From an uncultured Candidatus Actinomarina sp. (lineage in GTDB: Bacteria; Actinomycetota; Acidimicrobiia; Actinomarinales; Actinomarinaceae), in the NCBI GenBank assembly GCA_902580215.1, contig CACHJT010000002.1:72425-136424 (forward strand): 64,000 nucleotides of DNA, in the 5' to 3' direction. The notes under the pieces were generated by a model, which had not been told where the DNA came from, did not search any database, and worked only from the letters and a program-made list of their open reading frames with translations. This document shows, piece after piece, positions 1-64,000 of the stretch; within the stretch, counting starts at the first letter, position 1; the number at the start of each line of letters is the position of its first letter. The position numbers were made by a program, and so were the translations under genes.

Positions 1-1333
1 TCACCTCTATTTGAGGCGTACCAGCCATTGCTGCAGGTATATCAGTTAAAGTGAATCTTCCTAGAGACTTGTTCCCAGAAGCCATTTCTCTCTCACCTTG
101 CAAGATATGAATTTCAACCTGGGTTTGATTGTTTTCAGCTGTACTAAATACTTCAGACCTTTTAGTTGGGATTGTTGTATTTCTTTCAATCATTTTGGTC
201 ATGATTCCACCCTTAGTTTCAACACCCAAGGTAAGAGGTGTAACATCTAATAAAAGGACATCTTTTACATCACCTTTTAATACCCCTGCTTGAATAGCGG
301 CTCCAGACGCAACAACTTCATCAGGATTAACACCTTTATGAGGGTCTTTACCAGTAAGAGACTTTACAAGTTGTTGGACTGATGGCATTCGAGTCGAACC
401 ACCAACTAAAATTACATGATCGATATCAGAAAATTTCATTCCAGCATCAGACAATGCATTTTCTACTGGTTCCTTTGTTCTTTCTACTAAATCTGCAGTA
501 ATTTTCTCAAACTCAGACCTACTTAATTTTTCTAGCAAATGTTGAGGCCCAGCATCATTAGCGGTAATAAATGGCAAGTTAATTTCTGTTTCACTAGTAG
601 ATGACAGTTCAATTTTAGCTTTTTCTGCCCCTTCTTGAACTCTCTGAATTGCCATCTTATCATTTGATAAATCAATACCAGTTGAGGATTTAAACTTTTC
701 GATTAACCAATCCATTACTCTTTGATCCCAGTCATCTCCACCAAGCTTAGAATCTCCTGATGTTGACTTCACTTCAAACACACCTTCAGAAATTTCTAAT
801 ATAGAAACATCAAAAGTACCACCACCTAAATCAAATACGAGTATTTTTTGATCTTCATTGTTTTCTAGTCCGTATGAAAGAGATGCAGCAGTAGGTTCAT
901 TTATTATTCTTAATACGTTCAATCCTGCAATTTGACCAGCTTCTTTTGTTGCTTGCCTTTCAGCATCATTAAAATAAGCTGGAACTGTAATTACAGCATC
1001 TGTAACATCATCTCCTAAATATGACTCAGCATCTCTTTTAAGTTTTTGTAATATTCTTGCTGATATTTCTTGTGGCGTATAGTCTTTGCCTTCAAAGTTT
1101 TCTTTCCAATTAGTTCCGATATGTCTTTTAATAGACCTAACTGTGTTATCCGGATTTGTAATTGCTTGTCTTTTTGCAAGCTCACCAACTAGTACTTCTT
1201 CTGATTTAAAAGCAACAATAGAAGGTGTTGTTCTATTTCCTTCTGCGTTAGCAATAACAGTTGGCTCACCACCCTCAAGCACTGCTACAACACTATTTGT
1301 TGTTCCTAAGTCAATTCCTACGGCTTTTCCCAT
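1..1333 (-). CDS. dnaK: Molecular chaperone DnaK (Hsp70), N-terminal ~444 codons; the C-terminus lies beyond the window edge
   Basis: Reverse translation from ATG 1333 reads [22 protein letters not shown]...[16 protein letters not shown]...[11 protein letters not shown]...[17 protein letters not shown], which are Hsp70 signatures. An AAAGGA Shine-Dalgarno lies ~9 nt upstream. The frame is open to position 1, and the gene is missing from the ORF track because it is truncated. Confidence 0.95.
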
Positions 1334-1363
1334 TTTGAATTATCCTTTCTTAAAATTTTGTAA

Positions 1364-1567
1364 TTATGTAATTGGCTCTTGTTCTCTTGGCAAATGCCCT
1401 CTTACCCTTGGATAGGAGACAGGTGCGTGAAGAAAACAAAATTTCTTTTTGTTGTATACGCTTATCACTGTTTCACAAGTATCAAATGCGCATACTCGAC
1501 CTGTAGTGTATTTTTTTGATCTTCTAACACCAGGCTTAACTTGTGATGCAGTTAAAGTTCCGCTCAT
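1364..1567 (-). CDS. Small basic Zn-ribbon-like protein (C-x5-C ... C-x2-H), 67 aa, first gene of the dnaK transcription unit
   Basis: ORF in the track with a Lys/Arg-rich N-terminus and the motif CAFDTCETVISVYNKKKFCFLH. It ends 30 nt before the dnaK start on the same strand. Without it the spacer would be ~400 nt, out of character for this compact window. I do not recognise a family. Confidence 0.5.
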   Translation of the reverse strand: MSGTLTASQVKPGVRRSKKYTTGRVCAFDTCETVISVYNKKKFCFLHAPVSYPRVRGHLPREQEPIT

Positions 1568-1604
1568 TGTTTACCATCCTTATCTATGTTTATTTATACA
1601 TAAA

Positions 1605-1626
1605 ATCTAAGTAAATTTACTTAGAT
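1605..1626. promoter_or_regulatory. Perfect 22-bp palindrome ATCTAAGTAAATTTACTTAGAT, candidate operator in the divergent proC / Zn-ribbon-dnaK control region
   Basis: Read directly: the 11-nt half site ATCTAAGTAAA is followed by its exact reverse complement. It sits 38-59 nt upstream of the minus-strand start at 1567. The AGT-N6-ACT core loosely resembles the HspR HAIR element (CTTGAGT-N7-ACTCAAG) but is not a match. Confidence 0.45.
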
Positions 1627-1731
1627 ATGTATTAAATATATCATATTTATGATTTTAAACAAAAATATTTTTAAATTATTTAATAAATGTCATTATTTAA
1701 ATTCTTCTGACATAGCTGATATTATTGAAGA

Positions 1732-2523
1732 ATGAAAAAAATGGATGTTCACATAGTTGGGTTAGGGAATCTAGGATCTGCTTTTCTCAATGGTTTAAAA
1801 GATTTAGATGTAAACATGTTCTTATATGAGGAATCAAACGAAGCAAGACAGTCCATACAAAAGAATTATTCAATAAGCCCTGAAGAATCTTTAACTGCTA
1901 TTAGGGGTGGTGTTTTACTTTTATGTATCAAGCCTCAGAACATAAATGAATTTTTTAATACTCACAAAGATAAAATTGAAAAAGATGTTTTAATTTGTAC
2001 TCCAGTTGCAGGTCTAGAAATTAAAACAATTGAAAAAAATCTTGATAATAACATTTTAAGAATTATGCCTAATTTACTTATACAAGATAAAACTGGTTTT
2101 ATTCCATATGCTTCAAATTATCAAGGAGATTATCTCAACTTCATCAAAAATATTTTAGAAAATTTAGGAACTGTAAAAGAAGTTGAAGAATCTATGTTCC
2201 CTATTGTTACTGCATTGTCAGGCAGCGGTCCTGCCTGGTTTTATGAGCTTTCAAATCAGCTTGTGAACTCTGGGACTGAGTTGGGATTAAGCTTAGAAGA
2301 TTCGGAGTTAATTATTAAAGAGCTTGTAAAAGCACTTCCATCACTTGTAGACGAAGATGAAACATTTAAAGATTTAGTAAATAAAGTAAAGTCACCTGGT
2401 GGAACTACCGAAGCAGGTCTCAATTCGCTTAATGATGATTCATTTGATACAATTATTCTCGATGCAATTCGCAAAGCAACTCAAAGATCTACTGAGATAG
2501 CAAAAGAATTAACAAATGAATAA
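1732..2523 (+). CDS. proC: Pyrroline-5-carboxylate reductase
   Basis: N-terminal Rossmann motif VGLGNLGSAF, a C-terminal KSPGGTTEAGL signature, and typical length (263 aa). Confidence 0.85.
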   Translation: MKKMDVHIVGLGNLGSAFLNGLKDLDVNMFLYEESNEARQSIQKNYSISPEESLTAIRGGVLLLCIKPQNINEFFNTHKDKIEKDVLICTPVAGLEIKTIEKNLDNNILRIMPNLLIQDKTGFIPYASNYQGDYLNFIKNILENLGTVKEVEESMFPIVTALSGSGPAWFYELSNQLVNSGTELGLSLEDSELIIKELVKALPSLVDEDETFKDLVNKVKSPGGTTEAGLNSLNDDSFDTIILDAIRKATQRSTEIAKELTNE

Positions 2524-4675
2524 GTTTTTAAATAAATACAAAGCTAATGATTATGTACTACTATTCTCCGCCGGTGCAGCAGTAGGTACACTTTTTTTAT
2601 GGGCAGCAAGCTATATATTTCCCGAAGGAGAAATAGTTGGAGGTAGAAGAGTATTTGAGAATATTCCTAAGGTCCTCCAATATATATTTTATGTTTTAAG
2701 TGCAACAACAATATATATTTCTGGATACTTATTTTCCCTTCGGGTAAAGAACTGGACTAGAGGCAAAGAAGAAAAAAGAGATGTGAAACTATCTCAAAGG
2801 ATATTAAAACTTTTTGATGGTTTGACTATGAGAACTGTTCTTAGGTTTAAAGCTGCTGGTCTTATGCACTCCTTGATTTACATTGGCTTTCTCGGTTTGT
2901 TTGCAGGCACTGTAACTTTAGAGATTCATCATCTTATGCCTCCTTCGTTGAAATTTTTACAAGGCACAACATATATTGTTTATTCTTTCACACTAGAACT
3001 GGCAACTATAGCTTATCTAACTGGTCTTTTTTGGGCATTAGCTAGGCGCTTAATTGGCACCGAGTACAGGATAAAAACTAAAACTACAATCGATGATTAT
3101 TTAACTCTTTCTCTGTTGATTTTTATTGGAATATCAGGGATAACTACTGAAGCAGGAAGAATCGCATTAGAAAATTTTCCAGATTATGAAAAATGGTCCT
3201 TTATTGGCTATGCCGTTGGTGATTTTTTAAACCTCTCGAATCCTGAACTTTTTCATAGGATTTCGTGGGTACTTCATGTTGTTTCTTTTTTTGTATTTTT
3301 AATAGCAATTCCATTGTCCAAACTTAGGCATATATTTACATCACCAATAAATATGTTTATGTCACCTAAGGAAAGACCTAAAGGTGCAATGAAATTTATT
3401 GGCAATCTTTTAGAGGCAGATGATATTGACAATGTAGGTACAGAAATTATTGATCACTTTACCTGGAAACAGTTAATGGATCTTGATGCCTGTACTGTTT
3501 GCGGTAGGTGTACATCTGTATGTCCTGCAAATCAAACTGGTAAGTCTTTAGACCCTAGGGAAATTATATTAAAAGTAGGGCAAGTGATGTCTGAATCTGG
3601 TCAACCTGCAGTACCTGCTACTGTTTCAACACCAGGTCCTTTACGTGTAAATTCTGACAATGTTTTTGAAAGAATTACTTCCGAAGAACTCTGGGCTTGT
3701 ACTTCTTGTAAAGCCTGCGATGAGATTTGCCCTGTGAATATTGAAATTTTAGACAAAATACTTGATATGAGAAGACATCTTGCATTGATGGAATCAGATT
3801 TTCCTGCAGAGTTAGGTAAGGCATATGTTGCGATGGAGAACTCCTCCAATCCATGGGGGGCTTCTCAAAACGACAGACTGAAATGGACTGAAGATCTAGA
3901 TTTTGATGTTCCTGTAATAGACGAAACTAACCATGAAGAGTATGACTATCTGTATTGGATCGGTTGTGCAGGAGCTTTTGATGATAGGAATGTACCTGTT
4001 ACAAAAGCTGTAGCAACGTTATTAAAAAGAGCAGGAGTTTCTTTTGCTGTTCTTGGACCAAAAGAAGTTTGTACAGGAGACTCTGCGAGAAGAACGGGTA
4101 ATGAATTTGTTTTTCAACAACTAGCTATTCAAAATATTGAGAATATGAATAATCTAAAAGTAGAAAAAATTATTACTCAGTGCCCACACTGTTTCAATAC
4201 AATAGCAAACGAGTATCCGCAACTTGGAGGAAACTATCAAGTAATTCATCACAGTCAACTTTTGACGGAGTTAGTTCAGTCAGGAAGAATTGAAGTAGGT
4301 ACTAGTGATAAGCCTTACAAAATCACCTATCATGATTCATGTTATTTGGGTAGACATAATGACATCTATACCGCACCACGAGAGATTGTAGGTTCTATAG
4401 GTGGTATTGAGATTAGAGAAATGAAAAGACAGGGAACTCAAAGCTTTTGTTGCGGTGCCGGTGGCGGAAGAATGTGGATGGAGGAATCTACGGGTAAAAA
4501 AGTAAACATTGAGCGTTCACAAGAAGCCATTGATACCGGGGCTGACGAAGTTGCTGTTGCGTGTCCTTTTTGCTACATAATGATGGACGATGGTGTGAAA
4601 GAGTTGGGCTATGGAGACAATGTAAAAGTACGAGATGTGTCTCTTATATTGTTAGATAATCTGAAAAAGGATTAG
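2516..4675 (+). CDS. Membrane-anchored Fe-S oxidoreductase: N-terminal polytopic domain, 2x[4Fe-4S] ferredoxin motifs and two CCG cysteine-rich domains (HdrD/GlpC-like, Rv0338c-like)
   Basis: About 270 aa of hydrophobic helices, then CTVCGRCTSVCP and CTSCKACDEICP. These are followed by the CCG-type motifs WIGCAGAFD, CPHCF, SFCCGAGGG and ACPFC. Confidence 0.8.
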   Translation: MNKFLNKYKANDYVLLFSAGAAVGTLFLWAASYIFPEGEIVGGRRVFENIPKVLQYIFYVLSATTIYISGYLFSLRVKNWTRGKEEKRDVKLSQRILKLFDGLTMRTVLRFKAAGLMHSLIYIGFLGLFAGTVTLEIHHLMPPSLKFLQGTTYIVYSFTLELATIAYLTGLFWALARRLIGTEYRIKTKTTIDDYLTLSLLIFIGISGITTEAGRIALENFPDYEKWSFIGYAVGDFLNLSNPELFHRISWVLHVVSFFVFLIAIPLSKLRHIFTSPINMFMSPKERPKGAMKFIGNLLEADDIDNVGTEIIDHFTWKQLMDLDACTVCGRCTSVCPANQTGKSLDPREIILKVGQVMSESGQPAVPATVSTPGPLRVNSDNVFERITSEELWACTSCKACDEICPVNIEILDKILDMRRHLALMESDFPAELGKAYVAMENSSNPWGASQNDRLKWTEDLDFDVPVIDETNHEEYDYLYWIGCAGAFDDRNVPVTKAVATLLKRAGVSFAVLGPKEVCTGDSARRTGNEFVFQQLAIQNIENMNNLKVEKIITQCPHCFNTIANEYPQLGGNYQVIHHSQLLTELVQSGRIEVGTSDKPYKITYHDSCYLGRHNDIYTAPREIVGSIGGIEIREMKRQGTQSFCCGAGGGRMWMEESTGKKVNIERSQEAIDTGADEVAVACPFCYIMMDDGVKELGYGDNVKVRDVSLILLDNLKKD

Positions 4676-4989
4676 GAGTTATCTCCCATAAAAAATTTCT
4701 GAATATTTCCATCAGACTTATTAATACTGTAAATAACATATAAAGCTATTGTAAAACTTCCCAAAGTCATCACAAAAAATGTCCAGACTACGGCTGGCAA
4801 TATATTTTCTTTGTAAAAAACCCAAAGACTAAATAAAACAAAGCCAGAATAAAGATCAACTAGTGAAACAATACCCCAAGGTAAATCAGGAATTGGTGAA
4901 TCAAAAATTGTAACCTCTCCTTGCGCCCAAAAGATTACCACAGCCATAGAAAGAGTTATAAAGTAAGAAATAATTTTTGTTATAGTCAT
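4672..4989 (-). CDS. Small hypothetical integral membrane protein (3-4 TM)
   Basis: A 105-aa ORF made almost entirely of hydrophobic helices. It fills the space between flanking genes exactly. No family recognised. Confidence 0.5.
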   Translation of the reverse strand: MTITKIISYFITLSMAVVIFWAQGEVTIFDSPIPDLPWGIVSLVDLYSGFVLFSLWVFYKENILPAVVWTFFVMTLGSFTIALYVIYSINKSDGNIQKFFMGDNS

Positions 4990-5020
4990 AAGATAGATTT
5001 TAAATAAGGAATAATTAAAA

Positions 5021-5638
5021 ATGAGTGAAAGACAAATATTCTCAAAAATTTTACGTCTTGATAAATATATTTATAATGAGCTTCTTAATCTAAATGGTGC
5101 ACTGCAAAAGGGAATTGCTATTTATTTAGCAGTCGCAACCTTAACTACTTTGAGTGCTTTCAGATTTTTTAATGGCATGATTGAATTCCTTGAAAGCAAC
5201 CTTGTTCTTTTTCAAGGTGAAATGTCAGAAGAAGAGTTTCAGATGTTTAGGTCTTTGATCGATGAATTATCTGTTATTTTTGTTCAGCAAGATTCGACTA
5301 CATCAGTATTGATTTCATCAATCGTATCAACCAGTGTTACGACAGTAGTTGGGCTTGTAATATGTTTTTTGATTCTTAAATTTCTGTTTAGAAAAGATCC
5401 AAAACCAATTGATATACTTATAATTTCATTCTTTTCAAGTGTTCCAGGACTACTTGTATTTCCTGCGTTGTTTATACAAAACCCACTTCTACAAGCATTA
5501 TTAGTTTTTATAACTTCGATCTACGCACTAATTGCATTTGGCTCTGGCATAAAGCAGGTTTACTTATTAAGAAATATTGAAGTTGTCCTTGTTGTCATTG
5601 CACTAACATTCGGTGGTTCAATTTTAGGATCAGGATAG
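5021..5638 (+). CDS. Hypothetical polytopic membrane protein (possibly Yip1-like)
   Basis: A 205-aa ORF with a soluble N-terminal ~30 aa followed by about 5 hydrophobic segments. The Yip1 resemblance rests on architecture only. Confidence 0.45.
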   Translation: MSERQIFSKILRLDKYIYNELLNLNGALQKGIAIYLAVATLTTLSAFRFFNGMIEFLESNLVLFQGEMSEEEFQMFRSLIDELSVIFVQQDSTTSVLISSIVSTSVTTVVGLVICFLILKFLFRKDPKPIDILIISFFSSVPGLLVFPALFIQNPLLQALLVFITSIYALIAFGSGIKQVYLLRNIEVVLVVIALTFGGSILGSG

Positions 5639-5640
5639 TT

Positions 5641-6237
5641 TTGAATGCTGCAGTAATTTTAGCCGCAGGTAGCTCAAGCAGAATGGGATTTCCTAAACAG
5701 TTAGCTGAAGTTAGGGATAAACCATTACTCCAAGCAATAATTGATAAAGTTAACATTAATTTTGATAACTCTTCTGTAGTGCTGGGGTCTGAAAATGAAA
5801 TAATTTCAGAAAAAATAGATTTTAAAAATTCAAATATCCTTATTAATGAAAATTGGCCAGAGGGTATCACATCATCAATTAGGACAGCTTTATTTTTCTA
5901 TCAAAATCAAAAAGAGATTAATAATATAATTTTTTTCCTCGGGGACCAACCAGAAGTCGAAGTTGAAGTAATAGATGGTCTCAACAACGATGACCATGAC
6001 GGAAGTAAGGTTTTGGTTCCTCAATATAGATACAAACTAGGATTTCCAATTTTAATTCCGAGAATATTTTGGACGAAATTAGAACTGATAACGGAAGACG
6101 ATGAAGTTGATGAAGAAAAATCAGTATTTCAAGATTTTGATTTAGTTGATTTTCTTATCTCGTCAGAAATTGAAATCAAAAAAATAAATTTCAATTTTTT
6201 AGAACCTATTGATTATGACGAGGAAAAAGATTTTTGA
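5641..6237 (+). CDS. MobA/MocA-like nucleotidyltransferase (NTP_transf_3) with an acidic C-terminal tail
   Basis: The N-terminal AAVILAAGSSSRMGFPKQL motif is the MobA/MocA signature. The TTG start abuts the upstream stop. The C-terminus is rich in D/E. Confidence 0.6.
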   Translation: MNAAVILAAGSSSRMGFPKQLAEVRDKPLLQAIIDKVNINFDNSSVVLGSENEIISEKIDFKNSNILINENWPEGITSSIRTALFFYQNQKEINNIIFFLGDQPEVEVEVIDGLNNDDHDGSKVLVPQYRYKLGFPILIPRIFWTKLELITEDDEVDEEKSVFQDFDLVDFLISSEIEIKKINFNFLEPIDYDEEKDF

Positions 6238-6300
6238 GAGTGGGAAAAACTCTTAAAAAAAATCGTTTCTTTATGTAATTTATTTTGTAAAATTTAAAAC

Positions 6301-6705
6301 ATGAATTCAATTGACTCTATAAATGGTATGACACATACCGAAGCTACAAAACTAAGAAGAGCTAGAGTCAGAACAACAACAACTTTTTTACAAATCGCCT
6401 CTTCCAGGTCAGGTAGGGCTCTCTTAACAAAAGAAACAGGAATAAGTTCACCTAAATTACTGCACTGGGCTAGACGTGCTGAACTAATGAAAATTAAAAA
6501 CCTAGGAAGAGACTATGCAGACCTACTTGAAGCCGCTGGAGTAGAAAGTGTGTCTGAATTAAAGAGAAGAAATCCAGAATCACTTCATGAAGTAATGGCA
6601 AAAATTAATTTAAAGAGAAATATAGTAGACAGAATGCCCTCTCTAAAGAGAGTTACTAATTGGATCGAAGACTCTAAAGATATAGAAATTAAGGTTTCTT
6701 CATAA
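6301..6705 (+). CDS. DUF4332-like helix-hairpin-helix protein
   Basis: The segment LLHWARRAELMKIKNLGRDYADLLEAAGVESVSELKRRNPESL resembles the DUF4332 repeat as I remember it. This was not checked. Confidence 0.5.
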   Translation: MNSIDSINGMTHTEATKLRRARVRTTTTFLQIASSRSGRALLTKETGISSPKLLHWARRAELMKIKNLGRDYADLLEAAGVESVSELKRRNPESLHEVMAKINLKRNIVDRMPSLKRVTNWIEDSKDIEIKVSS

Positions 6706-6731
6706 CCAAGTTTCCCATCTATCATTAAATT

Positions 6732-8438
6732 GTGAATAAAAAAACAATTCGAATAGCTGGTGCCCAAAAGTCATTTCCAGTAGGAGCTATACAGAAAAAC
6801 AAGCAAACTATTTTAGATTGTTTTGAGGCAGCTGAAGAAAAAGAAGCAGATATCCTGATTTTCCCTGAATTAGCACTTACAGGATATCCACCTGAAGATT
6901 TACTTCTAAGAGAGAGTTTTGTTGGAAAAAACTTCGCTGTTTTGGAAGAATTAGCTGAATTTTCTAGCTCAACAAGTGGTGTTGTTGGTTTTGTTGACAG
7001 AAACCTTGACGATAACCATACAGACAAACAAAAAAGAGACATTGCTAATGCGGCAGCAATAATTCAGAACGGAGATGTAAAAGGAATCTATCATAAGTGT
7101 TTCCTTCCAAACTACTCAGTATTTGATGAAGCTAGGTATTTTGCCAAAGGCAATAATCCAGGAAATGTATTTTGGTATGAAGATGTTGGGATTGGAATAA
7201 GTATTTGCGAAGATATATGGATTGAAGATGGTCCTTCATCACAACAAGTAGAGAATGGAGCATCTTTAATAATTAACATAAATGCTTCTCCTTATGATCA
7301 AAATAAAAGTGACTTGAGAAAAGAGCTCGTTGTCGACCAGGCTAAAAAATTAGGCGTACCAATTATTTACCTAAACATGGTTGGTGGTCAAGACGAATTA
7401 GTTTTTGATGGAGGGTCATTTGTTGTAGATGGTAAAGGGGAAATACTTTATCAAGCACAACAGTTTGAAGAGGAGATATTTTATATTGACCTAGATTTGG
7501 AAGTAAAAGAACAACCTAAAGGGCCAATACTGGAGATTAGACAGAAAGGTTCTGAATTAAATCCTCTACAGTCTGCTCAACTTTTATCAAAAAATGAATC
7601 TCTGTACTCAGCATTAAAATTAGGTTTATTCGATTACGTTAGTAAAAACAACTTTGAAAAAGTTCTAGTAGGGCTCTCTGGAGGAATAGACTCTGCTTTG
7701 ACTGCAACTATTGCCGTTGATGCTCTTGGTTCCAATAATGTTGTAGGTGTAGCGTTGCCCTCTAAATACAACACAGAGGAGTCTCTAGTCGATGCAAGGT
7801 TACTCGCAGAAAATCTTGATATAGAATTTAAAGTTATTGAAATTGAAGAAATAGTAAATATTTTTAGAAATACGTTAAAGGAAAGTGTTAATGATGAACT
7901 TGGACAAATAACAGATGAAAACATCCAATCACGCGTAAGAGGTAATGTTTTGATGGCTTTATCCAACCAAACTGGAGCTATGGTTGTTTCTACAGGTAAT
8001 AAGTCTGAAATGGCTGTAGGTTATTCAACTCTTTATGGTGATTTAGCAGGAGGTTTTGCATTATTGAAAGATTTATATAAAACTGAAGTTTATAACTTGG
8101 CAAATTTCAGAAATTCAATTTCAAGCGTAATTCCTCAAAATACAATCGATAAAGAACCAAGTGCAGAATTAAGACCAGATCAATTTGATAAGGATTCTTT
8201 ACCCGAATACGAACTTCTTGATGAAATTTTACGTATGTATATTGAAGAAGATAGTTCTTCAGAGAAGATTATTTCTAAGGGAATTGATGAGAATATTGTA
8301 TATGATGTTTTGTCTAAAGTCGATAGAAACGAATATAAGAGAAAACAAGTTGCACCAGGAGTAAAATTAACAGAAAAGGCATTTGGCAAAGACAGAAGAA
8401 TGCCAATTACAAATACCTATATTCGAGAAAGAGGATAA
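6732..8438 (+). CDS. nadE: Glutamine-dependent NAD+ synthetase (nitrilase domain + PP-loop synthetase domain)
   Basis: CN-hydrolase motifs (FPELALTGYPPEDL, ICEDIW), a PP-loop (GLSGGIDSAL) and a length of 568 aa. Confidence 0.9.
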   Translation: MNKKTIRIAGAQKSFPVGAIQKNKQTILDCFEAAEEKEADILIFPELALTGYPPEDLLLRESFVGKNFAVLEELAEFSSSTSGVVGFVDRNLDDNHTDKQKRDIANAAAIIQNGDVKGIYHKCFLPNYSVFDEARYFAKGNNPGNVFWYEDVGIGISICEDIWIEDGPSSQQVENGASLIININASPYDQNKSDLRKELVVDQAKKLGVPIIYLNMVGGQDELVFDGGSFVVDGKGEILYQAQQFEEEIFYIDLDLEVKEQPKGPILEIRQKGSELNPLQSAQLLSKNESLYSALKLGLFDYVSKNNFEKVLVGLSGGIDSALTATIAVDALGSNNVVGVALPSKYNTEESLVDARLLAENLDIEFKVIEIEEIVNIFRNTLKESVNDELGQITDENIQSRVRGNVLMALSNQTGAMVVSTGNKSEMAVGYSTLYGDLAGGFALLKDLYKTEVYNLANFRNSISSVIPQNTIDKEPSAELRPDQFDKDSLPEYELLDEILRMYIEEDSSSEKIISKGIDENIVYDVLSKVDRNEYKRKQVAPGVKLTEKAFGKDRRMPITNTYIRERG

Positions 8439-8443
8439 TCGTT

Positions 8444-9268
8444 TTGTATTTGATTAATGATTTGGAAGTTACAAAAGACGAATTTACTTTGCCTGTTGAA
8501 AATTTAGCGGTATGGAGAGGAGATGGGGTCTTTGAAGCTTTGAAGATTCATGACCACTATCCCTTTGGGTTAGAGAAACATATAGACAGGTTAAAACAGT
8601 CTTGCAAAAAACAACTATTTGACAATGTAGATTTTAATTTGGTCAAAAACAATATTTTAAAAATAGCATCAATCCATAAAAGTGGCTATGTGAGAGTATT
8701 AATATTAAGAAATGAATCAGACGACGATTTTACAATTTATTCTTTTTATCAACCATTATTAAATTTACCCGAAAAATTTACATTGCAATCTCAACCCGCT
8801 CCATGGCATGCCGGTGGAGATTATGAAGTTGATAGTAAAAATATAGTCGGTTCAAAATCTACTTCCTATGCTTATAACATAAAGCAAACCAGAGAAGCAG
8901 TTAGAGATGGTTTTACAGATGCCTTGCTCATCAATAATAAGGGCATAGTTTTAGAAGGCCCAACTTTTTGTGTTGGTTGGATTCAGGATGAAGTTGTTTA
9001 TGTACCAGATCTTGATTTGGGAATTTTAGACTCAATAACTCGACAGTATTTATTGAAGTTTGGTGAGGAAGACAAGATTCAAGTATCTGTTTCTAGAGTG
9101 ACAATAGATGAACTCTATAAAGTTGATACAGTTTTTGTAATGTCTACAGCTAAACATGGAGTATTTGTTTCCAAGATTGATAATCAAGTTTTTGAGCAGT
9201 CACCTTTATTAGTTACGATACAAGATTTATTTGCGAAAGAAGTTCTTAAGGAAAAGCAAGAAAGTTAA
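8444..9268 (+). CDS. Class IV (fold-type IV) PLP aminotransferase / aminodeoxychorismate-lyase-like protein
   Basis: 274 aa with an N-terminal GDGVFEALK motif, and size and layout typical of the IlvE/PabC/Dat family. TTG start preceded by GAAAGAGGA. Confidence 0.7.
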   Translation: MYLINDLEVTKDEFTLPVENLAVWRGDGVFEALKIHDHYPFGLEKHIDRLKQSCKKQLFDNVDFNLVKNNILKIASIHKSGYVRVLILRNESDDDFTIYSFYQPLLNLPEKFTLQSQPAPWHAGGDYEVDSKNIVGSKSTSYAYNIKQTREAVRDGFTDALLINNKGIVLEGPTFCVGWIQDEVVYVPDLDLGILDSITRQYLLKFGEEDKIQVSVSRVTIDELYKVDTVFVMSTAKHGVFVSKIDNQVFEQSPLLVTIQDLFAKEVLKEKQES

Positions 9269-9278
9269 GGAGGGTAAA

Positions 9279-10307
9279 GTGAGACTCACAGAGTATTCTC
9301 ATGGCTCAGGTTGAGCATGTAAACTCTCCCAAGGAGAGCTTGCTCAGGTTCTGAAGCAATCAAAACAAAATAATTTAAACAATTCTGAAGTTTTAGTGGG
9401 GTTAGAAAATCCAGATGATGGCGCGGTTATTGATCTAGGCAATAAAACTAAAATTGTACAAACAGTTGATTTTTTTACGCCTATATTAGATAACCCCTAC
9501 GATTGGGGTAGAGTTGCTGCAACAAATGCCTTATCTGATATATATGCCATGGGTGGTACACCTATTTCATCTTTACAGTTAGTAAGTTGGCCAAGAGAAG
9601 ATATAGGTTTTGATGTCTTATCAGATGTTATTAGGGGAGGCTCAGATGTAATGAAGTCTGCCAATTGCAATATTGTTGGAGGGCACAGTATTGATGACAA
9701 AGAACCAAAATATGGTTTTGCCGTAACAGGTATCGTTAATGAAAAAATCTATACAAAAACGAATATTAAAAATGGAGATAAACTTTTTCTAACCAAGCCT
9801 CTCGGTTCTGGAATTATTGCAACCGCAATAAAAAAAGGAGTTGCCGATGAAGAAGCAATAAATCAGGTAACAAATGTAATGACAACCCTAAATGATGCAG
9901 GCCTTGAAGTCGCAAAGCACCTCAATGCAAATGCAATTACAGACGTTACTGGTTTTGGACTTCTTGGCCACCTGAGTGAAATGTTGATTGATGAAAAATT
10001 ATCAGCAAATTTGATATTCGATAAAGTTCCAATCATTGAGTTTGCAAAAAATTATTTTCATAGTGGCATTTATCCATCAGGAAGCCAAAGAAATTTAGAC
10101 TCAGTAAAAGACATTATCTCATTCGAGGATCAAGACGAGGCACTTTTATTAGCAGATGCTCAAACCAGTGGAGGATTATTAATTTCTGCACCTGCTGAAA
10201 CAGATATAGATTTGATAGAAATTGAAAAAATATATGGAGTTTTTCTAAAAGAAATTGGAAATATAACTGATAGATATAATCAAAAAATAAATATTATTAG
10301 TAGTTGA
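9279..10307 (+). CDS. selD: Selenophosphate synthetase SelD with an in-frame UGA (selenocysteine) codon at 9312-9314
   Basis: The track ORF (9396..10307) carries SelD motifs (DFFTPILDNPYDWGRVAATNALSDIYAMGG, GGHSIDD, DVTGFGLLGHLSEM). The same frame extends back to GTG 9279, which lies 5 nt after AAGGAGG. It reads VRLTEYSHGSG-TGA-ACKLSQGELAQVL, matching the E. coli loop RLTQYSHGAGCGCK with TGA at the catalytic Cys17 position. Confidence 0.85.
9312..9346 (+). promoter_or_regulatory. Putative bacterial SECIS hairpin starting at the selD UGA
   Basis: Lower stem 9312-9317 (TGAGCA) pairs with 9341-9346 (TGCTCA). Upper stem 9324-9329 (CTCTCC) pairs with 9333-9338 (GGAGAG). The apical loop is 9330-9332 (CAA), and there is an asymmetric internal loop. 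Confidence 0.45.
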
Positions 10308-11227
10308 TGATTAAAACACTAACTAAAATTTTTGCTTTTACTGCAGTAACAAAAAGCCTACTCGAGACCAAAAAGAGCCAATCTGCAGGAACTACACAAA
10401 TTCACCCAAGTAAAATTCCAGGCAGGACTGTATTCATAAGAGAAAAAGAATACTTTATTAGAGAAAATATTATAGACGGCACAACCCCTATAATATTTCT
10501 CCACAGCTGGGGGTCAGACTCCCTAGGAAGCTGGTTTAAAATATTGCCTAAAATTAAAAATGAAACCTCTTTTGTTGCTATAGATTTGCGTAATCATGGA
10601 AAGTCTGATGCTAGTTGGGACAGATGGGACGTAGATGAAAATGCCGATGTTGTTATTAGCATTCTAAAAGAGCTTGGCATTTCAAGTTGCAATATTGTTG
10701 GTTGGTCAATGGGAAGTGCAGTTGCAATGTCAATTGCCAAAAAAAATAAGCCATTAGTAAATAAATTAGTTTTAATTACACCTTTTAGCTGGCTTGGTGG
10801 TGCTGTGTATAGCGATAAAGTAGCATTTAAAATATTTGTTAGTTTTGTAAGAATAAGAGAAAGATTATTCCCTAATTTCAATCCAAAATCTAAGTTTTCA
10901 TTTTTAAAAAAATCAAACTCTATTAACGATGAATATACAGAGTGGGCATGGAACAATCTGCATAAATCAAAAGATGACTTCATTTACGCAGATGGGGGAA
11001 GATTTGTTGTTCCTTATGATGCAAGGTCTTGGATACAAGAAATTGAAGCTGAGACCCTAGTAATTACTGGGGGTAGAGATAAACTTGTACCAGAAGAAAC
11101 TTCAAATGATGTTGTTAAGAGATTAAAAGAAGTAAAAGTGAAAACTTTTCCTGATGCTGGCCACTCAGTTCCATGGACACATGAAGAAGATCTATTAACA
11201 GAACTTAGAGAATTTTTTAGTTTATGA
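10307..11227 (+). CDS. Alpha/beta-fold hydrolase
   Basis: Nucleophile elbow GWSMGS, an HG-type oxyanion region (IIFLHSWG) and a C-terminal DAGH catalytic His context. ATG 10307 shares one nt with the selD TGA; TTG 10304 is the alternative start used in the track. Confidence 0.7.
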   Translation: MIKTLTKIFAFTAVTKSLLETKKSQSAGTTQIHPSKIPGRTVFIREKEYFIRENIIDGTTPIIFLHSWGSDSLGSWFKILPKIKNETSFVAIDLRNHGKSDASWDRWDVDENADVVISILKELGISSCNIVGWSMGSAVAMSIAKKNKPLVNKLVLITPFSWLGGAVYSDKVAFKIFVSFVRIRERLFPNFNPKSKFSFLKKSNSINDEYTEWAWNNLHKSKDDFIYADGGRFVVPYDARSWIQEIEAETLVITGGRDKLVPEETSNDVVKRLKEVKVKTFPDAGHSVPWTHEEDLLTELREFFSL

Positions 11228-12357
11228 AAAAAAATGTACTATTTTTCTCACCAACTTTTTATGACTTACCTTTAAATGAAAATATAAAAAAAAAGTACGA
11301 TAATTTAAGTGAAGTCGCAAATGTTACGGTTCTTGCATTTTCGAGCCAAAAAAAAATACATTCTGAATCAAAGACAACTTTTTATTTAAATAAAAAAAAC
11401 AAATCAAGAATTTTTAACTATTTGAAAATATTTTTTGTATCTTATTTTCAAATACCTAAATTAATATCCCAATATGAAATTGAAATAGTTACATTTCAAG
11501 ATCCGGTAACAAGTTTTCTGGGTGTTTATAAAATCAAAAAAAAGTATAAAGATGTAAAAATAGTCATTGAATCACATGGAGATTTTATAAATACTTTGGA
11601 GTTAGAAAAAAATCTAACATTTCCAAATTTATATAAAAATTTATTTTCCAGGATGGCATCTTACACAATAAATTGCGCTGATATGTTGAGAGCAGTTTCT
11701 TCTTCTACAGAGGAGCAAGCACTGTCTTTTAATCCATCAAAACGTGTTGTAAGATTTCCAGCATGGATAGATTTTGAAATATTTAGCAACATCGACCCTA
11801 TGAGAGATGGTAGTGGAAAATTTAAAATACTCTTTATTGGAAGTGTGACTGATAGGAAAAAACCTCATATGATTATTGATGCCTTGCCCGAGTTAATTAG
11901 TGACCAGGTTGAGCTGAACATAGTAGGCCCAACACCCAATCAAAACTATCTTGAAAGTCTAAAAGAAAAAATAAAATCTAAAAATGTTGAAGATAGAGTT
12001 TTTATTCATGGAAATAAAAATAGAGATGAAGTGAAAAAGTTTTACTCTGAAAATAACTTAATGATTCTTCCTTCGGTATCAGAGGGCCTAGCAAGAGTAA
12101 TATTTGAGTCCCAAGTAACAGCATGCCCCGTGCTTGTTACAGACGCCCCTGGAATGCAAGACATAGTCATAGACGGACAAACAGGTTATGTATTTGAGAG
12201 TAATAATTTAGATTCCATGATAAAAAAAATAAATCATGTGATTCAAAATTATAATGAAGCAACTTCTGTTGGGATAAATGCAAAAGAATTCATTTTATCT
12301 AATTATTCCTCAGATAATTTTAAATTCAGTTTTCAAAAAATATTTGATACTGTTTAA
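11224..12357 (+). CDS. GT-B glycosyltransferase, family 4-like
   Basis: C-terminal motif SVSEGLARVIFESQVTACPVLVTDAPGMQDIVIDGQTGYVFE (E-x7-E type). ATGA start/stop overlap with the hydrolase gene. Confidence 0.75.
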   Translation: MKKNVLFFSPTFYDLPLNENIKKKYDNLSEVANVTVLAFSSQKKIHSESKTTFYLNKKNKSRIFNYLKIFFVSYFQIPKLISQYEIEIVTFQDPVTSFLGVYKIKKKYKDVKIVIESHGDFINTLELEKNLTFPNLYKNLFSRMASYTINCADMLRAVSSSTEEQALSFNPSKRVVRFPAWIDFEIFSNIDPMRDGSGKFKILFIGSVTDRKKPHMIIDALPELISDQVELNIVGPTPNQNYLESLKEKIKSKNVEDRVFIHGNKNRDEVKKFYSENNLMILPSVSEGLARVIFESQVTACPVLVTDAPGMQDIVIDGQTGYVFESNNLDSMIKKINHVIQNYNEATSVGINAKEFILSNYSSDNFKFSFQKIFDTV

Positions 12358-12409
12358 CTAAATAATACTTACAACATAAACTGTCTTGCTATATTGCTAT
12401 TCTTAAATT

Positions 12410-13435
12410 ATGGAAAATATATTTTATGGTTTAATAGTTATCCTCTTACTTGCCAATCTTTATTTTGTAACAAGAAAAGAAACTGAAGAAGACAATAAAG
12501 ATGACGAGTATTTAATTAAAGGAATTGTAAGTGAAATAATTGAAAATGAAGAATCCCAAATATACAAATTACTAAATAGGTCTGATCAGACAGTAAAAGA
12601 TTTTCTAGAGAAGACTGGTGAAATTAAGTCCTCTATAACTGGAGTGGATCAGCAAACTAGAAATTTAATATCTGTATTAAATAATAACCAAAGTAGAGGC
12701 CAGTGGGCAGAGTTTCAGGTCGAAGACTTGCTAGAAATTATGGAGTATAAAGAGGGCCTCCATTACCAAACCCAAAAAAGAATGTCTAGTGGTACAATTC
12801 CTGATTTCACATTTTATCTTCCTGAAAATAAAACAATAAATATGGATTCAAAATTTCCATTAACGAACTATATGGAGATAGCCAAATTAAACAGAGATCT
12901 TGAAGATGAAACTCTTGACGAGTTAGCACGAAAAGAAATAACTGAATCTATTAGAAGTAAAAATAAAGAGTTTTTAGATAAAGCAATTAAAACCAAAATT
13001 GATGATACATCTTCAAGGGAAGGGTACATATCAGCTGAAGAAGGTACTGTTGACTTTGTCTTAATGTACATACCACTTGAAAATTTGTATCACTTTTTAT
13101 TAACTTCAGAAATCGGTGCAAACAGAACACCTGTTATTCAGTATGCTTTCTCTAAAAAAGTTATACTAGTAAGTCCTCAGACACTAATGGCTTACCTCGA
13201 GACTATAAGGCACTCAATGAAACTATTCAGTTTACAAACTGATACAAAAAATATTTTGGCCACTCATGAAAAAATTAAAGTGGAAATTAGAAAGTTTATT
13301 GAATCTTTTGACGATGTAACTAAGAGGCTAGATCAAACTGTAAAATCTTTTGAGGCATTAAAAACTACTAGAGTAAATAAACTTGAGAAATCATTTGAAG
13401 AATTAGATAGCGTAAATAAGGAGCTAGAGGATTAG
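12410..13435 (+). CDS. rmuC: DNA recombination protein RmuC
   Basis: N-terminal TM segment, coiled-coil region, an RGQWAEFQVEDLLE motif and a C-terminal nuclease-like domain typical of RmuC. Confidence 0.8.
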   Translation: MENIFYGLIVILLLANLYFVTRKETEEDNKDDEYLIKGIVSEIIENEESQIYKLLNRSDQTVKDFLEKTGEIKSSITGVDQQTRNLISVLNNNQSRGQWAEFQVEDLLEIMEYKEGLHYQTQKRMSSGTIPDFTFYLPENKTINMDSKFPLTNYMEIAKLNRDLEDETLDELARKEITESIRSKNKEFLDKAIKTKIDDTSSREGYISAEEGTVDFVLMYIPLENLYHFLLTSEIGANRTPVIQYAFSKKVILVSPQTLMAYLETIRHSMKLFSLQTDTKNILATHEKIKVEIRKFIESFDDVTKRLDQTVKSFEALKTTRVNKLEKSFEELDSVNKELED

Positions 13436-13824
13436 TAATTATCGGCTAGTTTTGTGACAACCATTATGCATTTGTCATCTATATAATTTTTGTTATTAGA
13501 TTCTAAATACGAAGAAATTTCTGAACTCTCTGCACCAGGCTGATACCAGAAATTATCATAACCTGATTCAACTAGGTCTTTAGTTAATTCAAAACCAATA
13601 CTGGGTGGCACTACAAAATTAATTATTGATGGATTTTCACTCAGTTCAGAAACATTGTTGTATGACTTTAAACCAGCGATGAATGTTTCTTTAGGGTTTA
13701 CAGGAACAACATTATGACCTTTTGATACTAAGTCTAATAAAATCTTATTTCCATATTTATTTTTATCATTACTTGCTCCTATTAGAGCAATTAGGTTATT
13801 TTTGTTTTTTAATGAATCAATCAA
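13432..13824 (-). CDS. CoA-binding domain protein (YccU-like)
   Basis: 130 aa with an IALIGASNDKNKYGNKILLDL Rossmann-like start typical of the CoA_binding_2 family. Confidence 0.7.
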   Translation of the reverse strand: MIDSLKNKNNLIALIGASNDKNKYGNKILLDLVSKGHNVVPVNPKETFIAGLKSYNNVSELSENPSIINFVVPPSIGFELTKDLVESGYDNFWYQPGAESSEISSYLESNNKNYIDDKCIMVVTKLADNY

Positions 13825-15615
13825 TTAGAAGTTTTCAGCCTTCATTGCGTACAAATCATCTTTACCTGCTGTTATAGATGATGCGTATCCTGAAGCTAAA
13901 GGTAATAGTTGTTCTATATAAAATTTTGATAATGTTAGTTTGTCTTTGTAAAATTCATCACCAGTTTCTTTAAACTTTTTGTTTGCAAGAATTGCAGCTT
14001 TACCCATATAGTATCCACCTAAAACTTGACCAAACATTTTCAAATATGGTGTAGCACCAGCACTTGCATCAACCAACTCTCCCTCAAGCATTTTAGAACC
14101 AAGCCATAAAGTTATTTCAGATAATGTATTTACTTCTTTTTCAAGCTTTTCAGCCATTGATACAAGTTCTTCATCGTCTTGTTTCATTTCATCGATAACT
14201 TTATTGACATCTGATAGAAGCCTTTGCATTGCTTGACCATTATCAAGAGGTAGCTTTCTAAACATTAAATCTAATGCTTGAATTCCATTTGTTCCTTCAT
14301 AAATTGGAGCTATTCTTGCATCACGTAAGTACTGAGCTACTCCTGTTTCTTCAACATAGCCCATACCTCCATAGACTTGGATTGCAATATTAGACAATTC
14401 AACTCCAAGATCAGATATCCAAGCTTTAGTTATAGGTGTCAATATTCCACACCTTTCTTCACCAAATGCTTTCATTTCTTCGTCTTCTCCAAAGTACTCA
14501 ACATCAAGCATTAACTGGTTATCATACATGAGGTATCTCATTGCATCGACATATGCTTTAATTGTCATAAGCATTCTTCTTACATCTGCATGATCAATAA
14601 TTGTTGAATTTTTAGCGTCTTCCTTAGACATCCCTACAGGTCTTCCTTGTACTCGGTCTCTAGCATATTGAGCGGCACCTTGCAATGAACCTGAAGCACA
14701 TGCTAATCCTTGTCCACCTACCCATACACGAGCTTCGTTCATCATCGTAAACATATAGTTAAGACCTCGGTTCTCTTCTCCAACTAAATAACCAACAGAA
14801 CCATCATATTCCATAACACAAGTCGGACTTGCATGAATTCCCAGCTTTTCTTCGATAGATATACAACTTACATTATTTGAATCACCTACAGACCCATCAT
14901 CATTAACTGTATATTTTGGCACTATAAACATAGAGATACCTTTGGTTCCTTCAGGAGACCCAGGAACTTTAGCCAAAACAAGGTGAATTATATTTTCTGT
15001 CATGTTATGTTCACCAAATGTAATCCAAACTTTTGTGCCCGTTATTTTATACGAACCATCCTCTTGAGGCTCAGCCTTTGTAGTAATTGTTCCGAGATCT
15101 GACCCTGATTGAGGCTCACTCAAATTCATTGTTCCTGTCCATTCACCTGAAACAAGTTTTGGTAAAAATTTATCTTTTTGTTCTTGGCTGCCGTGAAAAT
15201 TTATAGCAGAAATTGCACCAGCACTTAAACCAGGTGCTAAACCAAAAGCTAAATTGGCTGTACTAAGAATTTCTAAAGTTCCACCAGACAATGTTATAGG
15301 CATTCCACCACCACCAATATCAGAAGGCAGAGATATTGAGGCCCATCCAGCTTCAGCAAATTTTTGATAAGCATCAACAAACTCTTCAGGCATGGTTACA
15401 ACCCCATCCTTAATCGTTGCTCCTTGCTGATCTCCAATGGCATTTATTGGCGCAAGGACTTCTTCAGAGAATTTAGCACACTCTTCCATTGTTGGAATAA
15501 CAATATCTTCTGAAAAATCACTAAATGCTGAAATTTTATTTAGAACATTATAAGAATCTATTACTTCATAACCAAAAACTATATCTTTAACTGGAGCTTT
15601 ATAGGGAACTGCCAT
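13825..15615 (-). CDS. Long-form acyl-CoA dehydrogenase (N-terminal extension + ACAD core + C-terminal domain; FadE5/DmdC-type architecture)
   Basis: 596 aa with ACAD core motifs (SEPQSGSDLG, ITGTKVWITFGEH, YEGTNGIQALDL) and the N-terminal AVPYKAPVKD extension seen in the ~600-aa subclass. Confidence 0.85.
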   Translation of the reverse strand: MAVPYKAPVKDIVFGYEVIDSYNVLNKISAFSDFSEDIVIPTMEECAKFSEEVLAPINAIGDQQGATIKDGVVTMPEEFVDAYQKFAEAGWASISLPSDIGGGGMPITLSGGTLEILSTANLAFGLAPGLSAGAISAINFHGSQEQKDKFLPKLVSGEWTGTMNLSEPQSGSDLGTITTKAEPQEDGSYKITGTKVWITFGEHNMTENIIHLVLAKVPGSPEGTKGISMFIVPKYTVNDDGSVGDSNNVSCISIEEKLGIHASPTCVMEYDGSVGYLVGEENRGLNYMFTMMNEARVWVGGQGLACASGSLQGAAQYARDRVQGRPVGMSKEDAKNSTIIDHADVRRMLMTIKAYVDAMRYLMYDNQLMLDVEYFGEDEEMKAFGEERCGILTPITKAWISDLGVELSNIAIQVYGGMGYVEETGVAQYLRDARIAPIYEGTNGIQALDLMFRKLPLDNGQAMQRLLSDVNKVIDEMKQDDEELVSMAEKLEKEVNTLSEITLWLGSKMLEGELVDASAGATPYLKMFGQVLGGYYMGKAAILANKKFKETGDEFYKDKLTLSKFYIEQLLPLASGYASSITAGKDDLYAMKAENF

Positions 15616-15656
15616 AAGTAATTATTTTAGTAGATATTTCTAAAAAGTATAAATTG

Positions 15657-16508
15657 CTAACGAAGGTTTACGTCTACAAGCTGTGATATTTCCTCAATTT
15701 TTTCAACTGTAGGTTTATCATTTGTTCCGGCTACGATAGCACCTGCTGCACAGGCTTTTTTTATATTTGGTATTAAGTCGTTTACACCAAAAGCTGCAAT
15801 ATATGCCGCAGTTGCATCTCCAGCACCATTTGAATTTATGGTTTTAAAATCTGGAGGAACTATTTCTATAGCCCCTTCTGTACTCAGTAGTCTCGCTGGC
15901 AAGTTCGAGGATGTTAAGAGTATATATTCTACAGTTTTTGAATCTATAAGATTATTAGCTTCATCAACACTAATCTCATCTTTGCTGACTATAAGAAAAT
16001 CTAATTTGTAATCAATTTCATATTCATAACCTGCTTGGCAAACAAACAAATTATTTTGTTTTTTGAGATCTTTCAGTTTATCTTTAATGAACCTAATAGA
16101 GTACCTATCTATAATTAGCGAATCAAAGTTGTTTAAATTTTCGAAATTACTCCACTCAAGGCCTTCATATCCTGAAGAGACTATTGTTCTCTCACCGGAA
16201 GAGTCTACAAAAATAGAACATGTTGGAGTTAATGATTGATTGATTATTAAACCATCAATATTTATGTTATTTTCATTTAGATAGTCAACTAAGTATTTAC
16301 CCATAGAGTCACTACCGATACTATTTCCTCTAACCTCAACGGATTTGTTCCAAAGAGAAATTAATTCCGAGCAATTTATAGCAGTCCCTCCTGGCCTCAT
16401 AGAAGACTTTAAACTACGAATATCACCACCTTTACTTGGCAACTCATCAACAAAGTAAATTAAATCGGGATTTAAAGTTCCAAAACAAAGAATATTCTTA
16501 AACGACAT
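15657..16508 (-). CDS. PfkB-family carbohydrate/nucleoside kinase
   Basis: The ribokinase-like C-terminal motif NSNGAGDATAAY, an N-terminal GxxNxD-like start, and a length of 283 aa. Confidence 0.75.
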   Translation of the reverse strand: MSFKNILCFGTLNPDLIYFVDELPSKGGDIRSLKSSMRPGGTAINCSELISLWNKSVEVRGNSIGSDSMGKYLVDYLNENNINIDGLIINQSLTPTCSIFVDSSGERTIVSSGYEGLEWSNFENLNNFDSLIIDRYSIRFIKDKLKDLKKQNNLFVCQAGYEYEIDYKLDFLIVSKDEISVDEANNLIDSKTVEYILLTSSNLPARLLSTEGAIEIVPPDFKTINSNGAGDATAAYIAAFGVNDLIPNIKKACAAGAIVAGTNDKPTVEKIEEISQLVDVNLR

Positions 16509-16525
16509 GAATTAAGAATTTTTAA

Positions 16526-18493
16526 TTATACAAGTCCGCTAATTACTGCTCCTGCAACCAGGATCGCGATGTAGCTAAACAAACCACCGACTATTGCAGC
16601 AAGTTTCATGCTACGAGAAATTGCACTAGGTCCGGCAAGATGATAAACCAAAACTCCAAAGAATGGAACCAGGTAAACAACTCCCAACCAAACATACTTC
16701 ATACTCCCATTAACCCTTTCGTTAGAGTCAATATCTTTTATTGCTAAAGCAGCCCATGCAGCATACAACACAAACGGCATCAAGTAACCGTAAAGTTGAA
16801 ACAATAACTGCCATATTGTAGGGCTAGAAATAGGCACTCCGCTCATAATTATCTCCTTTTCAGAATTGTAGTAATTTTCTAAGTCTTCATTTAGTAAGTT
16901 TGTTGGCACCTGTATAGAGTCTAAATCAGGTACATAAAATAAATTTATTGCAGGGGAAGGCTTATTGATATCTTTAAATTGCATGTTTTCTTGTTCCTTT
17001 GGCCATGGGTACTCTTTATATCTGTTTTTATCAAGTTCCGTTGTTTGGGCATCGGCAAAAAACCCAGCAAGCATCATTAAACCCGAAGGATCACCTTGTA
17101 AAGGAAACCTTGCAATCAAGTTTGAAGAGTCTATTGATGAACAGTTATGAAGTTGCTCTAAAAGTGGTGGGGTACTTGTTTGATAAACATTATCCTCAAA
17201 ACAATTTCCTGGACCCCATGGGCCAGCAAGAGCCAAGTCAGTGTATCCAGAATCTAAAACAATGTTGTCTTTTACACTCACATGTTGTGAAAAATATAAA
17301 TTAGCATCCAACATTGGACTTGCAACGATGCCATACCTGTCGTGGTTAACAACCAAATTTTTTTCTATTATGTCACCTACTCTTCCAGGCACAACTATTC
17401 CCATTCCTTTTGCAACAACACCAAATCGATTTGTTGGAGCTTCATAGTTGTTATTATCTATGACTAAATTGCCTACAATTGTTGTTTCTCGCCCTGGTGG
17501 ATTTAGCTCGGAGTCAAGAGTATTTGGTACTATCCCTGACATATTGTCTCTCCAGATATTGTTATAAAGATACAAGTGACCTCCTGCATTAGTTCCCGAG
17601 TAACCTAAAGCATTTCCTTCTACGACATTATCAAAAATTAATGAGTTACATGGATAACATTGTCCAATATAAATTCCACTATCAGGATGTCCTGATGCAT
17701 ATACATTATCAAACACACCATCTGTTGAATTAAATGCATAGACTCCATAATCACCATTGTTATAAACAGTGAGGTAAGAACCTTTAAAACCTTTTGAAGT
17801 ATTCCAGTAGACACCATTTAATGAAAAATTTCTTACAGAGAGATTTTCAACCGTTACCCCATCTGTTTCATAGATTTGAATACCATTCTCCCTCATAAAC
17901 TCTCCATCAATTATGACTTTATTTCTGTCGGTACCTCTAAGGGTTAAATATGAGGTGGTAACTGTGACACTTTCGTTATACACCCCGGGACTAATTAAAA
18001 CTAAATCACCGGTGTTTGCGCTATCTACAGCATCTTGAATTGTTGTGTACTGTTCATTTTTTCCAACTTTAAGCACATTGTCAGTCAAAGTAACAGAAAC
18101 GGCCTCAACAGTTTCTGTATAATCTACGTCGCCAACAACAATTGTTCCAACCATCCCTTTATTATTTGTTCCATGATACGGACAGTAGTATTCATAAACC
18201 CCAGGCTCATTGAAGGTGTGTTCATATTGATCGCCTTTAGTAATGATTCCATATTCAAAATAATCCGATGATATAGCCTGCCAAGAGCCATCGCTAGCAA
18301 TTACATTATGATTATTGGCCCCTCCTGATTCCCAAATTACTGTTGTGCCTGGTTCAACTCGCAGAACTCTCGGTGAAAACTCATCGTCTACAACTTTCAC
18401 GACTTGTGGCGTAAGATCTGTAGCCTCTTCGGAGCCACAAGCAAATAATAATAAAAAAGATGAAAGTAAAAGTACTTTGAACAATTTGTCCAT
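16526..18493 (-). CDS. Lipoprotein fusion: type-1-copper cupredoxin domain + right-handed beta-helix (NosD-like) region + C-terminal PLDc_N-type transmembrane domain
   Basis: Signal peptide with lipobox LLFAC. Cupredoxin ligand set (NNHNV ... YYCPYHGTNNKGM). A long G/N/V-rich repeat region typical of parallel beta-helix proteins. C-terminal TM helices contain WLGVVYLVPFFGVLVYHLAG. A GGAGG SD precedes the ATG. Confidence 0.7.
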   Translation of the reverse strand: MDKLFKVLLLSSFLLLFACGSEEATDLTPQVVKVVDDEFSPRVLRVEPGTTVIWESGGANNHNVIASDGSWQAISSDYFEYGIITKGDQYEHTFNEPGVYEYYCPYHGTNNKGMVGTIVVGDVDYTETVEAVSVTLTDNVLKVGKNEQYTTIQDAVDSANTGDLVLISPGVYNESVTVTTSYLTLRGTDRNKVIIDGEFMRENGIQIYETDGVTVENLSVRNFSLNGVYWNTSKGFKGSYLTVYNNGDYGVYAFNSTDGVFDNVYASGHPDSGIYIGQCYPCNSLIFDNVVEGNALGYSGTNAGGHLYLYNNIWRDNMSGIVPNTLDSELNPPGRETTIVGNLVIDNNNYEAPTNRFGVVAKGMGIVVPGRVGDIIEKNLVVNHDRYGIVASPMLDANLYFSQHVSVKDNIVLDSGYTDLALAGPWGPGNCFEDNVYQTSTPPLLEQLHNCSSIDSSNLIARFPLQGDPSGLMMLAGFFADAQTTELDKNRYKEYPWPKEQENMQFKDINKPSPAINLFYVPDLDSIQVPTNLLNEDLENYYNSEKEIIMSGVPISSPTIWQLLFQLYGYLMPFVLYAAWAALAIKDIDSNERVNGSMKYVWLGVVYLVPFFGVLVYHLAGPSAISRSMKLAAIVGGLFSYIAILVAGAVISGLV

Positions 18494-18556
18494 ATTAAAT
18501 TTTACCTCCGCATTATTTCAGATTCCAATTAATTAAAAATAAGTTAATATAAATAT

Positions 18557-18850
18557 ATGAGTGAAGACAGGTATCCTAAACAAAACGAATCGATAAATAA
18601 TAAACACGAGGGAAACACACCTTCTTTTAAAAAACCTTTTAAAAAACCTATGTTTTGCAATGAAGAAAAATGCGATATTTCCAATTTCTCTGAAGACGTA
18701 GTCACTATGACTGGAAAAAGTTGGTCTAGGTTTATGAACATCCAAAATAGAAAGTTTACTGCGATTTCATGCTCTGAATGCAATTATACAGAGTTTTATA
18801 AAGGTAAATCTAAAGGCTGGGAAAGCGTAATAGATTTTTTGGGAAATTAA
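18557..18850 (+). CDS. Zn-ribbon protein (DUF2082/zinc_ribbon_13-like) with a Lys-rich N-terminal extension
   Basis: FCNEEKC ... SRFMNIQNRKFTAISCSECNYTEFYK resembles the small nucleic-acid-binding Zn-ribbon family (F-x-V-Q-N-x-K-F ... C-x2-C-G-Y-T-E-x-Y). Preferred over two overlapping antisense ORFs. Confidence 0.5.
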   Translation: MSEDRYPKQNESINNKHEGNTPSFKKPFKKPMFCNEEKCDISNFSEDVVTMTGKSWSRFMNIQNRKFTAISCSECNYTEFYKGKSKGWESVIDFLGN

Positions 18851-18856
18851 AAAGAT

Positions 18857-19705
18857 TTAAGCCTGAATCCAATCTTCAGGGTTATCATCAACAAAAAAAT
18901 CTGAGACAAGCTTTGCGTCTGGATCTATGGCGTATTGATCAAAATCAGAAACACCTTCTTCTTCAAGAACATCTTGATCTAAAAAGAAATTACCAGTACA
19001 AGTAGAGGAGTCTCTTTTTAAAACTGCATAAGCAGCATCTGCATAAATAGAAGGTTTTCTAGACCCCTTAACTAACTCAGCTCCAATAACGTTTCTTACA
19101 GCTGCTGTGTCAAGTGAAGTTCTTGGCCAAAGGCAATTGGATGCAACATTATGTTTTCCAAGTTCTTCAGCTAGACCATGTGCCACTAAAGACATTCCAT
19201 ATTTTGCGGTAGTGTAGGCAAGAGTCATACCAAACCACTTACGATCTATATCTAAAGGCGGAGATAGTGTCAAAATATGTGGATTATCTCCATTTTTAAG
19301 ATGGGGTATGCATTTTTGACTTAACATAAAAGTTCCGCGTACATTAATATTGTGCATCAAGTCGTATCTTTTCATTGGGGTATTGACAGTGTCAGTCAGG
19401 TGTATAGCACTGGCATTATTGATACAAATATCAATGCCACCAAACTTGCTTGCAGTTTCTTCTACAGCAGCCTCTACTTGCTCTTCGAACCTAATATCAC
19501 AAACTATTGGCAGCGCATTACCTCCAACTTGCTCTATCTCTTCTGCTGCGGTGAAAATTGTTCCCGGAAGAGTCGGATGAGGTTCTGTTGTTTTTGCTAA
19601 AATTGCAATATTTGCCCCATCTTTTCCAAGTGCCTTTGCTATTTCAAGACCTACTCCACGTGAGCCTCCGCTCATAATTACTGTTTTGTTTTTAAAATAT
19701 GTCAT
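18857..19705 (-). CDS. Short-chain dehydrogenase/reductase, HSDL2-like
   Basis: MSGGSRGVGLEIA cofactor motif, a YTTAKYG catalytic Y-x3-K, and end-to-end resemblance to the SDR domain of hydroxysteroid-dehydrogenase-like protein 2 (KTTEPHPTLPGTIFTAAEEIE). Confidence 0.85.
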   Translation of the reverse strand: MTYFKNKTVIMSGGSRGVGLEIAKALGKDGANIAILAKTTEPHPTLPGTIFTAAEEIEQVGGNALPIVCDIRFEEQVEAAVEETASKFGGIDICINNASAIHLTDTVNTPMKRYDLMHNINVRGTFMLSQKCIPHLKNGDNPHILTLSPPLDIDRKWFGMTLAYTTAKYGMSLVAHGLAEELGKHNVASNCLWPRTSLDTAAVRNVIGAELVKGSRKPSIYADAAYAVLKRDSSTCTGNFFLDQDVLEEEGVSDFDQYAIDPDAKLVSDFFVDDNPEDWIQA

Positions 19706-19717
19706 TTTTATATTCTA

Positions 19718-20977
19718 TTAAAATTGTGTATTCTCTGTAGAGTCTTTTTTTGAAAGTAGTTCTGATTCGTCTCCAAGTAAGGCTTCACCAATTCTTTCAT
19801 AGTAATTCCCACCAACTTCTTGTTGATGCTTTATCCCTGTGTAACCATCTTTTGACAAATCTTTTTCAAACTGTTGAAGTTCTAAGATTGCACTCATATT
19901 TCCACCTTTGTATTTTGATGCTAAGTCATACATTGAACTTGCTAATGAATGAAAACCGGCAAGAGAGACAAATTGTAATTTATATCCATATGAACTAAGT
20001 TCACTTTGGAAGTTTTCAATTTCTTTTTTAGTAAATTTATCTAACCAATTAAATGATGGAGAGCAATTATATGCAAGAATTTTATTTGGATGAGATTTTC
20101 TTATTTCATCAGCGAATTCTTTTGCAAAGCCTAAATCTGGAGTATTAGTTTCACACCATACTACATCTGCGTAATCAGCGTAGTTAAGTGATTTTGTTAT
20201 CGCCATCTCATGGTTGTTTTCAATTAAGAAGTACCCATCAGAAGTTCTATTTTTACTGAGATATTTACTGTCTCTATCATCAAAATCTGATGTCATTAGC
20301 TTTGCGTTCATTGCATCTGTTCTAGCAATGATGATTATTGGAACTCCTGAAACATCAGATGATAATCTTGCAGCATTAAGTTTTTTAATATATTCATGTG
20401 TAGGGATTACAACTTTCCCACCAACATGCCCACATTTTTTTTCAGAAGCAAGTTGGTCTTCAAAATGAATTCCGGATACTCCAGAATCTATAAATTGATT
20501 TGTAAGTTCGTATACATTATAAATTCCACCAAAACCAGACTCGCCATCAGCAATAATTGGAGGTAACTTTTTTTTATCTAGTTCTGCCATCCTTCTCAGG
20601 AGTGTATTATTAATTTTTTTCACAAAATTTGGAGTACTGTTTGATGGATAAAGTGATAAGTCTGGGTAAGTATTAACTCCCATGTTGCTCTCTGCCGCTA
20701 CTTGCCAACCACTTACATAAATTATTTCATAATCAAGATGGTACATTTGGAGAGCTTGTTGTGCTGTTGCAGCCCCCAATCCAGATACCCATAAATCTTC
20801 CCTACTAAGAAGATCCAAAAGTAGTCCAGACCCAATCTCAGATAAAGTGTGTTCTACTTTATACGAAGGTCTCAAAGAACAGATATCATTGACAGAGTAA
20901 TCTCTTTTTATGCCAAACCATCTCTTAGATGATAAGTACTCTTCTACAGTTTCAATTTGGTTAAAAGTTTGATTCAT
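19718..20977 (-). CDS. aceA: Isocitrate lyase
   Basis: ICL signature KKCGHVGGKV and a length of ~419 aa from ATG 20977. The track start at 21010 would overlap the upstream gene. Confidence 0.9.
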   Translation of the reverse strand: MNQTFNQIETVEEYLSSKRWFGIKRDYSVNDICSLRPSYKVEHTLSEIGSGLLLDLLSREDLWVSGLGAATAQQALQMYHLDYEIIYVSGWQVAAESNMGVNTYPDLSLYPSNSTPNFVKKINNTLLRRMAELDKKKLPPIIADGESGFGGIYNVYELTNQFIDSGVSGIHFEDQLASEKKCGHVGGKVVIPTHEYIKKLNAARLSSDVSGVPIIIIARTDAMNAKLMTSDFDDRDSKYLSKNRTSDGYFLIENNHEMAITKSLNYADYADVVWCETNTPDLGFAKEFADEIRKSHPNKILAYNCSPSFNWLDKFTKKEIENFQSELSSYGYKLQFVSLAGFHSLASSMYDLASKYKGGNMSAILELQQFEKDLSKDGYTGIKHQQEVGGNYYERIGEALLGDESELLSKKDSTENTQF

Positions 20978-20981
20978 AAAT

Positions 20982-22097
20982 TTAGTGTTGGCTTGCAGCC
21001 ACACTAGCAATTATAACAATAAGAGTCAACACTCCAGCAGACGCAATAAGAACTTCACTTCTTGTAATTTTTATCTTAGGAGCTGCACTCATTACACTTG
21101 CAAAAAGTAAAATTGCAGCTGAAATAATTAATGCAAATAGTGGTGCATATTCATGAAAGTTTAAAAATACTTGCGCAATAGCAACCGCAATTAGACCACC
21201 AACAACTATTGATCCCAATGGAATCACGATTGAGCCAACAATTCTCTGGCGAATTTTTTGAGCTTCAGAATCCTCAAAATCTTCAAGCCCTTTAGGAACA
21301 CCAAGTAGCATTGTCAAGGTAGAGATCGCAGCTTGAACAAAAGTTGATAAGATTACAACCCTCCAAAAAGCGCTACCAACTGTGATTAAATTTATTACCG
21401 GATCATCAGGAAGAACAGGTTCTATTGTTTGCCCAACGCTATTAATTATAAAAAATGCTGTTGAGGAACCTAAGACTAAACCTAGCCCCCCACCAGTAAA
21501 TACAGATTCTCTATCAGAAGTAAGTATGCCAAAACCATCAAAATTTGAATCCAAAAACTTTTTAACATTCAATGAATTAAGTATTCCAAGAAAGCTAGTA
21601 GATAGTGAGATGATTATAACAAATGACACAGCATCATATTCTGCTATTAACTTCTGTGTTTCAGCTTCGAGTATTAGTCCATCGTAGAGATAAGAGCTTG
21701 AAAGAAGCCCCTGGACAAATCCAGCTATAACTCCAAAACCCAATCCAAATTTTAAAGACCTTAATAATTTCTGACTAATACTTACAGGAGGTGGCAAGTC
21801 TTCTTTTATTAAAACTGCTGTTTGAATTTGTTCAACAAGATTTTCAGGTTCTTCTACTTCAACGGGTTCATCTACTTGCTCTTCTACTGGAGTAGAAGTG
21901 TCTTCGACTACCACCTGTGATTCTGATACTGTTTCATTAGCTGGCGCTGCTTGGATAGCCTCACCACCAGTCCAGCTGTTTAGAACATCATTTACAGAAA
22001 CCCCAGATGCTTCAGCCCTTGCTTGTGCAGACCGTGATACCAACATTTGAGGAATACCACTGCTTGAGCTAATTTGATCTACTAATTTTTCATCCAT
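20982..22097 (-). CDS. Hypothetical membrane protein: soluble N-terminal ~50 aa, acidic linker, ~7 TM segments
   Basis: A 371-aa ORF lying between the ctaG-like gene and aceA on the same strand, with spacers of 18 nt and 4 nt. No family recognised. Confidence 0.5.
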   Translation of the reverse strand: MDEKLVDQISSSSGIPQMLVSRSAQARAEASGVSVNDVLNSWTGGEAIQAAPANETVSESQVVVEDTSTPVEEQVDEPVEVEEPENLVEQIQTAVLIKEDLPPPVSISQKLLRSLKFGLGFGVIAGFVQGLLSSSYLYDGLILEAETQKLIAEYDAVSFVIIISLSTSFLGILNSLNVKKFLDSNFDGFGILTSDRESVFTGGGLGLVLGSSTAFFIINSVGQTIEPVLPDDPVINLITVGSAFWRVVILSTFVQAAISTLTMLLGVPKGLEDFEDSEAQKIRQRIVGSIVIPLGSIVVGGLIAVAIAQVFLNFHEYAPLFALIISAAILLFASVMSAAPKIKITRSEVLIASAGVLTLIVIIASVAASQH

Positions 22098-22115
22098 AAT
22101 AAAATCTATATAATT

Positions 22116-22895
22116 CTAGTCATTTGAGTTGTTTCTCACTACATCATCAAACGTTTTTTCATCTTGGTACCATCTCATCCAAATAACTAGGATTGAAATC
22201 CACAAAATAATTCCTCCACCAAGTTTTAATATCAAACCTGCCAATGTCTGGTCATTAATTACTGAAATGCTGAATATGTTTTCACTCATGACGTATGCTG
22301 AATAAAGTGGTTCTGTGCCAAAAGCTAGAAAACTTGCTGGTATTGTTGGCAATAATGATTGTAAAAATAAGTATCCTATTTTTGCAGCCGAGTTTATTGG
22401 CCTAATTTCATCATTAAACCCTATTACTGGCACCCACATGTTTAATGAGACCAAAAGCATTATCGAGTGTATAAAAAAATGTGCAATAGTGTTTGTTACC
22501 ATTAGATTCACAACAGAGGACCAATGCATTCCCACCATTACAAAATTAAACATAAAAAAAGCAACTACAGGCTTAGACGTTATTTTTAAAGTTTTAATAA
22601 ATGGTTTTACTGAAATAAGCTCTTTCATGTCCCTATGCATACCCATTAATAAAAGAGGAGGGGAAACTAAAGCCAAAACAAGGTGTTCTACAGAATGAAC
22701 CCAAAACAAGTATTTTTCTCCAATATCATGTATTGGGTAATCAGTGAATATCCAGAGTGCTATTAGGCCCGAGTACCATGTTTTTCTTTTAGGTTTTTTT
22801 AGATGCTCTTTATTAGTAGTAAATTCAAAAAATACTACAAGAGTTACAATCAAAGCCCATACGTCATAGTGAGGATGCCAAGGTAAGTTCTGCAT
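22116..22895 (-). CDS. ctaG: Cytochrome c oxidase assembly factor, Caa3_CtaG family
   Basis: A polytopic 259-aa protein with the VHSVEHLVLALVSPPLLLMG motif (H-x2-H-L ... P-P-L-L) typical of Caa3_CtaG. It follows directly after ctaF. Confidence 0.65.
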   Translation of the reverse strand: MQNLPWHPHYDVWALIVTLVVFFEFTTNKEHLKKPKRKTWYSGLIALWIFTDYPIHDIGEKYLFWVHSVEHLVLALVSPPLLLMGMHRDMKELISVKPFIKTLKITSKPVVAFFMFNFVMVGMHWSSVVNLMVTNTIAHFFIHSIMLLVSLNMWVPVIGFNDEIRPINSAAKIGYLFLQSLLPTIPASFLAFGTEPLYSAYVMSENIFSISVINDQTLAGLILKLGGGIILWISILVIWMRWYQDEKTFDDVVRNNSND

Positions 22896-22902
22896 TTAAA
22901 AC

Positions 22903-23202
22903 CTAAAAATAATTCGCTGAAGCTCTTTCGACCATGACGATAGTAAAAAGTATCAAAGCTAAGATCATACCGCCAACAAAGAACCTATTAATTGTCTTAT
23001 TTTCGTAACGCAGATGCATAAACCAACCCACCACAATTATGAATTTTCCTACTGCTAAAAATATCAAAAGTGGATCAGTGAAAACACCAACAATGTCTTC
23101 TGTGTAATAAAGAGCTATCTCAATTGCAGTTAAAACACCAAGTACGATTGCTATTTGAACATATTTTTTTGGAGTCGGGTGTTCTATGTGATTATCGGAC
23201 AT
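22903..23202 (-). CDS. ctaF: Cytochrome c oxidase subunit IV (prokaryotic COX4_pro type)
   Basis: 99 aa with 3 TM segments. The N-terminal HPTPKKYVQIAIVLGVLTAIEIALYY is typical of Bacillus-type subunit IV. It lies 1 nt after ctaE. Confidence 0.65.
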   Translation of the reverse strand: MSDNHIEHPTPKKYVQIAIVLGVLTAIEIALYYTEDIVGVFTDPLLIFLAVGKFIIVVGWFMHLRYENKTINRFFVGGMILALILFTIVMVERASANYF

Positions 23203-23203
23203 A

Positions 23204-23788
23204 TCAAATTAAGTAAACTACTGTAAACAATACTATCCAGACAATGTCAACAAAGTGCCAATAAAGCGCAACAAATTCAAGATTCATTCCACCTTCAAGT
23301 GTTAACCCTTTTTGTCTTTGACCAATTCCCCATAATGCTAAAAGTAAGACTACACCAATAAAAACATGCAATCCATGAAAGCCAGTTAATACGTAAAAGG
23401 ATGAACTAAAGATATTTGTTGTTAGCTCAAAACCTTTATGATAAAACTCTGTAAATTCGTATATTTGTCCTGCTAAAAATACTGCGCCTAACATTGCTGT
23501 TGCTAGAAGCCATACTCTTGTTTTTTCTTGATCATTTGCTTCTAATGCATTGTGAGCCAACACCATAGTTAATGAACTCATTAACAAAATAAATGAGCTA
23601 ATGGATGTAAATGGAATATCATACACATCTGTTAATTTCATTCCAGGAAAGTCGCTTCCTTTAAATATCATAAAGGTGGTAATTAATGTGCCAAAAAACA
23701 ATATTTCAGTGGATAAAAATACCCACATACCAAGTTTTCTGGTTTCTACACCTGTGGGTTCATGTGGATAGGAGTGAGAGCTACTCAT
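23204..23788 (-). CDS. ctaE: Cytochrome c oxidase subunit III (short, 5-TM form)
   Basis: 194 aa with subunit III motifs (FFGTLI, GFHGLHVFIGV, YWHFVDIVW). Confidence 0.85.
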   Translation of the reverse strand: MSSSHSYPHEPTGVETRKLGMWVFLSTEILFFGTLITTFMIFKGSDFPGMKLTDVYDIPFTSISSFILLMSSLTMVLAHNALEANDQEKTRVWLLATAMLGAVFLAGQIYEFTEFYHKGFELTTNIFSSSFYVLTGFHGLHVFIGVVLLLALWGIGQRQKGLTLEGGMNLEFVALYWHFVDIVWIVLFTVVYLI

Positions 23789-25739
23789 CTGAGTCTATAT
23801 GGATTTCTTCTTCAAGCGGTTCTGTTCCCCAACCAAATCCCCCTATGAGTAACAACACTGTACCAATTAAAGCTAATGGAATAGATTTATAAATAACTGC
23901 ATACCCTAAAAATGGGAGACCAGATGCCAGGACAATCGGGAAATATGAAGGATTAGGTAAAGCGATATGTTCACTAGGGTTTAGGCCATCTTCTTCTAAT
24001 TCAAGAAGTATCTGATCAGCTTCTTCACGTCTAACTGCTCTGCCTTCTTCATCTTCAGAATATTTAGTGTGCCAGAAGTCATCAAGTGATTTAACAATAG
24101 GTGCTGTTGAAAAATTCCAAACAGGTGTAGGTGATGGAATGGCCCATTCTAACGTCCTTGCATCCCAAGGGTCAAATGGAGCTTTTTCTCCGGTTCTTTT
24201 TGAGAAAATCCAATTGATCATGAAAACAATAATTGACAAAGCGATGATAAAAGCCCCGACTGTTACAACAATATTCCAGAATTGTAAGTTTGTTTCTTCT
24301 GCATATACCCAGGTACGTCTTACCTGACCTTGAAGCCCTAACCAATGCATTGGTCCAAAAGTAAGATTAAAACCAATCATCATTAGCCAAAAGTGTATCT
24401 TTCCAAGCGACTCGTTATACATTTTGCCCCAAACTTTTGGAAACCAATAATAAAGTCCAGAAAAAATTCCAAACAAAGCTCCACCAAATAAAACGTAGTG
24501 AAAGTGAGCTACAACATAGTAGGTATCTGTTTGCTGTGTATCAGCTGGAACTATTGAGTGAGTTACACCACTCAAACCACCAATTACAAACATACCTATA
24601 AAACCTAATGAAAACAGCATTGGGGTATTCAGCTTTAGCTTTCCTCCCCATATTGTGCCAAGCCAATTAAATATTTTTACACCTGTTGGGACAGCAATAA
24701 CCATTGTTGATAAACCAAAACCAGCTTGAGCAACTGGGCTAATCGCAGAAGCAAACATGTGGTGAGCCCACACTCCAAAACCTATAAACGCAATTCCAAA
24801 TCCTGCAAAAACTATTGCAGCATAACCAAAAAGTGGCTTTCTTGAAAAAGTTGGAAGAACTTCCGAGACAATTCCAAATGCAGGCAGGATTAGAATATAA
24901 ACTTCTGGATGTCCAAATAGCCAGAAAAGATGCTGCCATAAAATTGGATCACCTCCGCCTTCTGTTAAGAAAAACGTAGTTCCAAATTTTCTATCAAATG
25001 TTACATAGAAGAGTGCTATTGCAATTATTGGTAAAGAAAATGCAAGCAAAAAAGAGACAGCAAAAGTCATCCAAGTAAATACTGGCATTCTCATAAACCG
25101 CATGCCTTCTGTTCTCATGTTGATAATGGTTGTAATAAAATTGAATGCAGAAATTAAAGAAGCTATTCCAAGTATCTGTAGCCCTATAGCCCAATAATCC
25201 ATGGCAGTCCCTGGGGAGTATTTCATACCTGCATTTGGTTGATATCCAAACCAACCCCCGTTAGGTGCTGAGCCTAGCCAACCAACTTCCTCAGCTAAGT
25301 ATCCGCCCTCTGGTGCTCCTGCAGTACCAAATATAAATGTAGAATATAAAAATGCTCCTCCGAAAATAAATATCCAGAAGGAAAGAGCATTTAGCCTTGG
25401 AAAAGCAACATCACGCGCTCCAATTTGTAGCGGAAGAAGATAATTAAAGAAGGCAGCACTAATTGGCATAATTGCCAAGAAAATCATCGTGGTTCCGTGC
25501 ATTGTAAACATTGCATTGTACTCTGCCGCTGTTAAGAAATTGTTATCTGGTTGTGAAAGCTGAATCCTAAGAATGAGCGCTTCAAGCCCACCAATCAAAA
25601 GAAAGAAAAACGCTGCATAACCATACATTATTCCAATTCTTTTATGATCTACAGTAGTTATCCAACTCCATATACCAGTTTCAGAAGAAGGCCTTCTGAA
25701 AATACTGCTTTGTTTACTCGGTTCTATTATTTTTGTCAT
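23781..25739 (-). CDS. ctaD: Cytochrome c oxidase subunit I with a ~90-aa C-terminal two-helix extension
   Basis: Heme-copper oxidase motifs (WFFGHPEVYILILP, HHMF, VVAHFHYV). The 652-aa length includes a tail, LPNPSYFPIVLASGLPFLGYAVI... Confidence 0.95.
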   Translation of the reverse strand: MTKIIEPSKQSSIFRRPSSETGIWSWITTVDHKRIGIMYGYAAFFFLLIGGLEALILRIQLSQPDNNFLTAAEYNAMFTMHGTTMIFLAIMPISAAFFNYLLPLQIGARDVAFPRLNALSFWIFIFGGAFLYSTFIFGTAGAPEGGYLAEEVGWLGSAPNGGWFGYQPNAGMKYSPGTAMDYWAIGLQILGIASLISAFNFITTIINMRTEGMRFMRMPVFTWMTFAVSFLLAFSLPIIAIALFYVTFDRKFGTTFFLTEGGGDPILWQHLFWLFGHPEVYILILPAFGIVSEVLPTFSRKPLFGYAAIVFAGFGIAFIGFGVWAHHMFASAISPVAQAGFGLSTMVIAVPTGVKIFNWLGTIWGGKLKLNTPMLFSLGFIGMFVIGGLSGVTHSIVPADTQQTDTYYVVAHFHYVLFGGALFGIFSGLYYWFPKVWGKMYNESLGKIHFWLMMIGFNLTFGPMHWLGLQGQVRRTWVYAEETNLQFWNIVVTVGAFIIALSIIVFMINWIFSKRTGEKAPFDPWDARTLEWAIPSPTPVWNFSTAPIVKSLDDFWHTKYSEDEEGRAVRREEADQILLELEEDGLNPSEHIALPNPSYFPIVLASGLPFLGYAVIYKSIPLALIGTVLLLIGGFGWGTEPLEEEIHIDSDE

Positions 25740-26749
25740 TTAAGTGTTCCTAAATACGCAATTAAAGCATTTATTTCTGCTTCAGTCAATTCTAGGTTAG
25801 GCATAAATGTACCCGGTTTTATTTCAGCAGGATTTGCAAGCCATTTGCTAAGATTTTCTTCATTGTTGTAAAGTGCTGCTCCAGCAAAAACATTTCTATT
25901 AGCAAAGTGAGTTAAATTCGGAGCTATTCTGTCACCCTGTACATCCCAAACTCCATCAATAACATGACACTGTGTACATCCAGCATTTAGGTAAACCTGT
26001 TGACCTTCAGCAGCTAATGAATTTCCTTCGAGTTTATTAGCATTTTGCTGTTGATTTTTTACCCATGCATCAAAATCAGATTCTGAAAGCGAAAGCACAC
26101 GACCACGCATTTTAGAGTGGCTTAAACCACAGTATTCACCACACTGTGCCCAGAACTCATTTGGTGAATCAGCGTGTAAATTTAAATATGTAGTTTGTCC
26201 TGGAACAAGATATCTTTTTCCATTTAATTTAGGAACCCAGTAATTGTGGAGTACATCATTAGACCACATTTCAAGCCTTATTGGTTTGTCAGCTGGAATG
26301 ACTAATACGTTTGCAGTCGTTATATCATAATCCGGGTATTTGTATTCGAACCACCATTGGTGACCAATTACCTCAATTTTTAGAGCGTCTTCAGGTTCGT
26401 TTGCTAGATCAAAAATTGTTCTAACGGTGGGTACTGCAATAACTGCCAAAATAATTACTGGAATGACTGTCCATAGAATTTCTAGTTTAGTGTTTCCATG
26501 TATCTGTTTCGGTTCAGGGCTATCTGGTTTTTCTTTAAAAACAAAAACAGACAGAAGTAAAGCACCTTGGACAATTACAAAAATTACTACAGCTATCCAA
26601 AAAGTTAACCAAAATAATTCATCTATTGATCTTGCATAGGGGCCCTCAGGACTTAAAGAATCTAAAGGGGCATTTTCGATACAAGCAGATAAGAGTATCA
26701 AAGCCGAAAATTTTAAATTCTTTAACTTAAAAATGTTTTTCACAAGCAT
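25736..26749 (-). CDS. ctaC: Cytochrome c oxidase subunit II with a fused C-terminal cytochrome c domain (caa3 type), lipoprotein signal
   Basis: CuA site (CGEYCGLSHSKM) and heme c motif (CTQCH). I prefer the start at ATG 26749, giving MLVKNIFKLKNLKFSALILLSAC with a lipobox. The track start at 26806 would leave only 15 nt to the divergent ctaB. Confidence 0.9.
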   Translation of the reverse strand: MLVKNIFKLKNLKFSALILLSACIENAPLDSLSPEGPYARSIDELFWLTFWIAVVIFVIVQGALLLSVFVFKEKPDSPEPKQIHGNTKLEILWTVIPVIILAVIAVPTVRTIFDLANEPEDALKIEVIGHQWWFEYKYPDYDITTANVLVIPADKPIRLEMWSNDVLHNYWVPKLNGKRYLVPGQTTYLNLHADSPNEFWAQCGEYCGLSHSKMRGRVLSLSESDFDAWVKNQQQNANKLEGNSLAAEGQQVYLNAGCTQCHVIDGVWDVQGDRIAPNLTHFANRNVFAGAALYNNEENLSKWLANPAEIKPGTFMPNLELTEAEINALIAYLGTLK

Positions 26750-26821
26750 ATTTATATTATCAACAATTATTAAGAATAGCGTTGAAACTATATATAGTGT
26801 AATCATAAGTACTATGTCGTT

Positions 26822-27703
26822 ATGGAAACTGTTACCAAAAAAAACATATCAAAATATATAAGGCTTTCAAAATTAAGAATTGTTGAGCTTTTATTAATTA
26901 CAACAGTTCCATCAATGATTGTATCAATATATGGCTTTCCACCTCTCGAATTAATAGTGTTCACTCTACTAGGTGGTACCTTATTAGCTGTCAGTGCAAA
27001 TGTTCTAAACCAAATATTTGAAATCGAAACTGACAGACTTATGGAGAGAACAGCAAACAGACCACTTGTAACTGGAGAGATTAATAAAAAAAGTGCCTAT
27101 GTTTATTCGATTTCCCTTGGGTTTGTAGGATTTCTAGTTTTGTACACCCAAACAACAGAACTTGCTGCATTTATTGCTCTTTCCGCAAATATTTTTTACT
27201 CATTTATTTACACTCTTGTTTTAAAGCCAAGAACAAATCAAAATATAGTCATAGGAGGAGCTGCGGGCGCAGCCCCAGTTCTAATAGGGTGGTCTGCTAC
27301 TGGTACAAATTTAGATACTGGTTCGTGGCTTTTGTTTTTATTAGTTTTTCTTTGGACTCCAGCTCATTTTTGGGCTTTATCAATTGATATGTTAAATGAT
27401 TATAAAGATGCAAACTTTCCCATGTTGCCAACTCAAGAATCATACAAAAGAACATCAATATTTATTGGAATATATTCTTGCGCAACGGTATTGACTTCAC
27501 TATTACTTGCTCCAATTCTTCAATTAGGAATGGTATATCTCATGCTGTCACTTATTTTTGGATTGTATTTGATGTATAAGTCATACCAGCTTTATAGAAA
27601 ACAAATTAAAGCAATTTCTTATTTTGTATTTTCAAATACATACCTTGCCGTAATTTTTCTATCTATGGTCGCAGATATATTTATAACTTTGAGTAGTATC
27701 TAA
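26822..27703 (+). CDS. ctaB: Protoheme IX farnesyltransferase (heme O synthase)
   Basis: UbiA-family motif NQIFEIETDRLMERTANRPLVTGEI in a 293-aa polytopic protein, divergent from ctaC. Confidence 0.9.
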   Translation: METVTKKNISKYIRLSKLRIVELLLITTVPSMIVSIYGFPPLELIVFTLLGGTLLAVSANVLNQIFEIETDRLMERTANRPLVTGEINKKSAYVYSISLGFVGFLVLYTQTTELAAFIALSANIFYSFIYTLVLKPRTNQNIVIGGAAGAAPVLIGWSATGTNLDTGSWLLFLLVFLWTPAHFWALSIDMLNDYKDANFPMLPTQESYKRTSIFIGIYSCATVLTSLLLAPILQLGMVYLMLSLIFGLYLMYKSYQLYRKQIKAISYFVFSNTYLAVIFLSMVADIFITLSSI

Positions 27704-27705
27704 AT

Positions 27706-28539
27706 ATGCAAGAACTTTTATTTTCGATTACTTATCCTCCAATACCAATAACTCAAGTTGGTCCAATTTCACTTTCTTTGCATGGAGTTTTTGCTGCTGT
27801 AGGTTTTTATTTTGGTGCAAATCATGCCTTAAAATTGTCAGAAGAGGATGGTGCTGACAGTGAATTATTTTCCGAAGCACTTACTTGGGCTATTTTTGGT
27901 GCAATCCTAGGTGCTAGATTTTTTACAATTCCAGCTCAATGGTACGCTAACCCAAATTATGGATTTGATGACATCTTCACTCTTGCCGGAAGCTATTCAA
28001 TTATGGGTGGGATGGCTGGTGGAATAATTGCCGCCTATTTGAAAATTTCAATTCTCAACAAACAAGATTTCAAACAGTATGGAGATTATGCTGCCACAGG
28101 ATTAATACTTGGAACAGTAATTGGAAGAATCGGCGATTTAGCAATTGTAGAGCATCTGGGTAGGGCAACTGATTTCTTCCTTGGTTATGAAATTAAACCA
28201 GGTTATGATGTTGCACCTCAACATAATTCCCTTGAGTGCTTTGAACCTCTGACAACATGTGGAACTTATCACCACGTAGCCATGTACGATTTACTCCTTG
28301 CATTGTTGATCTTTTATATTTTTAGAAATCTTCAGTCTCGCTTTACTTTTGGTAGAGGTTCGTGGATTGGGCTTTGGGCAGTATGGTATGGGTCTCAAAG
28401 AGCTGTTCTTGATACATTAAGATTTGGAATGGGTGATTCAACAATTGGAAGTTTTACTTGGAATCAAATTGGCGGATTGATGTTGGCAATAATTGGATTA
28501 CTTATATTTTTAAGAAATAAAGATTTTAAAACAAACTAA
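27706..28539 (+). CDS. lgt: Prolipoprotein diacylglyceryl transferase
   Basis: An Lgt-like polytopic protein with a GRIGDLAIVEHLG motif and a conserved Y/W-rich C-terminal part. Confidence 0.85.
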   Translation: MQELLFSITYPPIPITQVGPISLSLHGVFAAVGFYFGANHALKLSEEDGADSELFSEALTWAIFGAILGARFFTIPAQWYANPNYGFDDIFTLAGSYSIMGGMAGGIIAAYLKISILNKQDFKQYGDYAATGLILGTVIGRIGDLAIVEHLGRATDFFLGYEIKPGYDVAPQHNSLECFEPLTTCGTYHHVAMYDLLLALLIFYIFRNLQSRFTFGRGSWIGLWAVWYGSQRAVLDTLRFGMGDSTIGSFTWNQIGGLMLAIIGLLIFLRNKDFKTN

Positions 28540-29449
28540 CAAGAAACAGAATATAAGCGACAATAAATAAATATCCGAGTAGGGAATTTCTTTTTATTAC
28601 GTTTCTTGAAAGAAAAATTACAATAAAAGAAACAAAATACATAATAAAAAGCTGATAATCAATTACAGAGCTAATTTCACCAGGACTTATCATTATTGCA
28701 GTTGCTCCGACAAGTCCGATATTAAATAAATTTGAACCAAAAATATTTCCAAAAACTATATCAGGTTTACGCATCTTTGCTGCTGAAATTGTTCCAGCAA
28801 CCTCTGGCAGGCTAGTGCCAATAGCAATAATTGTTGATCCAATAATTAGTGATGACACTCCAAATAGTTCAGCAATTGCAACAGCATTGTCTACAACTAA
28901 CTGGCTTCCATAGAGAGTAGCAAGAAGTGATAATCCACCTCTTAACCATATGTAATTTTTTTCTTCCCCAAGGAGCTCTCCTTCATCGACACTTTCAGTG
29001 CTAATCATTTTATAAATGACATAGATTACAAGAATTAGTAAAACTGCTCCAAGTAAAAAAGGAAACTCATTGGTAAGCACATAAGTAGAAACAAAAACTG
29101 TTGTGAGTATTGCCATCCATACTGGACTGATTTGATTTAATTTTATTTTTTGCGAAAAATCTTTAGGTAATGCTAAATATAACACAGCTACTACAAGTAA
29201 AGAATTAGCAATATTGGAACCTACTATATTACCAATACCAAGATCCAGGTCACCCTTCAGCGCAGCCCCAGTACTTGCAAAAAGTTCCGGAGCAGAAGTG
29301 CCAAATCCAATAAATGTTGCACCAATAATCGAACTCGGAAGTTTGAATTTTAAAGCTATTTGGACTGCAGAGCTAACCATTTCATCAGCTCCCTTTACCA
29401 GTAAGACTAATCCAATCGAAAATCCAACAAGAAGAATTACTATGTCCAT
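28526..29449 (-). CDS. Ca2+/Na+ antiporter (CaCA family, YrbG-like)
   Basis: Two alpha-repeat motifs (GNIVGSNIANSLLV and GNIFGSNLFNIGLV) in a 307-aa polytopic protein. Confidence 0.8.
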   Translation of the reverse strand: MDIVILLVGFSIGLVLLVKGADEMVSSAVQIALKFKLPSSIIGATFIGFGTSAPELFASTGAALKGDLDLGIGNIVGSNIANSLLVVAVLYLALPKDFSQKIKLNQISPVWMAILTTVFVSTYVLTNEFPFLLGAVLLILVIYVIYKMISTESVDEGELLGEEKNYIWLRGGLSLLATLYGSQLVVDNAVAIAELFGVSSLIIGSTIIAIGTSLPEVAGTISAAKMRKPDIVFGNIFGSNLFNIGLVGATAIMISPGEISSVIDYQLFIMYFVSFIVIFLSRNVIKRNSLLGYLFIVAYILFLVSLF

Positions 29450-29461
29450 GATTTCAATTTT

Positions 29462-30277
29462 CTATTTAGAGTCTCTCCATGCAATCCACTCTTTTACTTG
29501 TGTGAGGTCATATCCTGGCCCATTCACAGCAAGCGTAATTTCAGTTGCACCAGCTTCTAACAAATCATCAGCCAAATCTATTCTTTTTATATCAATTCCA
29601 ATTGATCTTTTGATTTCATTTGGATCTCTTCCAACTTTGTCACACCAGTCATTAAGTACATTATTTTTGTGTGCGACTGTCTCAATTCCGCTTCTTTCTT
29701 CAGTTTTTGTAGCAAATCCATGCCATATATCTGCATACTCAGCTACTAATCTTAAGGTAACTTTTTCTCCACCACCACCGATAAGAATAGGGATTTTTCG
29801 TTTAGGTTGAGGATCGAGTTTCCCCATTCTGTTTACAATTCTTTCGAGTGATTTTTCTAATTCTTTCAACCTCCATATTGCAGTGCCAAATTCATAACCA
29901 TACTCTTCATAGTCTTGTTCAAACCAGCCTGAACCTATTCCAAAAATTAATCTGCCATCTGATATATGGTCAACAGTTCTAGCCATATCAGCAAGTAGTT
30001 CTGGATTTCTATATGAATTACATGTTACTAAAGGACCTATCTCGACAGAGTTAGTTACCTCTGCCCAACTTGAAAGCATTGTCCAGCATTCAAAATGTTT
30101 ACCTTCACGCCTTTCTCCTTCAGCCCACTGGGTTCCATCTTCTTTGTATAAGGGGTAAAAATGATCCCAATTGTAAATTACATCTGCACCTATTTTTTCA
30201 GACTCGATTGCCGCAGCCCTTATCTGATCATACTCAGCATGTTGTGGTTGTAAAAATACAGCTATTCTTGGTTTCAT
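29462..30277 (-). CDS. Luciferase-like (LLM class) oxidoreductase, probably F420-dependent (Rv1855c-like)
   Basis: 271 aa with LVTCNSYRNPELLADMARTVDHISDGRLIFGIGSGW, typical of the LLM F420 subfamily. Confidence 0.7.
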   Translation of the reverse strand: MKPRIAVFLQPQHAEYDQIRAAAIESEKIGADVIYNWDHFYPLYKEDGTQWAEGERREGKHFECWTMLSSWAEVTNSVEIGPLVTCNSYRNPELLADMARTVDHISDGRLIFGIGSGWFEQDYEEYGYEFGTAIWRLKELEKSLERIVNRMGKLDPQPKRKIPILIGGGGEKVTLRLVAEYADIWHGFATKTEERSGIETVAHKNNVLNDWCDKVGRDPNEIKRSIGIDIKRIDLADDLLEAGATEITLAVNGPGYDLTQVKEWIAWRDSK

Positions 30278-30288
30278 ATTTATTCTCC

Positions 30289-32802
30289 TTACAGTTCAAA
30301 TTTAGTATTAATAAACTCATCCTTTATTGTGTTTTTAAATTTTATATTTGCATCCAATCGCTCAATATTTTGCCTTGTTATTTTTTCGGCTGATGGAAGT
30401 GGATTTTCATTAACGAAAGATTTAATTTCTTCACTCAGTAACTCGTCATATATTGATGGCAGTGAATCAAGTATTCGGGATGCTGTCCATCCAGGCATTA
30501 ATTCGAGTAAGGCACTCCAATTATTTTTTATTTCTATAAATCCATTAGAAGCATTCTTACTATTTGAAAGTAAAGTAGCGATTATATAAGGGGCATCCGC
30601 TCCTCTGATTGTTTGATCCAAAATTGCTCCAATTACATTTTTTGGAGTATCAGGGTCACTTAATGTACCGATGACTCCTCTGTATCTTGCTTCTATTTGG
30701 GGTGATGATGAATTTTTAAACTTTTCAATATATATTTCTGAGGAACACTCTTGATTCATTCCAGCAATTGATAACACTAAATTAAAATAATTACCATCAG
30801 CGTATTCTTCATATTCATTTGAAATAAATTGATTTGCAAAAAATTCAATAAATTTTGAATCTTCAGTTATCTTTGCATAAGTTCCACAAAGCAAGGATCT
30901 TAACTGGGACTCTTCTTGATCAAATTTATCTTGATAATCTTTTCCTAGAGTTTCTATTAACGGATAGCTAAAATCTTTAACATAATTTTTAAAACTATCA
31001 TTTTCTCCAATTTTGGCAAAGGTAGAAAAGATGCTACTAATTAATGACCAAATATTTACATCTTTTTCGCCTGTGTATAAGTTTAAAAGTTTGATAAAAA
31101 GTGATAGCTTCAACTCACCTATTCGCAATGCCATCCAAGAATCTTCTAAAATCCTATATTTTTCGTTTAAGTCAAGTTTTTCAAAATTTAATAATATTTC
31201 TTCATAGATATCTTCACTATATGATGAGTGAAAAAATGACCAACCACCATTATTTATAAAAGGAATTTCACCATTATTTTCAATCGTAATTGAATCAGAA
31301 TCCAAAATTAACTTATTTACTTTATTGTTATCCAAGTATCTAATATTCAACGGCACGCTCCAAAGAGAGCTGTCGGTGCTTCCATCAATCAAATATTTCT
31401 TTTGAGATATTTTAAAACTGGAACCTTCTTTTTTGATATTTACAATTGGATACCCTTCTTGCTGTATCCACGTAGGAAGAATTTCACTAAGGTTATAAGA
31501 ACTTGCACTTGTAAGTTCGTTCCAAAGGTCAGAAGAATGTGTATTTTTATACTCATATTTTTTAAGATATTTTCTCACACCATCTTTAAAAGTTTCTTCA
31601 CCTATAAATGTTTCAAACATCCTGAGTACGGTAGAACCTTTTTGATAGGTTAATACATCAAACATTTCTTCTGCTTCTTCTGGAGTTTTTACTTCGAACT
31701 CAACTGGCCTTGAAGACTTTAATGAGTCAACTCCAAACCCTCTTGACCTGTCTAGGTTCATCTGATTCCATAATTTAAACTCGGGGTATGTTGCTTCAGA
31801 AGCTATAACTTCCATTAAACTTGCAAATGCTTCATTTAGCCAAATGCCATCCCACCAGTTCATGGTTACCAAGTCCCCGAACCACATATGAGCTAATTCG
31901 TGAGCAATTACTTCAACAGACCTTGATAATTCTGCTCTTGTTGCTTTTTCTACATCAATAAGCAGTAGCGTTTCTCGAAAAGTTACAGCCCCAACATTTT
32001 CCATTGCACCCATAGCAAAATCAGGTATTGCTATAAGATCTAATTTTGATCCTGGATAATTTATCCCGTAATAATCCTCAAAGAAATCCAGAATTTTTAT
32101 TGCAGCTGTGCCAGCAAAATTAGTTTGGTCAGAAAAACCTGGCCTATGCACTATTCCTATGTCAGTTGTTTTTGAAGAACCTATCTTAGAAACTTCTAAT
32201 TTACCAACAACAAAAGCTACTAGGTATGTTGACATTCTCATAGAGTCAACAAACTTAGTTGTAGTTCTATTATTTTCAGTTGATTCATTCAACACTTTTT
32301 CATTACTAATTCTTATCAAATCACTGTCTGTGGTTAAAGCTATGGAAAATATCGCTTTGAATTCTGGCTCATCCCAACAAGGAAAAGCCATTCTCGCTGC
32401 AGTTGGTTCGAACTGAGTAGTCGCAATCCAAACGTCTTTATTTTCTGAATCTTTAAAGCTACTCCTGTAAAACCCTCTTAATTCATCAACTATTGTGGCT
32501 TTGAAATCAAGATAAAGTTGCCAATCTCCTTGGGTAATTTTATCTTCAAAAATAAGTGAAACTCTCTCTTCTTCAGGTAAATAATTAATTGAGGCCTCAA
32601 TATGTTCACCTGAGTCATTTTCTATAAAAGCATTTTCTATATCAATTCCTAATGAGTGAAACTGTAATTCTTTTGTTTCATCAACTATTTCCAAGAAAAC
32701 AACTTCTTTGCCCGTGTAGCTAAATTCATCTAAGTTAATATCTAGATTGATTTCGTATCTGTGAGGTACTGCTATTTTTGGTAGTCTAATGTTTTCATTC
32801 AT
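30289..32802 (-). CDS. pepN: Aminopeptidase N (M1 family)
   Basis: GAMEN exopeptidase motif (GAMENVG) and zinc site HELAHMWFGD...WLNEAFA, in an 837-aa protein. Confidence 0.9.
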   Translation of the reverse strand: MNENIRLPKIAVPHRYEINLDINLDEFSYTGKEVVFLEIVDETKELQFHSLGIDIENAFIENDSGEHIEASINYLPEEERVSLIFEDKITQGDWQLYLDFKATIVDELRGFYRSSFKDSENKDVWIATTQFEPTAARMAFPCWDEPEFKAIFSIALTTDSDLIRISNEKVLNESTENNRTTTKFVDSMRMSTYLVAFVVGKLEVSKIGSSKTTDIGIVHRPGFSDQTNFAGTAAIKILDFFEDYYGINYPGSKLDLIAIPDFAMGAMENVGAVTFRETLLLIDVEKATRAELSRSVEVIAHELAHMWFGDLVTMNWWDGIWLNEAFASLMEVIASEATYPEFKLWNQMNLDRSRGFGVDSLKSSRPVEFEVKTPEEAEEMFDVLTYQKGSTVLRMFETFIGEETFKDGVRKYLKKYEYKNTHSSDLWNELTSASSYNLSEILPTWIQQEGYPIVNIKKEGSSFKISQKKYLIDGSTDSSLWSVPLNIRYLDNNKVNKLILDSDSITIENNGEIPFINNGGWSFFHSSYSEDIYEEILLNFEKLDLNEKYRILEDSWMALRIGELKLSLFIKLLNLYTGEKDVNIWSLISSIFSTFAKIGENDSFKNYVKDFSYPLIETLGKDYQDKFDQEESQLRSLLCGTYAKITEDSKFIEFFANQFISNEYEEYADGNYFNLVLSIAGMNQECSSEIYIEKFKNSSSPQIEARYRGVIGTLSDPDTPKNVIGAILDQTIRGADAPYIIATLLSNSKNASNGFIEIKNNWSALLELMPGWTASRILDSLPSIYDELLSEEIKSFVNENPLPSAEKITRQNIERLDANIKFKNTIKDEFINTKFEL

Positions 32803-32827
32803 TTAAAAATATTAGTAAGAATTTAAA

Positions 32828-34180
32828 TCAATCCCAGTCCAAGTGGATAAATTCGTCAGAATTTTTAAATTGCACCTGATGTGCACCGAAATAATCTCTT
32901 TGAGCTTGAATTAATGCAGAGGGATTAAATGTACTTGATGTTCCTACAAACCAGTTGTATGACGAATTTATAACAGGAATTGAGATACCGCTATCAATGC
33001 ACGATTTAATTACTTCTTTTGCATCACTGAGATTATTCTGTAATAAATCTTGAACAGAAGGGGTTGTAGTAATAGGGTTCAGCAGCTTTGCATTACCCAA
33101 TTCATTTAGAAGATCAGATCTAATAATGCAACCAGCTGACCAATTCTGCAAGACTTCTTTCAAATCTATATCTAATTGCTCTTTGTTACTCACATGCTGG
33201 ATAAAGAGCAAACCTTGAATCATTGTTGCTAGTCTTGCAAAATATATTGCGTTGTTTAAAGATTCTGAAGAAATATCTATCAACTGTCCATCAATATTTT
33301 TTGACCATAAGTTTTCATAGTTACTCTCCACCCTTGCATTGAATGCTTCAAAGACACTAGGTAATGGAAAACCATAGTTAAGTGATGTCTCAACTGTTAG
33401 TTTGCCTGTCCCTTTATGATTTGCAGTAGATTGTATTTGATCAAGTAAATACCCTGAATCGTTTTTCTTTAATAAAATTTCTGAAGTTATTTCAATTAAG
33501 TATGAAGATCTATTTTGTGTGGAAAATTTCTTGAAAAACTCACTTATCTCAATATTGGTATAGTTTGCTTTTTTTAAAATATGGTAAGCCTCAGTAATAA
33601 TTTGCATTTCAGCATACTCAATACCGTTGTGAAGCATTTTAATAAAATGGCCAGTTCCATAACCTTTATAAAACCCAATACTTAGGGAGTTTTCATAACT
33701 CGCAGCTATTGAAGATAAAGAATCTTTTAATTCATTATTAATTGATTTCTCTGAACCAATCATTAAGGCCGGGCCATTTCTTGCACCCTCTTCTCCTCCC
33801 GAAACACCCATTCCTATAAAATCTATCTCTTTCTTAGCACACAGAGCACCCAGTCTGCTGCTGTCAAGATAGTATGCATTACCCCCGTCAATCAATATGT
33901 CATTTGGTTCGAGATAGTTAATTACTTTTTTTGCCATATCGAATGTTGGTTTACCAGATGGAATTAGCATAAGAATTTTTCTCGGTTTTGGTAAAGATTC
34001 TATAAAATTCTCGAGGTCAGTAGATCCAGAAATGTTCCCGTTAGAGTCTTTCTCTATAAGAGAATTAATCTTATCTTCAGATTGATTAAATACGTGAACA
34101 GACGTGCCCTTTTCAGAAAAATTAAGAGCAATATTGCTACCCATTACCCCAATACCAATTAAACCAATAGATTTAGTCAT
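32828..34180 (-). CDS. gnd: 6-phosphogluconate dehydrogenase (decarboxylating)
   Basis: GLIGIGVMGSNIALN Rossmann start, IDGGNAYY and GMGVSGGEEGARNGPALM motifs, in a 450-aa protein. Confidence 0.9.
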   Translation of the reverse strand: MTKSIGLIGIGVMGSNIALNFSEKGTSVHVFNQSEDKINSLIEKDSNGNISGSTDLENFIESLPKPRKILMLIPSGKPTFDMAKKVINYLEPNDILIDGGNAYYLDSSRLGALCAKKEIDFIGMGVSGGEEGARNGPALMIGSEKSINNELKDSLSSIAASYENSLSIGFYKGYGTGHFIKMLHNGIEYAEMQIITEAYHILKKANYTNIEISEFFKKFSTQNRSSYLIEITSEILLKKNDSGYLLDQIQSTANHKGTGKLTVETSLNYGFPLPSVFEAFNARVESNYENLWSKNIDGQLIDISSESLNNAIYFARLATMIQGLLFIQHVSNKEQLDIDLKEVLQNWSAGCIIRSDLLNELGNAKLLNPITTTPSVQDLLQNNLSDAKEVIKSCIDSGISIPVINSSYNWFVGTSSTFNPSALIQAQRDYFGAHQVQFKNSDEFIHLDWD

Positions 34181-35496
34181 GATAAAAGTTTAACAACATC
34201 TTTTTGAAGCAGATTTTCTAGGTAATAATTTCTAATTTCTACAGAAACTTCTAACCCCTCTTCAATATTTTTAACACTTACGATGGAAGAATACTTGTGT
34301 AGTTGATCCAAGTCCTTAGGCGATATTAAAAGCGAAACTTCATTTAGATCACCAAAGACATTTGTTGTAATCTCAGAAATTAATTTTTTAATATTTGTCC
34401 CTTTTGTTGATGATACAAATATTGCATCTTGATATTTTTCCGTTAAATAATTTAAAGACGCCTTGTCAATTCTATCTATTTTATTAAAAACCAATATTTC
34501 AGGCACATCTGCTTCAATCTGGTCTAGTATTTCATGCACTGTATTTATGTGCATTTCGGGTATTGCAGATGCTGCGTCAACAACATGAATTAATAAATTT
34601 GCTTCTTTAACAACTGTAAGTGTTGATTTAAAAGATTCGATCAATGTTGTTGGAAGATTTTGAATAAACCCAACTGTGTCCGAGAGTATGATGTGCTCAT
34701 TTATTCCATCAATTTTTAACTCTCTTTGTAAAGAATCAACAGTTGCAAATAACTCATTAGCTACATATGTTTTCGAAGACGTAATTTTTTCTAGCATGGT
34801 AGATTTTCCTGCATTCGTATAACCAACAATTGAAACAAGAGGTGTATTATTTTTCTTTCTAAAGCTAGATTGCACTTCTCTTTGTTTACTAACTTTTTTA
34901 ATTTCCCTTTTTAATTTATTAATTCTGTTGTCAATTAATCTATTGTCTGTTTCAAGCTTTGTTTCACCAGGTCCTCTTGTTCCTATACCACCGCCCTGCT
35001 GATTCAAAGTTTTACCTAAGCCAGCTAAACGTGGTTTTAAGTAAATTGATAAAGCTAATTCAACTTGTAAGCTGGCTTCCTTTGACTGAGCATGAAGTGC
35101 AAATATGTCAAGGATAAGACCAGTTCTGTCTACCACATCACACTTGAATAAAGCTCTCAATTCTTTTTGTTGGTTTGGAGTTAATTCGCAATCAAATAAA
35201 ACGACATCAATATCATTTGCATCTGAGATATCTACCAATTCTTTTATAGAACCTTTACCAATAAAAGTTTTAGGATCAATTTTTTCTACCCTTTTAGTCT
35301 GGATTATTGTTGGACTTGATCCAGCAGTTTTTACTAAATTAACAAGCTCTTTAAGAGACTCTTCCTTGTCAGCTCTTATTTCATTTTTTAAGACTATTCC
35401 AATTAATAATGCTTTTTGAGTAGTGACAAAGATATCTCTATCAGATACTGTTAGAAGCCTTCTGTCTGATTGGTTTGGATTATTTCTCTGATTCAA
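34177..35496 (-). CDS. hflX: GTPase HflX
   Basis: HflX N-terminal domain plus G motifs (GYTNAGKST, DTVGFI, NKID). The TTG start directly abuts the upstream stop. Confidence 0.9.
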   Translation of the reverse strand: MNQRNNPNQSDRRLLTVSDRDIFVTTQKALLIGIVLKNEIRADKEESLKELVNLVKTAGSSPTIIQTKRVEKIDPKTFIGKGSIKELVDISDANDIDVVLFDCELTPNQQKELRALFKCDVVDRTGLILDIFALHAQSKEASLQVELALSIYLKPRLAGLGKTLNQQGGGIGTRGPGETKLETDNRLIDNRINKLKREIKKVSKQREVQSSFRKKNNTPLVSIVGYTNAGKSTMLEKITSSKTYVANELFATVDSLQRELKIDGINEHIILSDTVGFIQNLPTTLIESFKSTLTVVKEANLLIHVVDAASAIPEMHINTVHEILDQIEADVPEILVFNKIDRIDKASLNYLTEKYQDAIFVSSTKGTNIKKLISEITTNVFGDLNEVSLLISPKDLDQLHKYSSIVSVKNIEEGLEVSVEIRNYYLENLLQKDVVKLLS

Positions 35497-35826
35497 TTAT
35501 TTCATTATAGGTAATTGGCCATTTTCAGAAGATTTAGAAAGCTCTTCTTCAGCAATAATTTGAGATTCTCTAACTGCTAAAACTACTTTTCCAGTTGGAG
35601 GCCAGATAAATTTCCATGCACCACTAGCTACAGCCCAGAACTGCTGTCCTGTATCAACATCAATAAGAGGAAGTGCTTCTGAAGTTTTTTCACTGCCAGC
35701 TGGTACAAGAAGTCCTGACTTAGTAATGGTCTCTTCTTTTAAGTGACCAACTCTCCAACCTGGAGAAACCTTGAATCCAGCAGGTGCTTCTTGCACCTCA
35801 TCTAATAAGCTTTTTTCTTCTGCCAT
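35497..35826 (-). CDS. Hypothetical 109-aa protein (weak GroES-like resemblance)
   Basis: A clean ORF with an ATG start that fills the gap between tRNA-Sec and hflX. The segments ETITKSGLLVPAGSEKTSE and VLAVRESQIIAEEE faintly recall the GroES mobile loop and C-terminus. No confident family. Confidence 0.5.
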   Translation of the reverse strand: MAEEKSLLDEVQEAPAGFKVSPGWRVGHLKEETITKSGLLVPAGSEKTSEALPLIDVDTGQQFWAVASGAWKFIWPPTGKVVLAVRESQIIAEEELSKSSENGQLPIMK

Positions 35827-35861
35827 TTTTCTATATTAAACATGTATATCTTATAAAGTAG

Positions 35862-35953
35862 CGGAGGTGGACAGGAATCGAACCTGCCAAAGACTTTTAC
35901 ACCTTTCAACAGTTTTGAAGACTGTGGAGCCCACCAGGCGCTCATTCACCTCC
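35862..35953 (-). tRNA. selC: tRNA-Sec (anticodon UCA) with a long variable arm, 92 nt, no encoded CCA
   Basis: The reverse complement reads GGAGGTGAATGAGCGCCTGGTGGGCTCCACAGTCTTCAAAACTGTTGAAAGGTGTAAAAGTCTTTGGCAGGTTCGATTCCTGTCCACCTCCG. The acceptor GGAGGTG pairs with CACCTCC. The anticodon stem ACAGT/ACTGT encloses the loop CTTCAAA, giving anticodon UCA. The extra arm is ~21 nt, the T arm is CAGG-TTCGATT-CCTG, and the discriminator is G. Confidence 0.85.
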
Positions 35954-36004
35954 GTACTTAAGACTAGTTATATAAAAAAAATTATATTGAATAGAATTAA
36001 AGTA

Positions 36005-36607
36005 ATGAATAATTTTCAAATAGAATTTAAAAGACTTAAAGCTGATAGAGGCTTAAGTAATAAACAGATCGCTTCTTTTACAGGGGTAAAAGTAAAAGAT
36101 GTTAAGCAATGGGAAGCTGGAACAAGTTTTCCTACGGATAAAAAAATTATTAATGCTCTTGAAGGATTGTTAGGTACTGAAATAACACAGACACTTGATG
36201 GGTTCTCAACAGAACAACTAAAAGAAGTAGGTTCATTATTAACTGAAGAAAGTCTCTTCTCAATAAAAAATGATGATGTGCAAATTAAACAAACTAGAAT
36301 TGATAAACTTCGAAATACCTTCCAAAGAAAAGAATCAACACTAAATGATTTTGATTATGAATCAGTTGAGGTTTCTGAGGTAAAAGAAGAAACTTTAGAA
36401 GAATATCTTACAAAACCAGTACAAACTACTAATCTTCTTGAATTTTCCGACGAAGAGCCATACATATATGATCAAAAACAAATTGGATTTTATTTCACTC
36501 GAAATCTCAAAACAACTGCTTTGCTTCTGGTGCTTTGTATTGTTATTTATAATTCATTCTCCTTATTTTGGGATTCACTTAGAACATTTTTAGATAATTT
36601 ATTGTGA
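36005..36607 (+). CDS. Membrane-anchored XRE-type helix-turn-helix protein (RodZ/anti-sigma-like topology)
   Basis: From ATG 36005 the protein reads MNNFQIEFKRLKADRGLSNKQIASFTGVKVKDVKQWEAG (HTH). It continues with an acidic linker and a single C-terminal TM segment (TTALLLVLCIVIYNSFSLFW). The track's longer N-terminus (35867) overlaps the tRNA and was discarded. Confidence 0.6.
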   Translation: MNNFQIEFKRLKADRGLSNKQIASFTGVKVKDVKQWEAGTSFPTDKKIINALEGLLGTEITQTLDGFSTEQLKEVGSLLTEESLFSIKNDDVQIKQTRIDKLRNTFQRKESTLNDFDYESVEVSEVKEETLEEYLTKPVQTTNLLEFSDEEPYIYDQKQIGFYFTRNLKTTALLLVLCIVIYNSFSLFWDSLRTFLDNLL

Positions 36608-37494
36608 AAGTCGAGTCTTACGCAAAAGCAGGTCTTTTATTATCAATAGCCTCAATTTTGGCTGGTGCATTTGTTAGGGCTACTGGGTCTGGAGATGGAT
36701 GTGGAGCTACATGGCCTACATGTAAAGGAAAGATAATCCCTGCATTATCAGATACTTCAGAGTTAATTGAATTTTCCCATCGTTCTGTAAGTGGAGTTTT
36801 ATTAGTTGTTACTTTGATAATTTTTGCAAAGACTAGGAAATTTCAAAAAGACTCTTTAGTAAGAATAGTAACTAATTACCTTACCTTTTTTGTAATTTTT
36901 GAGGCGCTAATCGGTGCAGTAATTGTCATTTTTGAATGGGTAGGTCTTAATAGTTCACTTCCAAGAATCATTGCAGTTCCAATTCATTTAGTAAACACTT
37001 TTGGTTTGCTAGGGAGTTACGCAATATTATATAAAATACTTCAAGACGATCTTCAGAACATAAAAAATATGTTCAACAAAAACTTTTTATTAATTTCTTC
37101 TTTGTTTCTTCTTAGTGGAGCAACCGGCTCAATCACTGCTTTAGCTGACGTCTTATTTCCAAGCGCTTCATTTGTTGAAGGATTTTTAGCAGATTTTGAC
37201 AGAACATCTGAAGTGTTGACTAGATTAAGAATTTTACACCCAATTATTTCCTCAACACTATCAATAGTTCTATATGTTTACGCAATTGGGATTAGAAAAA
37301 AATTTAATGTAAGCGTTAAACCATTACAAATATTAATACTTATTGCTGTATTTCTGGGAGTCATAAATGTTTTATCCAATATAGTTCTGCCTTTAAGCAT
37401 ATTGCACTTAGCAATTGCCGATTTTTTGTGGATTTCCTATATATATGTAAGCATTGATCTTTCAAAAAATAATTTATTTATCAATTCGCTTTAA
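36604..37494 (+). CDS. ctaA: Heme A synthase (COX15/CtaA family)
   Basis: A polytopic 296-aa protein with an N-terminal GSGDGCGATWPTCKG motif and conserved His residues in TM helices (EFSHR, PIHL, LHP). GTGA overlap with the upstream gene. Confidence 0.8.
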   Translation: MKVESYAKAGLLLSIASILAGAFVRATGSGDGCGATWPTCKGKIIPALSDTSELIEFSHRSVSGVLLVVTLIIFAKTRKFQKDSLVRIVTNYLTFFVIFEALIGAVIVIFEWVGLNSSLPRIIAVPIHLVNTFGLLGSYAILYKILQDDLQNIKNMFNKNFLLISSLFLLSGATGSITALADVLFPSASFVEGFLADFDRTSEVLTRLRILHPIISSTLSIVLYVYAIGIRKKFNVSVKPLQILILIAVFLGVINVLSNIVLPLSILHLAIADFLWISYIYVSIDLSKNNLFINSL

Positions 37495-37557
37495 ATTAAT
37501 TGCCGGTATATTATTCATCTCTGTAACTGAATAGCAAGCATAAAGGTCAAAATACTA

Positions 37558-38613
37558 ATGGTGACTAAAACAATACCTTCAAAGCCAAAACCAGAGGCCA
37601 AAGAAGCTGATTTTTCTAATGAAGATACTACCTTAACTCCTGAACAGGAGAAAGCTGCTCGTGAAAAAGCAAAATCTTTAACAAAGAAATTAGCTGACGA
37701 TAAAGGAAAACTTACTACAGACCTAGTTAGCCAGTATTTGACTGCAATTGGAAACTTCGACCTGCTAACTGCAGAACAGGAAGTTGAATTAGCCCAGAAA
37801 ATTGAATCTGGTGAAAAGGCTGCAGTTAAGTTACAAAAGAAACAGTTTAAAGATAAAAAAGGTGAAATCCGTTTAAAAAGAGATAGAAAAAAAGGCGCCG
37901 AGGCCAAAGACGCTTTCCTTACTGCAAACCTAAGATTAGTTGTTGCTAATGCAAGAAGATATGCAAACACCTCAGGTATAGATTTTCTAGATTTAATCCA
38001 AGAAGGAAACCTTGGTTTAATACGTGCCGTTGAAAAGTTCGATTGGCGTAAGGGATTCAAATTTTCAACTTATGCAACTTGGTGGATTAGACAAGCTATT
38101 ACAAGAGCTATTGCTGACAAGTCAAGAACAGTAAGAATTCCTGTACACTTACATGATACTATGGCTGCAGTCCGTGCAGCACAAGCTCAACTTAAAGCTG
38201 AACTAGGTAGAGATCCAAAACCACAAGAGATTGCTAAAGAAGCAGGTGTAGGGGTTGATAAGGTAGAACTAGCTTTAAGTGTTGCTGATACAGTTTCTTT
38301 AGAACAACCTGTCGGTGAAGATGGAGCACAACTTGGTGATTTCATCCAAGATGAAGATGCAAGCGATCCTTCATTAATTGTGCAAGATTTAGATGTAGCT
38401 GAGAGCCTCAGAGATAGTATTAGCAGACTTCCTGAAAGAGAAGGAAGAATCTTAGCTTTAAGATATGGTTTTTACGATGGCGTCCCAAGAACACTTGAAG
38501 AAATTGGTGAAGAGTTTGACTTGACCAGAGAAAGAATCAGACAATTAGAAAAACTCGCTCTCTGCAGACTTCGTCATCCATCTTTTGGGATTAGAGAACA
38601 AGACCTAGTCTAA
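37558..38613 (+). CDS. rpoD: Principal (group 1, HrdB/SigA-like) RNA polymerase sigma factor with a short N-terminal region
   Basis: Region 1.2 ([20 protein letters not shown]), region 2 ([41 protein letters not shown]), region 3, and region 4 ([20 protein letters not shown]). Confidence 0.9.
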
Positions 38614-38658
38614 TTTTTTAATTTTATCTTTACTCTTTAAATTGGTAATCTATATTAC

Positions 38659-40095
38659 ATGTTCGAACATCTCGAAATTGCCATTGACTCAGCAATAGAT
38701 AGCGGAGCAAAATATTCTGATGCAAGAGTTTTAATTTCTAAATCAAGAAGTATTGCAGCAAAAAATGGAGAAATTGAAAATTTTAACGAGAATGAAAAAA
38801 TTGGCATTGGAATTAGAGCATTAGTAGGTTCTTCTTGGGGTTTTTATTCCACATATGATTTATCTAGCGAGTCTTTAAAACAAGCAGGAAAAAAATCTTT
38901 TGAAATAGCTAAAGCATCTGCAATGGTAGCTGGAGAAGAATTACCATTTGCTGATGTACCTGTAGTTGAAGATACTTATACGACTCCACATGAAGAAAAT
39001 CCTTTTTCAGTCTCGAGTTCTGAACAAATCGATCTTTTAATCTCATCTACTGAAAAGATGAAAAAACTCGGTAGTTCAAGAGCTTTTGGAAGATTAGATT
39101 TTTGGGATACAGAAAAGTGGTTTGCTTCAAGTCAGGGGCACAAAATATATCAAAATATTATTGAATCCGGAGGAGGAATATCTTCATTATCAGTAGGCGA
39201 TGGCGAAACCCAAATAAGGTCATACCCGCAATCTTTTGGTGAATATAGAACTGGTGGCTGGGAAGTAATAAAAAGTTTTGAATTCGAAAATCATTTAGAT
39301 AGATTAGCTGAGGAATCCCAGAGGCTTTTGGTTGCTCCTCAATGTCCCCAAGGAACGATGGACTTAATCCTTGAGGGTAGCCAGCTTGCTTTACAAATTC
39401 ATGAATCTGTAGGTCATGCTATTGAGCTTGACAGAATTTTAGGTTGGGAAGCAGCTTATGCTGGAACCTCTCATTTAGATCTAAAAAAATTAAATAAGCA
39501 CAAATATGGTTCAGAATTAATGAATATAGTTGCTGACGCCACACTACCTGGAGCACTTGCAACATTTAAATACGATGACGAAGGAACTCCTGCCCAAAGA
39601 GTTGATATTGTAAAAGAAGGAATTTGGACCGGAGTTTTGTCAGGTAGAGATAGTGCTGCTGTTGCAGGAGTACCACCGGGTGGTATGGTTCGTGCAGATG
39701 GTTTTGGAAGATTGCCCATGGTAAGGATGACTAATGTTGGCTTGCTTCCAGGTGACTCATCATTAGATGAAATTATAGAAGCTACAGATGAGGGAATCTA
39801 CATGGAAACTAACCGTTCTTGGTCCATAGATGACTTAAGACTAAATTTTCAATTTGGATGTGAAGTGGGTTGGTTAGTTAAAAATGGAAAAATAATTGAT
39901 ATGGTAAAGAACCCGACCTATACGGGAATTACACCTGAGTTTTGGGGAAATATGGATATGTTGTCAGGTGAGGAAGAGTGGGTATTTTGGGGAACTCCAA
40001 ACTGTGGCAAAGGGCAACCAAGCCAAATTGGACACACTGGACACCCAGCTTCTCCAGCAAGATTTAAAAATACGCGTATCGGAGTTCGTGGATGA
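38659..40095 (+). CDS. tldD: Metalloprotease TldD
   Basis: A 478-aa protein of the TldD/PmbA fold with the HESVGHAIELDR zinc motif and a GxC-containing C-terminus. Confidence 0.85.
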   Translation: MFEHLEIAIDSAIDSGAKYSDARVLISKSRSIAAKNGEIENFNENEKIGIGIRALVGSSWGFYSTYDLSSESLKQAGKKSFEIAKASAMVAGEELPFADVPVVEDTYTTPHEENPFSVSSSEQIDLLISSTEKMKKLGSSRAFGRLDFWDTEKWFASSQGHKIYQNIIESGGGISSLSVGDGETQIRSYPQSFGEYRTGGWEVIKSFEFENHLDRLAEESQRLLVAPQCPQGTMDLILEGSQLALQIHESVGHAIELDRILGWEAAYAGTSHLDLKKLNKHKYGSELMNIVADATLPGALATFKYDDEGTPAQRVDIVKEGIWTGVLSGRDSAAVAGVPPGGMVRADGFGRLPMVRMTNVGLLPGDSSLDEIIEATDEGIYMETNRSWSIDDLRLNFQFGCEVGWLVKNGKIIDMVKNPTYTGITPEFWGNMDMLSGEEEWVFWGTPNCGKGQPSQIGHTGHPASPARFKNTRIGVRG

Positions 40096-41417
40096 AAATT
40101 TGGGAAGACCTACTTCAAGATATTGAAAAAAATATTCCTTCTGATACAGAATGTGAATTAAAAATGATGCACTCAAAAAGTGCATTAACAAGGTTTGCTA
40201 ATTCTCAAATTCATCAAAATGTGGATGAAGAATCTGCCGACGTATTTTTGACATTACACAATGATTCTAAAACTGTAACTATGTCAACTAACTTAACAGC
40301 ATTAAAAAATCCAAAGGAATTTGTTTCTAAAGCTATGGACTCTTTAAGTAAAAGTCCAATAGACAAAGGTTGGGCTGGCCTTCCTGATGCCTCCCAATCC
40401 TATAATGGTCTATCCAAGCTGGTTGAATCATCACCCGAGGAGAGGGCTAATAAGGTTCGAGAATTTGTTTCTGCAGGAAAACAAATGAACGCAGCAGGAT
40501 ACTGTTCTAGCTATATAAATAATTACTTTGTATGGAACACTAATGGGTTAAATTCTTCTGATTCATCTAGCAGCGCATTCATTGATGGAATATTTAGAAC
40601 AGAATCATCAGCCGGGTCTTCTCACAGGGGAGGAATAACATTGTCAGACATAGAAGCTGAACGTGCTGGTAGTGAAGCAGCAAAACTAGCAAAAGACAGT
40701 GAGAACCCAGAGGACATAGAACCGGGAAACTATGAAGTAATTCTTGGTCACGAAGCAGTTAGCACTATATTGGTTTTTCTTGGAGTCTATGGTTTTAATG
40801 CAAAAAGCAAAATTGATGGTATGAGTCCAATAAACATTGATGAAAACCAGTTTGATAGCCAAATAAACATTTTTGATACTCCTGAAGATAATGAATCAAT
40901 TGGGTTTAAGATTGATGCGTCCGGATCAAAGAAAAAAAACTTAGAAGTTGTTAAAGATGGAGTTTCAAAATCTTATTTTCATACTAGGCGAACTGCCAAG
41001 GAATTAAGTGCTGAAAATACTTTTCATGAATTGTTTGGTTGGGGAGAAAATTTTGGCGGAATAGGTACAAATATTAAACTTTCTGAGGGTAATGTTTCAC
41101 AAGAAGAAATGATAAAAAGTGTTAAAAAGGGTATTTACATAAATGAGTTTTGGTACTGCAGGGTTTTAGATCCAATCACCCAAGTTGTAACTGGGTTAAA
41201 TAGAAATGGATCTTTTTTGATTGAAAATGGAAAGATAGTTAAACCTATTGGTAGATTAAGATTTACACAAAGCTTTATGGCTTCACTTGCACCTGGAAAT
41301 GTTTTATCTATTGGGGATAGGTCTAGATATGCAGATTCAGAATTTGGAGAAGGCATGTTAAAAGTACCAGCCATACATTTAAAAAACTTTAATTTTACAG
41401 GTGGAGTTTCTGGATAA
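40092..41417 (+). CDS. pmbA: TldE/PmbA-family protein (non-catalytic partner of TldD)
   Basis: A 441-aa paralogous fold lacking HExxxH. ATGA overlap with tldD. Confidence 0.8.
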   Translation: MKIWEDLLQDIEKNIPSDTECELKMMHSKSALTRFANSQIHQNVDEESADVFLTLHNDSKTVTMSTNLTALKNPKEFVSKAMDSLSKSPIDKGWAGLPDASQSYNGLSKLVESSPEERANKVREFVSAGKQMNAAGYCSSYINNYFVWNTNGLNSSDSSSSAFIDGIFRTESSAGSSHRGGITLSDIEAERAGSEAAKLAKDSENPEDIEPGNYEVILGHEAVSTILVFLGVYGFNAKSKIDGMSPINIDENQFDSQINIFDTPEDNESIGFKIDASGSKKKNLEVVKDGVSKSYFHTRRTAKELSAENTFHELFGWGENFGGIGTNIKLSEGNVSQEEMIKSVKKGIYINEFWYCRVLDPITQVVTGLNRNGSFLIENGKIVKPIGRLRFTQSFMASLAPGNVLSIGDRSRYADSEFGEGMLKVPAIHLKNFNFTGGVSG

Positions 41418-42189
41418 TAAATCATATTTTGATGGTGATAAACCACTAATTATTCCTCATCGCGGAGGGTCAAATATAGTACCTGAGAATACACTTCATA
41501 GTCTTGAGCTAGCAATTAATGAAGGATTTTCGCATTTTGAAACTGACTTACGTATGTCTAAAGATGGTGAAATATTTCTTCATCATGATGAAACTTTTGA
41601 CAGAACGACAAATGTATCTGGAAAAGTACAAGACTTTAATTGGAGTGAAATTTCTAAAATTAATGCTGGTTATAAGTTTTATGAAAAAAGTCAACAAAAA
41701 GATAAAACAACTAATTTTGTTAGGTTAGTTGATGCCTTAAAAATGAGTGAAAAGTTAAAATTTAATCTTGATCTAAAGCAAACGGGAATGGCAAAAAAGG
41801 TTGTAGAAATAATAAACTCACTAAATGCAAAAGAAAGAGTATTAGTTTCTTCATTTAGCCCGAAAAGATTAGACGAGTTTTTAAATGTAAGTAAGGGAGA
41901 AATACTAACCTCTGGGACTTTTCGAGAAAATGCTATTGCACGATTTTTACCTTTACAAAAAAGAAATTTTAAGGTTCAAGCTCTCCAAGCCCCATTTAAG
42001 TGGAGGGGGATACAAGTTTATTCAAAAAAACTAGTGGATTTTTGTAAATTAAATAATCTTCAACTACATGTATGGACTGTAAATTCAATAGAAAATTTTA
42101 AGACTTGTTTAGAAATTGGATGCGATGGTGTCATTACCGATGAACCAATTTTATTTCGTAATTATTTAAATAAAAAAATATTTAGATAG
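41401..42189 (+). CDS. Glycerophosphodiester phosphodiesterase (GDPD family)
   Basis: IIPHRGGS...ENTLHS...ETDLRMSKDGEIFLHHDETFDRTTN are GDPD catalytic motifs. GTG start, 17-nt overlap with pmbA. Confidence 0.8.
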   Translation: MEFLDNKSYFDGDKPLIIPHRGGSNIVPENTLHSLELAINEGFSHFETDLRMSKDGEIFLHHDETFDRTTNVSGKVQDFNWSEISKINAGYKFYEKSQQKDKTTNFVRLVDALKMSEKLKFNLDLKQTGMAKKVVEIINSLNAKERVLVSSFSPKRLDEFLNVSKGEILTSGTFRENAIARFLPLQKRNFKVQALQAPFKWRGIQVYSKKLVDFCKLNNLQLHVWTVNSIENFKTCLEIGCDGVITDEPILFRNYLNKKIFR

Positions 42190-43684
42190 TATTTTGCTTT
42201 ATAAAATCTTCAGCTTTTTTAAAAATGTGATTTTTTCTTTCTGGATTAAGACGATCAAGCGATCTTGTTAGCAGCGCAAGTCTTGGATTATTTTCATAAA
42301 ACCTTCTATTCTTTTCTGTAAATTTCCAATACAAACCATCAAGAGTGTCACACCAATCACCTTTTTTGTAGTTACTCATTTTCAGAATATAGTTTGAACC
42401 ACATGTATATGGTTTTGTAGACATCATTCCTCCATCAGCATATGTAGCCATCCCGAAAACATTCGGAACCATAACCCAATCTGAAGAGTCTATATACATT
42501 TCCATAAACCATTTATAGATTTCTTTAGGATCTACTCCACATAAATTCATAATATTACTTATAACCATTAACCGTGGAATGTGGTGTATGTAACCATCTT
42601 TGAGGGTAGTTTTTATACAGTCATCAAGCGGATCAATGCCAGTTGTTCCGTCGTACCATGATGAAGTTAGTTTTTTTGAATGCTTCCAGTAATTACTTTT
42701 TGATTGTAAAGCACCTTCTTCATGATAGATTCCCCTAATAAATTCTCTCCAACCAACTATTTGCCTAACAAACCCCTCTACTGAGTTCATAGGCACATTA
42801 TTTTTCTCAGCATACTGTAAGGTTTTTTTTATAACCTTATCAGGCGTTAAAAGACCTATATTTAAAAAGGGGCTTATGCAGCTGTGAAAAAGAAAATTCT
42901 TCTCTTCCAGCATTGCGTCTTCGTAAATTCCAAAGTTTTCAAAACGAACTTTAAGAAAATTATCAAGCTGTTTTTCGGCTCCAGCCCTGTTTACAGGAAA
43001 CCAAGTATTTTCTAAATCACCTGGATGATCATCAAAATTGTTAATAATAAGTTTTTTAATTTCTTCATCATATTTTGATTTTTTAAAAACAATCATTTCA
43101 GGTGGTTCTACATTTTTTGGTATTTTTTTTCTATTATCTTCGTCAAATGACCATTTTCCACCGACCGGCTTTCCATTTTCATCCATTAAAATATCTAAAT
43201 TTTTCCTAGCTTTTTGATAAAAGGAAGACATTCTATAAACTTTCTTTCCTTTTGCCATAGAAACAAATTCACTTCTTTCAAACATAAACATTGGTGATTG
43301 AAAAATATTTACTGTTACATTGGCAGCTTTTAATGCTTTAAGAAACTCTTCTTCAAAAGCTTTATCTTCTATTTCAAATATATTGATTTCAGATAAATTT
43401 TTCTTTTTTAGGAATTTAATTAGAGAATCGACATAACTTTCTCCTTTTTTACGACTTGAAAGTTCAAAGTAATTTACAGATATAGATTCATTTTCCAGTT
43501 CATCTCTATATTCACGCATACCAGCAAGAAACAAATAGAGCTTTAGTTTATGATGTTTAAAATATGTACAAAGACCAAAGTCTTCAGCCATAAACACTTC
43601 ACTACAGCCATTTTTTTTTAGAATTTTTGGATTAAATAGCTGACTTCCAAGTATTACAAAAAATTTACTTCTCATCTTAACCAA
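42182..43684 (-). CDS. Cryptochrome/photolyase-related protein (COG3046, FeS-BCP/CryPro-like)
   Basis: 500 aa. The N-terminal FVILGSQLF and the motifs HSCISPFLNIGLLTP, GFVRQIVGWREFIRG, HHIPRLMV and ELPNV-like VMVPNVFGM are typical of the 'deoxyribodipyrimidine photolyase-related' family. Confidence 0.75.
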   Translation of the reverse strand: MVKMRSKFFVILGSQLFNPKILKKNGCSEVFMAEDFGLCTYFKHHKLKLYLFLAGMREYRDELENESISVNYFELSSRKKGESYVDSLIKFLKKKNLSEINIFEIEDKAFEEEFLKALKAANVTVNIFQSPMFMFERSEFVSMAKGKKVYRMSSFYQKARKNLDILMDENGKPVGGKWSFDEDNRKKIPKNVEPPEMIVFKKSKYDEEIKKLIINNFDDHPGDLENTWFPVNRAGAEKQLDNFLKVRFENFGIYEDAMLEEKNFLFHSCISPFLNIGLLTPDKVIKKTLQYAEKNNVPMNSVEGFVRQIVGWREFIRGIYHEEGALQSKSNYWKHSKKLTSSWYDGTTGIDPLDDCIKTTLKDGYIHHIPRLMVISNIMNLCGVDPKEIYKWFMEMYIDSSDWVMVPNVFGMATYADGGMMSTKPYTCGSNYILKMSNYKKGDWCDTLDGLYWKFTEKNRRFYENNPRLALLTRSLDRLNPERKNHIFKKAEDFIKQNTI

Positions 43685-43741
43685 GAATAGTTTACCATTG
43701 TAATGTAGAAGCTATAATTCTGCGGATCTTGAAGGGGGAAA

Positions 43742-44857
43742 ATGCATCAAGAAATATTAGACAGTGGTTTTATACCAAACAAAATATGTGAAAAGCTACC
43801 AGCAAGCTTTGATGATATTGAAAACCTTGCAAGCGAACTTCCAAAAGTACTTGCGAATGAACAAATTGTCGAAAGAGTACAACAATTAGGGCAAGAAAAA
43901 GATATCAGCAATCTAAGTAGCAGTGAATTGGAAAGAGCGATGCTACTGTATTCCTACGTAGGTCACGCATATATGTGGGGAAAAAAACATGTTGAAAATA
44001 TAATCCCTAAAGAGCTTGCTACAACATGGTTTGCTATATCTGAAAAATTAGAAAGACCACCAATTCTTTCCTATGCATCATACGCCTTAAATAATTGGAA
44101 AATGCTTGATGATACAAAGCCTTTTGATCTAGAGAATATAGTAATCATGCAAAATTTCTTGGGAGGAGTAGATGAAGATTGGTTTATTATGATTCATGTT
44201 GCTATTGAGTATGAAGCAAAAGCTATACTTTCAAATTTAAAATCATATTTTCTTGATGAAAACTTGGACAAATCATTATTAGAAAAATCTTTAGAGAGTA
44301 TTAAAAAAATCAACTCAATTATGAATCGAATGCCTGAAAAATGTGACCCATTTATTTATTACAATCGTGTGAGACCATACATCTTTGGTTGGAAAAATAA
44401 CCCTGCTACACCAGAGGGTGTAATTTATGAGGGTGTTGAAGATTACAATGAAGAACCTCAACTTTTCAGAGGTGAAACAGGAGCACAAAGTTCAATTGTT
44501 CCAGCACTTGATGCTCTTCTTGGCGTCACGCATTCCAATGATCCACTAAGAGAATACTTGGATGAGATGAGATTGTATATGCCTAAAGAACATAGAGAAT
44601 TACTTAATGATCTAGATGAATGGTCAGAAAATAAAAGAAAAAATCTAAGCATAGATGAAAAATCCAGGATGATCATTAATGAAATAATAAATGAAGTCCA
44701 TACTTTTAGAGATAAGCATTTAGAATATGCGAGAGTATATATTTTTGAACAGTCTCTAACAAATAATTCAAACTCAAATATTGTTGGAACGGGTGGTACA
44801 CCTTTTATGAAGTATCTTGATAAGCACCTGCAAGAAACAGTCCCATCAAATGATTAA
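43742..44857 (+). CDS. Indoleamine 2,3-dioxygenase (IDO) family heme protein
   Basis: GETGAQSSIVPALDALLGV matches the IDO motif GGSAGQSS..F..LLG. The C-terminal GTGGTPFMKYLDKH matches the GTGGT..F.. proximal-His region. Length is 371 aa. Confidence 0.75.
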   Translation: MHQEILDSGFIPNKICEKLPASFDDIENLASELPKVLANEQIVERVQQLGQEKDISNLSSSELERAMLLYSYVGHAYMWGKKHVENIIPKELATTWFAISEKLERPPILSYASYALNNWKMLDDTKPFDLENIVIMQNFLGGVDEDWFIMIHVAIEYEAKAILSNLKSYFLDENLDKSLLEKSLESIKKINSIMNRMPEKCDPFIYYNRVRPYIFGWKNNPATPEGVIYEGVEDYNEEPQLFRGETGAQSSIVPALDALLGVTHSNDPLREYLDEMRLYMPKEHRELLNDLDEWSENKRKNLSIDEKSRMIINEIINEVHTFRDKHLEYARVYIFEQSLTNNSNSNIVGTGGTPFMKYLDKHLQETVPSND

Positions 44858-45953
44858 AAAGCTAGGTATACCAAAAGAAGTTAAACAGGACGAAGGCAGA
44901 GTTGCTTTAATTCCTGAACACATAACTCAATTTACTGGTTTAGCAGATATTTTTGTTGAAACCCAGGCCGGAGTTGGCTCTGGTTTTACTGATGAAGATT
45001 ATAAACAAGCTGGAGCAAAAATTGTGTCTTCAGCAGAAGAACTTTATGGAACCGCACAAATAATTTGTAAAGTCAAAGAACCTCAATCTGAAGAGTTTGA
45101 ACTCTTAAATTCTGACCATGTATTATTTGGTTATCTTCATCTTGCATCAAATCTTTCACTTACAAAAATACTATTAGAAAAAAAATTAACAGGGATTGCT
45201 ACTGAAATGATTATGAGCGGGAAAGAGTATCCACTGCTAATTCCTATGTCAAAAATTGCTGGCAATCTAGCGATTCAGAAAGGTATGCAATTTTTAGAAT
45301 ACTCTTCAAAAGGAAAAGGACTGCTTCTTTCATCATTATCTGGTGAAAAAAATTCAAAAGTCACTGTTATTGGTTGCGGTGAAGTTGGTAGAAGTTCAAT
45401 TCATAAGTCTATTCAGATTGGTGCATCTGTTACTGCGATTGATATAAATGAAGATATTTTGAATGAGTTAAAGAATCAGTATGGAGAAAATATCACCACT
45501 TTAGTCAGCGGAAGTGAGTCAGCTACAAACGCAATTAGGTCTGCTGATTTAGTTGTTGGTGCAGTTTTGTTACCTGGAAGAAAGCCTCCAATTGTAATTA
45601 CAGAAGAAGATATAAGTTCGATGGAAAAAGGTTCAGTCATAGTAGATGTCGCTATTGATCAAGGTGGTTGTGTTGAAGGCGTTAAGCCTAATACTCATAG
45701 TGAACCTTTTGAAATAAGAAGTGGTGTGATCGTTTCTGCAATTGCAAACTTACCAGGCGCAGTTCCTAAAACCTCTTCTATTGAGTTATCTACAAATTTA
45801 CAAAAATATGTCGATTATCTTTTAGTTGAAAATTGGTTTGATGAGTACAAAAATAACGAAAGCTTAAGACCATCACTACAAATACACAATGGACTTTTGT
45901 TATCAGAAGAGGTCGCAGACAGCTTAAGTTTAACTTTGTCTAAACTAGTCTAG
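44850..45953 (+). CDS. ald: Alanine dehydrogenase
   Basis: From ATG 44850 the protein reads MIKKLGIPKEVKQDEGRVALIPE, the canonical Ald N-terminus. It has a VIGCGEVG NAD motif and AIDQGG. It overlaps the IDO stop by 8 nt. Confidence 0.9.
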   Translation: MIKKLGIPKEVKQDEGRVALIPEHITQFTGLADIFVETQAGVGSGFTDEDYKQAGAKIVSSAEELYGTAQIICKVKEPQSEEFELLNSDHVLFGYLHLASNLSLTKILLEKKLTGIATEMIMSGKEYPLLIPMSKIAGNLAIQKGMQFLEYSSKGKGLLLSSLSGEKNSKVTVIGCGEVGRSSIHKSIQIGASVTAIDINEDILNELKNQYGENITTLVSGSESATNAIRSADLVVGAVLLPGRKPPIVITEEDISSMEKGSVIVDVAIDQGGCVEGVKPNTHSEPFEIRSGVIVSAIANLPGAVPKTSSIELSTNLQKYVDYLLVENWFDEYKNNESLRPSLQIHNGLLLSEEVADSLSLTLSKLV

Positions 45954-46527
45954 GCATCCATTTTTTTCTAGATTTACTAAAGCTATCTATTTGATCTGCG
46001 AAGCCTAATGTAATATCAATTTTGTCTAAACCTTCAAGGATTCGTTTTTGAGAAAAATCGTCTAAATCAAATGAAAATGTTATTTCCTCACATTGAACTG
46101 TTTTATTTTCTATGGAGATTTCGATTTTAGTTTTTGGATTAACTTCAATTTTTGCAAATAGTGCATCTATATTTTCTTGATTTGTCTCTATAGGTACAAG
46201 ACCAATATTGATTGAATTTAATCTAAAGATATCAGCAAATTTAGTTGAAATTATCGCATCGAATCCCCAATCTTGTAGGCCCCAAGGTGCATGCTCTCTA
46301 GAAGAACCAGTTCCAAAATTATCTCCAGCAACTAAAACTTTTGACCCTTGATATGCTTCATTGTTTAGAGGAAAATCAGGTTCTTTCTTCCAATCATAAA
46401 ATAAGAACTCACCATAACCTGAGCGCTCAACACGCTTAAGAAATTGTTTGGGCATTATTTGATCGGTGTCAACATTAGACATATTAAGTGGAAGCATCGT
46501 TGAATCAATGGTGCTTAATTTCTTCAT
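45940..46527 (-). CDS. leuD: 3-isopropylmalate dehydratase small subunit
   Basis: GDNFGTGSSREHAPWGL motif, 195 aa, directly abutting leuC. Confidence 0.9.
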   Translation of the reverse strand: MKKLSTIDSTMLPLNMSNVDTDQIMPKQFLKRVERSGYGEFLFYDWKKEPDFPLNNEAYQGSKVLVAGDNFGTGSSREHAPWGLQDWGFDAIISTKFADIFRLNSINIGLVPIETNQENIDALFAKIEVNPKTKIEISIENKTVQCEEITFSFDLDDFSQKRILEGLDKIDITLGFADQIDSFSKSRKKWMPRLV

Positions 46528-47925
46528 TTACAGATTCCTAATATCAACAAATTTTCCATATAGGGCTGCTGCAGCTGCCATTTTTGGACTTACTAAGTGA
46601 GTTCTACCTCCAGCACCCTGTCTACCTTCATAGTTTCTATTTGATGTTGAGGCACATCTTTCACCGGGACTTAAAATGTCTGGATTCATTCCTAAACACA
46701 TTGAGCAACCTGCTTCTCTCCAGTCAAAACCAGCTTCAATGAATATTTTGTCTAACCCTTCCTCTTCCGCTTGTTTTTTAACGAGTGTTGACCCAGGAAC
46801 AATCATTGCGCCAATTGTTTCCGAAACTTTTTTCCCTTTGACTACTTCTGCAGCTTCTCTTAAATCCTCGATTCTTCCATTGGTGCAGCTACCAATAAAA
46901 ACTCTATCCAATTGGATTTCATTAATTTTTTCTCCAGGCTTTAAATCCATATATTCCAAAGCTCTTGAAGCCGCTTCTTTTTCAGATTCTTCATTGAAAT
47001 CATCCGGATGAGGAATGGTATCATTTATAAAAATTACCTGTGAAGGATTTGTTCCCCATGAAATAGATGGTTCAAGTTCATCAGCGTTTATTGTTACAAC
47101 TTTATCAAACTCAGCATCTTCATCAGAGTATAAATTTCTCCATTCAGCAATTGCATCATCCCAGTCAGAACCCTTAGGAGCATAATTTTTCTCTTTCAGA
47201 TAATTGAAAGTTACCTCATCTGGAGCAATCATTCCTGCTCTAGCTCCTCCTTCAATTGACATATTGCAGATAGTCATTCTGTTTTCCATACTCATATTTT
47301 GAATAACATCACCTACATATTCAACAACATGACCAGCTCCACCACCAGTTCCAATTTTTCTGATTATTCCTAGAATTATATCTTTTGGTCCAACACCTTC
47401 AGATACATCTCCAATTACTTCAACTTTCATTGTTTTGGGTTTTTCCATTGCCAATGTTTGTGTAGCTAAAACATGTTCTACTTCTGAAGTTCCTATACCA
47501 AAAGCTAGTGCACCGAATGCTCCATGAGTTGCTGTATGGCTATCACCACAAACAATTGTCATTCCTGGTTGGGTTATTCCTTGTTCTGGCCCAATAACAT
47601 GTACGATTCCTTGACGTGGATCATTAATACCAAATAATGTAACTCCAAATTCCTCACAATTATTTTCTAAAGCTTCAATCTGGATTTTAGAGAGAGGATC
47701 TTTTATTCCCAGTAGCCTATTTGAAGTTGGGACACCATGGTCTACTGTTGCAAGAGTCATTTCAGGATGTTTAACTTTTCTACCAGCAAGCCTCAAGCTA
47801 TCAAACGCCTGAGGGGATGTTACTTCATGTACAAGATGTAAATCTATAAATACTAAATTTGTACTCTCATCTATAGACGCAACTAAGTGTCTATCCCAGA
47901 TTTTTTCAAATAATGTTTTTCCCAT
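46528..47925 (-). CDS. leuC: 3-isopropylmalate dehydratase large subunit
   Basis: Aconitase-family motifs [35 protein letters not shown] and MCLGMNPD, in a 465-aa protein. Confidence 0.95.
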
Positions 47926-47957
47926 TTCAGATATAAATTATATATTTTTTTCTCTAT

Positions 47958-49259
47958 TTAATCTATAGTGATATTTTTTGTTTTATCGATTAATTTTTGG
48001 GATAAAAGTTTCGGTGCAGTCAAGAAGAGAATAAACATGAATATTCCACAAATTAGAAAAGGAAATCTTATTGCAAATTCTCTGGAAAAAGAATTTTCCG
48101 TTATTTTTACTATAAAACCTCCAAATAAGGCACCTAAGGGGGTTAATCCAAGGGCTAGCAATCTATAAACACTGTTTACTCTACCCATTAATTTATCTGG
48201 AATCAGTGCTTGTCTTATTGATACCGCTTGAACATTCCAAAGAACACTTCCAAAGCTTGTAACTCCAAAAGCAGCAGCTACAACAAAAGGATTAGAAGTA
48301 ATGAAAGGAACAAAGCCTCCTATTCCAAACAAAGCGATTGAAATGAGTAACGTTTTAGATTCCCCTATCCTTTTGTTAATTTTTTCAGCAACAAGACTTC
48401 CTACTAAACCTCCAACAGCTCCACCATATGCCAAAAAAGCAAATTGAACAGAATCTAACCCCAATATCTCCTGACCAAATAAAATCATTATTGGAAACTG
48501 CATTGAACCAAAAAAGTTTGCAATTCCAGTATAAATTGCAAGACGACGAAGAAGAATTTGATGACTTAACCAGCTAACCCCTTCCTTAATCAGATTAATT
48601 GTTGTTTGGTTGCTAGCACTCTTTTCGGCTCTTTCAAAGTCACCTTTTATTGCAGTAATAAAAAAAACAGACAAAAGCAAGAGAAATGTACCAAGGATAA
48701 ATGGGGTAACTAAACTGAGGCCAATTAAAAACCCAGCTATTGGTGCTCCTAGAAAATTATTTGCAACCAACTCAAAACCGAACAGTCTCCCATTTGATTT
48801 AGGTAACTCATCTTTTGAAACAACTTGAGGTAAAAAAGATTGAGCAGCATTATCTCTTGTAACCTCTAGCATTCCAAATATAAATGCACCAATATAGAAA
48901 ACCGTTATTAATAAGAATTTTCTGTTGAACTCGGGCTCAACAATCGGCACAGTTTTTGGAATGGAATCTAAGTTAAAATATATAAGCAATATAAATGACA
49001 AAGTAAGTAGTACTTGAAGAATTCTTGTAAAAATTAAGATATTTTTTCTATTGAACTTATCTGCAATTACACCTGCAAACAAAACAAATATCAATTGTGG
49101 AAGTGTTGCTAAAAGTACCGTTAAAGAAATTAATAACGGGTCTCGAGTTATTAGTGAAAAAAGCCAAGGGTATGCAAAACCAGCTATTCCATCAGCTAAA
49201 TTACTAAATGCTGAAGCAGTCAGGAGGAAATTAAAGTTTTTATTTGGTTCTTTTTTCAT
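47958..49259 (-). CDS. MFS transporter (MFS_3/EntS-like)
   Basis: About 12 TM segments, with an ADKFNRKNILI loop motif between TM2 and TM3. Confidence 0.75.
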   Translation of the reverse strand: MKKEPNKNFNFLLTASAFSNLADGIAGFAYPWLFSLITRDPLLISLTVLLATLPQLIFVLFAGVIADKFNRKNILIFTRILQVLLTLSFILLIYFNLDSIPKTVPIVEPEFNRKFLLITVFYIGAFIFGMLEVTRDNAAQSFLPQVVSKDELPKSNGRLFGFELVANNFLGAPIAGFLIGLSLVTPFILGTFLLLLSVFFITAIKGDFERAEKSASNQTTINLIKEGVSWLSHQILLRRLAIYTGIANFFGSMQFPIMILFGQEILGLDSVQFAFLAYGGAVGGLVGSLVAEKINKRIGESKTLLISIALFGIGGFVPFITSNPFVVAAAFGVTSFGSVLWNVQAVSIRQALIPDKLMGRVNSVYRLLALGLTPLGALFGGFIVKITENSFSREFAIRFPFLICGIFMFILFLTAPKLLSQKLIDKTKNITID

Positions 49260-49308
49260 ATTTCGATTTTCTTATCATTTAATCTATGCTCATTTAGAAT
49301 AAAGCATC

Positions 49309-50535
49309 ATGGAAACAATTATTGAAAAGTTTTTAGAAATAGCGATTATATTAGTAGCCGCTAAGTTCGGTGCAGAATTAATGAGAAGAATTAATCAACC
49401 TGCAGTAATAGGAGAGTTAGTCATCGGAATCATTATTGGTTATTACGGGCTAGGTCTTCTTCCACATTTTGAATCTGGAGATGTTGTGTCTACTTTAGCT
49501 GAGATTGGTGTAGTTCTTTTGCTGTTTGAAGTAGGATTAGAAACTAACTTGGACGAGTTTATAGAATTAGGCTCAACTTCTCTTCTTGTAGCATTGATAG
49601 GTGTTGTAGCGCCGTTTGCTTTGGGCTTTGGCTCAATCTATGCACTCAATTTAGGAGGAGAAGATCAGTTCGGAATAGCTTTATTCGTAGGTGCCGCAAT
49701 GACGGCAACTTCAGTAGGTATTACCGCTAGAGTGTTTGGAGATTTGGGTGCTTTAAAATCAAGAGAAGCAAAAACAATTATTGGAGCAGCAGTTGTAGAT
49801 GATATTTTAGGTTTATTAATTCTTACTGTTGTTGCAGGAGTTCTAGGAAGTTCAGGAGATTTCTCAATAGTTGATCTTGGGATAATTAGCGCAAAGGCAA
49901 TCGGTTTTTTAGTTGCAGTAGTAATTGTTGGAAGAAAACTTTCAAAACCAATATTTAACTTCTTTGTAAAAATTCCATCACCTGGAACGTTTGTAACTGG
50001 TAGTTTTATATTTGCAATGTTGCTTGGTGCAGCAGCCCACTTTGTAGGACTTCATCCTATTGTAGGTGCATTTGCAGGGGGTGTAGTCGCTGGTGAATCA
50101 GGTATGACTCATAGAATTAGAGATGAGATGAAGCCTCTAAACTTTTTACTTGTTCCAATATTTTTTGTATATATTGGTTCTGAAGTAAACATTCAAACTT
50201 TAGCTTCTCTTGATGTATTTTTATATGGAATGCTAGTCAGTCTTTTAGCGCTAGTTGGTAAATATGTTTCAGCTCTAGGAGCTATGGGCAAAGGATTAAA
50301 TACTTCTTTAATTGGAATTGGAATGTCTCCAAGAGGAGAGGTTGGGTTGATATTTGTTGCTGTTGCTACAACCACACTATCAGACATAATTACAGGTGAT
50401 ATTATTTCAATTATTATTTGGATGGTAATAGTTACAACAGTAATTGCGCCTATATTATTGAATAGAATTCTGCAAAAGGTACCATTATCAGAAAGAGATG
50501 ATGATGAAAGGTTTGAAACTCCAGTTGTAGAATAA
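49309..50535 (+). CDS. Cation:proton antiporter (CPA2, Na+/H+-exchanger fold)
   Basis: A 408-aa polytopic protein with an N-terminal PAVIGELVIGIIIG motif typical of Kef/NapA-type antiporters. Confidence 0.8.
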   Translation: METIIEKFLEIAIILVAAKFGAELMRRINQPAVIGELVIGIIIGYYGLGLLPHFESGDVVSTLAEIGVVLLLFEVGLETNLDEFIELGSTSLLVALIGVVAPFALGFGSIYALNLGGEDQFGIALFVGAAMTATSVGITARVFGDLGALKSREAKTIIGAAVVDDILGLLILTVVAGVLGSSGDFSIVDLGIISAKAIGFLVAVVIVGRKLSKPIFNFFVKIPSPGTFVTGSFIFAMLLGAAAHFVGLHPIVGAFAGGVVAGESGMTHRIRDEMKPLNFLLVPIFFVYIGSEVNIQTLASLDVFLYGMLVSLLALVGKYVSALGAMGKGLNTSLIGIGMSPRGEVGLIFVAVATTTLSDIITGDIISIIIWMVIVTTVIAPILLNRILQKVPLSERDDDERFETPVVE

Positions 50536-50596
50536 TTTTTACTACAAAATTGTTAAATTTTATTATTATTAATTTGTTCAAAAAAGGGGAAAATAA

Positions 50597-52639
50597 ATGT
50601 TATTAAATTACCAGGGCTCAGTTATTGCAGCACTTTTAGGACTTGCGCTTGCTGCATATTTTGCAAATAGAATTTTATCAATAAAAGTTACAGATAATAA
50701 AGTTCAAAGTTTATCCGATGCAATTAGAAAAGGCTCTATGGCATTTTTAAAACGTCAATACTCATGGGTGAGTATTTTTGTTGTTGTTTTAGCAGTATTA
50801 ATTTCCACATTAACTGAATGGGGATATCCTTGGGGATCTCTAGCATTTGTTGGCGGAGCTTTATTTTCTTCTCTTGCCGGTTTTATTGGTATGCGGATTG
50901 CAACTGCTGCAAACGGCAGGACTACAGAAGCCGCAAGAGATGGCGGCACCTTAAAAGCATTACCAGTAGCGTTTAGAGGTGGTGCCGTTATGGGGTTTTC
51001 AGTTGCGGGACTTGGTTTATTAGGAGTAGCTTTAGGTTACTGGGTATTCATAGACATTATGGATCTTGAAAATGGCTATGATATTCTTGCTGCGATTGGA
51101 CTTGGTGGCTCTTCAATAGCTCTTTTTGCTAGAGTTGGTGGTGGAATTTATACAAAAGCTGCTGACGTGGGTGCTGACTTAGTTGGTAAAGTTGAGGCTG
51201 GAATTCCAGAAGATGATCCAAGAAACCCAGCAACAATTGCAGATAATGTTGGTGACAATGTTGGCGACGTTGCAGGAATGGGAGCAGACCTTTTTGAGAG
51301 CTATGTTGGATCACTAGTAGCTCCACTAGCATATGCTGCAATAGTTTTCAGCAGCACAGACGTGCTACCATCATTACTTTTCTTTCCACTAGCTGTCGGA
51401 ACAATTGGCATGCTAGCATCAATTGTTTCCTCATTTTTAGTAGTCCCCAAGGAAGGAAAACTTGCTCAGGCATTACACAGAGGAACATATTCTGCAGCAG
51501 GTCTTACTGCTGTTGGCGTTTACTTTTTATCGAATGCGATGTTTTCAGATTATTCAGAAAACCCAATAGGTTTATTTATTTCTGTCATTATCGGACTATT
51601 AGTTGGAATAACTGTTGGACAAATATCTGAGTGGTTTACATCAGATCATTATTCAATTGTAAAAAATATTGCTGATCAAGCTAAAACTGGGCCAGCAACT
51701 GTAGTTTTGTCAGGAATTTCCGAAGGAATGAGGTCTGCAGCATTTTCTGTTGTTGTAGTGGTAGCAGGTGTTGGGGGAGCTTATACATCTGGTGCATGGG
51801 CTTTGGGAGAAGCTGGAGGAATATATGGTGTAGCAGTTGCAGCAATTGGTGTTTTAGCAACATTAGGAATTACAGTCGCTGTTGATGCATACGGCCCAAT
51901 AGCAGATAACGCTGGCGGTATTGCTGAAATGGCTCACCTAGATCCTGAAGTTAGAAAAGCAACCGATGAATTAGATTCGCTAGGAAACACTACTGCAGCA
52001 ATTGCTAAAGGTTTTGCAATCGGTTCAGCAGCAGTAACCGCTCTTGCGTTGTTCTCAGCATTTGTTCAAAGCGCTGGACTTACAGAACTAGATATTACTC
52101 AGGTTGAAGTTACCGCTGGACTGTTTTTAGGTGGAATGTTCCCATTTTTATTTGCAGCAATGACAATTAATGCTGTTGGTAGAGCAGCTTTCAAAATGAT
52201 TGAAGAAGTAAGAAGACAATTTAGAGAAATTCCTGGATTAAGGGAGGGTAAAGAAGGCGTAACGCCAGAGTATGAAAAATGTGTTGATATTGCCACCACT
52301 GCAGCTTTGAAGGAAATGCTTTTACCTGGTGGTTTAGCTATTGTCCTACCACTTGCTATTGGATTTTGGAACAAAGAGGCATTAGGCGGATTTTTAGCTG
52401 GAGCATTGGTTACAGGCTTCTTATTAGCTATATTTATGGCTAACTCAGGCGGAGCTTGGGACAATGCCAAGAAGTATATCGAAGCTGGTGGAGGAGCAGG
52501 CAAAGGTTCAGAAGAACATAAGGCTGCTGTAATTGGAGATACAATAGGTGATCCATTTAAGGATACATCTGGTCCAGCAATGAATATTGTCATTAAAGTT
52601 ATGACAATTGTAAGCCTTATATTTGCATCTGCTTTTTAA
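50597..52639 (+). CDS. hppA: Membrane-integral pyrophosphatase (K+-dependent sequence type)
   Basis: 680 aa with the motifs GGIYTKAADVGADLVGKVE, DNVGDNVGD and DAYGPIADNAGG. The GNTTAAIAKG motif has Ala, not Lys, at the K+-dependence position. Confidence 0.95.
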   Translation: MLLNYQGSVIAALLGLALAAYFANRILSIKVTDNKVQSLSDAIRKGSMAFLKRQYSWVSIFVVVLAVLISTLTEWGYPWGSLAFVGGALFSSLAGFIGMRIATAANGRTTEAARDGGTLKALPVAFRGGAVMGFSVAGLGLLGVALGYWVFIDIMDLENGYDILAAIGLGGSSIALFARVGGGIYTKAADVGADLVGKVEAGIPEDDPRNPATIADNVGDNVGDVAGMGADLFESYVGSLVAPLAYAAIVFSSTDVLPSLLFFPLAVGTIGMLASIVSSFLVVPKEGKLAQALHRGTYSAAGLTAVGVYFLSNAMFSDYSENPIGLFISVIIGLLVGITVGQISEWFTSDHYSIVKNIADQAKTGPATVVLSGISEGMRSAAFSVVVVVAGVGGAYTSGAWALGEAGGIYGVAVAAIGVLATLGITVAVDAYGPIADNAGGIAEMAHLDPEVRKATDELDSLGNTTAAIAKGFAIGSAAVTALALFSAFVQSAGLTELDITQVEVTAGLFLGGMFPFLFAAMTINAVGRAAFKMIEEVRRQFREIPGLREGKEGVTPEYEKCVDIATTAALKEMLLPGGLAIVLPLAIGFWNKEALGGFLAGALVTGFLLAIFMANSGGAWDNAKKYIEAGGGAGKGSEEHKAAVIGDTIGDPFKDTSGPAMNIVIKVMTIVSLIFASAF

Positions 52640-52644
52640 ATTAA

Positions 52645-53871
52645 TTGAAAACAGTTCATTTCATAAGACATGGTGAAACTGAGCAGAATGCACAAAAAGT
52701 TTGGCAAGGACACACTGATACACCTTTAAACAAAAAAGGGTTAGAACAAGCTAAATTATTATCTGAAAGGATAAGCAGCAGAGTCACGAAAGTTTACTCT
52801 TCTGATTTAAAAAGGGCGTCTCAAACAGCCTCATTTTTGTCTAGTTCTCCCGTTCTTAGAGATAATCTTAGAGAGATTAATGTCGGCGACTTTACAGGAA
52901 TGTCTGTGAAAGACACCTACACTTCAAATCATGAAATTTTTCAATCCCTGAAAAATGACTCTTTTCAATTTCCTAATGGTGAGTCTGTAAAAGAATTTAA
53001 AGACAGAGTTAGAAACGAGTTAGAATATATTTTTAATCAGACAGAAGAAGATTCAGAAACTGTTGTTGTTACACATGGATTTTTTATAGGCACTGCCATA
53101 GGTTTGACATTAGGGTTTGACACATACCCTTTTCCAATAGGAGATATTACAAATACTTCAATTTCAACAATTGTGAAAAGAGAAACAGTTACACAGGTAA
53201 ATAAATTTAATGATTCAATTCATTTGAGCAAAGAGAATTTAGATTTTCCAGCTAAATCTAAAGATAATGCAATAACATTTATCAGACATGGACAGACTGA
53301 TTCAAATTTAGAAGGCATTTGGCAAGGTCATATAGACAACCCTTTGAATGAAACGGGAATAAAAGAGGCGAGTCTTTTAAAAGGTTTATTTAAAAGTTAT
53401 GATCTTTATATTTCCTCTCCATACAAAAGAGCAAACCAAACTCTTTCCTTAATCACCGAAAACAACATTGAAATTTCTGACGAGTTAACCGAGATGAATC
53501 TGGGCCAGTGGGAAGGCTTAACGACTTCTGAGATACTAAACAAGTATCAAGAAAACTTTATAGAAGCATTATTTATAAATCATAAAACTAAATATGGCAT
53601 TGATGGAGAGTCAATACATGAAGCAGGAAAAAGAGTTGAAAATCTTATAAGCGATCTTGAAAAGAAAAAGTTATTAATGGCAAGCCATGGAGGAACTATT
53701 AAATCAGCAATTACAAATTTAATTAAATCTCCGGATTCAAAAGCAGCATCAGCATTTACGATTCCAAATAATCTTGGAGTTTCTTGTTTGGTACCTAAAG
53801 ATAACAAATATTTTCTTTGGTCTTATAATGTAGGAAAAATAGGATATGAAAACATTAGTTATAACAAATGA
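52645..53871 (+). CDS. Tandem histidine-phosphatase (PGM/CobC-like) two-domain protein
   Basis: There are two RHG catalytic starts (FIRHGETEQN at residue ~6 and FIRHGQTDSN at ~212). Each is followed by its own downstream His (VTHG, ASHGG). Confidence 0.75.
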   Translation: MKTVHFIRHGETEQNAQKVWQGHTDTPLNKKGLEQAKLLSERISSRVTKVYSSDLKRASQTASFLSSSPVLRDNLREINVGDFTGMSVKDTYTSNHEIFQSLKNDSFQFPNGESVKEFKDRVRNELEYIFNQTEEDSETVVVTHGFFIGTAIGLTLGFDTYPFPIGDITNTSISTIVKRETVTQVNKFNDSIHLSKENLDFPAKSKDNAITFIRHGQTDSNLEGIWQGHIDNPLNETGIKEASLLKGLFKSYDLYISSPYKRANQTLSLITENNIEISDELTEMNLGQWEGLTTSEILNKYQENFIEALFINHKTKYGIDGESIHEAGKRVENLISDLEKKKLLMASHGGTIKSAITNLIKSPDSKAASAFTIPNNLGVSCLVPKDNKYFLWSYNVGKIGYENISYNK

Positions 53872-54886
53872 TTACTCACCAAAAAAAGGTGGTATTTCTA
53901 CATATATTGAATCTTTTACTAAAAATTTAGATTTTGAGACCTATATATATGCACCTAATTGGGCTGAAGGTGATAATGTAATCAAATCTAAATATAGTTT
54001 TATCTTCGCTGGAAACAGATTCGTACGTGAAATAAACGATATTGTTAATCAAAAAAATATAGAACTTATTTTACATGCTTCAAGCAATCCACAATTTTTA
54101 TTAGTTAATCAACTTGAACAACTAGGGAAAAAACAATACATGATTGTTCACGGCGCTGAATTTAATATAATCAATTCAATTCCTGTATTAAAAAAAATAT
54201 TGAGAAGAAGTTTTAATACGTTAGAAAAAATATTTACTGTTAGTTTTTTTACTGCAAGAAAACTAGAAGATATTTCCGAAACGGAAATTGTTTTAATAGG
54301 AGCTGGGGTAGAGCCAAATGAGTACACAAAAGATTACTCTACTAAAGATAACCTTACAATTGGAGTTGCCAGTAGGTTTGTATCTAGAAAAAAAATTGAT
54401 TGGGTAATAGATGCTTTGCATGAATTAAAAATGGACGGAGTTAATGTTGACCTAAAGATCTTTGGGTATGGAAAGTTAGAGAAATATTTAAAAAAATTAA
54501 GCCAAGTCTCATCCCCTAATATTGAATTTTTTAGCGATGAAGAAGAACATTCTTTATCAAACTTTTATAAAGAACTTGATATATTCGTAATGCCAGCCAA
54601 ATCTAGATTTTTTGGAAAAGAATTTGAAGGCTTAGGCCTTGTTTACCTGGAGGCCGGCAGTTTTGGCTTGCCTATTTTAGTAGGCAGTTCTGGTGGAGCT
54701 TTTGAAACTATTATTCCAGGAAAGACCGGTTTCATTGTCGGTTCTAGACAAGACATATATGATGGCGTAAAGTATTTCAATGATAACCCTAAGGAGATTG
54801 AACAGTTTGGTAAGCAATCAAAAGTTTTTGTTGAAGAAAACTTTTCTTGGGAAAAAACTACAAATAAGTTTACTTCAGAAATTTAG
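53846..54886 (+). CDS. GT4 glycosyltransferase (PimB/mannosyltransferase-like)
   Basis: N-terminal ITNDYSPKKGGIST and C-terminal EGLGLVYLEAGSFGLPILVGSSGGAFETIIPGKTGFIV (E-x7-E), in a 346-aa protein. Confidence 0.75.
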   Translation: MKTLVITNDYSPKKGGISTYIESFTKNLDFETYIYAPNWAEGDNVIKSKYSFIFAGNRFVREINDIVNQKNIELILHASSNPQFLLVNQLEQLGKKQYMIVHGAEFNIINSIPVLKKILRRSFNTLEKIFTVSFFTARKLEDISETEIVLIGAGVEPNEYTKDYSTKDNLTIGVASRFVSRKKIDWVIDALHELKMDGVNVDLKIFGYGKLEKYLKKLSQVSSPNIEFFSDEEEHSLSNFYKELDIFVMPAKSRFFGKEFEGLGLVYLEAGSFGLPILVGSSGGAFETIIPGKTGFIVGSRQDIYDGVKYFNDNPKEIEQFGKQSKVFVEENFSWEKTTNKFTSEI

Positions 54887-57597
54887 ACTTCTACGCTATC
54901 TCCAAAGAGTGACATTATTGCCTCTTTTTCAATAGTTAAAGCATCCTGAGGATTTTCTAAAGGTTTATTTTTTTTCTCAATGAGTATTTTATTGACAAGA
55001 TTGTCTTTTGTAGCATCTTCTGGCTTCATTCTAAATCTTCCTCTATAGAAAACAATATCAAGAGACTTAGCTAAACCAACCAAATGTTCTTTTGATAGTT
55101 TCTTTATATACTTTTCATCTAATAAATAGTGATTGTTTATCATTTCAATCATTTTGTTTTTTGTTGCACTTTTTGGAATTTTAAGAATTTCTCCACCTAA
55201 ATAATTTGAAATAATTTTATTTTTTTCATCATCTAGCAATTCTCTAAGTTCATCTTTCGATAAAGCTTGAAGATCTTCATTGTTAAAGACTGTTCTATTT
55301 TTTAGCTTCATTGCATATCCACCATATGGTCCAACAGCAGAAGCGTATGTCCACTCACCAACCTCAACCACTTTTCTTGGGTTTTTAGCTGATAGAGAGA
55401 ATCTTTCTATACATTGTTCTTCAGTTAGTGTGTTAGGATCTTCACCTTCAAAAATTGGACCAATAAGATTTTTAGTTCCACATTTCTCCAGGTTTTTAAA
55501 ACCACAATTTTCGCTTCGCTCTCCTTTTTGTTTACCACCTAGCTGAACATAAAAACCGCCATTAGGCCCTAACTTTATAGATATCGAAGCAGAACATTGA
55601 TTACAATCAGATACAACACGCTCTTTTTTCAAACTTTCTTCCTGACGATCCTCTAATTCTTGGATATAGTCAACTTCTATTTCTTCCAGTGTAATTTCGG
55701 GTGGAAGACCAACCTTAAAATCGTCATCTCTTAAGAGGTAAGGATAAGGAACCTTACCTTGGATTCTTCCAGTTTTAACTACGTATCTAGATTCAAATGG
55801 AAGGTTTATAGTAGTAAGTAAAAGAGGGTCTTGTACACCGTAATTTATAACGTGATTATTAATTGTATTGAATGAGTTTTCTAAAAATTCAATTTTAGAT
55901 TTTTCTGGATCACTACTTTCTAAAATTTTATCAAGATCATCTTCCATAGATTTTGAAAATTCATAATCAATATATTGATTAAAGTGTGGTTTCATGAAAT
56001 TATTTATTAAAGCCATCGCTAAAATTCTAGGTTTTAAACTAGATTCAGCATTTATGAAAACAGATGTAATACTCTCAATAATGGAGACGTACGTTGAAGG
56101 TCTTCCTATTCCAAGCTCTTCTAGTTTGTTAATTAGTGAAGTTGAAGAATATCTATTTGGCGGATTTGTAAATTTCTCTTCTTTTTCAGCAGAAACAATA
56201 GACACCTCATCATTTTCTTTTAAGTCTGGTAACTCTTGAGACTTTTCAGTAGCATCTTTTATTAAATCTCTGTAACCACCAAACGTCCATGTGGTTCCAG
56301 AGATGCTAAGTGTTAGAGAAGAATATTCAGGATCTGCAACTTCTATTTCAATTGTCTTAGTTATTCCCTGAGCGTCAGTCATTTGTGAGGCTACTGTGGT
56401 ATTAAAAATTAATTTATATAACTTGTATTCATCGCTATCTTCTTTATGAGTTGATAGCAATTCTTCAGGTGTAATAAATTTATCTCCAGATGGCCTTATT
56501 GCTTCATGAGCTGCTTGGGCATTTTTTGTATCACCATATAGGTTTGGTTGAGGTGGAAGGTGTTTACTTGAAAAGTTTGCAGAAATATAATCGCGGGAAG
56601 CTTTAATTGCATTATCAGAAAGCCGTATAGAGTCTGTCCTCATATATGTAATTAACCCCTCTTGGTAGAGTCTTTGAGCAATGCCCATTGTTTTTTTAGG
56701 TTGAAAGCCTAGATTACTTCTCGCAGAGGTTTGTAAACTTGTAGTTTTAAATGGCTTTGGAGGCTTTCCGCTTCTTGAAGATTCTTTTATATTTGAAATT
56801 TTTGCAATGGAGTTAGATAGTATCTCTACTATTTTTTCAGCATCATTTTTATCAAGATATTTCTTATCTTTATTTGTTTTTTCACCTTTATCGTTAAAGT
56901 CAGCTGAAGTAGCGATTCTTTTTTCACCAACTTTTTTTAAGTTAGCATCAAAATTAACTTTGTTACTTGCACAATCTGCTTTTATTTCAAAATATAAAGA
57001 TTTAACAAATTTTAACCTTTCCTCTTCTCTTTCAACAATAAGCCTTATTGCTGGTCCTTGAACTCTACCTGTTGATATAAAAGCACCACCTAAATCTCTA
57101 ACTTTTGGTGAAATTTCATAACCAATCATTCGGTCTAGGGTTCTTCTAGCTTCATAAGATTTAAACTTACCTACATCAATTGTGTCAGGATTATTCATAG
57201 CTTTTGTCACTGCTGATTCAGTTATTTCATTAAATTTAATTCTTTTTGGCTCACCTTTAATTTCAAGTGCTTCTTTTAAATGGTAAGCAATTGCTTCACC
57301 CTCCCTGTCATCATCAGTTGCTAAGTAAACTTCTGGAGCTGTATCCGCTATTTCTTTAAGTTCATTTACTATTTTTTTTCTGTCTTCAGGTATGACATAA
57401 ATGTTTTCAAATTTCCCAGGTTTAACTGCCCCCCATAAAATTTTCTTACTATCAAATTTAGAAGGTATAGATTTTGTATTTCTAGGAAGATCTCTTATAT
57501 GGCCAACACTTGACTTTACTATATAGTCAGGGCCCAAAATTTTCGATATAGTTTTAACTTTTGTTGGTGACTCAACAATTACTAAAGGCTTTGACAT
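54883..57597 (-). CDS. topA: DNA topoisomerase I
   Basis: Toprim (VIVESPTKVKTI, DDDREGEAIA), active-site ITYMRTDS, and a long Lys-rich C-terminal domain with one C-x2-C...C-x7-C element and GPYGGY repeat-like motifs. Confidence 0.95.
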   Translation of the reverse strand: MSKPLVIVESPTKVKTISKILGPDYIVKSSVGHIRDLPRNTKSIPSKFDSKKILWGAVKPGKFENIYVIPEDRKKIVNELKEIADTAPEVYLATDDDREGEAIAYHLKEALEIKGEPKRIKFNEITESAVTKAMNNPDTIDVGKFKSYEARRTLDRMIGYEISPKVRDLGGAFISTGRVQGPAIRLIVEREEERLKFVKSLYFEIKADCASNKVNFDANLKKVGEKRIATSADFNDKGEKTNKDKKYLDKNDAEKIVEILSNSIAKISNIKESSRSGKPPKPFKTTSLQTSARSNLGFQPKKTMGIAQRLYQEGLITYMRTDSIRLSDNAIKASRDYISANFSSKHLPPQPNLYGDTKNAQAAHEAIRPSGDKFITPEELLSTHKEDSDEYKLYKLIFNTTVASQMTDAQGITKTIEIEVADPEYSSLTLSISGTTWTFGGYRDLIKDATEKSQELPDLKENDEVSIVSAEKEEKFTNPPNRYSSTSLINKLEELGIGRPSTYVSIIESITSVFINAESSLKPRILAMALINNFMKPHFNQYIDYEFSKSMEDDLDKILESSDPEKSKIEFLENSFNTINNHVINYGVQDPLLLTTINLPFESRYVVKTGRIQGKVPYPYLLRDDDFKVGLPPEITLEEIEVDYIQELEDRQEESLKKERVVSDCNQCSASISIKLGPNGGFYVQLGGKQKGERSENCGFKNLEKCGTKNLIGPIFEGEDPNTLTEEQCIERFSLSAKNPRKVVEVGEWTYASAVGPYGGYAMKLKNRTVFNNEDLQALSKDELRELLDDEKNKIISNYLGGEILKIPKSATKNKMIEMINNHYLLDEKYIKKLSKEHLVGLAKSLDIVFYRGRFRMKPEDATKDNLVNKILIEKKNKPLENPQDALTIEKEAIMSLFGDSVEV

Positions 57598-57684
57598 GTT
57601 CTTATTGATAACACTATTTTGTTCATATGTACAGTATTTAAGAAAAAAAGTATTTTTAAATATTATTAGGATTAAAGAAAAGAA

Positions 57685-59016
57685 ATGAAATCAGTAAAAA
57701 TATTTTCAAGATCACCCTTTTCTATTTTGTGGTGGTCAGGCACCCTTTCCAGTTTTGGTGACTGGGCAACGCTTTTTGCATCTGTAGCACTTGCTAGTTA
57801 TTTGGGCGCAACTGATGGAAATTCTGAACTAACTGCTGTAGTCCCTGTTGTAGCAAGAATTATTCCAGCTTTCATGTCTTCATTCGCTGGTTTATTAGCT
57901 GATAGATTTAATAAAAAAAATGTAATGATTATTAGTGATTTAGTAAGGATGGTTGTTGTTTTGGGATTATTTTTTACTACAACTCTTTTTCAACTATTTT
58001 TAATAAACTTTATTGCTGAAATCTTTTCATTAATTAGACAACCTTCAAGAGAGGCAATTGTTCCTGAGTTAGTAGAAAATGATTACTTAGTTAAAGCGAA
58101 TTCATTATTTGTTGTTGGAACCTATGCTTCACTTCCTTTGGCATCTTTACTATTTGGATTTTTTTCTGATGCAAAGTTTATAGAATCAATAGTTTCGTAC
58201 GGTAATGGCTGGAGTGGTTCAGTTGTATTTTTGGTAGATTCATTAACTTTTTTAATATCAACTATTTTATTATTTTCCTTAAAAACCAGTTCTCAAGGCG
58301 TTGGAACCACAACTCAAAACAATGCTCTTTCAGACCTAAAAGAAGGAATAAATTATTTTTTTAAAAATAAAGAACTCAGGACTGTAACAACATCTATAGC
58401 ACTTAGTCTTATTGGCGCTGGGGCATTGTTTGTTTTGGGGAGCTCATACCTTACACAATCTCTCAAATTTACTCAGAGCTCATTTGGTTTCATGATTGCT
58501 TCATTTGGTTTTGGGATTGTGTTCACAATGGTAATTTTGAGTTATTTTGTAACCACTTTTAATAGGGTATCTTTTTTTATAGGCATCAGCATGATTATCA
58601 CAGGCCTTTCATTACTGTTTGCCTTCAACTCTTATGAGTTTTCTACTATTTTATTTTTTATATTTATTTCTGGAATTGGTTCAGGCTCTATTTATTTACT
58701 AACAATTAGTTATTTACAAAGTACAACTTCCGAAAATCTTCGAGGTAGAGTTTTTGGTAATTTTTATACAATTGGGAGATTATCTCTGTTGGTTTCAGTT
58801 TTCATTTCTGGTTTTCTCGCAAGCTTTGCAAATAACTACTTTGACGTAGATGGAGTTTTATTAGTACTTAGATTAAGTTCCTGCTTTATATTGTTTTCTG
58901 GACTCATGACTTTTATAAGAGGATATAAAAAAATTATAAGAGAATTTGGGTTTGAAAATTCAAATTTTAACAAGTTAAGATTAAACCTTGAGAGCAATGA
59001 GGATGAGCCATTATGA
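57685..59016 (+). CDS. MFS transporter (MFS_3-like)
   Basis: About 12 TM segments with an ADRFNKKNVMI loop motif. Paralogous in type to 47958..49259. Confidence 0.75.
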   Translation: MKSVKIFSRSPFSILWWSGTLSSFGDWATLFASVALASYLGATDGNSELTAVVPVVARIIPAFMSSFAGLLADRFNKKNVMIISDLVRMVVVLGLFFTTTLFQLFLINFIAEIFSLIRQPSREAIVPELVENDYLVKANSLFVVGTYASLPLASLLFGFFSDAKFIESIVSYGNGWSGSVVFLVDSLTFLISTILLFSLKTSSQGVGTTTQNNALSDLKEGINYFFKNKELRTVTTSIALSLIGAGALFVLGSSYLTQSLKFTQSSFGFMIASFGFGIVFTMVILSYFVTTFNRVSFFIGISMIITGLSLLFAFNSYEFSTILFFIFISGIGSGSIYLLTISYLQSTTSENLRGRVFGNFYTIGRLSLLVSVFISGFLASFANNYFDVDGVLLVLRLSSCFILFSGLMTFIRGYKKIIREFGFENSNFNKLRLNLESNEDEPL

Positions 59017-59624
59017 ATTCTAATTACATAGCCTTTGAAGGAATTGATGGATCTGGTAAAACCAGCATTATTGAAAATCTTTCAGATATCTTAAATTCTC
59101 AAAACAAAGAACACACAATCGTTAGAGAACCTGGTGGGACATCCGTGGGAGAGGGTATTAGAAAATTATTATTAAGTCACGATTATCAAGTAAACCCACT
59201 GGCTGAAGCACTATTGTTTTGTGCTCAAAGATCTCAGTTGATTGAAGAAGTAGTTCTCCCATCACTTAATAATGGGGTTGTGGTTTTGTCAGACAGAAGC
59301 GCGTATTCTTCTGTTGCTTATCAAGGAGAAGGAAGAGGTCTTGGATATGAAAAAATATATCAATTAAACGATATCTCAATACAATCCAACTGGCCTGAAA
59401 GAGTTGTTCTTCTTGATATAGATCCAGAAGTTTCACTTTCAAGACAACAAGTAGCAGATAGGATTGGAAGCGACAAAGTAGAATTTTTTCAAAAAGTGCG
59501 TAAAGGATATTTAAAACTTGCAGAAGAGTTTAAAGATAGCTTTTTAATTTTGAATGCAGAAAACAATATTGAAGTAAATATAGAGGCCATTTGTAACTGG
59601 TTAGAAATTGACAACTGTAAATAA
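59013..59624 (+). CDS. tmk: Thymidylate kinase
   Basis: P-loop FEGIDGSGKTS and a DRSAYSSVAYQG motif, in a 203-aa protein. ATGA overlap with the upstream gene. Confidence 0.9.
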   Translation: MNSNYIAFEGIDGSGKTSIIENLSDILNSQNKEHTIVREPGGTSVGEGIRKLLLSHDYQVNPLAEALLFCAQRSQLIEEVVLPSLNNGVVVLSDRSAYSSVAYQGEGRGLGYEKIYQLNDISIQSNWPERVVLLDIDPEVSLSRQQVADRIGSDKVEFFQKVRKGYLKLAEEFKDSFLILNAENNIEVNIEAICNWLEIDNCK

Positions 59625-60477
59625 AAAATTAACGCAAGAAGTAGAATCACCATTTCACTCCTATTTGTTATTTTCAAATTTTTCATCTGAGTTGGTTAAA
59701 CAAGCAAAAATGTTTGCAATGTTATTAGCTTTTGATACAAAAGATTATGCTGATCACCCTGATATCAAGATTATAGATTCTGAAAATCTAAACACTTTAG
59801 GAGTTGAAGATATTAGAGATGTTATTAATAAAGACAGTCTCTCACCAATTGAGGGTAAATATAAAGTAGTAATTTTCCCCCCCGTAAAATCATTAACCGA
59901 AGAAGCATCAAATGCATTACTTAAAACTATCGAGGAGCCTTCAAGTAGAAGCATTTTTATAATTTTATCTTCAGGTAAGTTTTGGTCACATGCACGAGAC
60001 GATTCTCAAAATACAATTTTGTCTACGATAAAAAGTAGATGTAGGACAATATTTCTTGAATCTGAGAATGAAATTAAATTTGATTTTTCAACTTTAGATT
60101 TCGAAAAATTTTTAGATGGTACATATTTAAATTTGAATATAGAAAAAAACTTAGTTGAAAAATTACAAGAAGTTACACAGGATCTTAAGGATATTAATGA
60201 AACTGAGTCAGAAAGAATAAAACGCTACCAAATTTTTCTCAACACTATTAATGAGTTCGTTTCCAATTTTGATGAAACCAGAAATATTACTCCAAACTCT
60301 GTTTTAATAGAAAGTCTTACTTATTTAGGAAGTTCATTAATTATCCAAGAAAACCTTGATCAAGATTACTATGATTTTATTTTGAAACTTGAAACCGCAA
60401 TGCAAGAGATAAGTTCTGGCATGAGACCTCAAATAGTTTTAAGCAATCTAACAATCAATTCAGGTTCAAATGAATAG
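59608..60477 (+). CDS. holB: DNA polymerase III delta-prime subunit (degenerate P-loop)
   Basis: Its position after tmk and topA matches actinobacterial synteny. It has HSYLLF, a sensor/box motif NALLKTIEEP, and TIKSRC. The start codon choice (TTG 59608) is uncertain. Confidence 0.65.
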   Translation: MTTVNKKLTQEVESPFHSYLLFSNFSSELVKQAKMFAMLLAFDTKDYADHPDIKIIDSENLNTLGVEDIRDVINKDSLSPIEGKYKVVIFPPVKSLTEEASNALLKTIEEPSSRSIFIILSSGKFWSHARDDSQNTILSTIKSRCRTIFLESENEIKFDFSTLDFEKFLDGTYLNLNIEKNLVEKLQEVTQDLKDINETESERIKRYQIFLNTINEFVSNFDETRNITPNSVLIESLTYLGSSLIIQENLDQDYYDFILKLETAMQEISSGMRPQIVLSNLTINSGSNE

Positions 60478-61294
60478 GATTGTTTTACTTGGCACAGGCT
60501 GCCCTAGCCCAAGCCACATTCGCTATGGACCAAGCACATTAATCTCTACAGAAAAACAAAAAATATTGATAGATGCTGGTTCTGGAGTAACACAAAGATT
60601 AAGTGAGTTTGGGTTAGTTCCATCGGAAATAGATGTCATCTTAATTACCCATCTTCACTCAGACCATATTGTTGATTTATATCAACTTTATATTTCAGGG
60701 TGGCACACTGGAAGAACTAAGCCATTTAAAATTGTTGGCCCAAAGGGTATAAAAAAGTTTTTTGATAAAACTGTTGAAGCATATTCAGATGAATTAAATC
60801 TAAGAGTTGACTGGGAGAAAAGACCTAACCATGAAGGTTTAGATATTGAGATTACTGAAATTGAAAAAGAATTTGCTTACGAATCAATGGGTATAAAAAT
60901 AACAAGCATTGAAGTACAACATCAGCCTGTTGAGCCAGCATATGGGTATCAAGTTTTTGTAGATGATAAAAAAATAACTTATTCAGGAGATACAAGATAC
61001 AGTATAAATTTGGAAGAAGCTTCAAAAGATGCAGATTATTTAATACATGAGGTTTTTGTGAGTCTTAATTTTGATGATAAAAGAATGACACAAGATACAT
61101 TAGTAAATGTAAAAGAGTATCATTCCACACCAGAAGATGTTGGAACTTTAGCTCAAGCAGCCAATGTAAAAAAGCTAATATTAAATCATTTCGTTCCGCC
61201 AGTATTTGATGAGGAAAGTCTAAAAGCTGAAATATCTCAGTATTACGACGGCGAAATAATTGTTGGTAACGATTTAGATGAGTTTATTTTATAA
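60470..61294 (+). CDS. MBL-fold metallo-hydrolase (RNase Z/BN-like)
   Basis: HLHSDH metal motif, an N-terminal LLGTGCPSP start, and a later H/D ligand pattern, in a 274-aa protein. Confidence 0.75.
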   Translation: MNRIVLLGTGCPSPSHIRYGPSTLISTEKQKILIDAGSGVTQRLSEFGLVPSEIDVILITHLHSDHIVDLYQLYISGWHTGRTKPFKIVGPKGIKKFFDKTVEAYSDELNLRVDWEKRPNHEGLDIEITEIEKEFAYESMGIKITSIEVQHQPVEPAYGYQVFVDDKKITYSGDTRYSINLEEASKDADYLIHEVFVSLNFDDKRMTQDTLVNVKEYHSTPEDVGTLAQAANVKKLILNHFVPPVFDEESLKAEISQYYDGEIIVGNDLDEFIL

Positions 61295-61343
61295 TTTGAT
61301 GAACAATCTTTTCAACCACTTTAATAAGTTGTAAAATACAAAT

Positions 61344-62612
61344 ATGGAAATACCTAAAGTTCCTGGTTTACCAATAATTGGCCACTCTATACCATTTCAA
61401 AGAAATGCGCTAAATTTTACAGCTGAAAAGCAGAAAAAATATGGAGATATATTTCAGATGTCATTGCTAAACGAAAATTTTATAGTTCTTTTGACTCCAG
61501 AAATTACAAAGGAAGTCTTTCTAGATAAGGATGACAATTTCTCTTCTAAAGAAGGATGGGCGGTCATCCTTGGTCCAACATTTGAAAACGGACTTATGCT
61601 TCGAGACTTTGATGATCATAAATATCACCGAACTCTTCTTCAAGACTCTTTCAGGCACGATGCAATTCATAATTACCTTTCAATCATTCAACCAATTATT
61701 GATACTTGGGTAGAAAGCATAAAAACTATAACAACCTTTAATTTGTATGAATCAATAAAACAATTAATGTTTGATATATCTTTGAGTTTATTTTTTCTAG
61801 ATGTAAAAAACGATGAATCTCAAAAGCTAAATAATCTATTTATGGATTCTATTGCATCTGCTACATCAGCTGTTAGATGGCCTCTTCCATTTACACAGTT
61901 GAAAAAGGGACTCAAGGCAAGAGAATATTTACTCGATTATTTTGAATCAAAGTCACAAATGATTGATGAAGAAAGTAAAAAAACACTATTTGCAGAATTA
62001 GTTAACACAAACAAGGGAGATGCAGGGCTAAGTAATCATGAAATTGCAGAACATATGATTTTTTTACTACTTGCAGCTCATGACACAACGACCATAACGC
62101 TTACGAATTCAATTTATAATCTCTCAAAAAATCCAGATTTTTTAAATGATCTTAGACAGGAAGCTTCAGAAGTTGATCCACTGGATATTTCATCACTTAA
62201 AAATGGAAATTTTGCGGAATCAATTTTTCAAGAAGCAATCAGATACTATCCACCAGTACCATTTTCAGTAAGAAGAGTTATGAGAGATACAAAAATTGGA
62301 GGCTACAACGTAGACGGTGGTACTTATTTAACTATAAGTCCTTTGTTGCTACACCATGATGAAAGGTATTGGGATAATCCATCAGTATTTGATCCTTATA
62401 GGTTTATAGATCCAACTTATACGAATAAGGCTTATTTTCCTTTTGCTGGTGGAGCTCACACTTGTATTGGAAAGTTTTTTGCTAGCTATATGTTTAAAAA
62501 TGTAATTTATAAGTATGTTCAGAATGTCGAGCAGCCTTCTATTGATAAAAGTTTAAATATTAGACCTACTCCTATTCCTCACCCAATTGAGGACGTTAAA
62601 GTAACAATTTAA
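61344..62612 (+). CDS. Cytochrome P450
   Basis: I-helix AAHDTTT, ExxR (EAIR), and the heme-thiolate loop FPFAGGAHTCIGKFFA, in a 422-aa protein. Confidence 0.9.
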   Translation: MEIPKVPGLPIIGHSIPFQRNALNFTAEKQKKYGDIFQMSLLNENFIVLLTPEITKEVFLDKDDNFSSKEGWAVILGPTFENGLMLRDFDDHKYHRTLLQDSFRHDAIHNYLSIIQPIIDTWVESIKTITTFNLYESIKQLMFDISLSLFFLDVKNDESQKLNNLFMDSIASATSAVRWPLPFTQLKKGLKAREYLLDYFESKSQMIDEESKKTLFAELVNTNKGDAGLSNHEIAEHMIFLLLAAHDTTTITLTNSIYNLSKNPDFLNDLRQEASEVDPLDISSLKNGNFAESIFQEAIRYYPPVPFSVRRVMRDTKIGGYNVDGGTYLTISPLLLHHDERYWDNPSVFDPYRFIDPTYTNKAYFPFAGGAHTCIGKFFASYMFKNVIYKYVQNVEQPSIDKSLNIRPTPIPHPIEDVKVTI

Positions 62613-63211
62613 GACTCAATCATCTCCCACAAATGTAAACAAGCATGGGTTTTGTAAGGAGCCCATTTTTCTGCATAGTTTTCGAATTGTTTTTGAGTTG
62701 CATCTTTGTCAACCATTTTAAGCTGAATCATTGCTTGTCTTAAAGCAGCATCTCCATAAGAAAAAATATTCTTATTGCGAATGCAAAACATTTCAAACAT
62801 ATCAACACTCCAAGGACCTATACCAAAAATTTTTAATAATGATTTTTCTCTTTCCACCTGAGTGAGATTAAAAAAATTTTTCATTGATTGCATTTCAAGC
62901 CAACTGATTACTGCTTTAATTGATTTGGCTTTGTTGAGGCTTAATCCTAAATTTTTAATTTGTATAACGCTAAGTTTTTCAAAGTTTTCTACTTTAAATT
63001 TTTTTTCGTTAAAATTTTCCAACATTTTTTCTTTAATACTCTTGGCAGCCAGGGTAGAGATGAATTGTGAAATAATTATGTCTACAAAAGTATCAAAAGG
63101 ATCTTTTCTATTATTTGAGAATTTTATGGGTCCATTGGTTTTAATTACATTTGATAAAACTTTATCTCTTTTAATTAAAATTTTCTCTTCTGAAGTGAAA
63201 TCAGTATTCAT
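62609..63211 (-). CDS. DNA-3-methyladenine glycosylase II-like HhH-GPD base-excision enzyme
   Basis: HhH motif LLKIFGIGPWSVDMF followed by a catalytic Asp context (YGDAALRQ), in a 200-aa protein. Confidence 0.75.
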   Translation of the reverse strand: MNTDFTSEEKILIKRDKVLSNVIKTNGPIKFSNNRKDPFDTFVDIIISQFISTLAAKSIKEKMLENFNEKKFKVENFEKLSVIQIKNLGLSLNKAKSIKAVISWLEMQSMKNFFNLTQVEREKSLLKIFGIGPWSVDMFEMFCIRNKNIFSYGDAALRQAMIQLKMVDKDATQKQFENYAEKWAPYKTHACLHLWEMIES

Positions 63212-64000
63212 TCAGTCAATATCTAGTTTCTTTAACTTTTTTAAATTTAAGAACAAATATATACTCACAAGCATTCCTACAGTAACTAACCCCCTATATC
63301 CAATTAATAAATAAGAGAGTCCTAAGGTTGTGTGAGCTGTAAAACTTCCGAGAAACACATAAGAATCGCTTCGAATATTTAAAGGTGTCTTAAATTTGAT
63401 CGAAAATTTTGAAATAGCTGCACTTATTGCTACGTAATTGAAATTCCAACCTAATCCAAGTAAATAAAGACCTATTTTTAGTGCAAGCGGTCCAGAATTA
63501 ATAAATGTAGTCAAACAACTTATAAATAAAATTGCAGTTCCAACATAGGTAAAATTTTTGTATCCGTATTTGTCAACATAATTTCCTAATATGGGTGAAA
63601 GCAAAAACATACCAAGTGTGTGGTAACTAATAATTACCCCAACTAATTCAACCGTTTCACCAATATCTTGAACATGGAGAGGTGTTGCTGACATAATTAC
63701 GACCATTGTGAAATGATTTAGAACAAGAAGAAGGGTCAAAATATTTCCATCTTTTTTTGATTCATTTACTTTCTCTGCAACTTCCTCAACTTCTGCTGGT
63801 TCTCGGAGTGAACTAGTCGAAGAAGTAAATGTCAAAACTGATGCAGAAGCAAAAAGCATTCCAACCATTGCGACTATATAACCAACAATTAATTCAGAGT
63901 TAAACAAATTGTCAAAAAAATCAGAGTATACACTAACTAATCTCGGTCCAAAAACTGAACCAAAAACGGAAAACCAAACTGCAAGCGATAGTGCCGTAGC
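63212..64000 (-). CDS. MFS transporter, C-terminal part (the N-terminus lies beyond the window)
   Basis: Hydrophobic MFS-like helices. The reverse frame stays open upstream of the track's TTG at 63907, all the way to position 64000 (…ATALSLAVWFSVFGSVFGPRLVSVYSDFFDN-LFNSEL…), so the gene is truncated by the window. Confidence 0.7.
   Translation of the reverse strand, partial: ATALSLAVWFSVFGSVFGPRLVSVYSDFFDNLFNSELIVGYIVAMVGMLFASASVLTFTSSTSSLREPAEVEEVAEKVNESKKDGNILTLLLVLNHFTMVVIMSATPLHVQDIGETVELVGVIISYHTLGMFLLSPILGNYVDKYGYKNFTYVGTAILFISCLTTFINSGPLALKIGLYLLGLGWNFNYVAISAAISKFSIKFKTPLNIRSDSYVFLGSFTAHTTLGLSYLLIGYRGLVTVGMLVSIYLFLNLKKLKKLDID

Follow-up and report, generated by a model that had tools for sequence, protein, structure and literature searches.

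In the DNA of an uncultured Candidatus Actinomarina species, the open reading frame (ORF) track begins the selenophosphate synthetase gene selD at position 9396 and leaves an unassigned gap in front of it. The same frame can be followed upstream to a GTG at position 9279, through a single in-frame UGA codon. This raises the question of whether selD is a shorter gene behind an untranslated leader, a gene disrupted by a stop codon, or itself a selenoprotein gene in which UGA specifies selenocysteine (Sec). The stretch analysed, referred to here as the window, comprises 64,000 nucleotides, and positions are counted from its first letter. Based on the evidence discussed below, it is very probable that Actinomarina selD is a selenoprotein gene which starts at GTG 9279 and whose UGA codon 12 is read as Sec.

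Reading frame, product and conservation of selD

The locus comprises the following features:

9267–9273, plus strand: Shine–Dalgarno sequence AAGGAGG, 5 nt 5' of GTG 9279, overlapping the stop codon of the upstream gene
9279–9281, plus strand: GTG start codon of selD; relatives have ATG, GTG or TTG at the same position
9279–10307, plus strand: full coding sequence of selD, predicted Sec-type selenophosphate synthetase; 342 codons and a TGA stop
9312–9314, plus strand: in-frame UGA, predicted Sec codon 12, corresponding to Cys17 of E. coli; TGA in 80 of 80 related loci
9396–9398, plus strand: GTG chosen by the ORF track, an artefactual start that is the Val40 codon of the real protein and has no ribosome-binding site

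The initial annotation had read selD from GTG 9279 through an in-frame TGA at 9312–9314 with no further stop, and direct reading bears these coordinates out. The frame of 342 codons beginning at GTG 9279–9281 is interrupted between 9279 and 10304 solely by TGA 9312–9314 and is terminated by TGA 10305–10307, which a second TGA adjoins. The internal TGA lies in the same frame as the listed ORF (9396–10307). The upstream gene ends at 9268 (stop TAA 9266–9268), leaving in the ORF track the gap of 127 nt (9269–9395) remarked on in the initial annotation, and the AAGGAGG described 5 nt before the GTG is present at 9267–9273. As translated, the N-terminus is VRLTEYSHGSG-[TGA]-ACKLSQGELAQVL, with the loop reading V-R-L-T-E-Y-S-H-G-S-G-[TGA]-A-C-K-L. 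At the base composition of the window, the probability of 38 codons staying open is ~0.06, and an upstream in-frame TGA following at least 11 open codons is found for 7 of the 54 long ORFs in the window. The open frame alone is therefore not rare here, and its significance rests on homology and conservation.

For the family searches, the TGA was replaced by Cys in the 342-residue query. The query matched TIGR00476 with 379.2 bits (cutoff 125), its residues 2–307 of 342 covering profile positions 1–309 of 311, and NF002098 with 355.1 bits (cutoff 299; residues 1–337). The extended product is SelD from residue 1–2 onward, and the family assigned to the 342-codon product in the initial annotation was the right one. 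Close homologues carry the precomputed Pfam domains PF00586 and PF02769, that is, an AIR-synthase-like two-domain fold. The best match among solved structures in a phmmer search was E. coli SelD (3U0O, E = 4.9e-80), alignable over 330 residues. Residue 1 of the query pairs with chain residue 6 of 3U0O, and no gap falls across the loop, so that the glycine-rich N-terminal loops SHGSG-U-ACK and SHGAG-C-GCK of E. coli match without interruption. In this ungapped alignment U12 falls on E. coli Cys17, C14 on Cys19 and K15 on Lys20, which places the TGA at the catalytic cysteine, where it had been proposed to lie, with Cys19 and Lys20 conserved. Asp is also found at all four positions aligned to E. 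coli D51, D68, D91 and D227, which we take to be ATP and metal ligands. The Actinomarina protein thus has the catalytic loop and the Asp residues at these positions in common with the E. coli enzyme, which is of the Cys17 type, and differs from it in the predicted replacement of Cys by Sec at this position.

Scanning of one genome per GTDB species yielded 80 loci for comparison, 60 from Actinomarinales, 9 from other Acidimicrobiia and 11 from Nitrospirota, which span two phyla and 39–99% protein identity. The closest of these (99% identity) belong to single-cell genomes of Candidatus Actinomarina, and the G+C content of the window is 31–37%; the very reduced actinobacterial-type genome suspected at the outset is that of Candidatus Actinomarina. 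The aligned codon is TGA in all 80 loci, and a search pattern permitting Cys returned Cys at this site in none of the 80. The context S-[HR]-G-[SA]-G-TGA-A-C-K occurs in the 60 Actinomarinales-type loci and in the 9 loci from other Acidimicrobiia, while the 11 Nitrospirota loci have S-C-[AS]-G-TGA-A-[SA]-K-F. The comparison of TGA with Cys in relatives thus came out in favour of the initial reading, with the frame and the S-H-G-x-G-U-A-C-K loop kept. Among the 120 closest database proteins, none has Cys at the site either; 111 show W, the TGA having been read under genetic code 4, and the remaining 9 are truncated after the site.

The upstream 117 nt had been open to the objection that they might evolve like non-coding sequence. 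Their evolution is of the coding type instead, with third positions varying most: across 44 distinct sequences and 26 ungapped codons around the site, the mean column entropy is 0.40, 0.27 and 1.09 for the first, second and third codon position, respectively. Codon differences from the window comprise 328 synonymous and 167 nonsynonymous changes, and the stretch from 11 codons before the TGA to 39 codons behind it is free of extra stops in all 70 loci. At the conserved start position, 24 loci have ATG, 19 have GTG and 18 have TTG; in those inspected, a GGAGG-type motif precedes the start codon. Taken together, the third-position variation, the excess of synonymous changes and the lack of extra stops indicate that the extension is coding. 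The 117 nt are thus coding sequence under purifying selection, in which the TGA is maintained rather than accidental.

A candidate SECIS element downstream of the UGA

From the established bacterial pathway, insertion of Sec at the UGA and binding of SelB to an mRNA hairpin would be expected. Two hairpins follow the codon:

9324–9338, plus strand: hairpin H1, CUCUCC-CAA-GGAGAG, loop 15 nt after the UGA; partly conserved, possible spacer or helper helix
9340–9359, plus strand: hairpin H2, UUGCUCAG-GUU-CUGA(A)GCAA, likely SECIS, loop 33 nt after the UGA; G9348 and U9349 invariant

H2 emerged from RNAalifold on 26 sequences and from counting pairs explicitly in 51 distinct sequences. In its four-pair core, 96.6% of cells are paired, compared with 33–50% when the partners are slid by 1–3 columns as a control. 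In the core, 42 cells have changed on both sides, as against 12.1 ± 3.6 in shuffled alignments, and none of 500 shuffles reached the observed value. Pair 36–46 is particularly variable in identity (UA 28, CG 12, GC 8 and AU 3) and is never unpaired. Pair 39–43 alternates between G-C (24) and A-U (18) through the codons CAG/CAA for Gln and CUG/UUG for Leu; because both changes are synonymous, this switch would not be explicable by the protein sequence. The loop opens with G9348 and U9349 in every one of the 51 distinct sequences. For the hairpin as a whole, the conserved peptide E-L-A-Q-V-L is a partial confounder of the observed conservation. The lower stem is bulged in Actinomarinales and free of bulges in the other Acidimicrobiia and in Nitrospirota. 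The Cys-type selD of E. coli, used as a negative control, has none of the four H2 pairs, carries AUC in place of GUU, and folds locally with -1.5 kcal/mol, as opposed to -6.2 kcal/mol for H2 in the window; the E. coli mRNA has no hairpin at this place.

On the basis of the covariation and the invariant loop, H2 is most likely the SelB-binding element. Like the SECIS of E. coli fdhF, it is an intracoding stem-loop that closely follows the UGA on the 3' side, its apical loop containing G-U and its stem a bulged nucleotide. In fdhF, however, the GGUC loop lies 18 nt after the UGA, whereas in Actinomarina selD the GUU loop lies at 33 nt and an extra hairpin intervenes. Sequence homology between the two hairpins is not expected. 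The bSECISearch model reportedly allows a distance of ~16–37 nt from UGA to loop, and the GU loop of H2 at 33 nt would fall within this range, at its far end.

It is also conceivable, if unlikely, that SelB binds H1 (9324–9338), or H1 and H2 as a bipartite element, rather than H2 alone; this would change the mechanism only and not the identity of the gene. The loop of H1, at 15 nt after the UGA, is near the 18 nt of fdhF, and in the window H1 is more stable than H2 (-8.0 versus -6.2 kcal/mol). A hairpin fills the H1 interval in all three clades, and H1 and H2 together amount to -14.2 kcal/mol, close to the minimum free energy (MFE) of -15.0 kcal/mol. However, only 71% of H1 cells are paired, the register of the helix depends on the clade, and neither G nor U is conserved in the loop, whereas H2 covaries strongly and has an invariant GU in its loop. 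The preferred reading, therefore, keeps H2 as the putative SECIS and H1 as a possible spacer or helper.

The single-sequence MFE structure of the window itself contains a different outer stem, in which UGAGCA (9312–9317) pairs with UGCUCA (9341–9346) around the inner hairpin CUCUCC-CAA-GGAGAG (z = -2.96). This stem was rejected as a conserved element: it covaries less than the mean of the shuffles, and in 23 sequences it is disrupted by changes in column 36, for which H2 has compensating changes.

The search against Rfam gave no match to a SECIS family, whether at the gathering threshold or with E values up to 10. Little weight can be placed on the missing match, because Rfam covers bacterial SECIS elements poorly. 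The region returned two chance lncRNA matches and nothing else.

Decoding of the UGA and competing readings

The gene for the tRNA that would decode the UGA lies in the same window:

35861–35953, minus strand: tRNA-Sec gene (selC), anticodon UCA, decodes UGA; found by ARAGORN and Rfam RF01852

The initial annotation had given this gene as 35862–35953. It is real and, with one nucleotide added, extends over 35861–35953 of the minus strand: ARAGORN called a tRNA-Sec with anticodon TCA, and RF01852 independently matched with 75.4 bits (gathering score 47). Its neighbours are hflX, gnd, pepN and a gene for an F420-dependent oxidoreductase.

The neighbourhood of selD itself holds genes for a MocA-like transferase, a DUF4332 protein, nadE and a class-IV aminotransferase (PabC-like), and further an alpha/beta hydrolase, a GT4 glycosyltransferase and rmuC. 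Near the MocA-like gene, nothing of the selenium-cofactor trait YqeB/YqeC was found.

Within the 64-kb window selA and selB are absent, every ORF of at least 400 amino acids belonging to another family. Likewise, tblastn with E. coli SelA and SelB probes detected neither gene in the window or the 80 loci; the probes gave only one weak GTPase-like match, in a Nitrospirota locus. That the genome contains selA and selB is taken from the literature discussed below.

A search of the window for other selenoprotein genes combined a filter for in-frame TGA with open flanks and a filter for a GU-loop hairpin 14–40 nt 3' of the TGA, which small selenoproteins with a different SECIS could escape; selD alone survived both. 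Five other combinations of TGA and GU-loop hairpin in the window were discarded, as they lie inside annotated genes, either out of frame or antisense.

Among the readings that dispense with Sec, the one that fares best, although very improbable, is readthrough of the UGA by other means, either through reassignment under code 4 or 25 or through near-cognate insertion of Trp, Cys or Arg as in the insect SPS1-UGA. Many public gene calls do use code 4 and place W at the site, and in Hymenoptera, SPS genes are documented to undergo readthrough that does not involve Sec (PMC4561486). However, UGA is not a general sense codon here and otherwise serves as an ordinary stop: the 55 ORFs that span at least 150 codons from stop to stop end in TAA (28), TGA (15, selD included) and TAG (12), and selD closes with TGA-TGA. 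The code-4 products run past this real terminator, giving C-termini of the form ...SSWWLKH. A dedicated tRNA-Sec gene is present, the UGA sits exactly at the catalytic position occupied by Cys or Sec in the family, and selA is reported in every complete genome (bioRxiv 10.64898/2026.04.03.716425). All of these speak for Sec.

It is more improbable still that the ORF track is right and that 9279–9395 is an untranslated leader resembling the N-terminus of SelD. Downstream of the TGA, GTG 9396 is the earliest start codon and is picked by standard gene callers, and database clusters of 290–303 amino acids exist. A product begun there would, however, be devoid of Sec/Cys17, Cys19 and Lys20, that is, of the entire catalytic loop. 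No Shine-Dalgarno-like sequence was found in the region before GTG 9396, in contrast to the strong one before 9279. An untranslated leader is also at odds with the coding-type variation at third positions, with the frame staying open in 70 loci and with a peptide loop conserved across two phyla. The start at 9396 is an artefact of gene calling, which arises because UGA is treated as a stop.

That selD is a pseudogene with a nonsense mutation, or the TGA a sequencing error, is hardly credible: a lone early in-frame stop does resemble a fresh nonsense mutation, and by itself the pattern is no rarity within the window, but the identical TGA recurs in 80 of 80 independent assemblies at 39–99% protein identity with purifying selection on both of its flanks.

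With UGA codon 12 read as Sec, expression of selD would proceed as follows. Translation would start at GTG 9279, with AAGGAGG serving as the ribosome-binding site. H2, preceded by the less conserved H1, would recruit SelB with GTP and Sec-tRNA(Sec), and the latter would place Sec at codon 12 (UGA 9312–9314). The outcome would be a selenophosphate synthetase of 342 residues with the loop SHGSG-U-ACK, in which Sec takes the place of E. coli Cys17. From within this flexible, glycine-rich loop, Sec12 would handle selenium during the ATP-dependent synthesis of selenophosphate, and SelA would use selenophosphate to convert Ser-tRNA(Sec) into Sec-tRNA(Sec). As SelA needs selenophosphate to make Sec-tRNA(Sec), the synthesis of SelD would depend on its own product. 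To our knowledge, this self-dependence is common to all organisms that have the Sec form as their sole SelD.

Distribution of the Sec form and significance

Sec-type SelD, or SPS2, is said to have been first recognised by Guimaraes et al. in 1996 in Haemophilus influenzae and Methanococcus jannaschii. Among bacterial selenoproteins, the FdhA and SelD families are the two most widespread, and Sec-decoding organisms without FdhA all have a Sec-type SelD (PMC1794560). Among the selenoprotein families of the GOS data, SelD is second in abundance, with 357 Sec-type sequences in 40 samples (PMC2398784). A bacterial SECIS in Sec-type selD genes has also been noted previously (PMC4561486). The Actinomarina gene has the marks of known Sec-type SelD/SPS2, namely membership in TIGR00476, the position of the predicted Sec, a loop with Cys and Lys, a UGA followed by an mRNA hairpin, and a tRNA-Sec; nothing essential differs.

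For Actinomarina itself, Nielsen and Lui ('Actinomarina, resolved', April 2026, bioRxiv 10.64898/2026.04.03.716425) reported selA, selC and selD in 84 of 84 complete genomes. A divergent selB candidate was found in all 84; the identity of SelB is weakly assigned, because the candidate scores 268, below the KofamScan threshold of 306. The same preprint found no selenouridine synthase. Its selD was called a selenoprotein by deep-Sep, with a length of 342–346 amino acids and an MRLT prefix. Rfam models gave no SECIS in that study, whose authors also noted the poor coverage of bacterial SECIS elements by Rfam (bioRxiv 10.64898/2026.04.03.716425). The organism group, the gene and the conclusion are thus the same as here. 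The Sec-type selD of Actinomarina is real and the interpretation given to it correct, but it is already known and would not surprise a specialist.

The two studies differ on two points. Firstly, the preprint describes no SECIS, whereas a covarying hairpin is put forward here as a candidate. Secondly, the preprint inferred the Sec form in about half of the genomes and presumed the others to be of the Cys type, based on 56 deep-Sep predictions with the MRLT prefix among 113 genomes (bioRxiv 10.64898/2026.04.03.716425). In contrast, no Cys was found in the 60 Actinomarinales loci or in the 120 closest proteins examined here. deep-Sep accepts ATG, CTG and GTG only as start codons (PMC12013277), and the families in the preprint were grouped by identical first 20 residues (bioRxiv 10.64898/2026.04.03.716425). 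As 37 of 61 Actinomarinales selD genes start with GTG or TTG, the figure of one half would seem to be a technical undercount that stems from the handling of start codons. The Sec form appears to be universal in the order rather than restricted to half of the genomes.

A broader proposal, plausible but tentative, can be built on these observations. Sec-type SelD may be fixed across Actinomarinales and the neighbouring Acidimicrobiia, with the 'half Cys' estimate being a start-codon artefact. The putative two-hairpin SECIS, with its GU loop ~33 nt from the UGA, may be shared with the selD of Nitrospirota, and it could have co-evolved with the unusually divergent SelB of the lineage.

To the published picture, the present analysis adds that no relative examined has a Cys variant and that a candidate SECIS has been identified. 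Its main use lies in annotation. Gene callers either cut 39 codons from selD, the catalytic loop included, or mistranslate it with code 4, and both errors are widespread in public databases for a bacterium that ranks among the most abundant in the surface ocean. For the biology of the organism, a genome of ~1 Mb keeps a full selenocysteine system whose supply enzyme would be self-dependent, as is already in the literature. The covarying SECIS candidate could seed a lineage-specific model for finding the other ~five selenoproteins per genome.

Genes around selD and the tRNA-Sec gene

Four further features of the window stood out:
2516-4675, gene for a 719-aa fusion protein that joins a NarI-like membrane domain to a 4Fe-4S dicluster and two CCG domains
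5021-6237, region of a MocA/YgfJ-like nucleotidyltransferase, 3 kb upstream of selD
10304 (TTG start), alpha/beta hydrolase gene directly after selD, overlapping the selD stop TGA at 10305-10307
35867-36607, plus strand, mechanically listed ORF overlapping the opposite-strand tRNA-Sec gene (region 35861-36607)

The selD stop is directly followed by a second in-frame TGA, and the tight packing at 10304-10310 suggests that selD and the hydrolase gene are translationally coupled. The MocA/YgfJ-like family goes with the SelD-dependent molybdenum-hydroxylase trait in some genomes. The protein encoded here scored 98 bits against TIGR03310, under the cutoff of 186; neither YqeB nor YqeC was found near its gene in the window, and an adjoining 205-aa ORF had no family match. 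The fusion protein is HdrD/GlpC/TfrB-like, and selenoproteins occur among related families in other organisms; no in-frame TGA was seen in its gene (2516-4675). As for the ORF at the tRNA-Sec gene, the portion from 35990 on gave weak helix-turn-helix matches and nothing else, so its true start is probably downstream of the tRNA.

Public records of selD

Most public metagenome gene calls of selD (window 9279-10310; P0001-P0120, the 120 closest database proteins) used genetic code 4. Trp accordingly stands at the Sec codon in 111 of the 120, and many of the code-4 calls read through the true TGA-TGA terminator to give ...SSWWLKH, while the remaining proteins are cut at an internal GTG or ATG. 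Actinomarina protein sets in databases may be systematically mistranslated.

Four contigs among the related loci (L029, L041, L044 and L063) carry selD of Actinomarinales or Acidimicrobiia type, sharing 98%, 60%, 59% and 49% of positions with the window. The MAGs to which they belong bear the labels Melainabacteria, Methanosarcinales, Methanobacteriota and Verrucomicrobiales, which probably reflects mis-binning.

Sec-type selD and its hairpins in Nitrospirota

Sec-type selD was also found in Nitrospirota (loci L067, L070 and L072-L080), with the loop S-C-[AS]-G-U-A-[SA]-K-F; the region concerned lies some 80-100 nt before the match start. The same GU-loop hairpin, the likely SECIS, occurs at the same columns and is stronger (up to 9 bp, -14 kcal/mol), with a short GUCC-UUC-GGAC hairpin ahead of it. 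The matching arrangement hints at a selD-specific SECIS architecture of old age.

Follow-up and report, generated by a model that had tools for sequence, protein, structure and literature searches.

NosD is the periplasmic beta-helix component of NosDFY in nitrous oxide reductase maturation, and its partners are the ABC transporter NosFY and the chaperone NosL. To our knowledge, NosD has no fused cupredoxin, no CxPC loop and no membrane tail of its own. The amicyanin/methylamine dehydrogenase and pseudoazurin/NirK systems, together with NirK variants, pair an H/C/H/M copper domain with one extracytoplasmic enzyme, either adjacent or fused. Auracyanin, halocyanin and sulfocyanin are single-domain type-1 copper proteins anchored by lipid or helix at the outer face of the membrane, and in monoderm bacteria and archaea membrane-anchored cupredoxins commonly replace soluble carriers. 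The PLDc_N two-helix hairpin occurs at the N-terminus of cardiolipin synthases and also as small stand-alone proteins. TIGR03805 ("beta_helix_1"), an uncharacterised family that includes SPO_RS20610 of Ruegeria pomeroyi, fuses a beta-helix to a one-electron carrier.

A gene of Candidatus Actinomarina encodes elements seen in these systems within one 655-residue protein. It lies on the minus strand, which the earlier note left unstated, of a 64,000-nucleotide stretch of DNA that we call the window (Table 1). The product is 100% identical to an entry in a public protein collection (P0001) and to the protein at a locus of Ca. Actinomarina AG-912-D06 (L001). The earlier note had read in it a lipobox signal, a complete type-1 copper ligand set, parallel beta-helix repeats and a PLDc_N-type membrane tail, and each of these parts is borne out below, with domain matches that are overall far beyond chance. 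Its remark that it knew of no characterised protein with this three-part architecture also stands. We found none in the records or literature searched, and public records carry only the domain-derived names "plastocyanin", "right-handed parallel beta-helix repeat-containing protein" and "PLDc N-terminal domain-containing protein". Literature searches returned no description of the architecture, of TIGR03805/SO_2930, of DUF1996 or of MauG plus a beta-helix. Although the protein had been called unusual, rarity can be set aside: all three parts recur together in at least 120 clusters (90% identity) from Actinomycetota and Chloroflexota. The beta-helix family as a whole comprises 397 clusters at 50% identity (E ≤ 1e-30), from soil, freshwater and marine Actinomycetota, from Chloroflexota and from a few haloarchaeal copies.

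Table 1. Features of the 655-residue gene and its product (window coordinates)
Feature	Position	Strand	Basis
Complete CDS, 655 aa plus stop codon	16526..18493	-	ORF list and translation; stop at 16526-16528; ATG start
Shine-Dalgarno-like GGAGG, 11 nt 5' of the ATG	18505..18509	-	Read from upstream sequence
Signal peptide with lipobox, residues 1-19, LLFAC19	18437..18493	-	Hydropathy and sequence; model helix 2-17
Cupredoxin (type-1 copper) domain, residues 30-122	18128..18406	-	PF00127, halocyanin/plastocyanin models, PDB matches, Foldseek
His62, first copper ligand (NNHNV)	18308..18310	-	Invariant in 61 homologues
Copper ligand loop C104-P-Y-H107-G-T-N-N-K-G-M114	18152..18184	-	C104, H107 and M114 invariant
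Right-handed parallel beta-helix, residues 141-460	17114..18073	-	PF13229, PF05048, TIGR03805; model pLDDT mostly 92-98
C279-Y-P-C282 (CxPC) loop, immediately following a conserved-sheet strand	17648..17659	-	Family conservation
C431...C451 pair, C-terminal end of the beta-helix	17141..17203	-	97% and 94% conserved
Ordered C-terminal extension, residues 461-555; helix 469-484, then P-x-P-x2-Q-x2-M at about 496-504	16829..17113	-	Model and conservation
Three-helix membrane tail, residues 556-655	16529..16828	-	Hydropathy; model helices; PF13396

The cupredoxin and the beta-helix are a conserved pair, fused or adjacent. We retrieved 80 metagenome loci with a profile of the helix alone (9 sequences) and counted the domains at these loci as six-frame HMM matches. 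At 32 loci the reading frame of the beta-helix also encodes a cupredoxin upstream of it; at 28 the cupredoxin has its own gene next to the helix, upstream and on the same strand; and at 6 it is found within about 1–2 kb. Contig ends cut 7 loci and a cupredoxin is absent from 7, which puts a partner at 66 of 73 informative loci; two haloarchaeal megaplasmid copies likewise have none nearby. The type-1 ligand set is kept in all 66 partners, with Met as the axial ligand in 59 (C-x2-H-xn-G-M) and Gln in 7. At these loci the beta-helix often has a gene to itself, complete with a signal sequence. The recurrence of the pair is probably the mark of a cell-surface redox enzyme family that has yet to be studied.

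Sequence and predicted structure both identify the N-terminal domain as a cupredoxin. Pfam Copper-bind (PF00127) matches residues 38–120 (E 3e-11; 44.0 bits against a cut-off of 21.2), and among NCBIfam models the halocyanin domain gives the best cupredoxin match, with plastocyanin models matching as well. The closest solved structures by sequence are blue-copper proteins (5fc9) and plastocyanins. The modelled domain is a Greek-key beta-sandwich, to which Foldseek aligned plastocyanin, amicyanin and 5fc9 with target-normalised TM-scores of 0.7–0.8. All four ligands (H62, C104, H107 and M114) are invariant across 61 diverse full-length homologues, in keeping with the copper site proposed in the earlier note. 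Their spacing is C-x2-H-x6-M in the window protein and x7 to x9 in relatives, and the ligand loop of amicyanin and plastocyanin is shorter than either. Ahead of the domain, the N-terminus (MDKLFKVLLLSSFLLLFAC19) runs through a hydrophobic signal to a lipobox-like LFAC, the Cys-terminated arrangement of bacterial lipoprotein signal peptides. Cys19 is predicted to be the lipidated first residue of the mature protein. Many homologues have the motif A-A-C-G/S at the lipobox position, and 29 of the 61 match a loose lipobox pattern. Phe at position −2 of LLFAC19 is less usual for a lipobox.

The beta-helix is the most conserved module of the protein, at 40–55% identity between 50%-identity clusters. 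Pfam Beta_helix (PF13229) matches it at E 2e-14, and an AlphaFold2 model of the whole protein (mean pLDDT 87, pTM 0.77) has a regular three-stranded coil over about residues 140–435. When the alignment is read against the model, the conserved polar, aromatic and cysteine positions occupy the first strand of successive coil turns and the loop that follows it; R186, R190, D196, E216, Y249, D271, Y275 and T301 lie on one sheet. CxPC is conserved in 97–98% of 135 diverse family members and present at 80 of 80 metagenome loci. Its CxxC is kept at 7 of 7 loci that have no cupredoxin, where cupredoxin loss and CxPC loss show no correlation. Such conservation makes the loop a candidate redox or metal site. 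We rejected haem attachment there, since the motif is followed by His in only about 10% of relatives and the window protein is not among them.

C431 and C451 probably form a structural disulfide, and a metal cluster of all four cysteines (C279, C282, C431 and C451) is unlikely, as the model places the two pairs about five coil turns apart. Across the 135 members, the beta-helix shows neither a conserved cluster of His residues nor another obvious metal site. Model confidence in the C-terminal extension is lowest over residues 461–490 (pLDDT 72–85) and rises to 79–96, mostly above 90, beyond them. Within it Q501 is invariant and P496, P498 and M504 are nearly invariant among the 61 full-length homologues. 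The extension is found at nearly all 80 metagenome loci, even those without a membrane tail, and is therefore part of the helix module.

Structural comparison of the beta-helix raises the alternative of an envelope or exopolysaccharide enzyme, such as a lyase, epimerase or esterase, in which glycan would sit in the groove and the cupredoxin, standing outside catalysis, would have an accessory, regulatory or binding function. Foldseek returned only generic beta-helix enzymes, and the best were non-redox polysaccharide enzymes: PL6 chondroitinase B, the mannuronan epimerases AlgE4 and AlgE6, and pectin methylesterase. Arg/Asp/Tyr grooves are typical of sugar-binding beta-helices, and a conserved groove of this composition is present here. 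The family profile also matches pectin methylesterase, its only hit among solved structures (profile positions 44–123, E 2e-8). However, that match is confined to about 80 residues of the N-terminal cap, and identity to the Foldseek matches is only 13–14%, with no sequence-level homology to PL6, mannuronan C5-epimerase or pectin methylesterase across the catalytic region. No glycan-synthesis or export genes are conserved beside family members at the window, distant or metagenome loci. Four strict copper ligands, and the substitution of haem c for copper described below, are difficult to account for unless the protein has a redox role. We consider a glycan enzyme quite unlikely.

A membrane tail ends the protein. 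Hydropathy and the model place its helices at about 560–590, 596–620 and 627–651, and the first two (AAWAALAIKDID...VWLGVVYLVPFFGVLVYHLAG) are a PLDc_N-type hairpin, with a Trp and acidic-basic loop and a P-x2-G-x3-Y second helix. PF13396 matches residues 592–621 at 22.9 bits, just under the cut-off of 23.3, and is precomputed for almost all distant full-length homologues and for most at 40–50% identity. In the homologue alignment W580, D587, P610 and G613 are invariant and W586, W602 and Y617 nearly so, and the family carries the PLDc_N motifs W...D..RR and W....P..G..Y. Unlike in cardiolipin synthases, the hairpin lies at the C-terminus of the window protein, is followed by a third helix and comes with no phospholipase D domain. 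It may serve here as an anchor for an extracytoplasmic enzyme. Within the family the tail is optional, occurring at 17 of 80 metagenome loci.

With membrane anchors at both ends, the protein could be a plain membrane-bound electron shuttle of the auracyanin, halocyanin or sulfocyanin type, as the monoderm precedent for anchored cupredoxins would suggest. The beta-helix would then do no chemistry itself and act just as a stiff stalk or a scaffold for docking. But those carriers have a single domain, whereas the window protein adds a conserved module of 415 residues and another anchor, and its beta-helix is conserved more than the cupredoxin, with invariant polar and Cys residues. The frequent encoding of the helix as a gene of its own also argues against a stalk, and 415 residues of stalk held at a dN/dS of about 0.05 are implausible in a streamlined genome (PMC7771536). 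We regard a plain shuttle as very unlikely.

The nearest named relative of the beta-helix is wired to a different carrier. TIGR03805 shares 28% identity with the window protein over 248 residues (E 7e-19), and the family model scores it at 87.1 bits (E 1e-24), under the cut-off of 141.5; two helix-only relatives (P0136 and P0221) score 68–71 bits and a true member 163. Groove residues of the two families align at R186, D196/G197, Y249/G250, D271, G273, Y275 and G277. A CxxCH haem c motif lies within the last 120 residues of all 119 full-length members, making the carrier a C-terminal haem c, whereas that of the window protein is an N-terminal cupredoxin. TIGR03805 members also lack the PLDc_N tail and, in all but 2 of the 119, the CxPC loop, both of which the window protein has. 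At four loci in alpha-, beta- and gamma-proteobacteria, the TIGR03805 operon encodes a cytochrome c (dihaem in three of the four), a CCP/MauG-type dihaem enzyme, a protein of 305–358 residues (with TPR matches in three of the four) and the beta-helix–cytochrome c fusion. Haem c and the MauG-like operon as traits of TIGR03805 are our own observation and not part of a curated definition. The 655-residue protein contains no CxxCH motif, and the window locus has no MauG-like or TPR-type neighbours. With a copper carrier in one family and haem c in the other, a beta-helix of this kind has therefore been wired to a one-electron carrier in two ways.

Our preferred reading, to which we give a probability of about 0.45, is that the protein is an extracytoplasmic, membrane-tethered oxidoreductase in which catalysis or binding falls to the beta-helix and the cupredoxin serves as a relay to the respiratory chain. 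Its N-terminal lipid anchor and C-terminal PLDc_N-type tail would tether it at both ends to the outer face of the cytoplasmic membrane. The beta-helix and C-terminal extension would form the catalytic or substrate-binding unit, and C279-x-P-C282, next to the conserved groove, may be a redox-active dithiol/disulfide or a copper-thiolate site. The cupredoxin would act as a dedicated one-electron relay between the beta-helix site and the respiratory chain. Most plausibly, electrons would flow to the haem c domain of a caa3 oxidase, a direction and a partner that we infer. The local oxidase is of the caa3 type, with CTQCH in its CtaC, and could therefore take electrons from a small carrier.

Several observations weigh on this oxidoreductase reading. 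In contrast to the amicyanin- and NirK-type systems, the partner of the copper domain is a beta-helix without a known redox cofactor. We know of no close precedent for joining thiol chemistry, which moves two electrons, to a copper centre that carries one, with no cofactor mediating between them. The reading is further weakened because Foldseek favours non-redox polysaccharide enzymes, because the beta-helix shows no conserved His cluster or obvious metal site, and because some loci have no cupredoxin.

A broader version of the same reading would unite the two carrier-linked families. The 655-residue family and haem c-fused TIGR03805 might together be an unrecognised class of beta-helix extracytoplasmic oxidoreductases wired by their carriers to the respiratory chain. 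Actinobacterial and chloroflexal members would have a CxPC copper-thiolate or dithiol site at the active centre, and proteobacterial ones a protein-derived cofactor made by a MauG-like enzyme. We hold this to be somewhat doubtful. The pairing joins two anonymous families in one testable hypothesis, that of a new fold for surface redox chemistry linked to the respiratory chain. If the class is real, it would supply abundant marine Actinomarina with an electron donor or acceptor from outside the cell. A substrate, if one were identified, would mean a further energy or detoxification pathway for organisms that current models treat as simple photoheterotrophs.

Resemblance to NosD points instead toward copper handling. 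Like NosD, the window protein is an extracytoplasmic right-handed parallel beta-helix, by the model and by PF13229 and PF05048, in a copper-related context, and Pfam NosD (PF05048) matches at 29.1 bits (E 8e-7), where 23.6 would suffice. As a metallochaperone, the beta-helix would hold Cu(I) on its CxPC loop and pass it to a cuproenzyme, for instance at CuA or CuB of the caa3 oxidase, with the cupredoxin setting the oxidation state of the copper. CxxC is a classical Cu(I)-binding motif, which the loop fits. But NosD membership, as implied by the label "NosD-like" in the earlier note, was rejected. TIGR04247, the model for the NosD subfamily, gives 31.6 bits where the cut-off is 300 and aligns over model positions 1–68 only, about the first 70 residues. 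NosFY and NosL, the partners of NosD, are not encoded adjacent to the gene, nor is nosZ among its neighbours, and no NosD chain is among the solved structures matched by the family profile. Neither at the window locus nor at three distant loci are nosF/nosY-type ABC, Sco or PCuAC genes adjacent.

Genomic context bears on copper delivery from both sides. The distance of 3.6 kb to the caa3 oxidase operon, offered earlier as a functional clue, is right when measured to ctaG, and ctaG-ctaCDEF lies at this distance in all Actinomarinales. The whole region is rigidly syntenic in that order, however; four unrelated genes, one on the opposite strand, lie between, and the linkage was not found in three distant genomes carrying homologues. 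We therefore rejected the cta operon as a functional neighbour. Genes around the 655-residue gene encode a PfkB kinase, an acyl-CoA dehydrogenase, a Zn-ribbon protein, a short-chain dehydrogenase and isocitrate lyase. No conserved neighbours appeared at the distant homologue loci examined, and those of plasmid copies (haloarchaeal and Streptomyces) are uninformative. Type-1 copper sites are buried, non-labile electron-transfer sites, and the replacement of copper by haem c in TIGR03805 fits electron transfer, not copper delivery. We judge copper handling unlikely. Among the extracytoplasmic roles suggested previously, electron transfer is now much better supported than before, by the cupredoxin pairing and the haem c sister family, whereas CuA maturation is a possible role for which we found no specific support.

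The gene is kept and constrained across its order. A promoter and terminator scan of the gene returned nothing better than shuffled sequence. Marine metatranscriptome contigs from four runs cover it, and such contigs can contain DNA. About 40 species of the Actinomarinales keep the gene, and dN/dS among Actinomarina species is 0.03–0.07; it is under strong purifying selection. Candidatus Actinomarina is a highly streamlined marine epipelagic actinobacterium (PMC7771536), and its genome retains this strongly constrained 2-kb gene.

The gene encodes a three-part protein assembled from parts of known kinds: a cupredoxin, a right-handed beta-helix and a PLDc_N hairpin. An earlier note had read this architecture and a lipobox from the sequence, and domain scans and the structure model found each element, the tail scoring just below the PF13396 cut-off (22.9 against 23.3 bits; most homologues have PF13396 on record). 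The window (~34% G+C) matches single-cell and metagenome-assembled genomes of Candidatus Actinomarina, and isolate AG-912-D06 (locus L001) is 100% identical across the gene. By every test applied, its sequence places the N-terminal domain in the cupredoxin family; sequence search and Foldseek gave the Nitrosopumilus cupredoxin 5fc9, plastocyanins and amicyanins as the closest solved structures. The proposed copper ligands, H62, C104, H107 and M114, proved invariant in 61 full-length homologues (38–88% identity to the target). Model pLDDT in the beta-helix is mostly 92–98. Given the three tail helices, if the N-terminal part lies outside, the W-D-x2-R-R loop and C-terminus would lie inside the cell, and the protein would thus be pinned at both ends to the membrane's outer face.

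Coordinates of the target gene, its product and neighbours, and of related loci (L numbers; own coordinates)
Feature	Location	Strand	Details
Target ORF	window 16526–18493	-	655 codons, real ORF
GGAGG	11 nt 5' of target ATG		read from upstream sequence
Signal peptide	residues 1–19		lipobox-like end LLFAC19
Cupredoxin	residues 30–122		PF00127, 44 bits (cut-off 21.2)
Right-handed beta-helix	residues 141–460		PF13229, PF05048, TIGR03805 matches (TIGR03805 E 1e-24)
Ordered extension	residues 461–555		pLDDT 72–85 at 461–490; 79–96 beyond, mostly >90
Membrane tail	residues 556–655		three helices; helices 1 and 2 form PLDc_N-type hairpin
PfkB-family kinase; acyl-CoA dehydrogenase; CoA-binding protein	downstream of target
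Small Zn-ribbon protein (PF09855, DUF2082)	window 18557–18850	+	upstream, divergent; 63 nt between its start codon and target's
Short-chain dehydrogenase; isocitrate lyase	upstream of target
Membrane protein, 371 aa	window 20982–22097	-	no Pfam match; acidic N-terminal half, several membrane helices
ctaG, cox IV, ctaE, ctaD, ctaC	upstream of target		CtaC at 25736–26806 (-)
Beta-helix–cytochrome c operon	L130 2055–6281; L134, L135, L136 ~2000–6380
Haloarchaeal helix genes	L128 5884–7089; L129 5869–6750
DUF1996 (PF09362) lipoprotein, examples	L064 7311–8309; L079 7257–8195; L109 7360–8223
N-terminal target fragment	L041 (NYXO01000068.1) 10001–10606

The three-part protein is common yet uncharacterised. 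A profile search returned at least 120 matches in a 90%-identity collection, almost all of 620–700 aa; nearly all those listed had full-length coverage with Beta_helix and PLDc_N on record, and most also a cupredoxin family. Source names went no further than "plastocyanin", "cupredoxin domain-containing", "PLDc N-terminal domain-containing", "right-handed parallel beta-helix repeat-containing" and "hypothetical"; the few that bear a taxon point to Actinomycetota, Acidimicrobiia and Chloroflexota (Herpetosiphonaceae). When 1.84 billion cluster representatives were searched exhaustively with HMMER, 397 clusters reached E ≤ 1e-30; a domain census of the best 150 counted 79 helix-only, ~27 cupredoxin-helix, 12 helix-tail and 9 cupredoxin-helix-tail proteins. 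The architecture, flagged at the outset as unusual, is therefore not rare, but literature searches found no description of the three-part protein, and the Actinomarinales genome paper (PMC7771536) makes no reference to copper, cupredoxin or cytochromes.

The gene is under strong constraint, and nearness to the oxidase operon is not functional evidence. It is carried by ~40 species-level Actinomarinales genomes (69–100% identity) with dN/dS of 0.03–0.07 between species, synonymous sites being near or at saturation. Four marine metatranscriptome runs yielded contigs that span most of it at 90–99% identity (mostly 95–99%), DNA carry-over being possible; several of these contigs run on into the pfkB-like gene, which starts 17 nt past the target stop codon. 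Across ~17 kb, from ctaC to rmuC, ~40 Actinomarinales species have practically the same gene order (window 9000–27000 against L001–L040), which varies only by occasional absence of the isocitrate lyase or Zn-ribbon gene. Three full-length homologues from distant genomes, each on a long contig, have neither cta genes nearby nor any neighbour in common with the window or one another. The neighbouring operon thus loses its value as a clue, but its assignment as caa3 stands: CtaC ends in a haem c motif (CTQCH), which by sequence makes the oxidase caa3-type and able, potentially, to accept electrons from a small carrier. The 371-aa membrane protein, whose gene directly follows ctaG throughout Actinomarinales, may be oxidase-associated.

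Cupredoxin and beta-helix form a conserved partnership. A profile built solely from helix-only proteins was run against JGI metagenome contigs, and all six frames of the 80 loci returned were scored with domain HMMs from the family alignment. A cupredoxin was fused upstream in frame in 32 loci (15 with the membrane tail too), lay immediately upstream in a separate frame on the same strand in 28 (126–374 nt between domain envelopes) and elsewhere within ~1–2 kb in 6; 7 loci had none, and 7 were cut short by a contig end. The two are hence linked in 66 of 73 informative loci. All 66 partner cupredoxins keep type-1 ligands, with axial Met in 59 and axial Gln in 7. The latter (CTLHGTPTSGQ; L048, L049, L052, L053, L054, L055, L065) form one subclade of fused proteins whose ligand set is of stellacyanin type, a change that as a rule gives a lower potential. 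Whether or not the tail is present (17 of 80 have it), nearly every locus has the extension along with the helix, so the extension belongs to the helix module and the tail is an optional anchor. On haloarchaeal megaplasmids (Haladaptatus, Natrinema), no cupredoxin lies within 6 kb of the helix copies.

The helix carries its own conserved residues. Among 135 diverse helix domains, those kept at ≥90% fall into two groups: Gly and Asn positions that a coil of this type would be expected to show, and Y172, R186, R190, D196, E216, Y249, D271, Y275, C279, C282, T301, D419, C431 and C451. Going by the order of strands in the model, the first strand of successive turns carries R186, E216, Y249, D271/Y275 and S299/T301, and C279-x-P-C282 (the CxPC loop) follows one such strand; this would place the polar residues along a single face, the Cys pair next to it. 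A disulfide between C431 and C451 probably caps the helix. The 135 domains contain no conserved His cluster. The least probable of the named readings is an anchored carrier for which the helix is a mere stalk. A related Haladaptatus protein, P0164, has lost both loop cysteines (GRNDPF).

The helix resembles known families and belongs to none of those tested. The label NosD-like does not hold at family level, since the target fails the tested NosD criteria; a NosD-like copper-delivery role is unlikely. Foldseek found fold resemblance to polysaccharide enzymes, but profile search gave no membership at sequence level; a glycan-active enzyme to which the cupredoxin is only an accessory is slightly less likely still. 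The target also fails the tested criteria for TIGR03805, the proteobacterial sister family. A tblastn search of plasmids with the helix module found a true TIGR03805 member (163 bits) on a Ruegeria pomeroyi megaplasmid, 28% identical to the target helix over 248 aa (E 7e-19). The alignment matches up R186, D196/G197, Y249/G250, D271, G273, Y275 and G277; the Ruegeria protein lacks the CxPC loop and has a cytochrome c domain at its C-terminus. CxxCH occurs within the last 120 residues of 119/119 full-length TIGR03805 relatives and a CxxC loop in 2/119. The gene comes last in an operon in Ruegeria, Neptunomonas, Metapseudomonas and Roseateles, ordered as follows: cytochrome c (dihaem-type in 3/4), a CCP/MauG (MbnH-like) dihaem enzyme, a 305–358-aa protein (TPR matches in 3/4), then the beta-helix–cytochrome c protein. 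Given the MauG-like enzyme encoded beside it, the latter may contain a protein-derived cofactor. The sister family, with its haem c fusion and operon, provides an independent parallel: this beta-helix lineage is coupled to a one-electron carrier in both branches, once by copper and once by haem.

The most economical reading, at a probability of roughly 0.45, is an extracytoplasmic oxidoreductase whose cupredoxin relays electrons between a beta-helix site and the respiratory chain. Helix and extension would bind or transform the substrate, using the conserved groove and the CxPC loop, with the cupredoxin as dedicated relay. Type-1 copper potentials are typically ~+200 to +700 mV and those of dithiols negative, so if CxPC is a dithiol, electrons would pass from helix site to copper to oxidase; if it holds a second copper, flow could run either way. 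Such a protein would be comparable to amicyanin serving methylamine dehydrogenase, or to NirK variants that have a further carrier fused on; we found no precedent for a beta-helix as the redox partner. The remaining probability falls to something beyond the readings considered. This large, conserved family, covered by metatranscriptome contigs, now has a testable hypothesis.

A secreted DUF1996 lipoprotein (290–330 aa; motifs include SHxHxFFGN, TFPDCWDG and HPVxxPQL) often follows the helix gene in actinobacterial loci with separate cupredoxin and helix genes (12 loci), and may be a third component; the 64-kb window holds no homologue. An N-terminal fragment 94% identical to the target protein lies on a "Methanobacteriota archaeon" bin contig, which is probably mis-binned.

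Follow-up and report, generated by a model that had tools for sequence, protein, structure and literature searches.

tRNA-Sec is charged with serine by SerRS, and SelA then turns the serine into selenocysteine (Sec) with selenophosphate made by SelD. SelB brings tRNA-Sec to UGA codons with a SECIS hairpin behind them. In the textbook bacterial fold, the acceptor and T stems of tRNA-Sec comprise eight and five base pairs, respectively (8/5; PMC7609411, PMC5330540). SerRS identity resides in the discriminator G73 and in the long variable arm (PMC7609411, PMC9976931), and in E. coli a G.U and a C-G pair act as SelB identity elements and EF-Tu antideterminants (PMC9976931). Other partitions have been described. 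For instance, 12-bp variants and allo-tRNAs feature 8/4, 9/3 or 7/5 arrangements, and some of them occur in Actinobacteria, such as Rubrobacter (PMC5389517, PMC5330540). In the mycobacterial tRNA-Sec, seven acceptor pairs and six T-stem pairs add up to 13 bp (7/6; RNA Biol 2026, PMC13449736). In mycobacteria, selC encodes CCA in most cases, lies tens of nucleotides upstream of a co-transcribed mRNA that often lacks a Shine-Dalgarno sequence, and belongs to a selC-selA-selB cluster with selD alongside (PMC13449736).

Sec use in Candidatus Actinomarina itself is already known. A 2026 preprint (Nielsen & Lui, 'Actinomarina, resolved', bioRxiv 10.64898/2026.04.03.716425), which deals with the same genus and the same selC gene, reports that each of the 84 complete Actinomarina genomes has selC, selA, selD and a divergent selB, and that a genome encodes about 5 selenoproteins; the selB call falls under the KofamScan threshold. 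The point that a very small, abundant, free-living marine bacterium keeps the full cost of Sec decoding was also made there. In the preprint, selD is a selenoprotein of 342-346 aa with an MRLT... prefix, selA and selD map elsewhere on the chromosome than selC, and selC is suggested to have moved by recombination targeted to the tRNA site. The tRNA fold, the bacterial SECIS, the promoters and the adjacency of selC and hflX are not described. The finding of selC reported here is correct, but not novel.

We analysed a window of 64,000 nucleotides, the whole stretch of Candidatus Actinomarina DNA considered here. As in mycobacteria, selC in the window lies close to a downstream gene and the tRNA has a GGAGGCG-like 5' sequence. 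In contrast, CCA is absent from the Actinomarina gene, a gene for a small protein and hflX are found downstream, and the sel genes are scattered. We consider it highly probable, taking all parts jointly, that selC is functional, that the tRNA adopts a 7/6 fold, that the gene has its own promoter with likely read-through into the genes behind it, and that the tight spacing was made by deletion.

Identity and fold of the tRNA-Sec gene

The selC gene (35953..35862, minus strand, 92 nt) is called SeC(tca) by ARAGORN and is the single tRNA gene that this program finds in the whole 64 kb. It matches the Rfam model RF01852 over its full length (1-91 of 91) with a score of 75.4 bits (gathering score 47, E 1.2e-13). 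The 7-nt anticodon loop, CUUCAAA, places UCA against UGA and is invariant over 50 species. The discriminator G73, at 35862, is followed by CUA. A preliminary description of this DNA had read the gene as a 92-nt minus-strand tRNA with UCA in a CTTCAAA loop and no encoded CCA, and had allowed that predictors might score it as a pseudogene or as another class of tRNA; the reading is confirmed on all points, and both predictors return tRNA-Sec.

The extra arm is formed by 5-6 bp, of which pair 53-60 covaries. The D stem, GAGC(g)CC / GGGCUC, consists of six pairs and one bulged G closed by a 4-nt loop (UGGU), and is unchanged across genomes ranging from 33% to 71% GC. The 5-bp anticodon stem is topped by a C.U mismatch. 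The CUUCAAA loop with UCA, G73, the 6-bp D stem with its 4-nt loop, the long extra arm, and a 13-bp acceptor/T helix with G.U and C-G at stacked positions 9 and 10 are all shared with the E. coli tRNA-Sec; the bulged G in the D stem and the C.U at the top of the anticodon stem are not.

Covariation was assessed in 16 Actinomarinales and two Acidimicrobiia tRNA-Sec sequences. Compensatory changes affect four pairs within the order and ten when the two Acidimicrobiia are added, and 96% of the cells in the stem alignment pair, compared with 41-58% in slid controls. The irregularities of the cloverleaf (A8/C84, the bulged G and the C.U) are constant over 50 species and in relatives of 65-71% GC while the other stems covary, which points to purifying selection. 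By sequence and covariation, selC is a genuine, ordinary tRNA-Sec gene of Candidatus Actinomarina.

These same irregularities could be taken as signs of a gene that is not a working tRNA-Sec, such as a pseudogene, an allo-tRNA, a UCA tRNA of the tRNA-Cys type or a general UGA suppressor, and neither selA nor selB was found in the window and its flanks. That reading is hard to reconcile with irregularities that do not vary in 50 species. tRNA-Cys-like types carry U73 as discriminator, not the G73 seen here. TGA is a normal stop in 21% of the genes in the window, and the selD UGA is retained across the order together with its SECIS hairpin. Moreover, the acceptor/T branch measures 13 bp versus the 12 bp of allo-tRNAs (PMC5389517), and the preprint reports selA, selB and about 5 selenoproteins in each genome (bioRxiv 10.64898/2026.04.03.716425). 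We regard it as extremely improbable that selC is not a working tRNA-Sec gene.

The main departure from the textbook concerns the place where acceptor stem and T stem meet. Seven Watson-Crick pairs link positions 1-7 with 85-91, and A8 stands opposite C84. In the minimum free energy fold, C84 is paired with G66 instead (P = 0.94), which lengthens the T stem to 6 bp and leaves an acceptor of 7 bp. Fold energies are -33.3, -31.2 and -27.0 kcal/mol for the 7/6, 8/5 and 9/4 arrangements, respectively. Under 7/6, the 13 stacked acceptor/T pairs are all paired in 16/16 and 13/13 sequences, and pairs 9 and 10 are G.U and C-G, as in the SelB/EF-Tu identity pairs of E. coli. The 8/5 register yields 12 pairs and one A.C mismatch. 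Positions 8 and 84 face each other as A.C, or in one relative as U.C, and none of the 13 sequences compared has a standard pair there. G66 and C84 are invariant in all compared sequences, and direct covariation for this pair is consequently not observed.

The tRNA could still be a canonical 8/5 tRNA-Sec in which an A.C or A+.C eighth pair is tolerated or selected and G66 is a single-stranded linker. Besides being the textbook arrangement, 8/5 keeps one nucleotide ahead of the T stem in the manner of class II tRNAs, and the A8/C84 mismatch is accepted in the Rfam alignment. Non-canonical eighth pairs are also normal: of 11 further bacterial tRNA-Sec genes that were sampled, 10 have G.A or G.G at this position. 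However, the 8/5 fold costs 2.1 kcal/mol over 7/6, the probability of G66-C84 is high, and across Acidimicrobiia position 8 is either A or U and gains no partner, while G66 and C84 stay fixed. Furthermore, the mycobacterial tRNA-Sec with the 5' sequence GGAGGCG, which is also found in two Acidimicrobiia relatives, has been described as 7/6 (PMC13449736). We therefore rate 8/5 as improbable. C84 most likely pairs with G66 rather than with A8 in the modelled fold, and the resulting 7/6 arrangement would keep the 13-bp acceptor/T helix as well as the G.U and C-G pairs. In E. coli (8/5), the eighth pair is a Watson-Crick C7-G66 and the T stem has 5 bp; here, the eighth stacked pair would be G66-C84, G66 being the nucleotide 5' of the T stem. 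The preliminary description had seven acceptor pairs followed by an A-C at the eighth position. The seven pairs and the opposition of A8 and C84 stand, whereas the A-C is most likely not an eighth pair.

The 12-bp tRNA-Sec variants and allo-tRNAs likewise have a non-standard acceptor/T partition; the Actinomarina tRNA counts 13 pairs (7/6), or 12 and a mismatch (8/5). The occurrence of 7/6 in Actinomarina and other Acidimicrobiia as well as in mycobacteria suggests that this layout is a trait of actinobacteria, and not something peculiar to mycobacteria. The 9/4 fold, which corresponds to the register of the Rfam model with an A9-U83 pair, was rejected, being 6.3 kcal/mol worse than 7/6, with P(A9-U83) = 0.001. 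In the 7/6 arrangement, the T stem follows the extra arm without a linker, which may be sterically demanding.

Gene order around selC and the origin of the tight spacing

The selC gene is present upstream of hflX in 50/50 Actinomarinales species loci, and the 11 kb around it are collinear throughout. Thus, selC travels with its block and is not individually mobile, which qualifies the idea of tRNA-targeted relocation put forward in the preprint.

Immediately downstream of selC, a minus-strand ORF (35497..35826) encodes a small protein of 109 aa. The ORF is intact in 25/25 clade-A species, with a near-invariant core, and has been lost in clade B. Homologues of the protein number 118 and come mostly from Acidimicrobiia. 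Up to E <= 10, Pfam searches returned no match to it, and nothing meaningful came from a profile search against PDB sequences. The AF2 model has a pLDDT of 67, and Cpn10 accounts for all of its top 26 fold matches in the PDB. As the resemblance to Cpn10 lies only in the predicted fold, the protein is referred to as GroES-like in fold, and not as GroES. The stop codon of this ORF directly abuts the TTG start codon of hflX (34177..35496, minus strand), which encodes a ribosome-associated GTPase with the Pfam domains GTP-bdg_N, GTP-bdg_M and MMR_HSR1.

On the other side, selC is divergent from a plus-strand gene (36005..36607) for a 200-aa protein with weak HTH_31/HTH_3 matches of the XRE type. 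A 200-aa HTH gene divergent from selC is also found in one Acidimicrobiia relative. The plus-strand ORF 35867..36607, previously suspected of a spurious N-terminal extension across the tRNA, is indeed over-extended, as contigs of the same species call a 200-aa protein from the ATG at 36005. A putative -10 hexamer of this gene, TAGAAT (35992..35997, plus strand), lies 7 nt upstream of that ATG, a leaderless layout, within a conserved TAATT[C/G]TATTC block of the 51-nt intergenic region.

The near-contact between selC and the downstream genes can be traced in relatives. A homologue of the 109-aa protein is encoded upstream of hflX in Acidimicrobiia relatives, and in two of them (L208 and L209) selC lies 4 kb and 2.8 kb, respectively, upstream of the same pair of genes. 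Judged from this distribution, the small-protein/hflX pairing is ancestral in Acidimicrobiia. Insertion of the 109-aa ORF at the tRNA site was ruled out for this reason. Streamlining most probably deleted instead an ancestral block of ~2.8 kb, containing a malic-enzyme gene and a gene for a 120-aa protein, between selC and the small-protein/hflX pair. The proximity of selC to an mRNA operon would then be a deletion scar of genome streamlining.

Promoters and transcription of selC and the downstream genes

The spacer between selC and the ATG at 35826 measures exactly 35 nt, the value given in the preliminary description, and contains neither a minus-strand terminator-like site nor significant structure (z = -0.73), in keeping with the earlier remark that no hairpin separates the two genes. 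That description had also proposed that selC may be co-transcribed with the mRNA. The lack of a terminator agrees with this proposal, but the 109-aa ORF also has a potential promoter of its own. A -10-like hexamer, TAATAT (35833..35838, minus strand), lies 6 nt upstream of its ATG and is proposed to drive a leaderless mRNA, as a Shine-Dalgarno sequence is absent. The TANNAT-N6-ATG layout is present in every clade-A spacer variant, and was found at 10 of the 22 operon heads in the window, versus 12.8% expected (p = 2e-4).

We infer a promoter for selC at 35967..35972 (minus strand), where a -10-like hexamer, TATAAC (TACAAT in clade B), sits 13 nt ahead of the tRNA's mature 5' end. In 50/50 species loci, the 30 nt upstream of selC include the motif TA[TC][AG][TC]AA[CT]TA[GC]T[CG]T, and the dominant variants share the register. 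All promoter calls rest on conservation in very AT-rich DNA, in which -10-like hexamers arise easily.

In the mechanism that we favour, selC would be transcribed from its own conserved promoter, with the -10 box 13 nt ahead of the mature 5' end. The short 5' leader would be cleaved off by RNase P, the 3' end would be cut endonucleolytically, and CCA would then be added, since it is not encoded. G73 and the long extra arm would be recognised by SerRS. Co-transcription of selC with the downstream operon is possible; some read-through into the string formed by the 109-aa ORF, hflX and gnd is likely, because no terminator is found behind selC. The string probably also begins independently, as a leaderless mRNA whose -10 box lies 6 nt ahead of its ATG.

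Alternatively, selC, the 109-aa ORF, hflX and gnd could form an obligatory single transcript made from the selC promoter, out of which RNase P and a 3' endonuclease cut the tRNA and so produce the 5' end of the mRNA. The 35-nt spacer, devoid of terminator and structure, is compatible with this arrangement, as is the fact that the hflX string always follows directly behind selC; in clade B, 47-53 nt separate selC from hflX. Clades B2 and B3 have no conserved -10 box ahead of hflX, and here hflX may depend on the selC promoter. There is also a precedent in mycobacteria, where selC and selA are co-transcribed although 11-75 nt lie between them (PMC13449736). In clade A, however, the TANNAT box is placed exactly 6 nt before an ATG that lacks a Shine-Dalgarno sequence, in a layout enriched at operon heads. 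Moreover, in other Acidimicrobiia the small-protein/hflX pair has no upstream tRNA and is divergent from the malic-enzyme gene, which implies an ancestral promoter of its own. An obligatory single transcript is possible, but we think it doubtful.

A broader proposal is that streamlining fused selC to the hflX unit, so that the tRNA became the 5' leader of the hflX mRNA at least where the GroES-like gene has been lost, and adds that the 7/6 fold is phylum-wide, from Mycobacteria to Acidimicrobiia, and evolved together with the divergent SelB. In that case, the hflX message would be created when tRNA-Sec is processed by RNase P and at its 3' end, and the supply of a UGA-recoding tRNA would be coupled to a ribosome-rescue GTPase. 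Taken as a whole, this proposal seems rather unlikely, and we favour a promoter of its own for selC, with partial read-through.

Selenocysteine decoding in the window and the search for selA and selB

One UGA that would be served by the selC tRNA is the codon found in selD, 26 kb away. selD (9279..10307, plus strand) encodes the Sec form of selenophosphate synthetase, the homologues of which feature the AIRS and AIRS_C domains. It starts at a GTG behind an AAGGAGG Shine-Dalgarno sequence and codes for 342 aa, a length within the range reported in the preprint. The gene ends at 10307, 25.6 kb from selC, in agreement with the distance of about 26 kb noted earlier. The in-frame UGA, at 9312-9314, falls in the motif GSG-U-ACK, and the TGA is retained in relatives down to 66% identity.

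A SECIS-like hairpin (9312..9346, plus strand) begins at this UGA. Its lower stem is UGAGCA...UGCUCA and its upper stem CUCUCC/GGAGAG, with a folding energy of -19.8 kcal/mol (z = -3.5). The hairpin is kept in four further sequence variants, in which synonymous sites are frozen apart from one wobble-compatible change. Rfam models recovered no SECIS at this hairpin. Nothing else in the window speaks as strongly for active Sec decoding as the selD UGA and the conserved hairpin, which the preliminary description had passed over; together, they indicate that the pathway is in use. TGA serves as an ordinary stop in 12 of the 57 genes of the window (21%), and recoding of UGA must hence depend on context. 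A scan for long frames broken by one or two TGA codons returned only artefacts of adjacent genes; the filter overlooked selD itself, and short selenoproteins would escape it too.

A candidate bacterial SECIS in selD is now concretely defined. This and the other increments over the preprint are modest, and the understanding of Sec decoding is unchanged.

SelA and SelB domains were detected neither in the window ORFs that were scanned with Pfam nor in those with a Pfam record on a contig of the identical strain, a set that includes every ORF of at least 340 aa. The earlier statement that selA and selB are missing from the 64 kb is thus accurate. The two genes are likewise not found in ~8.4 kb past the right end of the window, nor in the 1.7 kb added leftward by the locus of a relative. 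Metagenome sequences were scanned with the back-translated motif GDKLLGGPQAG, which we take to be the PLP-lysine motif of SelA, with A or T favoured as the third base of Gly, Pro and Ala codons. At least 80 SelA loci were recovered, from other low-GC bacteria. Among the matches listed, none has the tetranucleotide signature of Actinomarina (best r 0.947, versus 0.99 for controls), a result that is uninformative about Actinomarina and does not speak for absence. The preliminary description had made its case dependent on Sec machinery in the complete genome, and the preprint lists selA and a divergent selB in 84/84 Actinomarina.

The flanks of the window carry other genes. To the right, they encode an MFS protein, MetK, a PLP enzyme, a hydrolase, a helicase, pyruvate kinase and TauE. 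The protein encoded at the left end of the window is ProC, and beyond it the selD locus of a relative shows a gene for a 66-aa protein, dnaK and grpE.

Identity and fold of selC

The sole tRNA gene of the window is selC, which is transcribed from the minus strand. ARAGORN assigns it to tRNA-SeC with a tca anticodon (35861-35953), and the Rfam tRNA-Sec family RF01852 matches it over its full length (35953..35863) with 75.4 bits, as compared with a gathering score of 47 (E = 1.2e-13). The predictors thus agree with the preliminary description, which had been based on the sequence alone. Reading of the sequence also confirmed the reported CTTCAAA anticodon loop, the seven Watson-Crick acceptor pairs followed by A8 facing C84, and the lack of an encoded CCA, as the discriminator G73 is followed by CUA. 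A functional selC is the correct main interpretation, and the initial observation was accurate; all testable defining traits of bacterial tRNA-Sec are present, except that the acceptor/T partition probably departs from the canonical 8/5.

The selC genes of Actinomarinales loci comprise 16 distinct sequences, each of 92 nt. Compensatory changes occur at four pairs in total, in the T stem, the anticodon stem and the extra arm, and the overall covariation score is higher than that of any of 500 shuffles or any slid control. When two tRNA-Sec genes from Acidimicrobiia relatives (genomes of 65-71% GC) were added, ten pairs showed double changes, including acceptor pair 6:86 (U-A to C-G). Bases 8 and 84 never form a standard pair: they are A.C in every one of the 16 Actinomarinales sequences, and one relative has U.C. 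In the minimum free energy fold, C84 pairs with G66, the base immediately 5' of the five-pair T stem, which results in a 7-bp acceptor and a 6-bp T stem (7/6). This register (-33.3 kcal/mol) is more stable than either 8/5 (-31.2 kcal/mol) or 9/4 (-27.0 kcal/mol), and the probability of the G66-C84 pair is 0.94. Covariation leaves this pair undecided because both bases are invariant; however, position 8 drifts against a constant 66 and 84, as expected under the 7/6 fold. This reading is supported by the literature, as tRNA-Sec requires a 13-bp acceptor/T domain (PMC7609411, PMC5330540), and exactly this sum, 7 + 6 = 13, was described for mycobacterial tRNA-Sec in 2026 (PMC13449736). The 5' end of the mycobacterial molecule, GGAGGCG, resembles the Acidimicrobiia sequences compared here (PMC13449736). 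Stacked pairs 9 and 10 of Actinomarina selC (G.U and C-G) correspond to E. coli G49.U65 and C50-G64, the determinants of SelB binding and of EF-Tu rejection (PMC9976931). Hence, the partition is most likely 7/6 rather than 8/5. The "A-C" of the preliminary description is real insofar as A8 faces C84, but has a known explanation in the 7/6 variant, which is already published for another actinobacterial group, the mycobacteria.

If the 8/5 register were real, a mismatched eighth pair would still not be odd, because, of 11 cleanly parsed 8/5 tRNA-Sec genes, 10 have G.A or G.G there (L105, L108, L121, L135, L164, L169, L170, L172, L183 and L194). These genes were recovered beside selA in unrelated metagenome contigs and are a small, Firmicutes-rich sample of other bacteria. 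The tRNA-Sec of a further locus, L129, has A.C at the eighth pair and a possible G:C alternative as in the 7/6 fold of Actinomarina, but one stacked pair fewer.

The 3' CCA (…CCTCCGCCA) is encoded in seven Actinomarinales species (L035, L036, L039, L041, L044, L045 and L048) and in one Acidimicrobiia relative, L208, and is missing from the clade of the window and the remaining Actinomarinales. This distribution suggests a loss of the encoded CCA within the order. In the acceptor stem, the 5' strand GGAGGUGA (35946-35953, minus strand) matches a Shine-Dalgarno sequence perfectly, and its 3' counterpart CCACCUCC (35863-35870, minus strand) is similar to the anti-SD end of 16S rRNA; for such strands, interaction with the ribosome during co-transcription has been speculated in mycobacteria (PMC13449736).

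Neighbourhood of selC

Species loci were gathered with an HflX scan, using one genome per GTDB species; the scan assigned the window to Candidatus Actinomarina (OCS155, Actinomarinales), where it corresponds essentially to the single-cell genome AG-453-L02. In all 50 Actinomarinales loci that include the upstream region, tRNA-Sec lies just upstream of hflX, and an 11-kb block (PmbA-TldD-sigma-CtaA-HTH / selC / HflX-Gnd-PepN-LLM) is collinear as far as contigs reach. This invariance argues against a relocation of selC itself by tRNA-targeted recombination, as suggested in a preprint on 84 complete Actinomarina genomes (bioRxiv 10.64898/2026.04.03.716425). The 109-aa ORF (35497-35826, minus strand) is followed by HflX and 6-phosphogluconate dehydrogenase and leads this gene string, as had been proposed. 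The plus-strand ORF 35867-36607 is over-extended, since contigs of the same species call a 200-aa protein from the ATG equivalent to 36005; its N-terminal extension had rightly been regarded as spurious. The resulting gene (36005-36607, plus strand) is divergent from selC and encodes a weak N-terminal XRE-type HTH. A 200-aa HTH protein is likewise divergent from selC in the 71% GC relative L209 (2445-3047); the two proteins are 32% identical across the HTH, and the gene is a conserved neighbour of selC. Elsewhere in the window, two ORFs have no significant Pfam match: a 371-aa ORF (20982-22097, minus strand), which has a 29-nt overlap with the isocitrate lyase gene at the listed start of the latter, and a 205-aa ORF (5021-5638, plus strand), with a weak Yip1 match (E = 0.016).

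Thousands of marine metagenome contigs, including one of 1.078 Mb, encode an identical 109-aa protein, and the 118 homologues of this protein are mostly hypothetical proteins of 95-103 aa from Acidimicrobiia. Sequence profile searches gave no match, and the family has no Pfam model. The AlphaFold model (pLDDT 67) has six beta strands, and each of its 26 best structural matches in the PDB is a Cpn10/GroES structure (probability up to 1.0, TM 0.34-0.55); the predicted fold resembles Cpn10/GroES, and the protein may partner HflX, a ribosome-rescue GTPase.

In three Acidimicrobiia relatives (among loci L208-L212), the gene for the small protein immediately precedes hflX, and gnd follows; the one locus that reaches far enough has pepN as well. 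As the small-protein/hflX pair is already adjacent in these relatives, insertion at the tRNA site was rejected as the origin of the tight spacing. In two relatives, tRNA-Sec lies 2.8 kb (L209) and 4 kb (L208) upstream of the pair. In one of them, selC is again divergent from a 200-aa HTH gene and is separated from the pair by genes for a malic enzyme and a 120-aa protein. The intervening block was therefore deleted in Actinomarinales. In the clade with 68-73% HflX identity, the small protein is also lost from this locus, and selC is 47-53 nt from hflX. Judged from these comparisons, the adjacency of selC and the operon is a scar of genome streamlining.

Transcription of selC and the downstream operon

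The 51 nt that separate the HTH gene from selC are among the most conserved non-coding stretches of these loci. They contain a TAGAAT hexamer 7 nt before the HTH ATG (35992-35997, plus strand) and, on the minus strand and 13 nt upstream of the 5' end of the tRNA, a TATAAC hexamer, which reads TACAAT in the other clade; this latter motif is found in 50/50 loci. From these motifs, we infer two divergent promoters; transcripts from the selC promoter would carry a leader of ~6 nt, removed by RNase P.

As initially measured, 35 nt separate selC from the ATG of the 109-aa ORF (35826). The spacer contains neither a terminator-like site nor significant secondary structure (z = -0.73), in agreement with the reported lack of a hairpin. 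A TANNAT hexamer (35833-35838, minus strand) lies exactly 6 nt before the ATG, a position kept in every spacer variant of clade A, the Actinomarinales clade that retains the 109-aa gene; none of these variants has a Shine-Dalgarno sequence before the ORF. In the window, TANNNT hexamers end 6-7 nt before the start in 10/22 operon-head genes, compared with 12.8% expected (p = 1.8e-4), and SD-like motifs precede only ~8/57 genes. Further hexamer sites at operon heads are found upstream of 18557, 30289-32802, 12410 and 26822. Leaderless mRNAs are in common use among Actinobacteria, and this layout fits such use, which suggests that they are widespread in Actinomarina. Given the conserved TANNAT, the missing SD and the enrichment at operon heads, the 109-aa ORF is probably served by its own promoter. 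Because nothing in the spacer stops transcription, read-through from selC is plausible as well. In mycobacteria, selC is co-transcribed with the downstream mRNA (PMC13449736). Co-transcription with the mRNA of the 109-aa ORF is a possibility, and either route may dominate.

Sec decoding

Among the window ORFs examined, including all those of at least 340 aa, none had a SelA or SelB domain in Pfam scans or in the Pfam records of identical-strain contigs, in agreement with the preliminary description. Neither gene was found in the DNA seen past either window end, and a selA motif scan of metagenomes returned, among the matches listed, only other low-GC bacteria. We took the presence of selA and selB in Actinomarina from the preprint, which reports selC, selA and selD in all 84 complete genomes, a selB scoring under the profile threshold, and approximately five selenoproteins per genome, the Sec form of SelD among them (bioRxiv 10.64898/2026.04.03.716425). 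The Sec machinery of Actinomarina, selC and the Sec-containing SelD included, had thus been reported before. The fold, a concrete SECIS candidate, the invariant selC neighbourhood and the deletion history are absent from the preprint, in which Rfam searches for SECIS were unsuccessful (bioRxiv 10.64898/2026.04.03.716425); these additions are incremental.

ORF finders recover only the C-terminal 303 residues of SelD (9396-10307). The full gene (9279-10307, plus strand) starts with GTG (9279), which is preceded by an AAGGAGG Shine-Dalgarno sequence, and contains an in-frame TGA (9312-9314) in GSG-U-ACK, at the active-site position occupied by Cys or Sec in SelD. A SECIS-like hairpin begins at this UGA (9312-9346, plus strand; -19.8 kcal/mol, z = -3.5). 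It is retained in four further sequence variants, in which synonymous sites are frozen and one C-to-U change is wobble-compatible; the upper stem is shorter in the most distant clade. TGA is kept at the Sec position in all SelD homologues down to 66% identity. These features mark selD itself as a selenoprotein gene, with a hairpin conserved across Actinomarinales clades. Since TGA is the ordinary stop codon of 12/57 window genes, UGA recoding has to be context-dependent, and a SelB is thereby implied.

Public gene calls of the SelD homologues are either truncated or feature W at the Sec position, as a result of a TGA=Trp code. Many of the public SelD entries P0121-P0146 have this W and read past the stop (…NWW, …SSWWLKH); their contigs were evidently gene-called under that code, which hides the selenoprotein.
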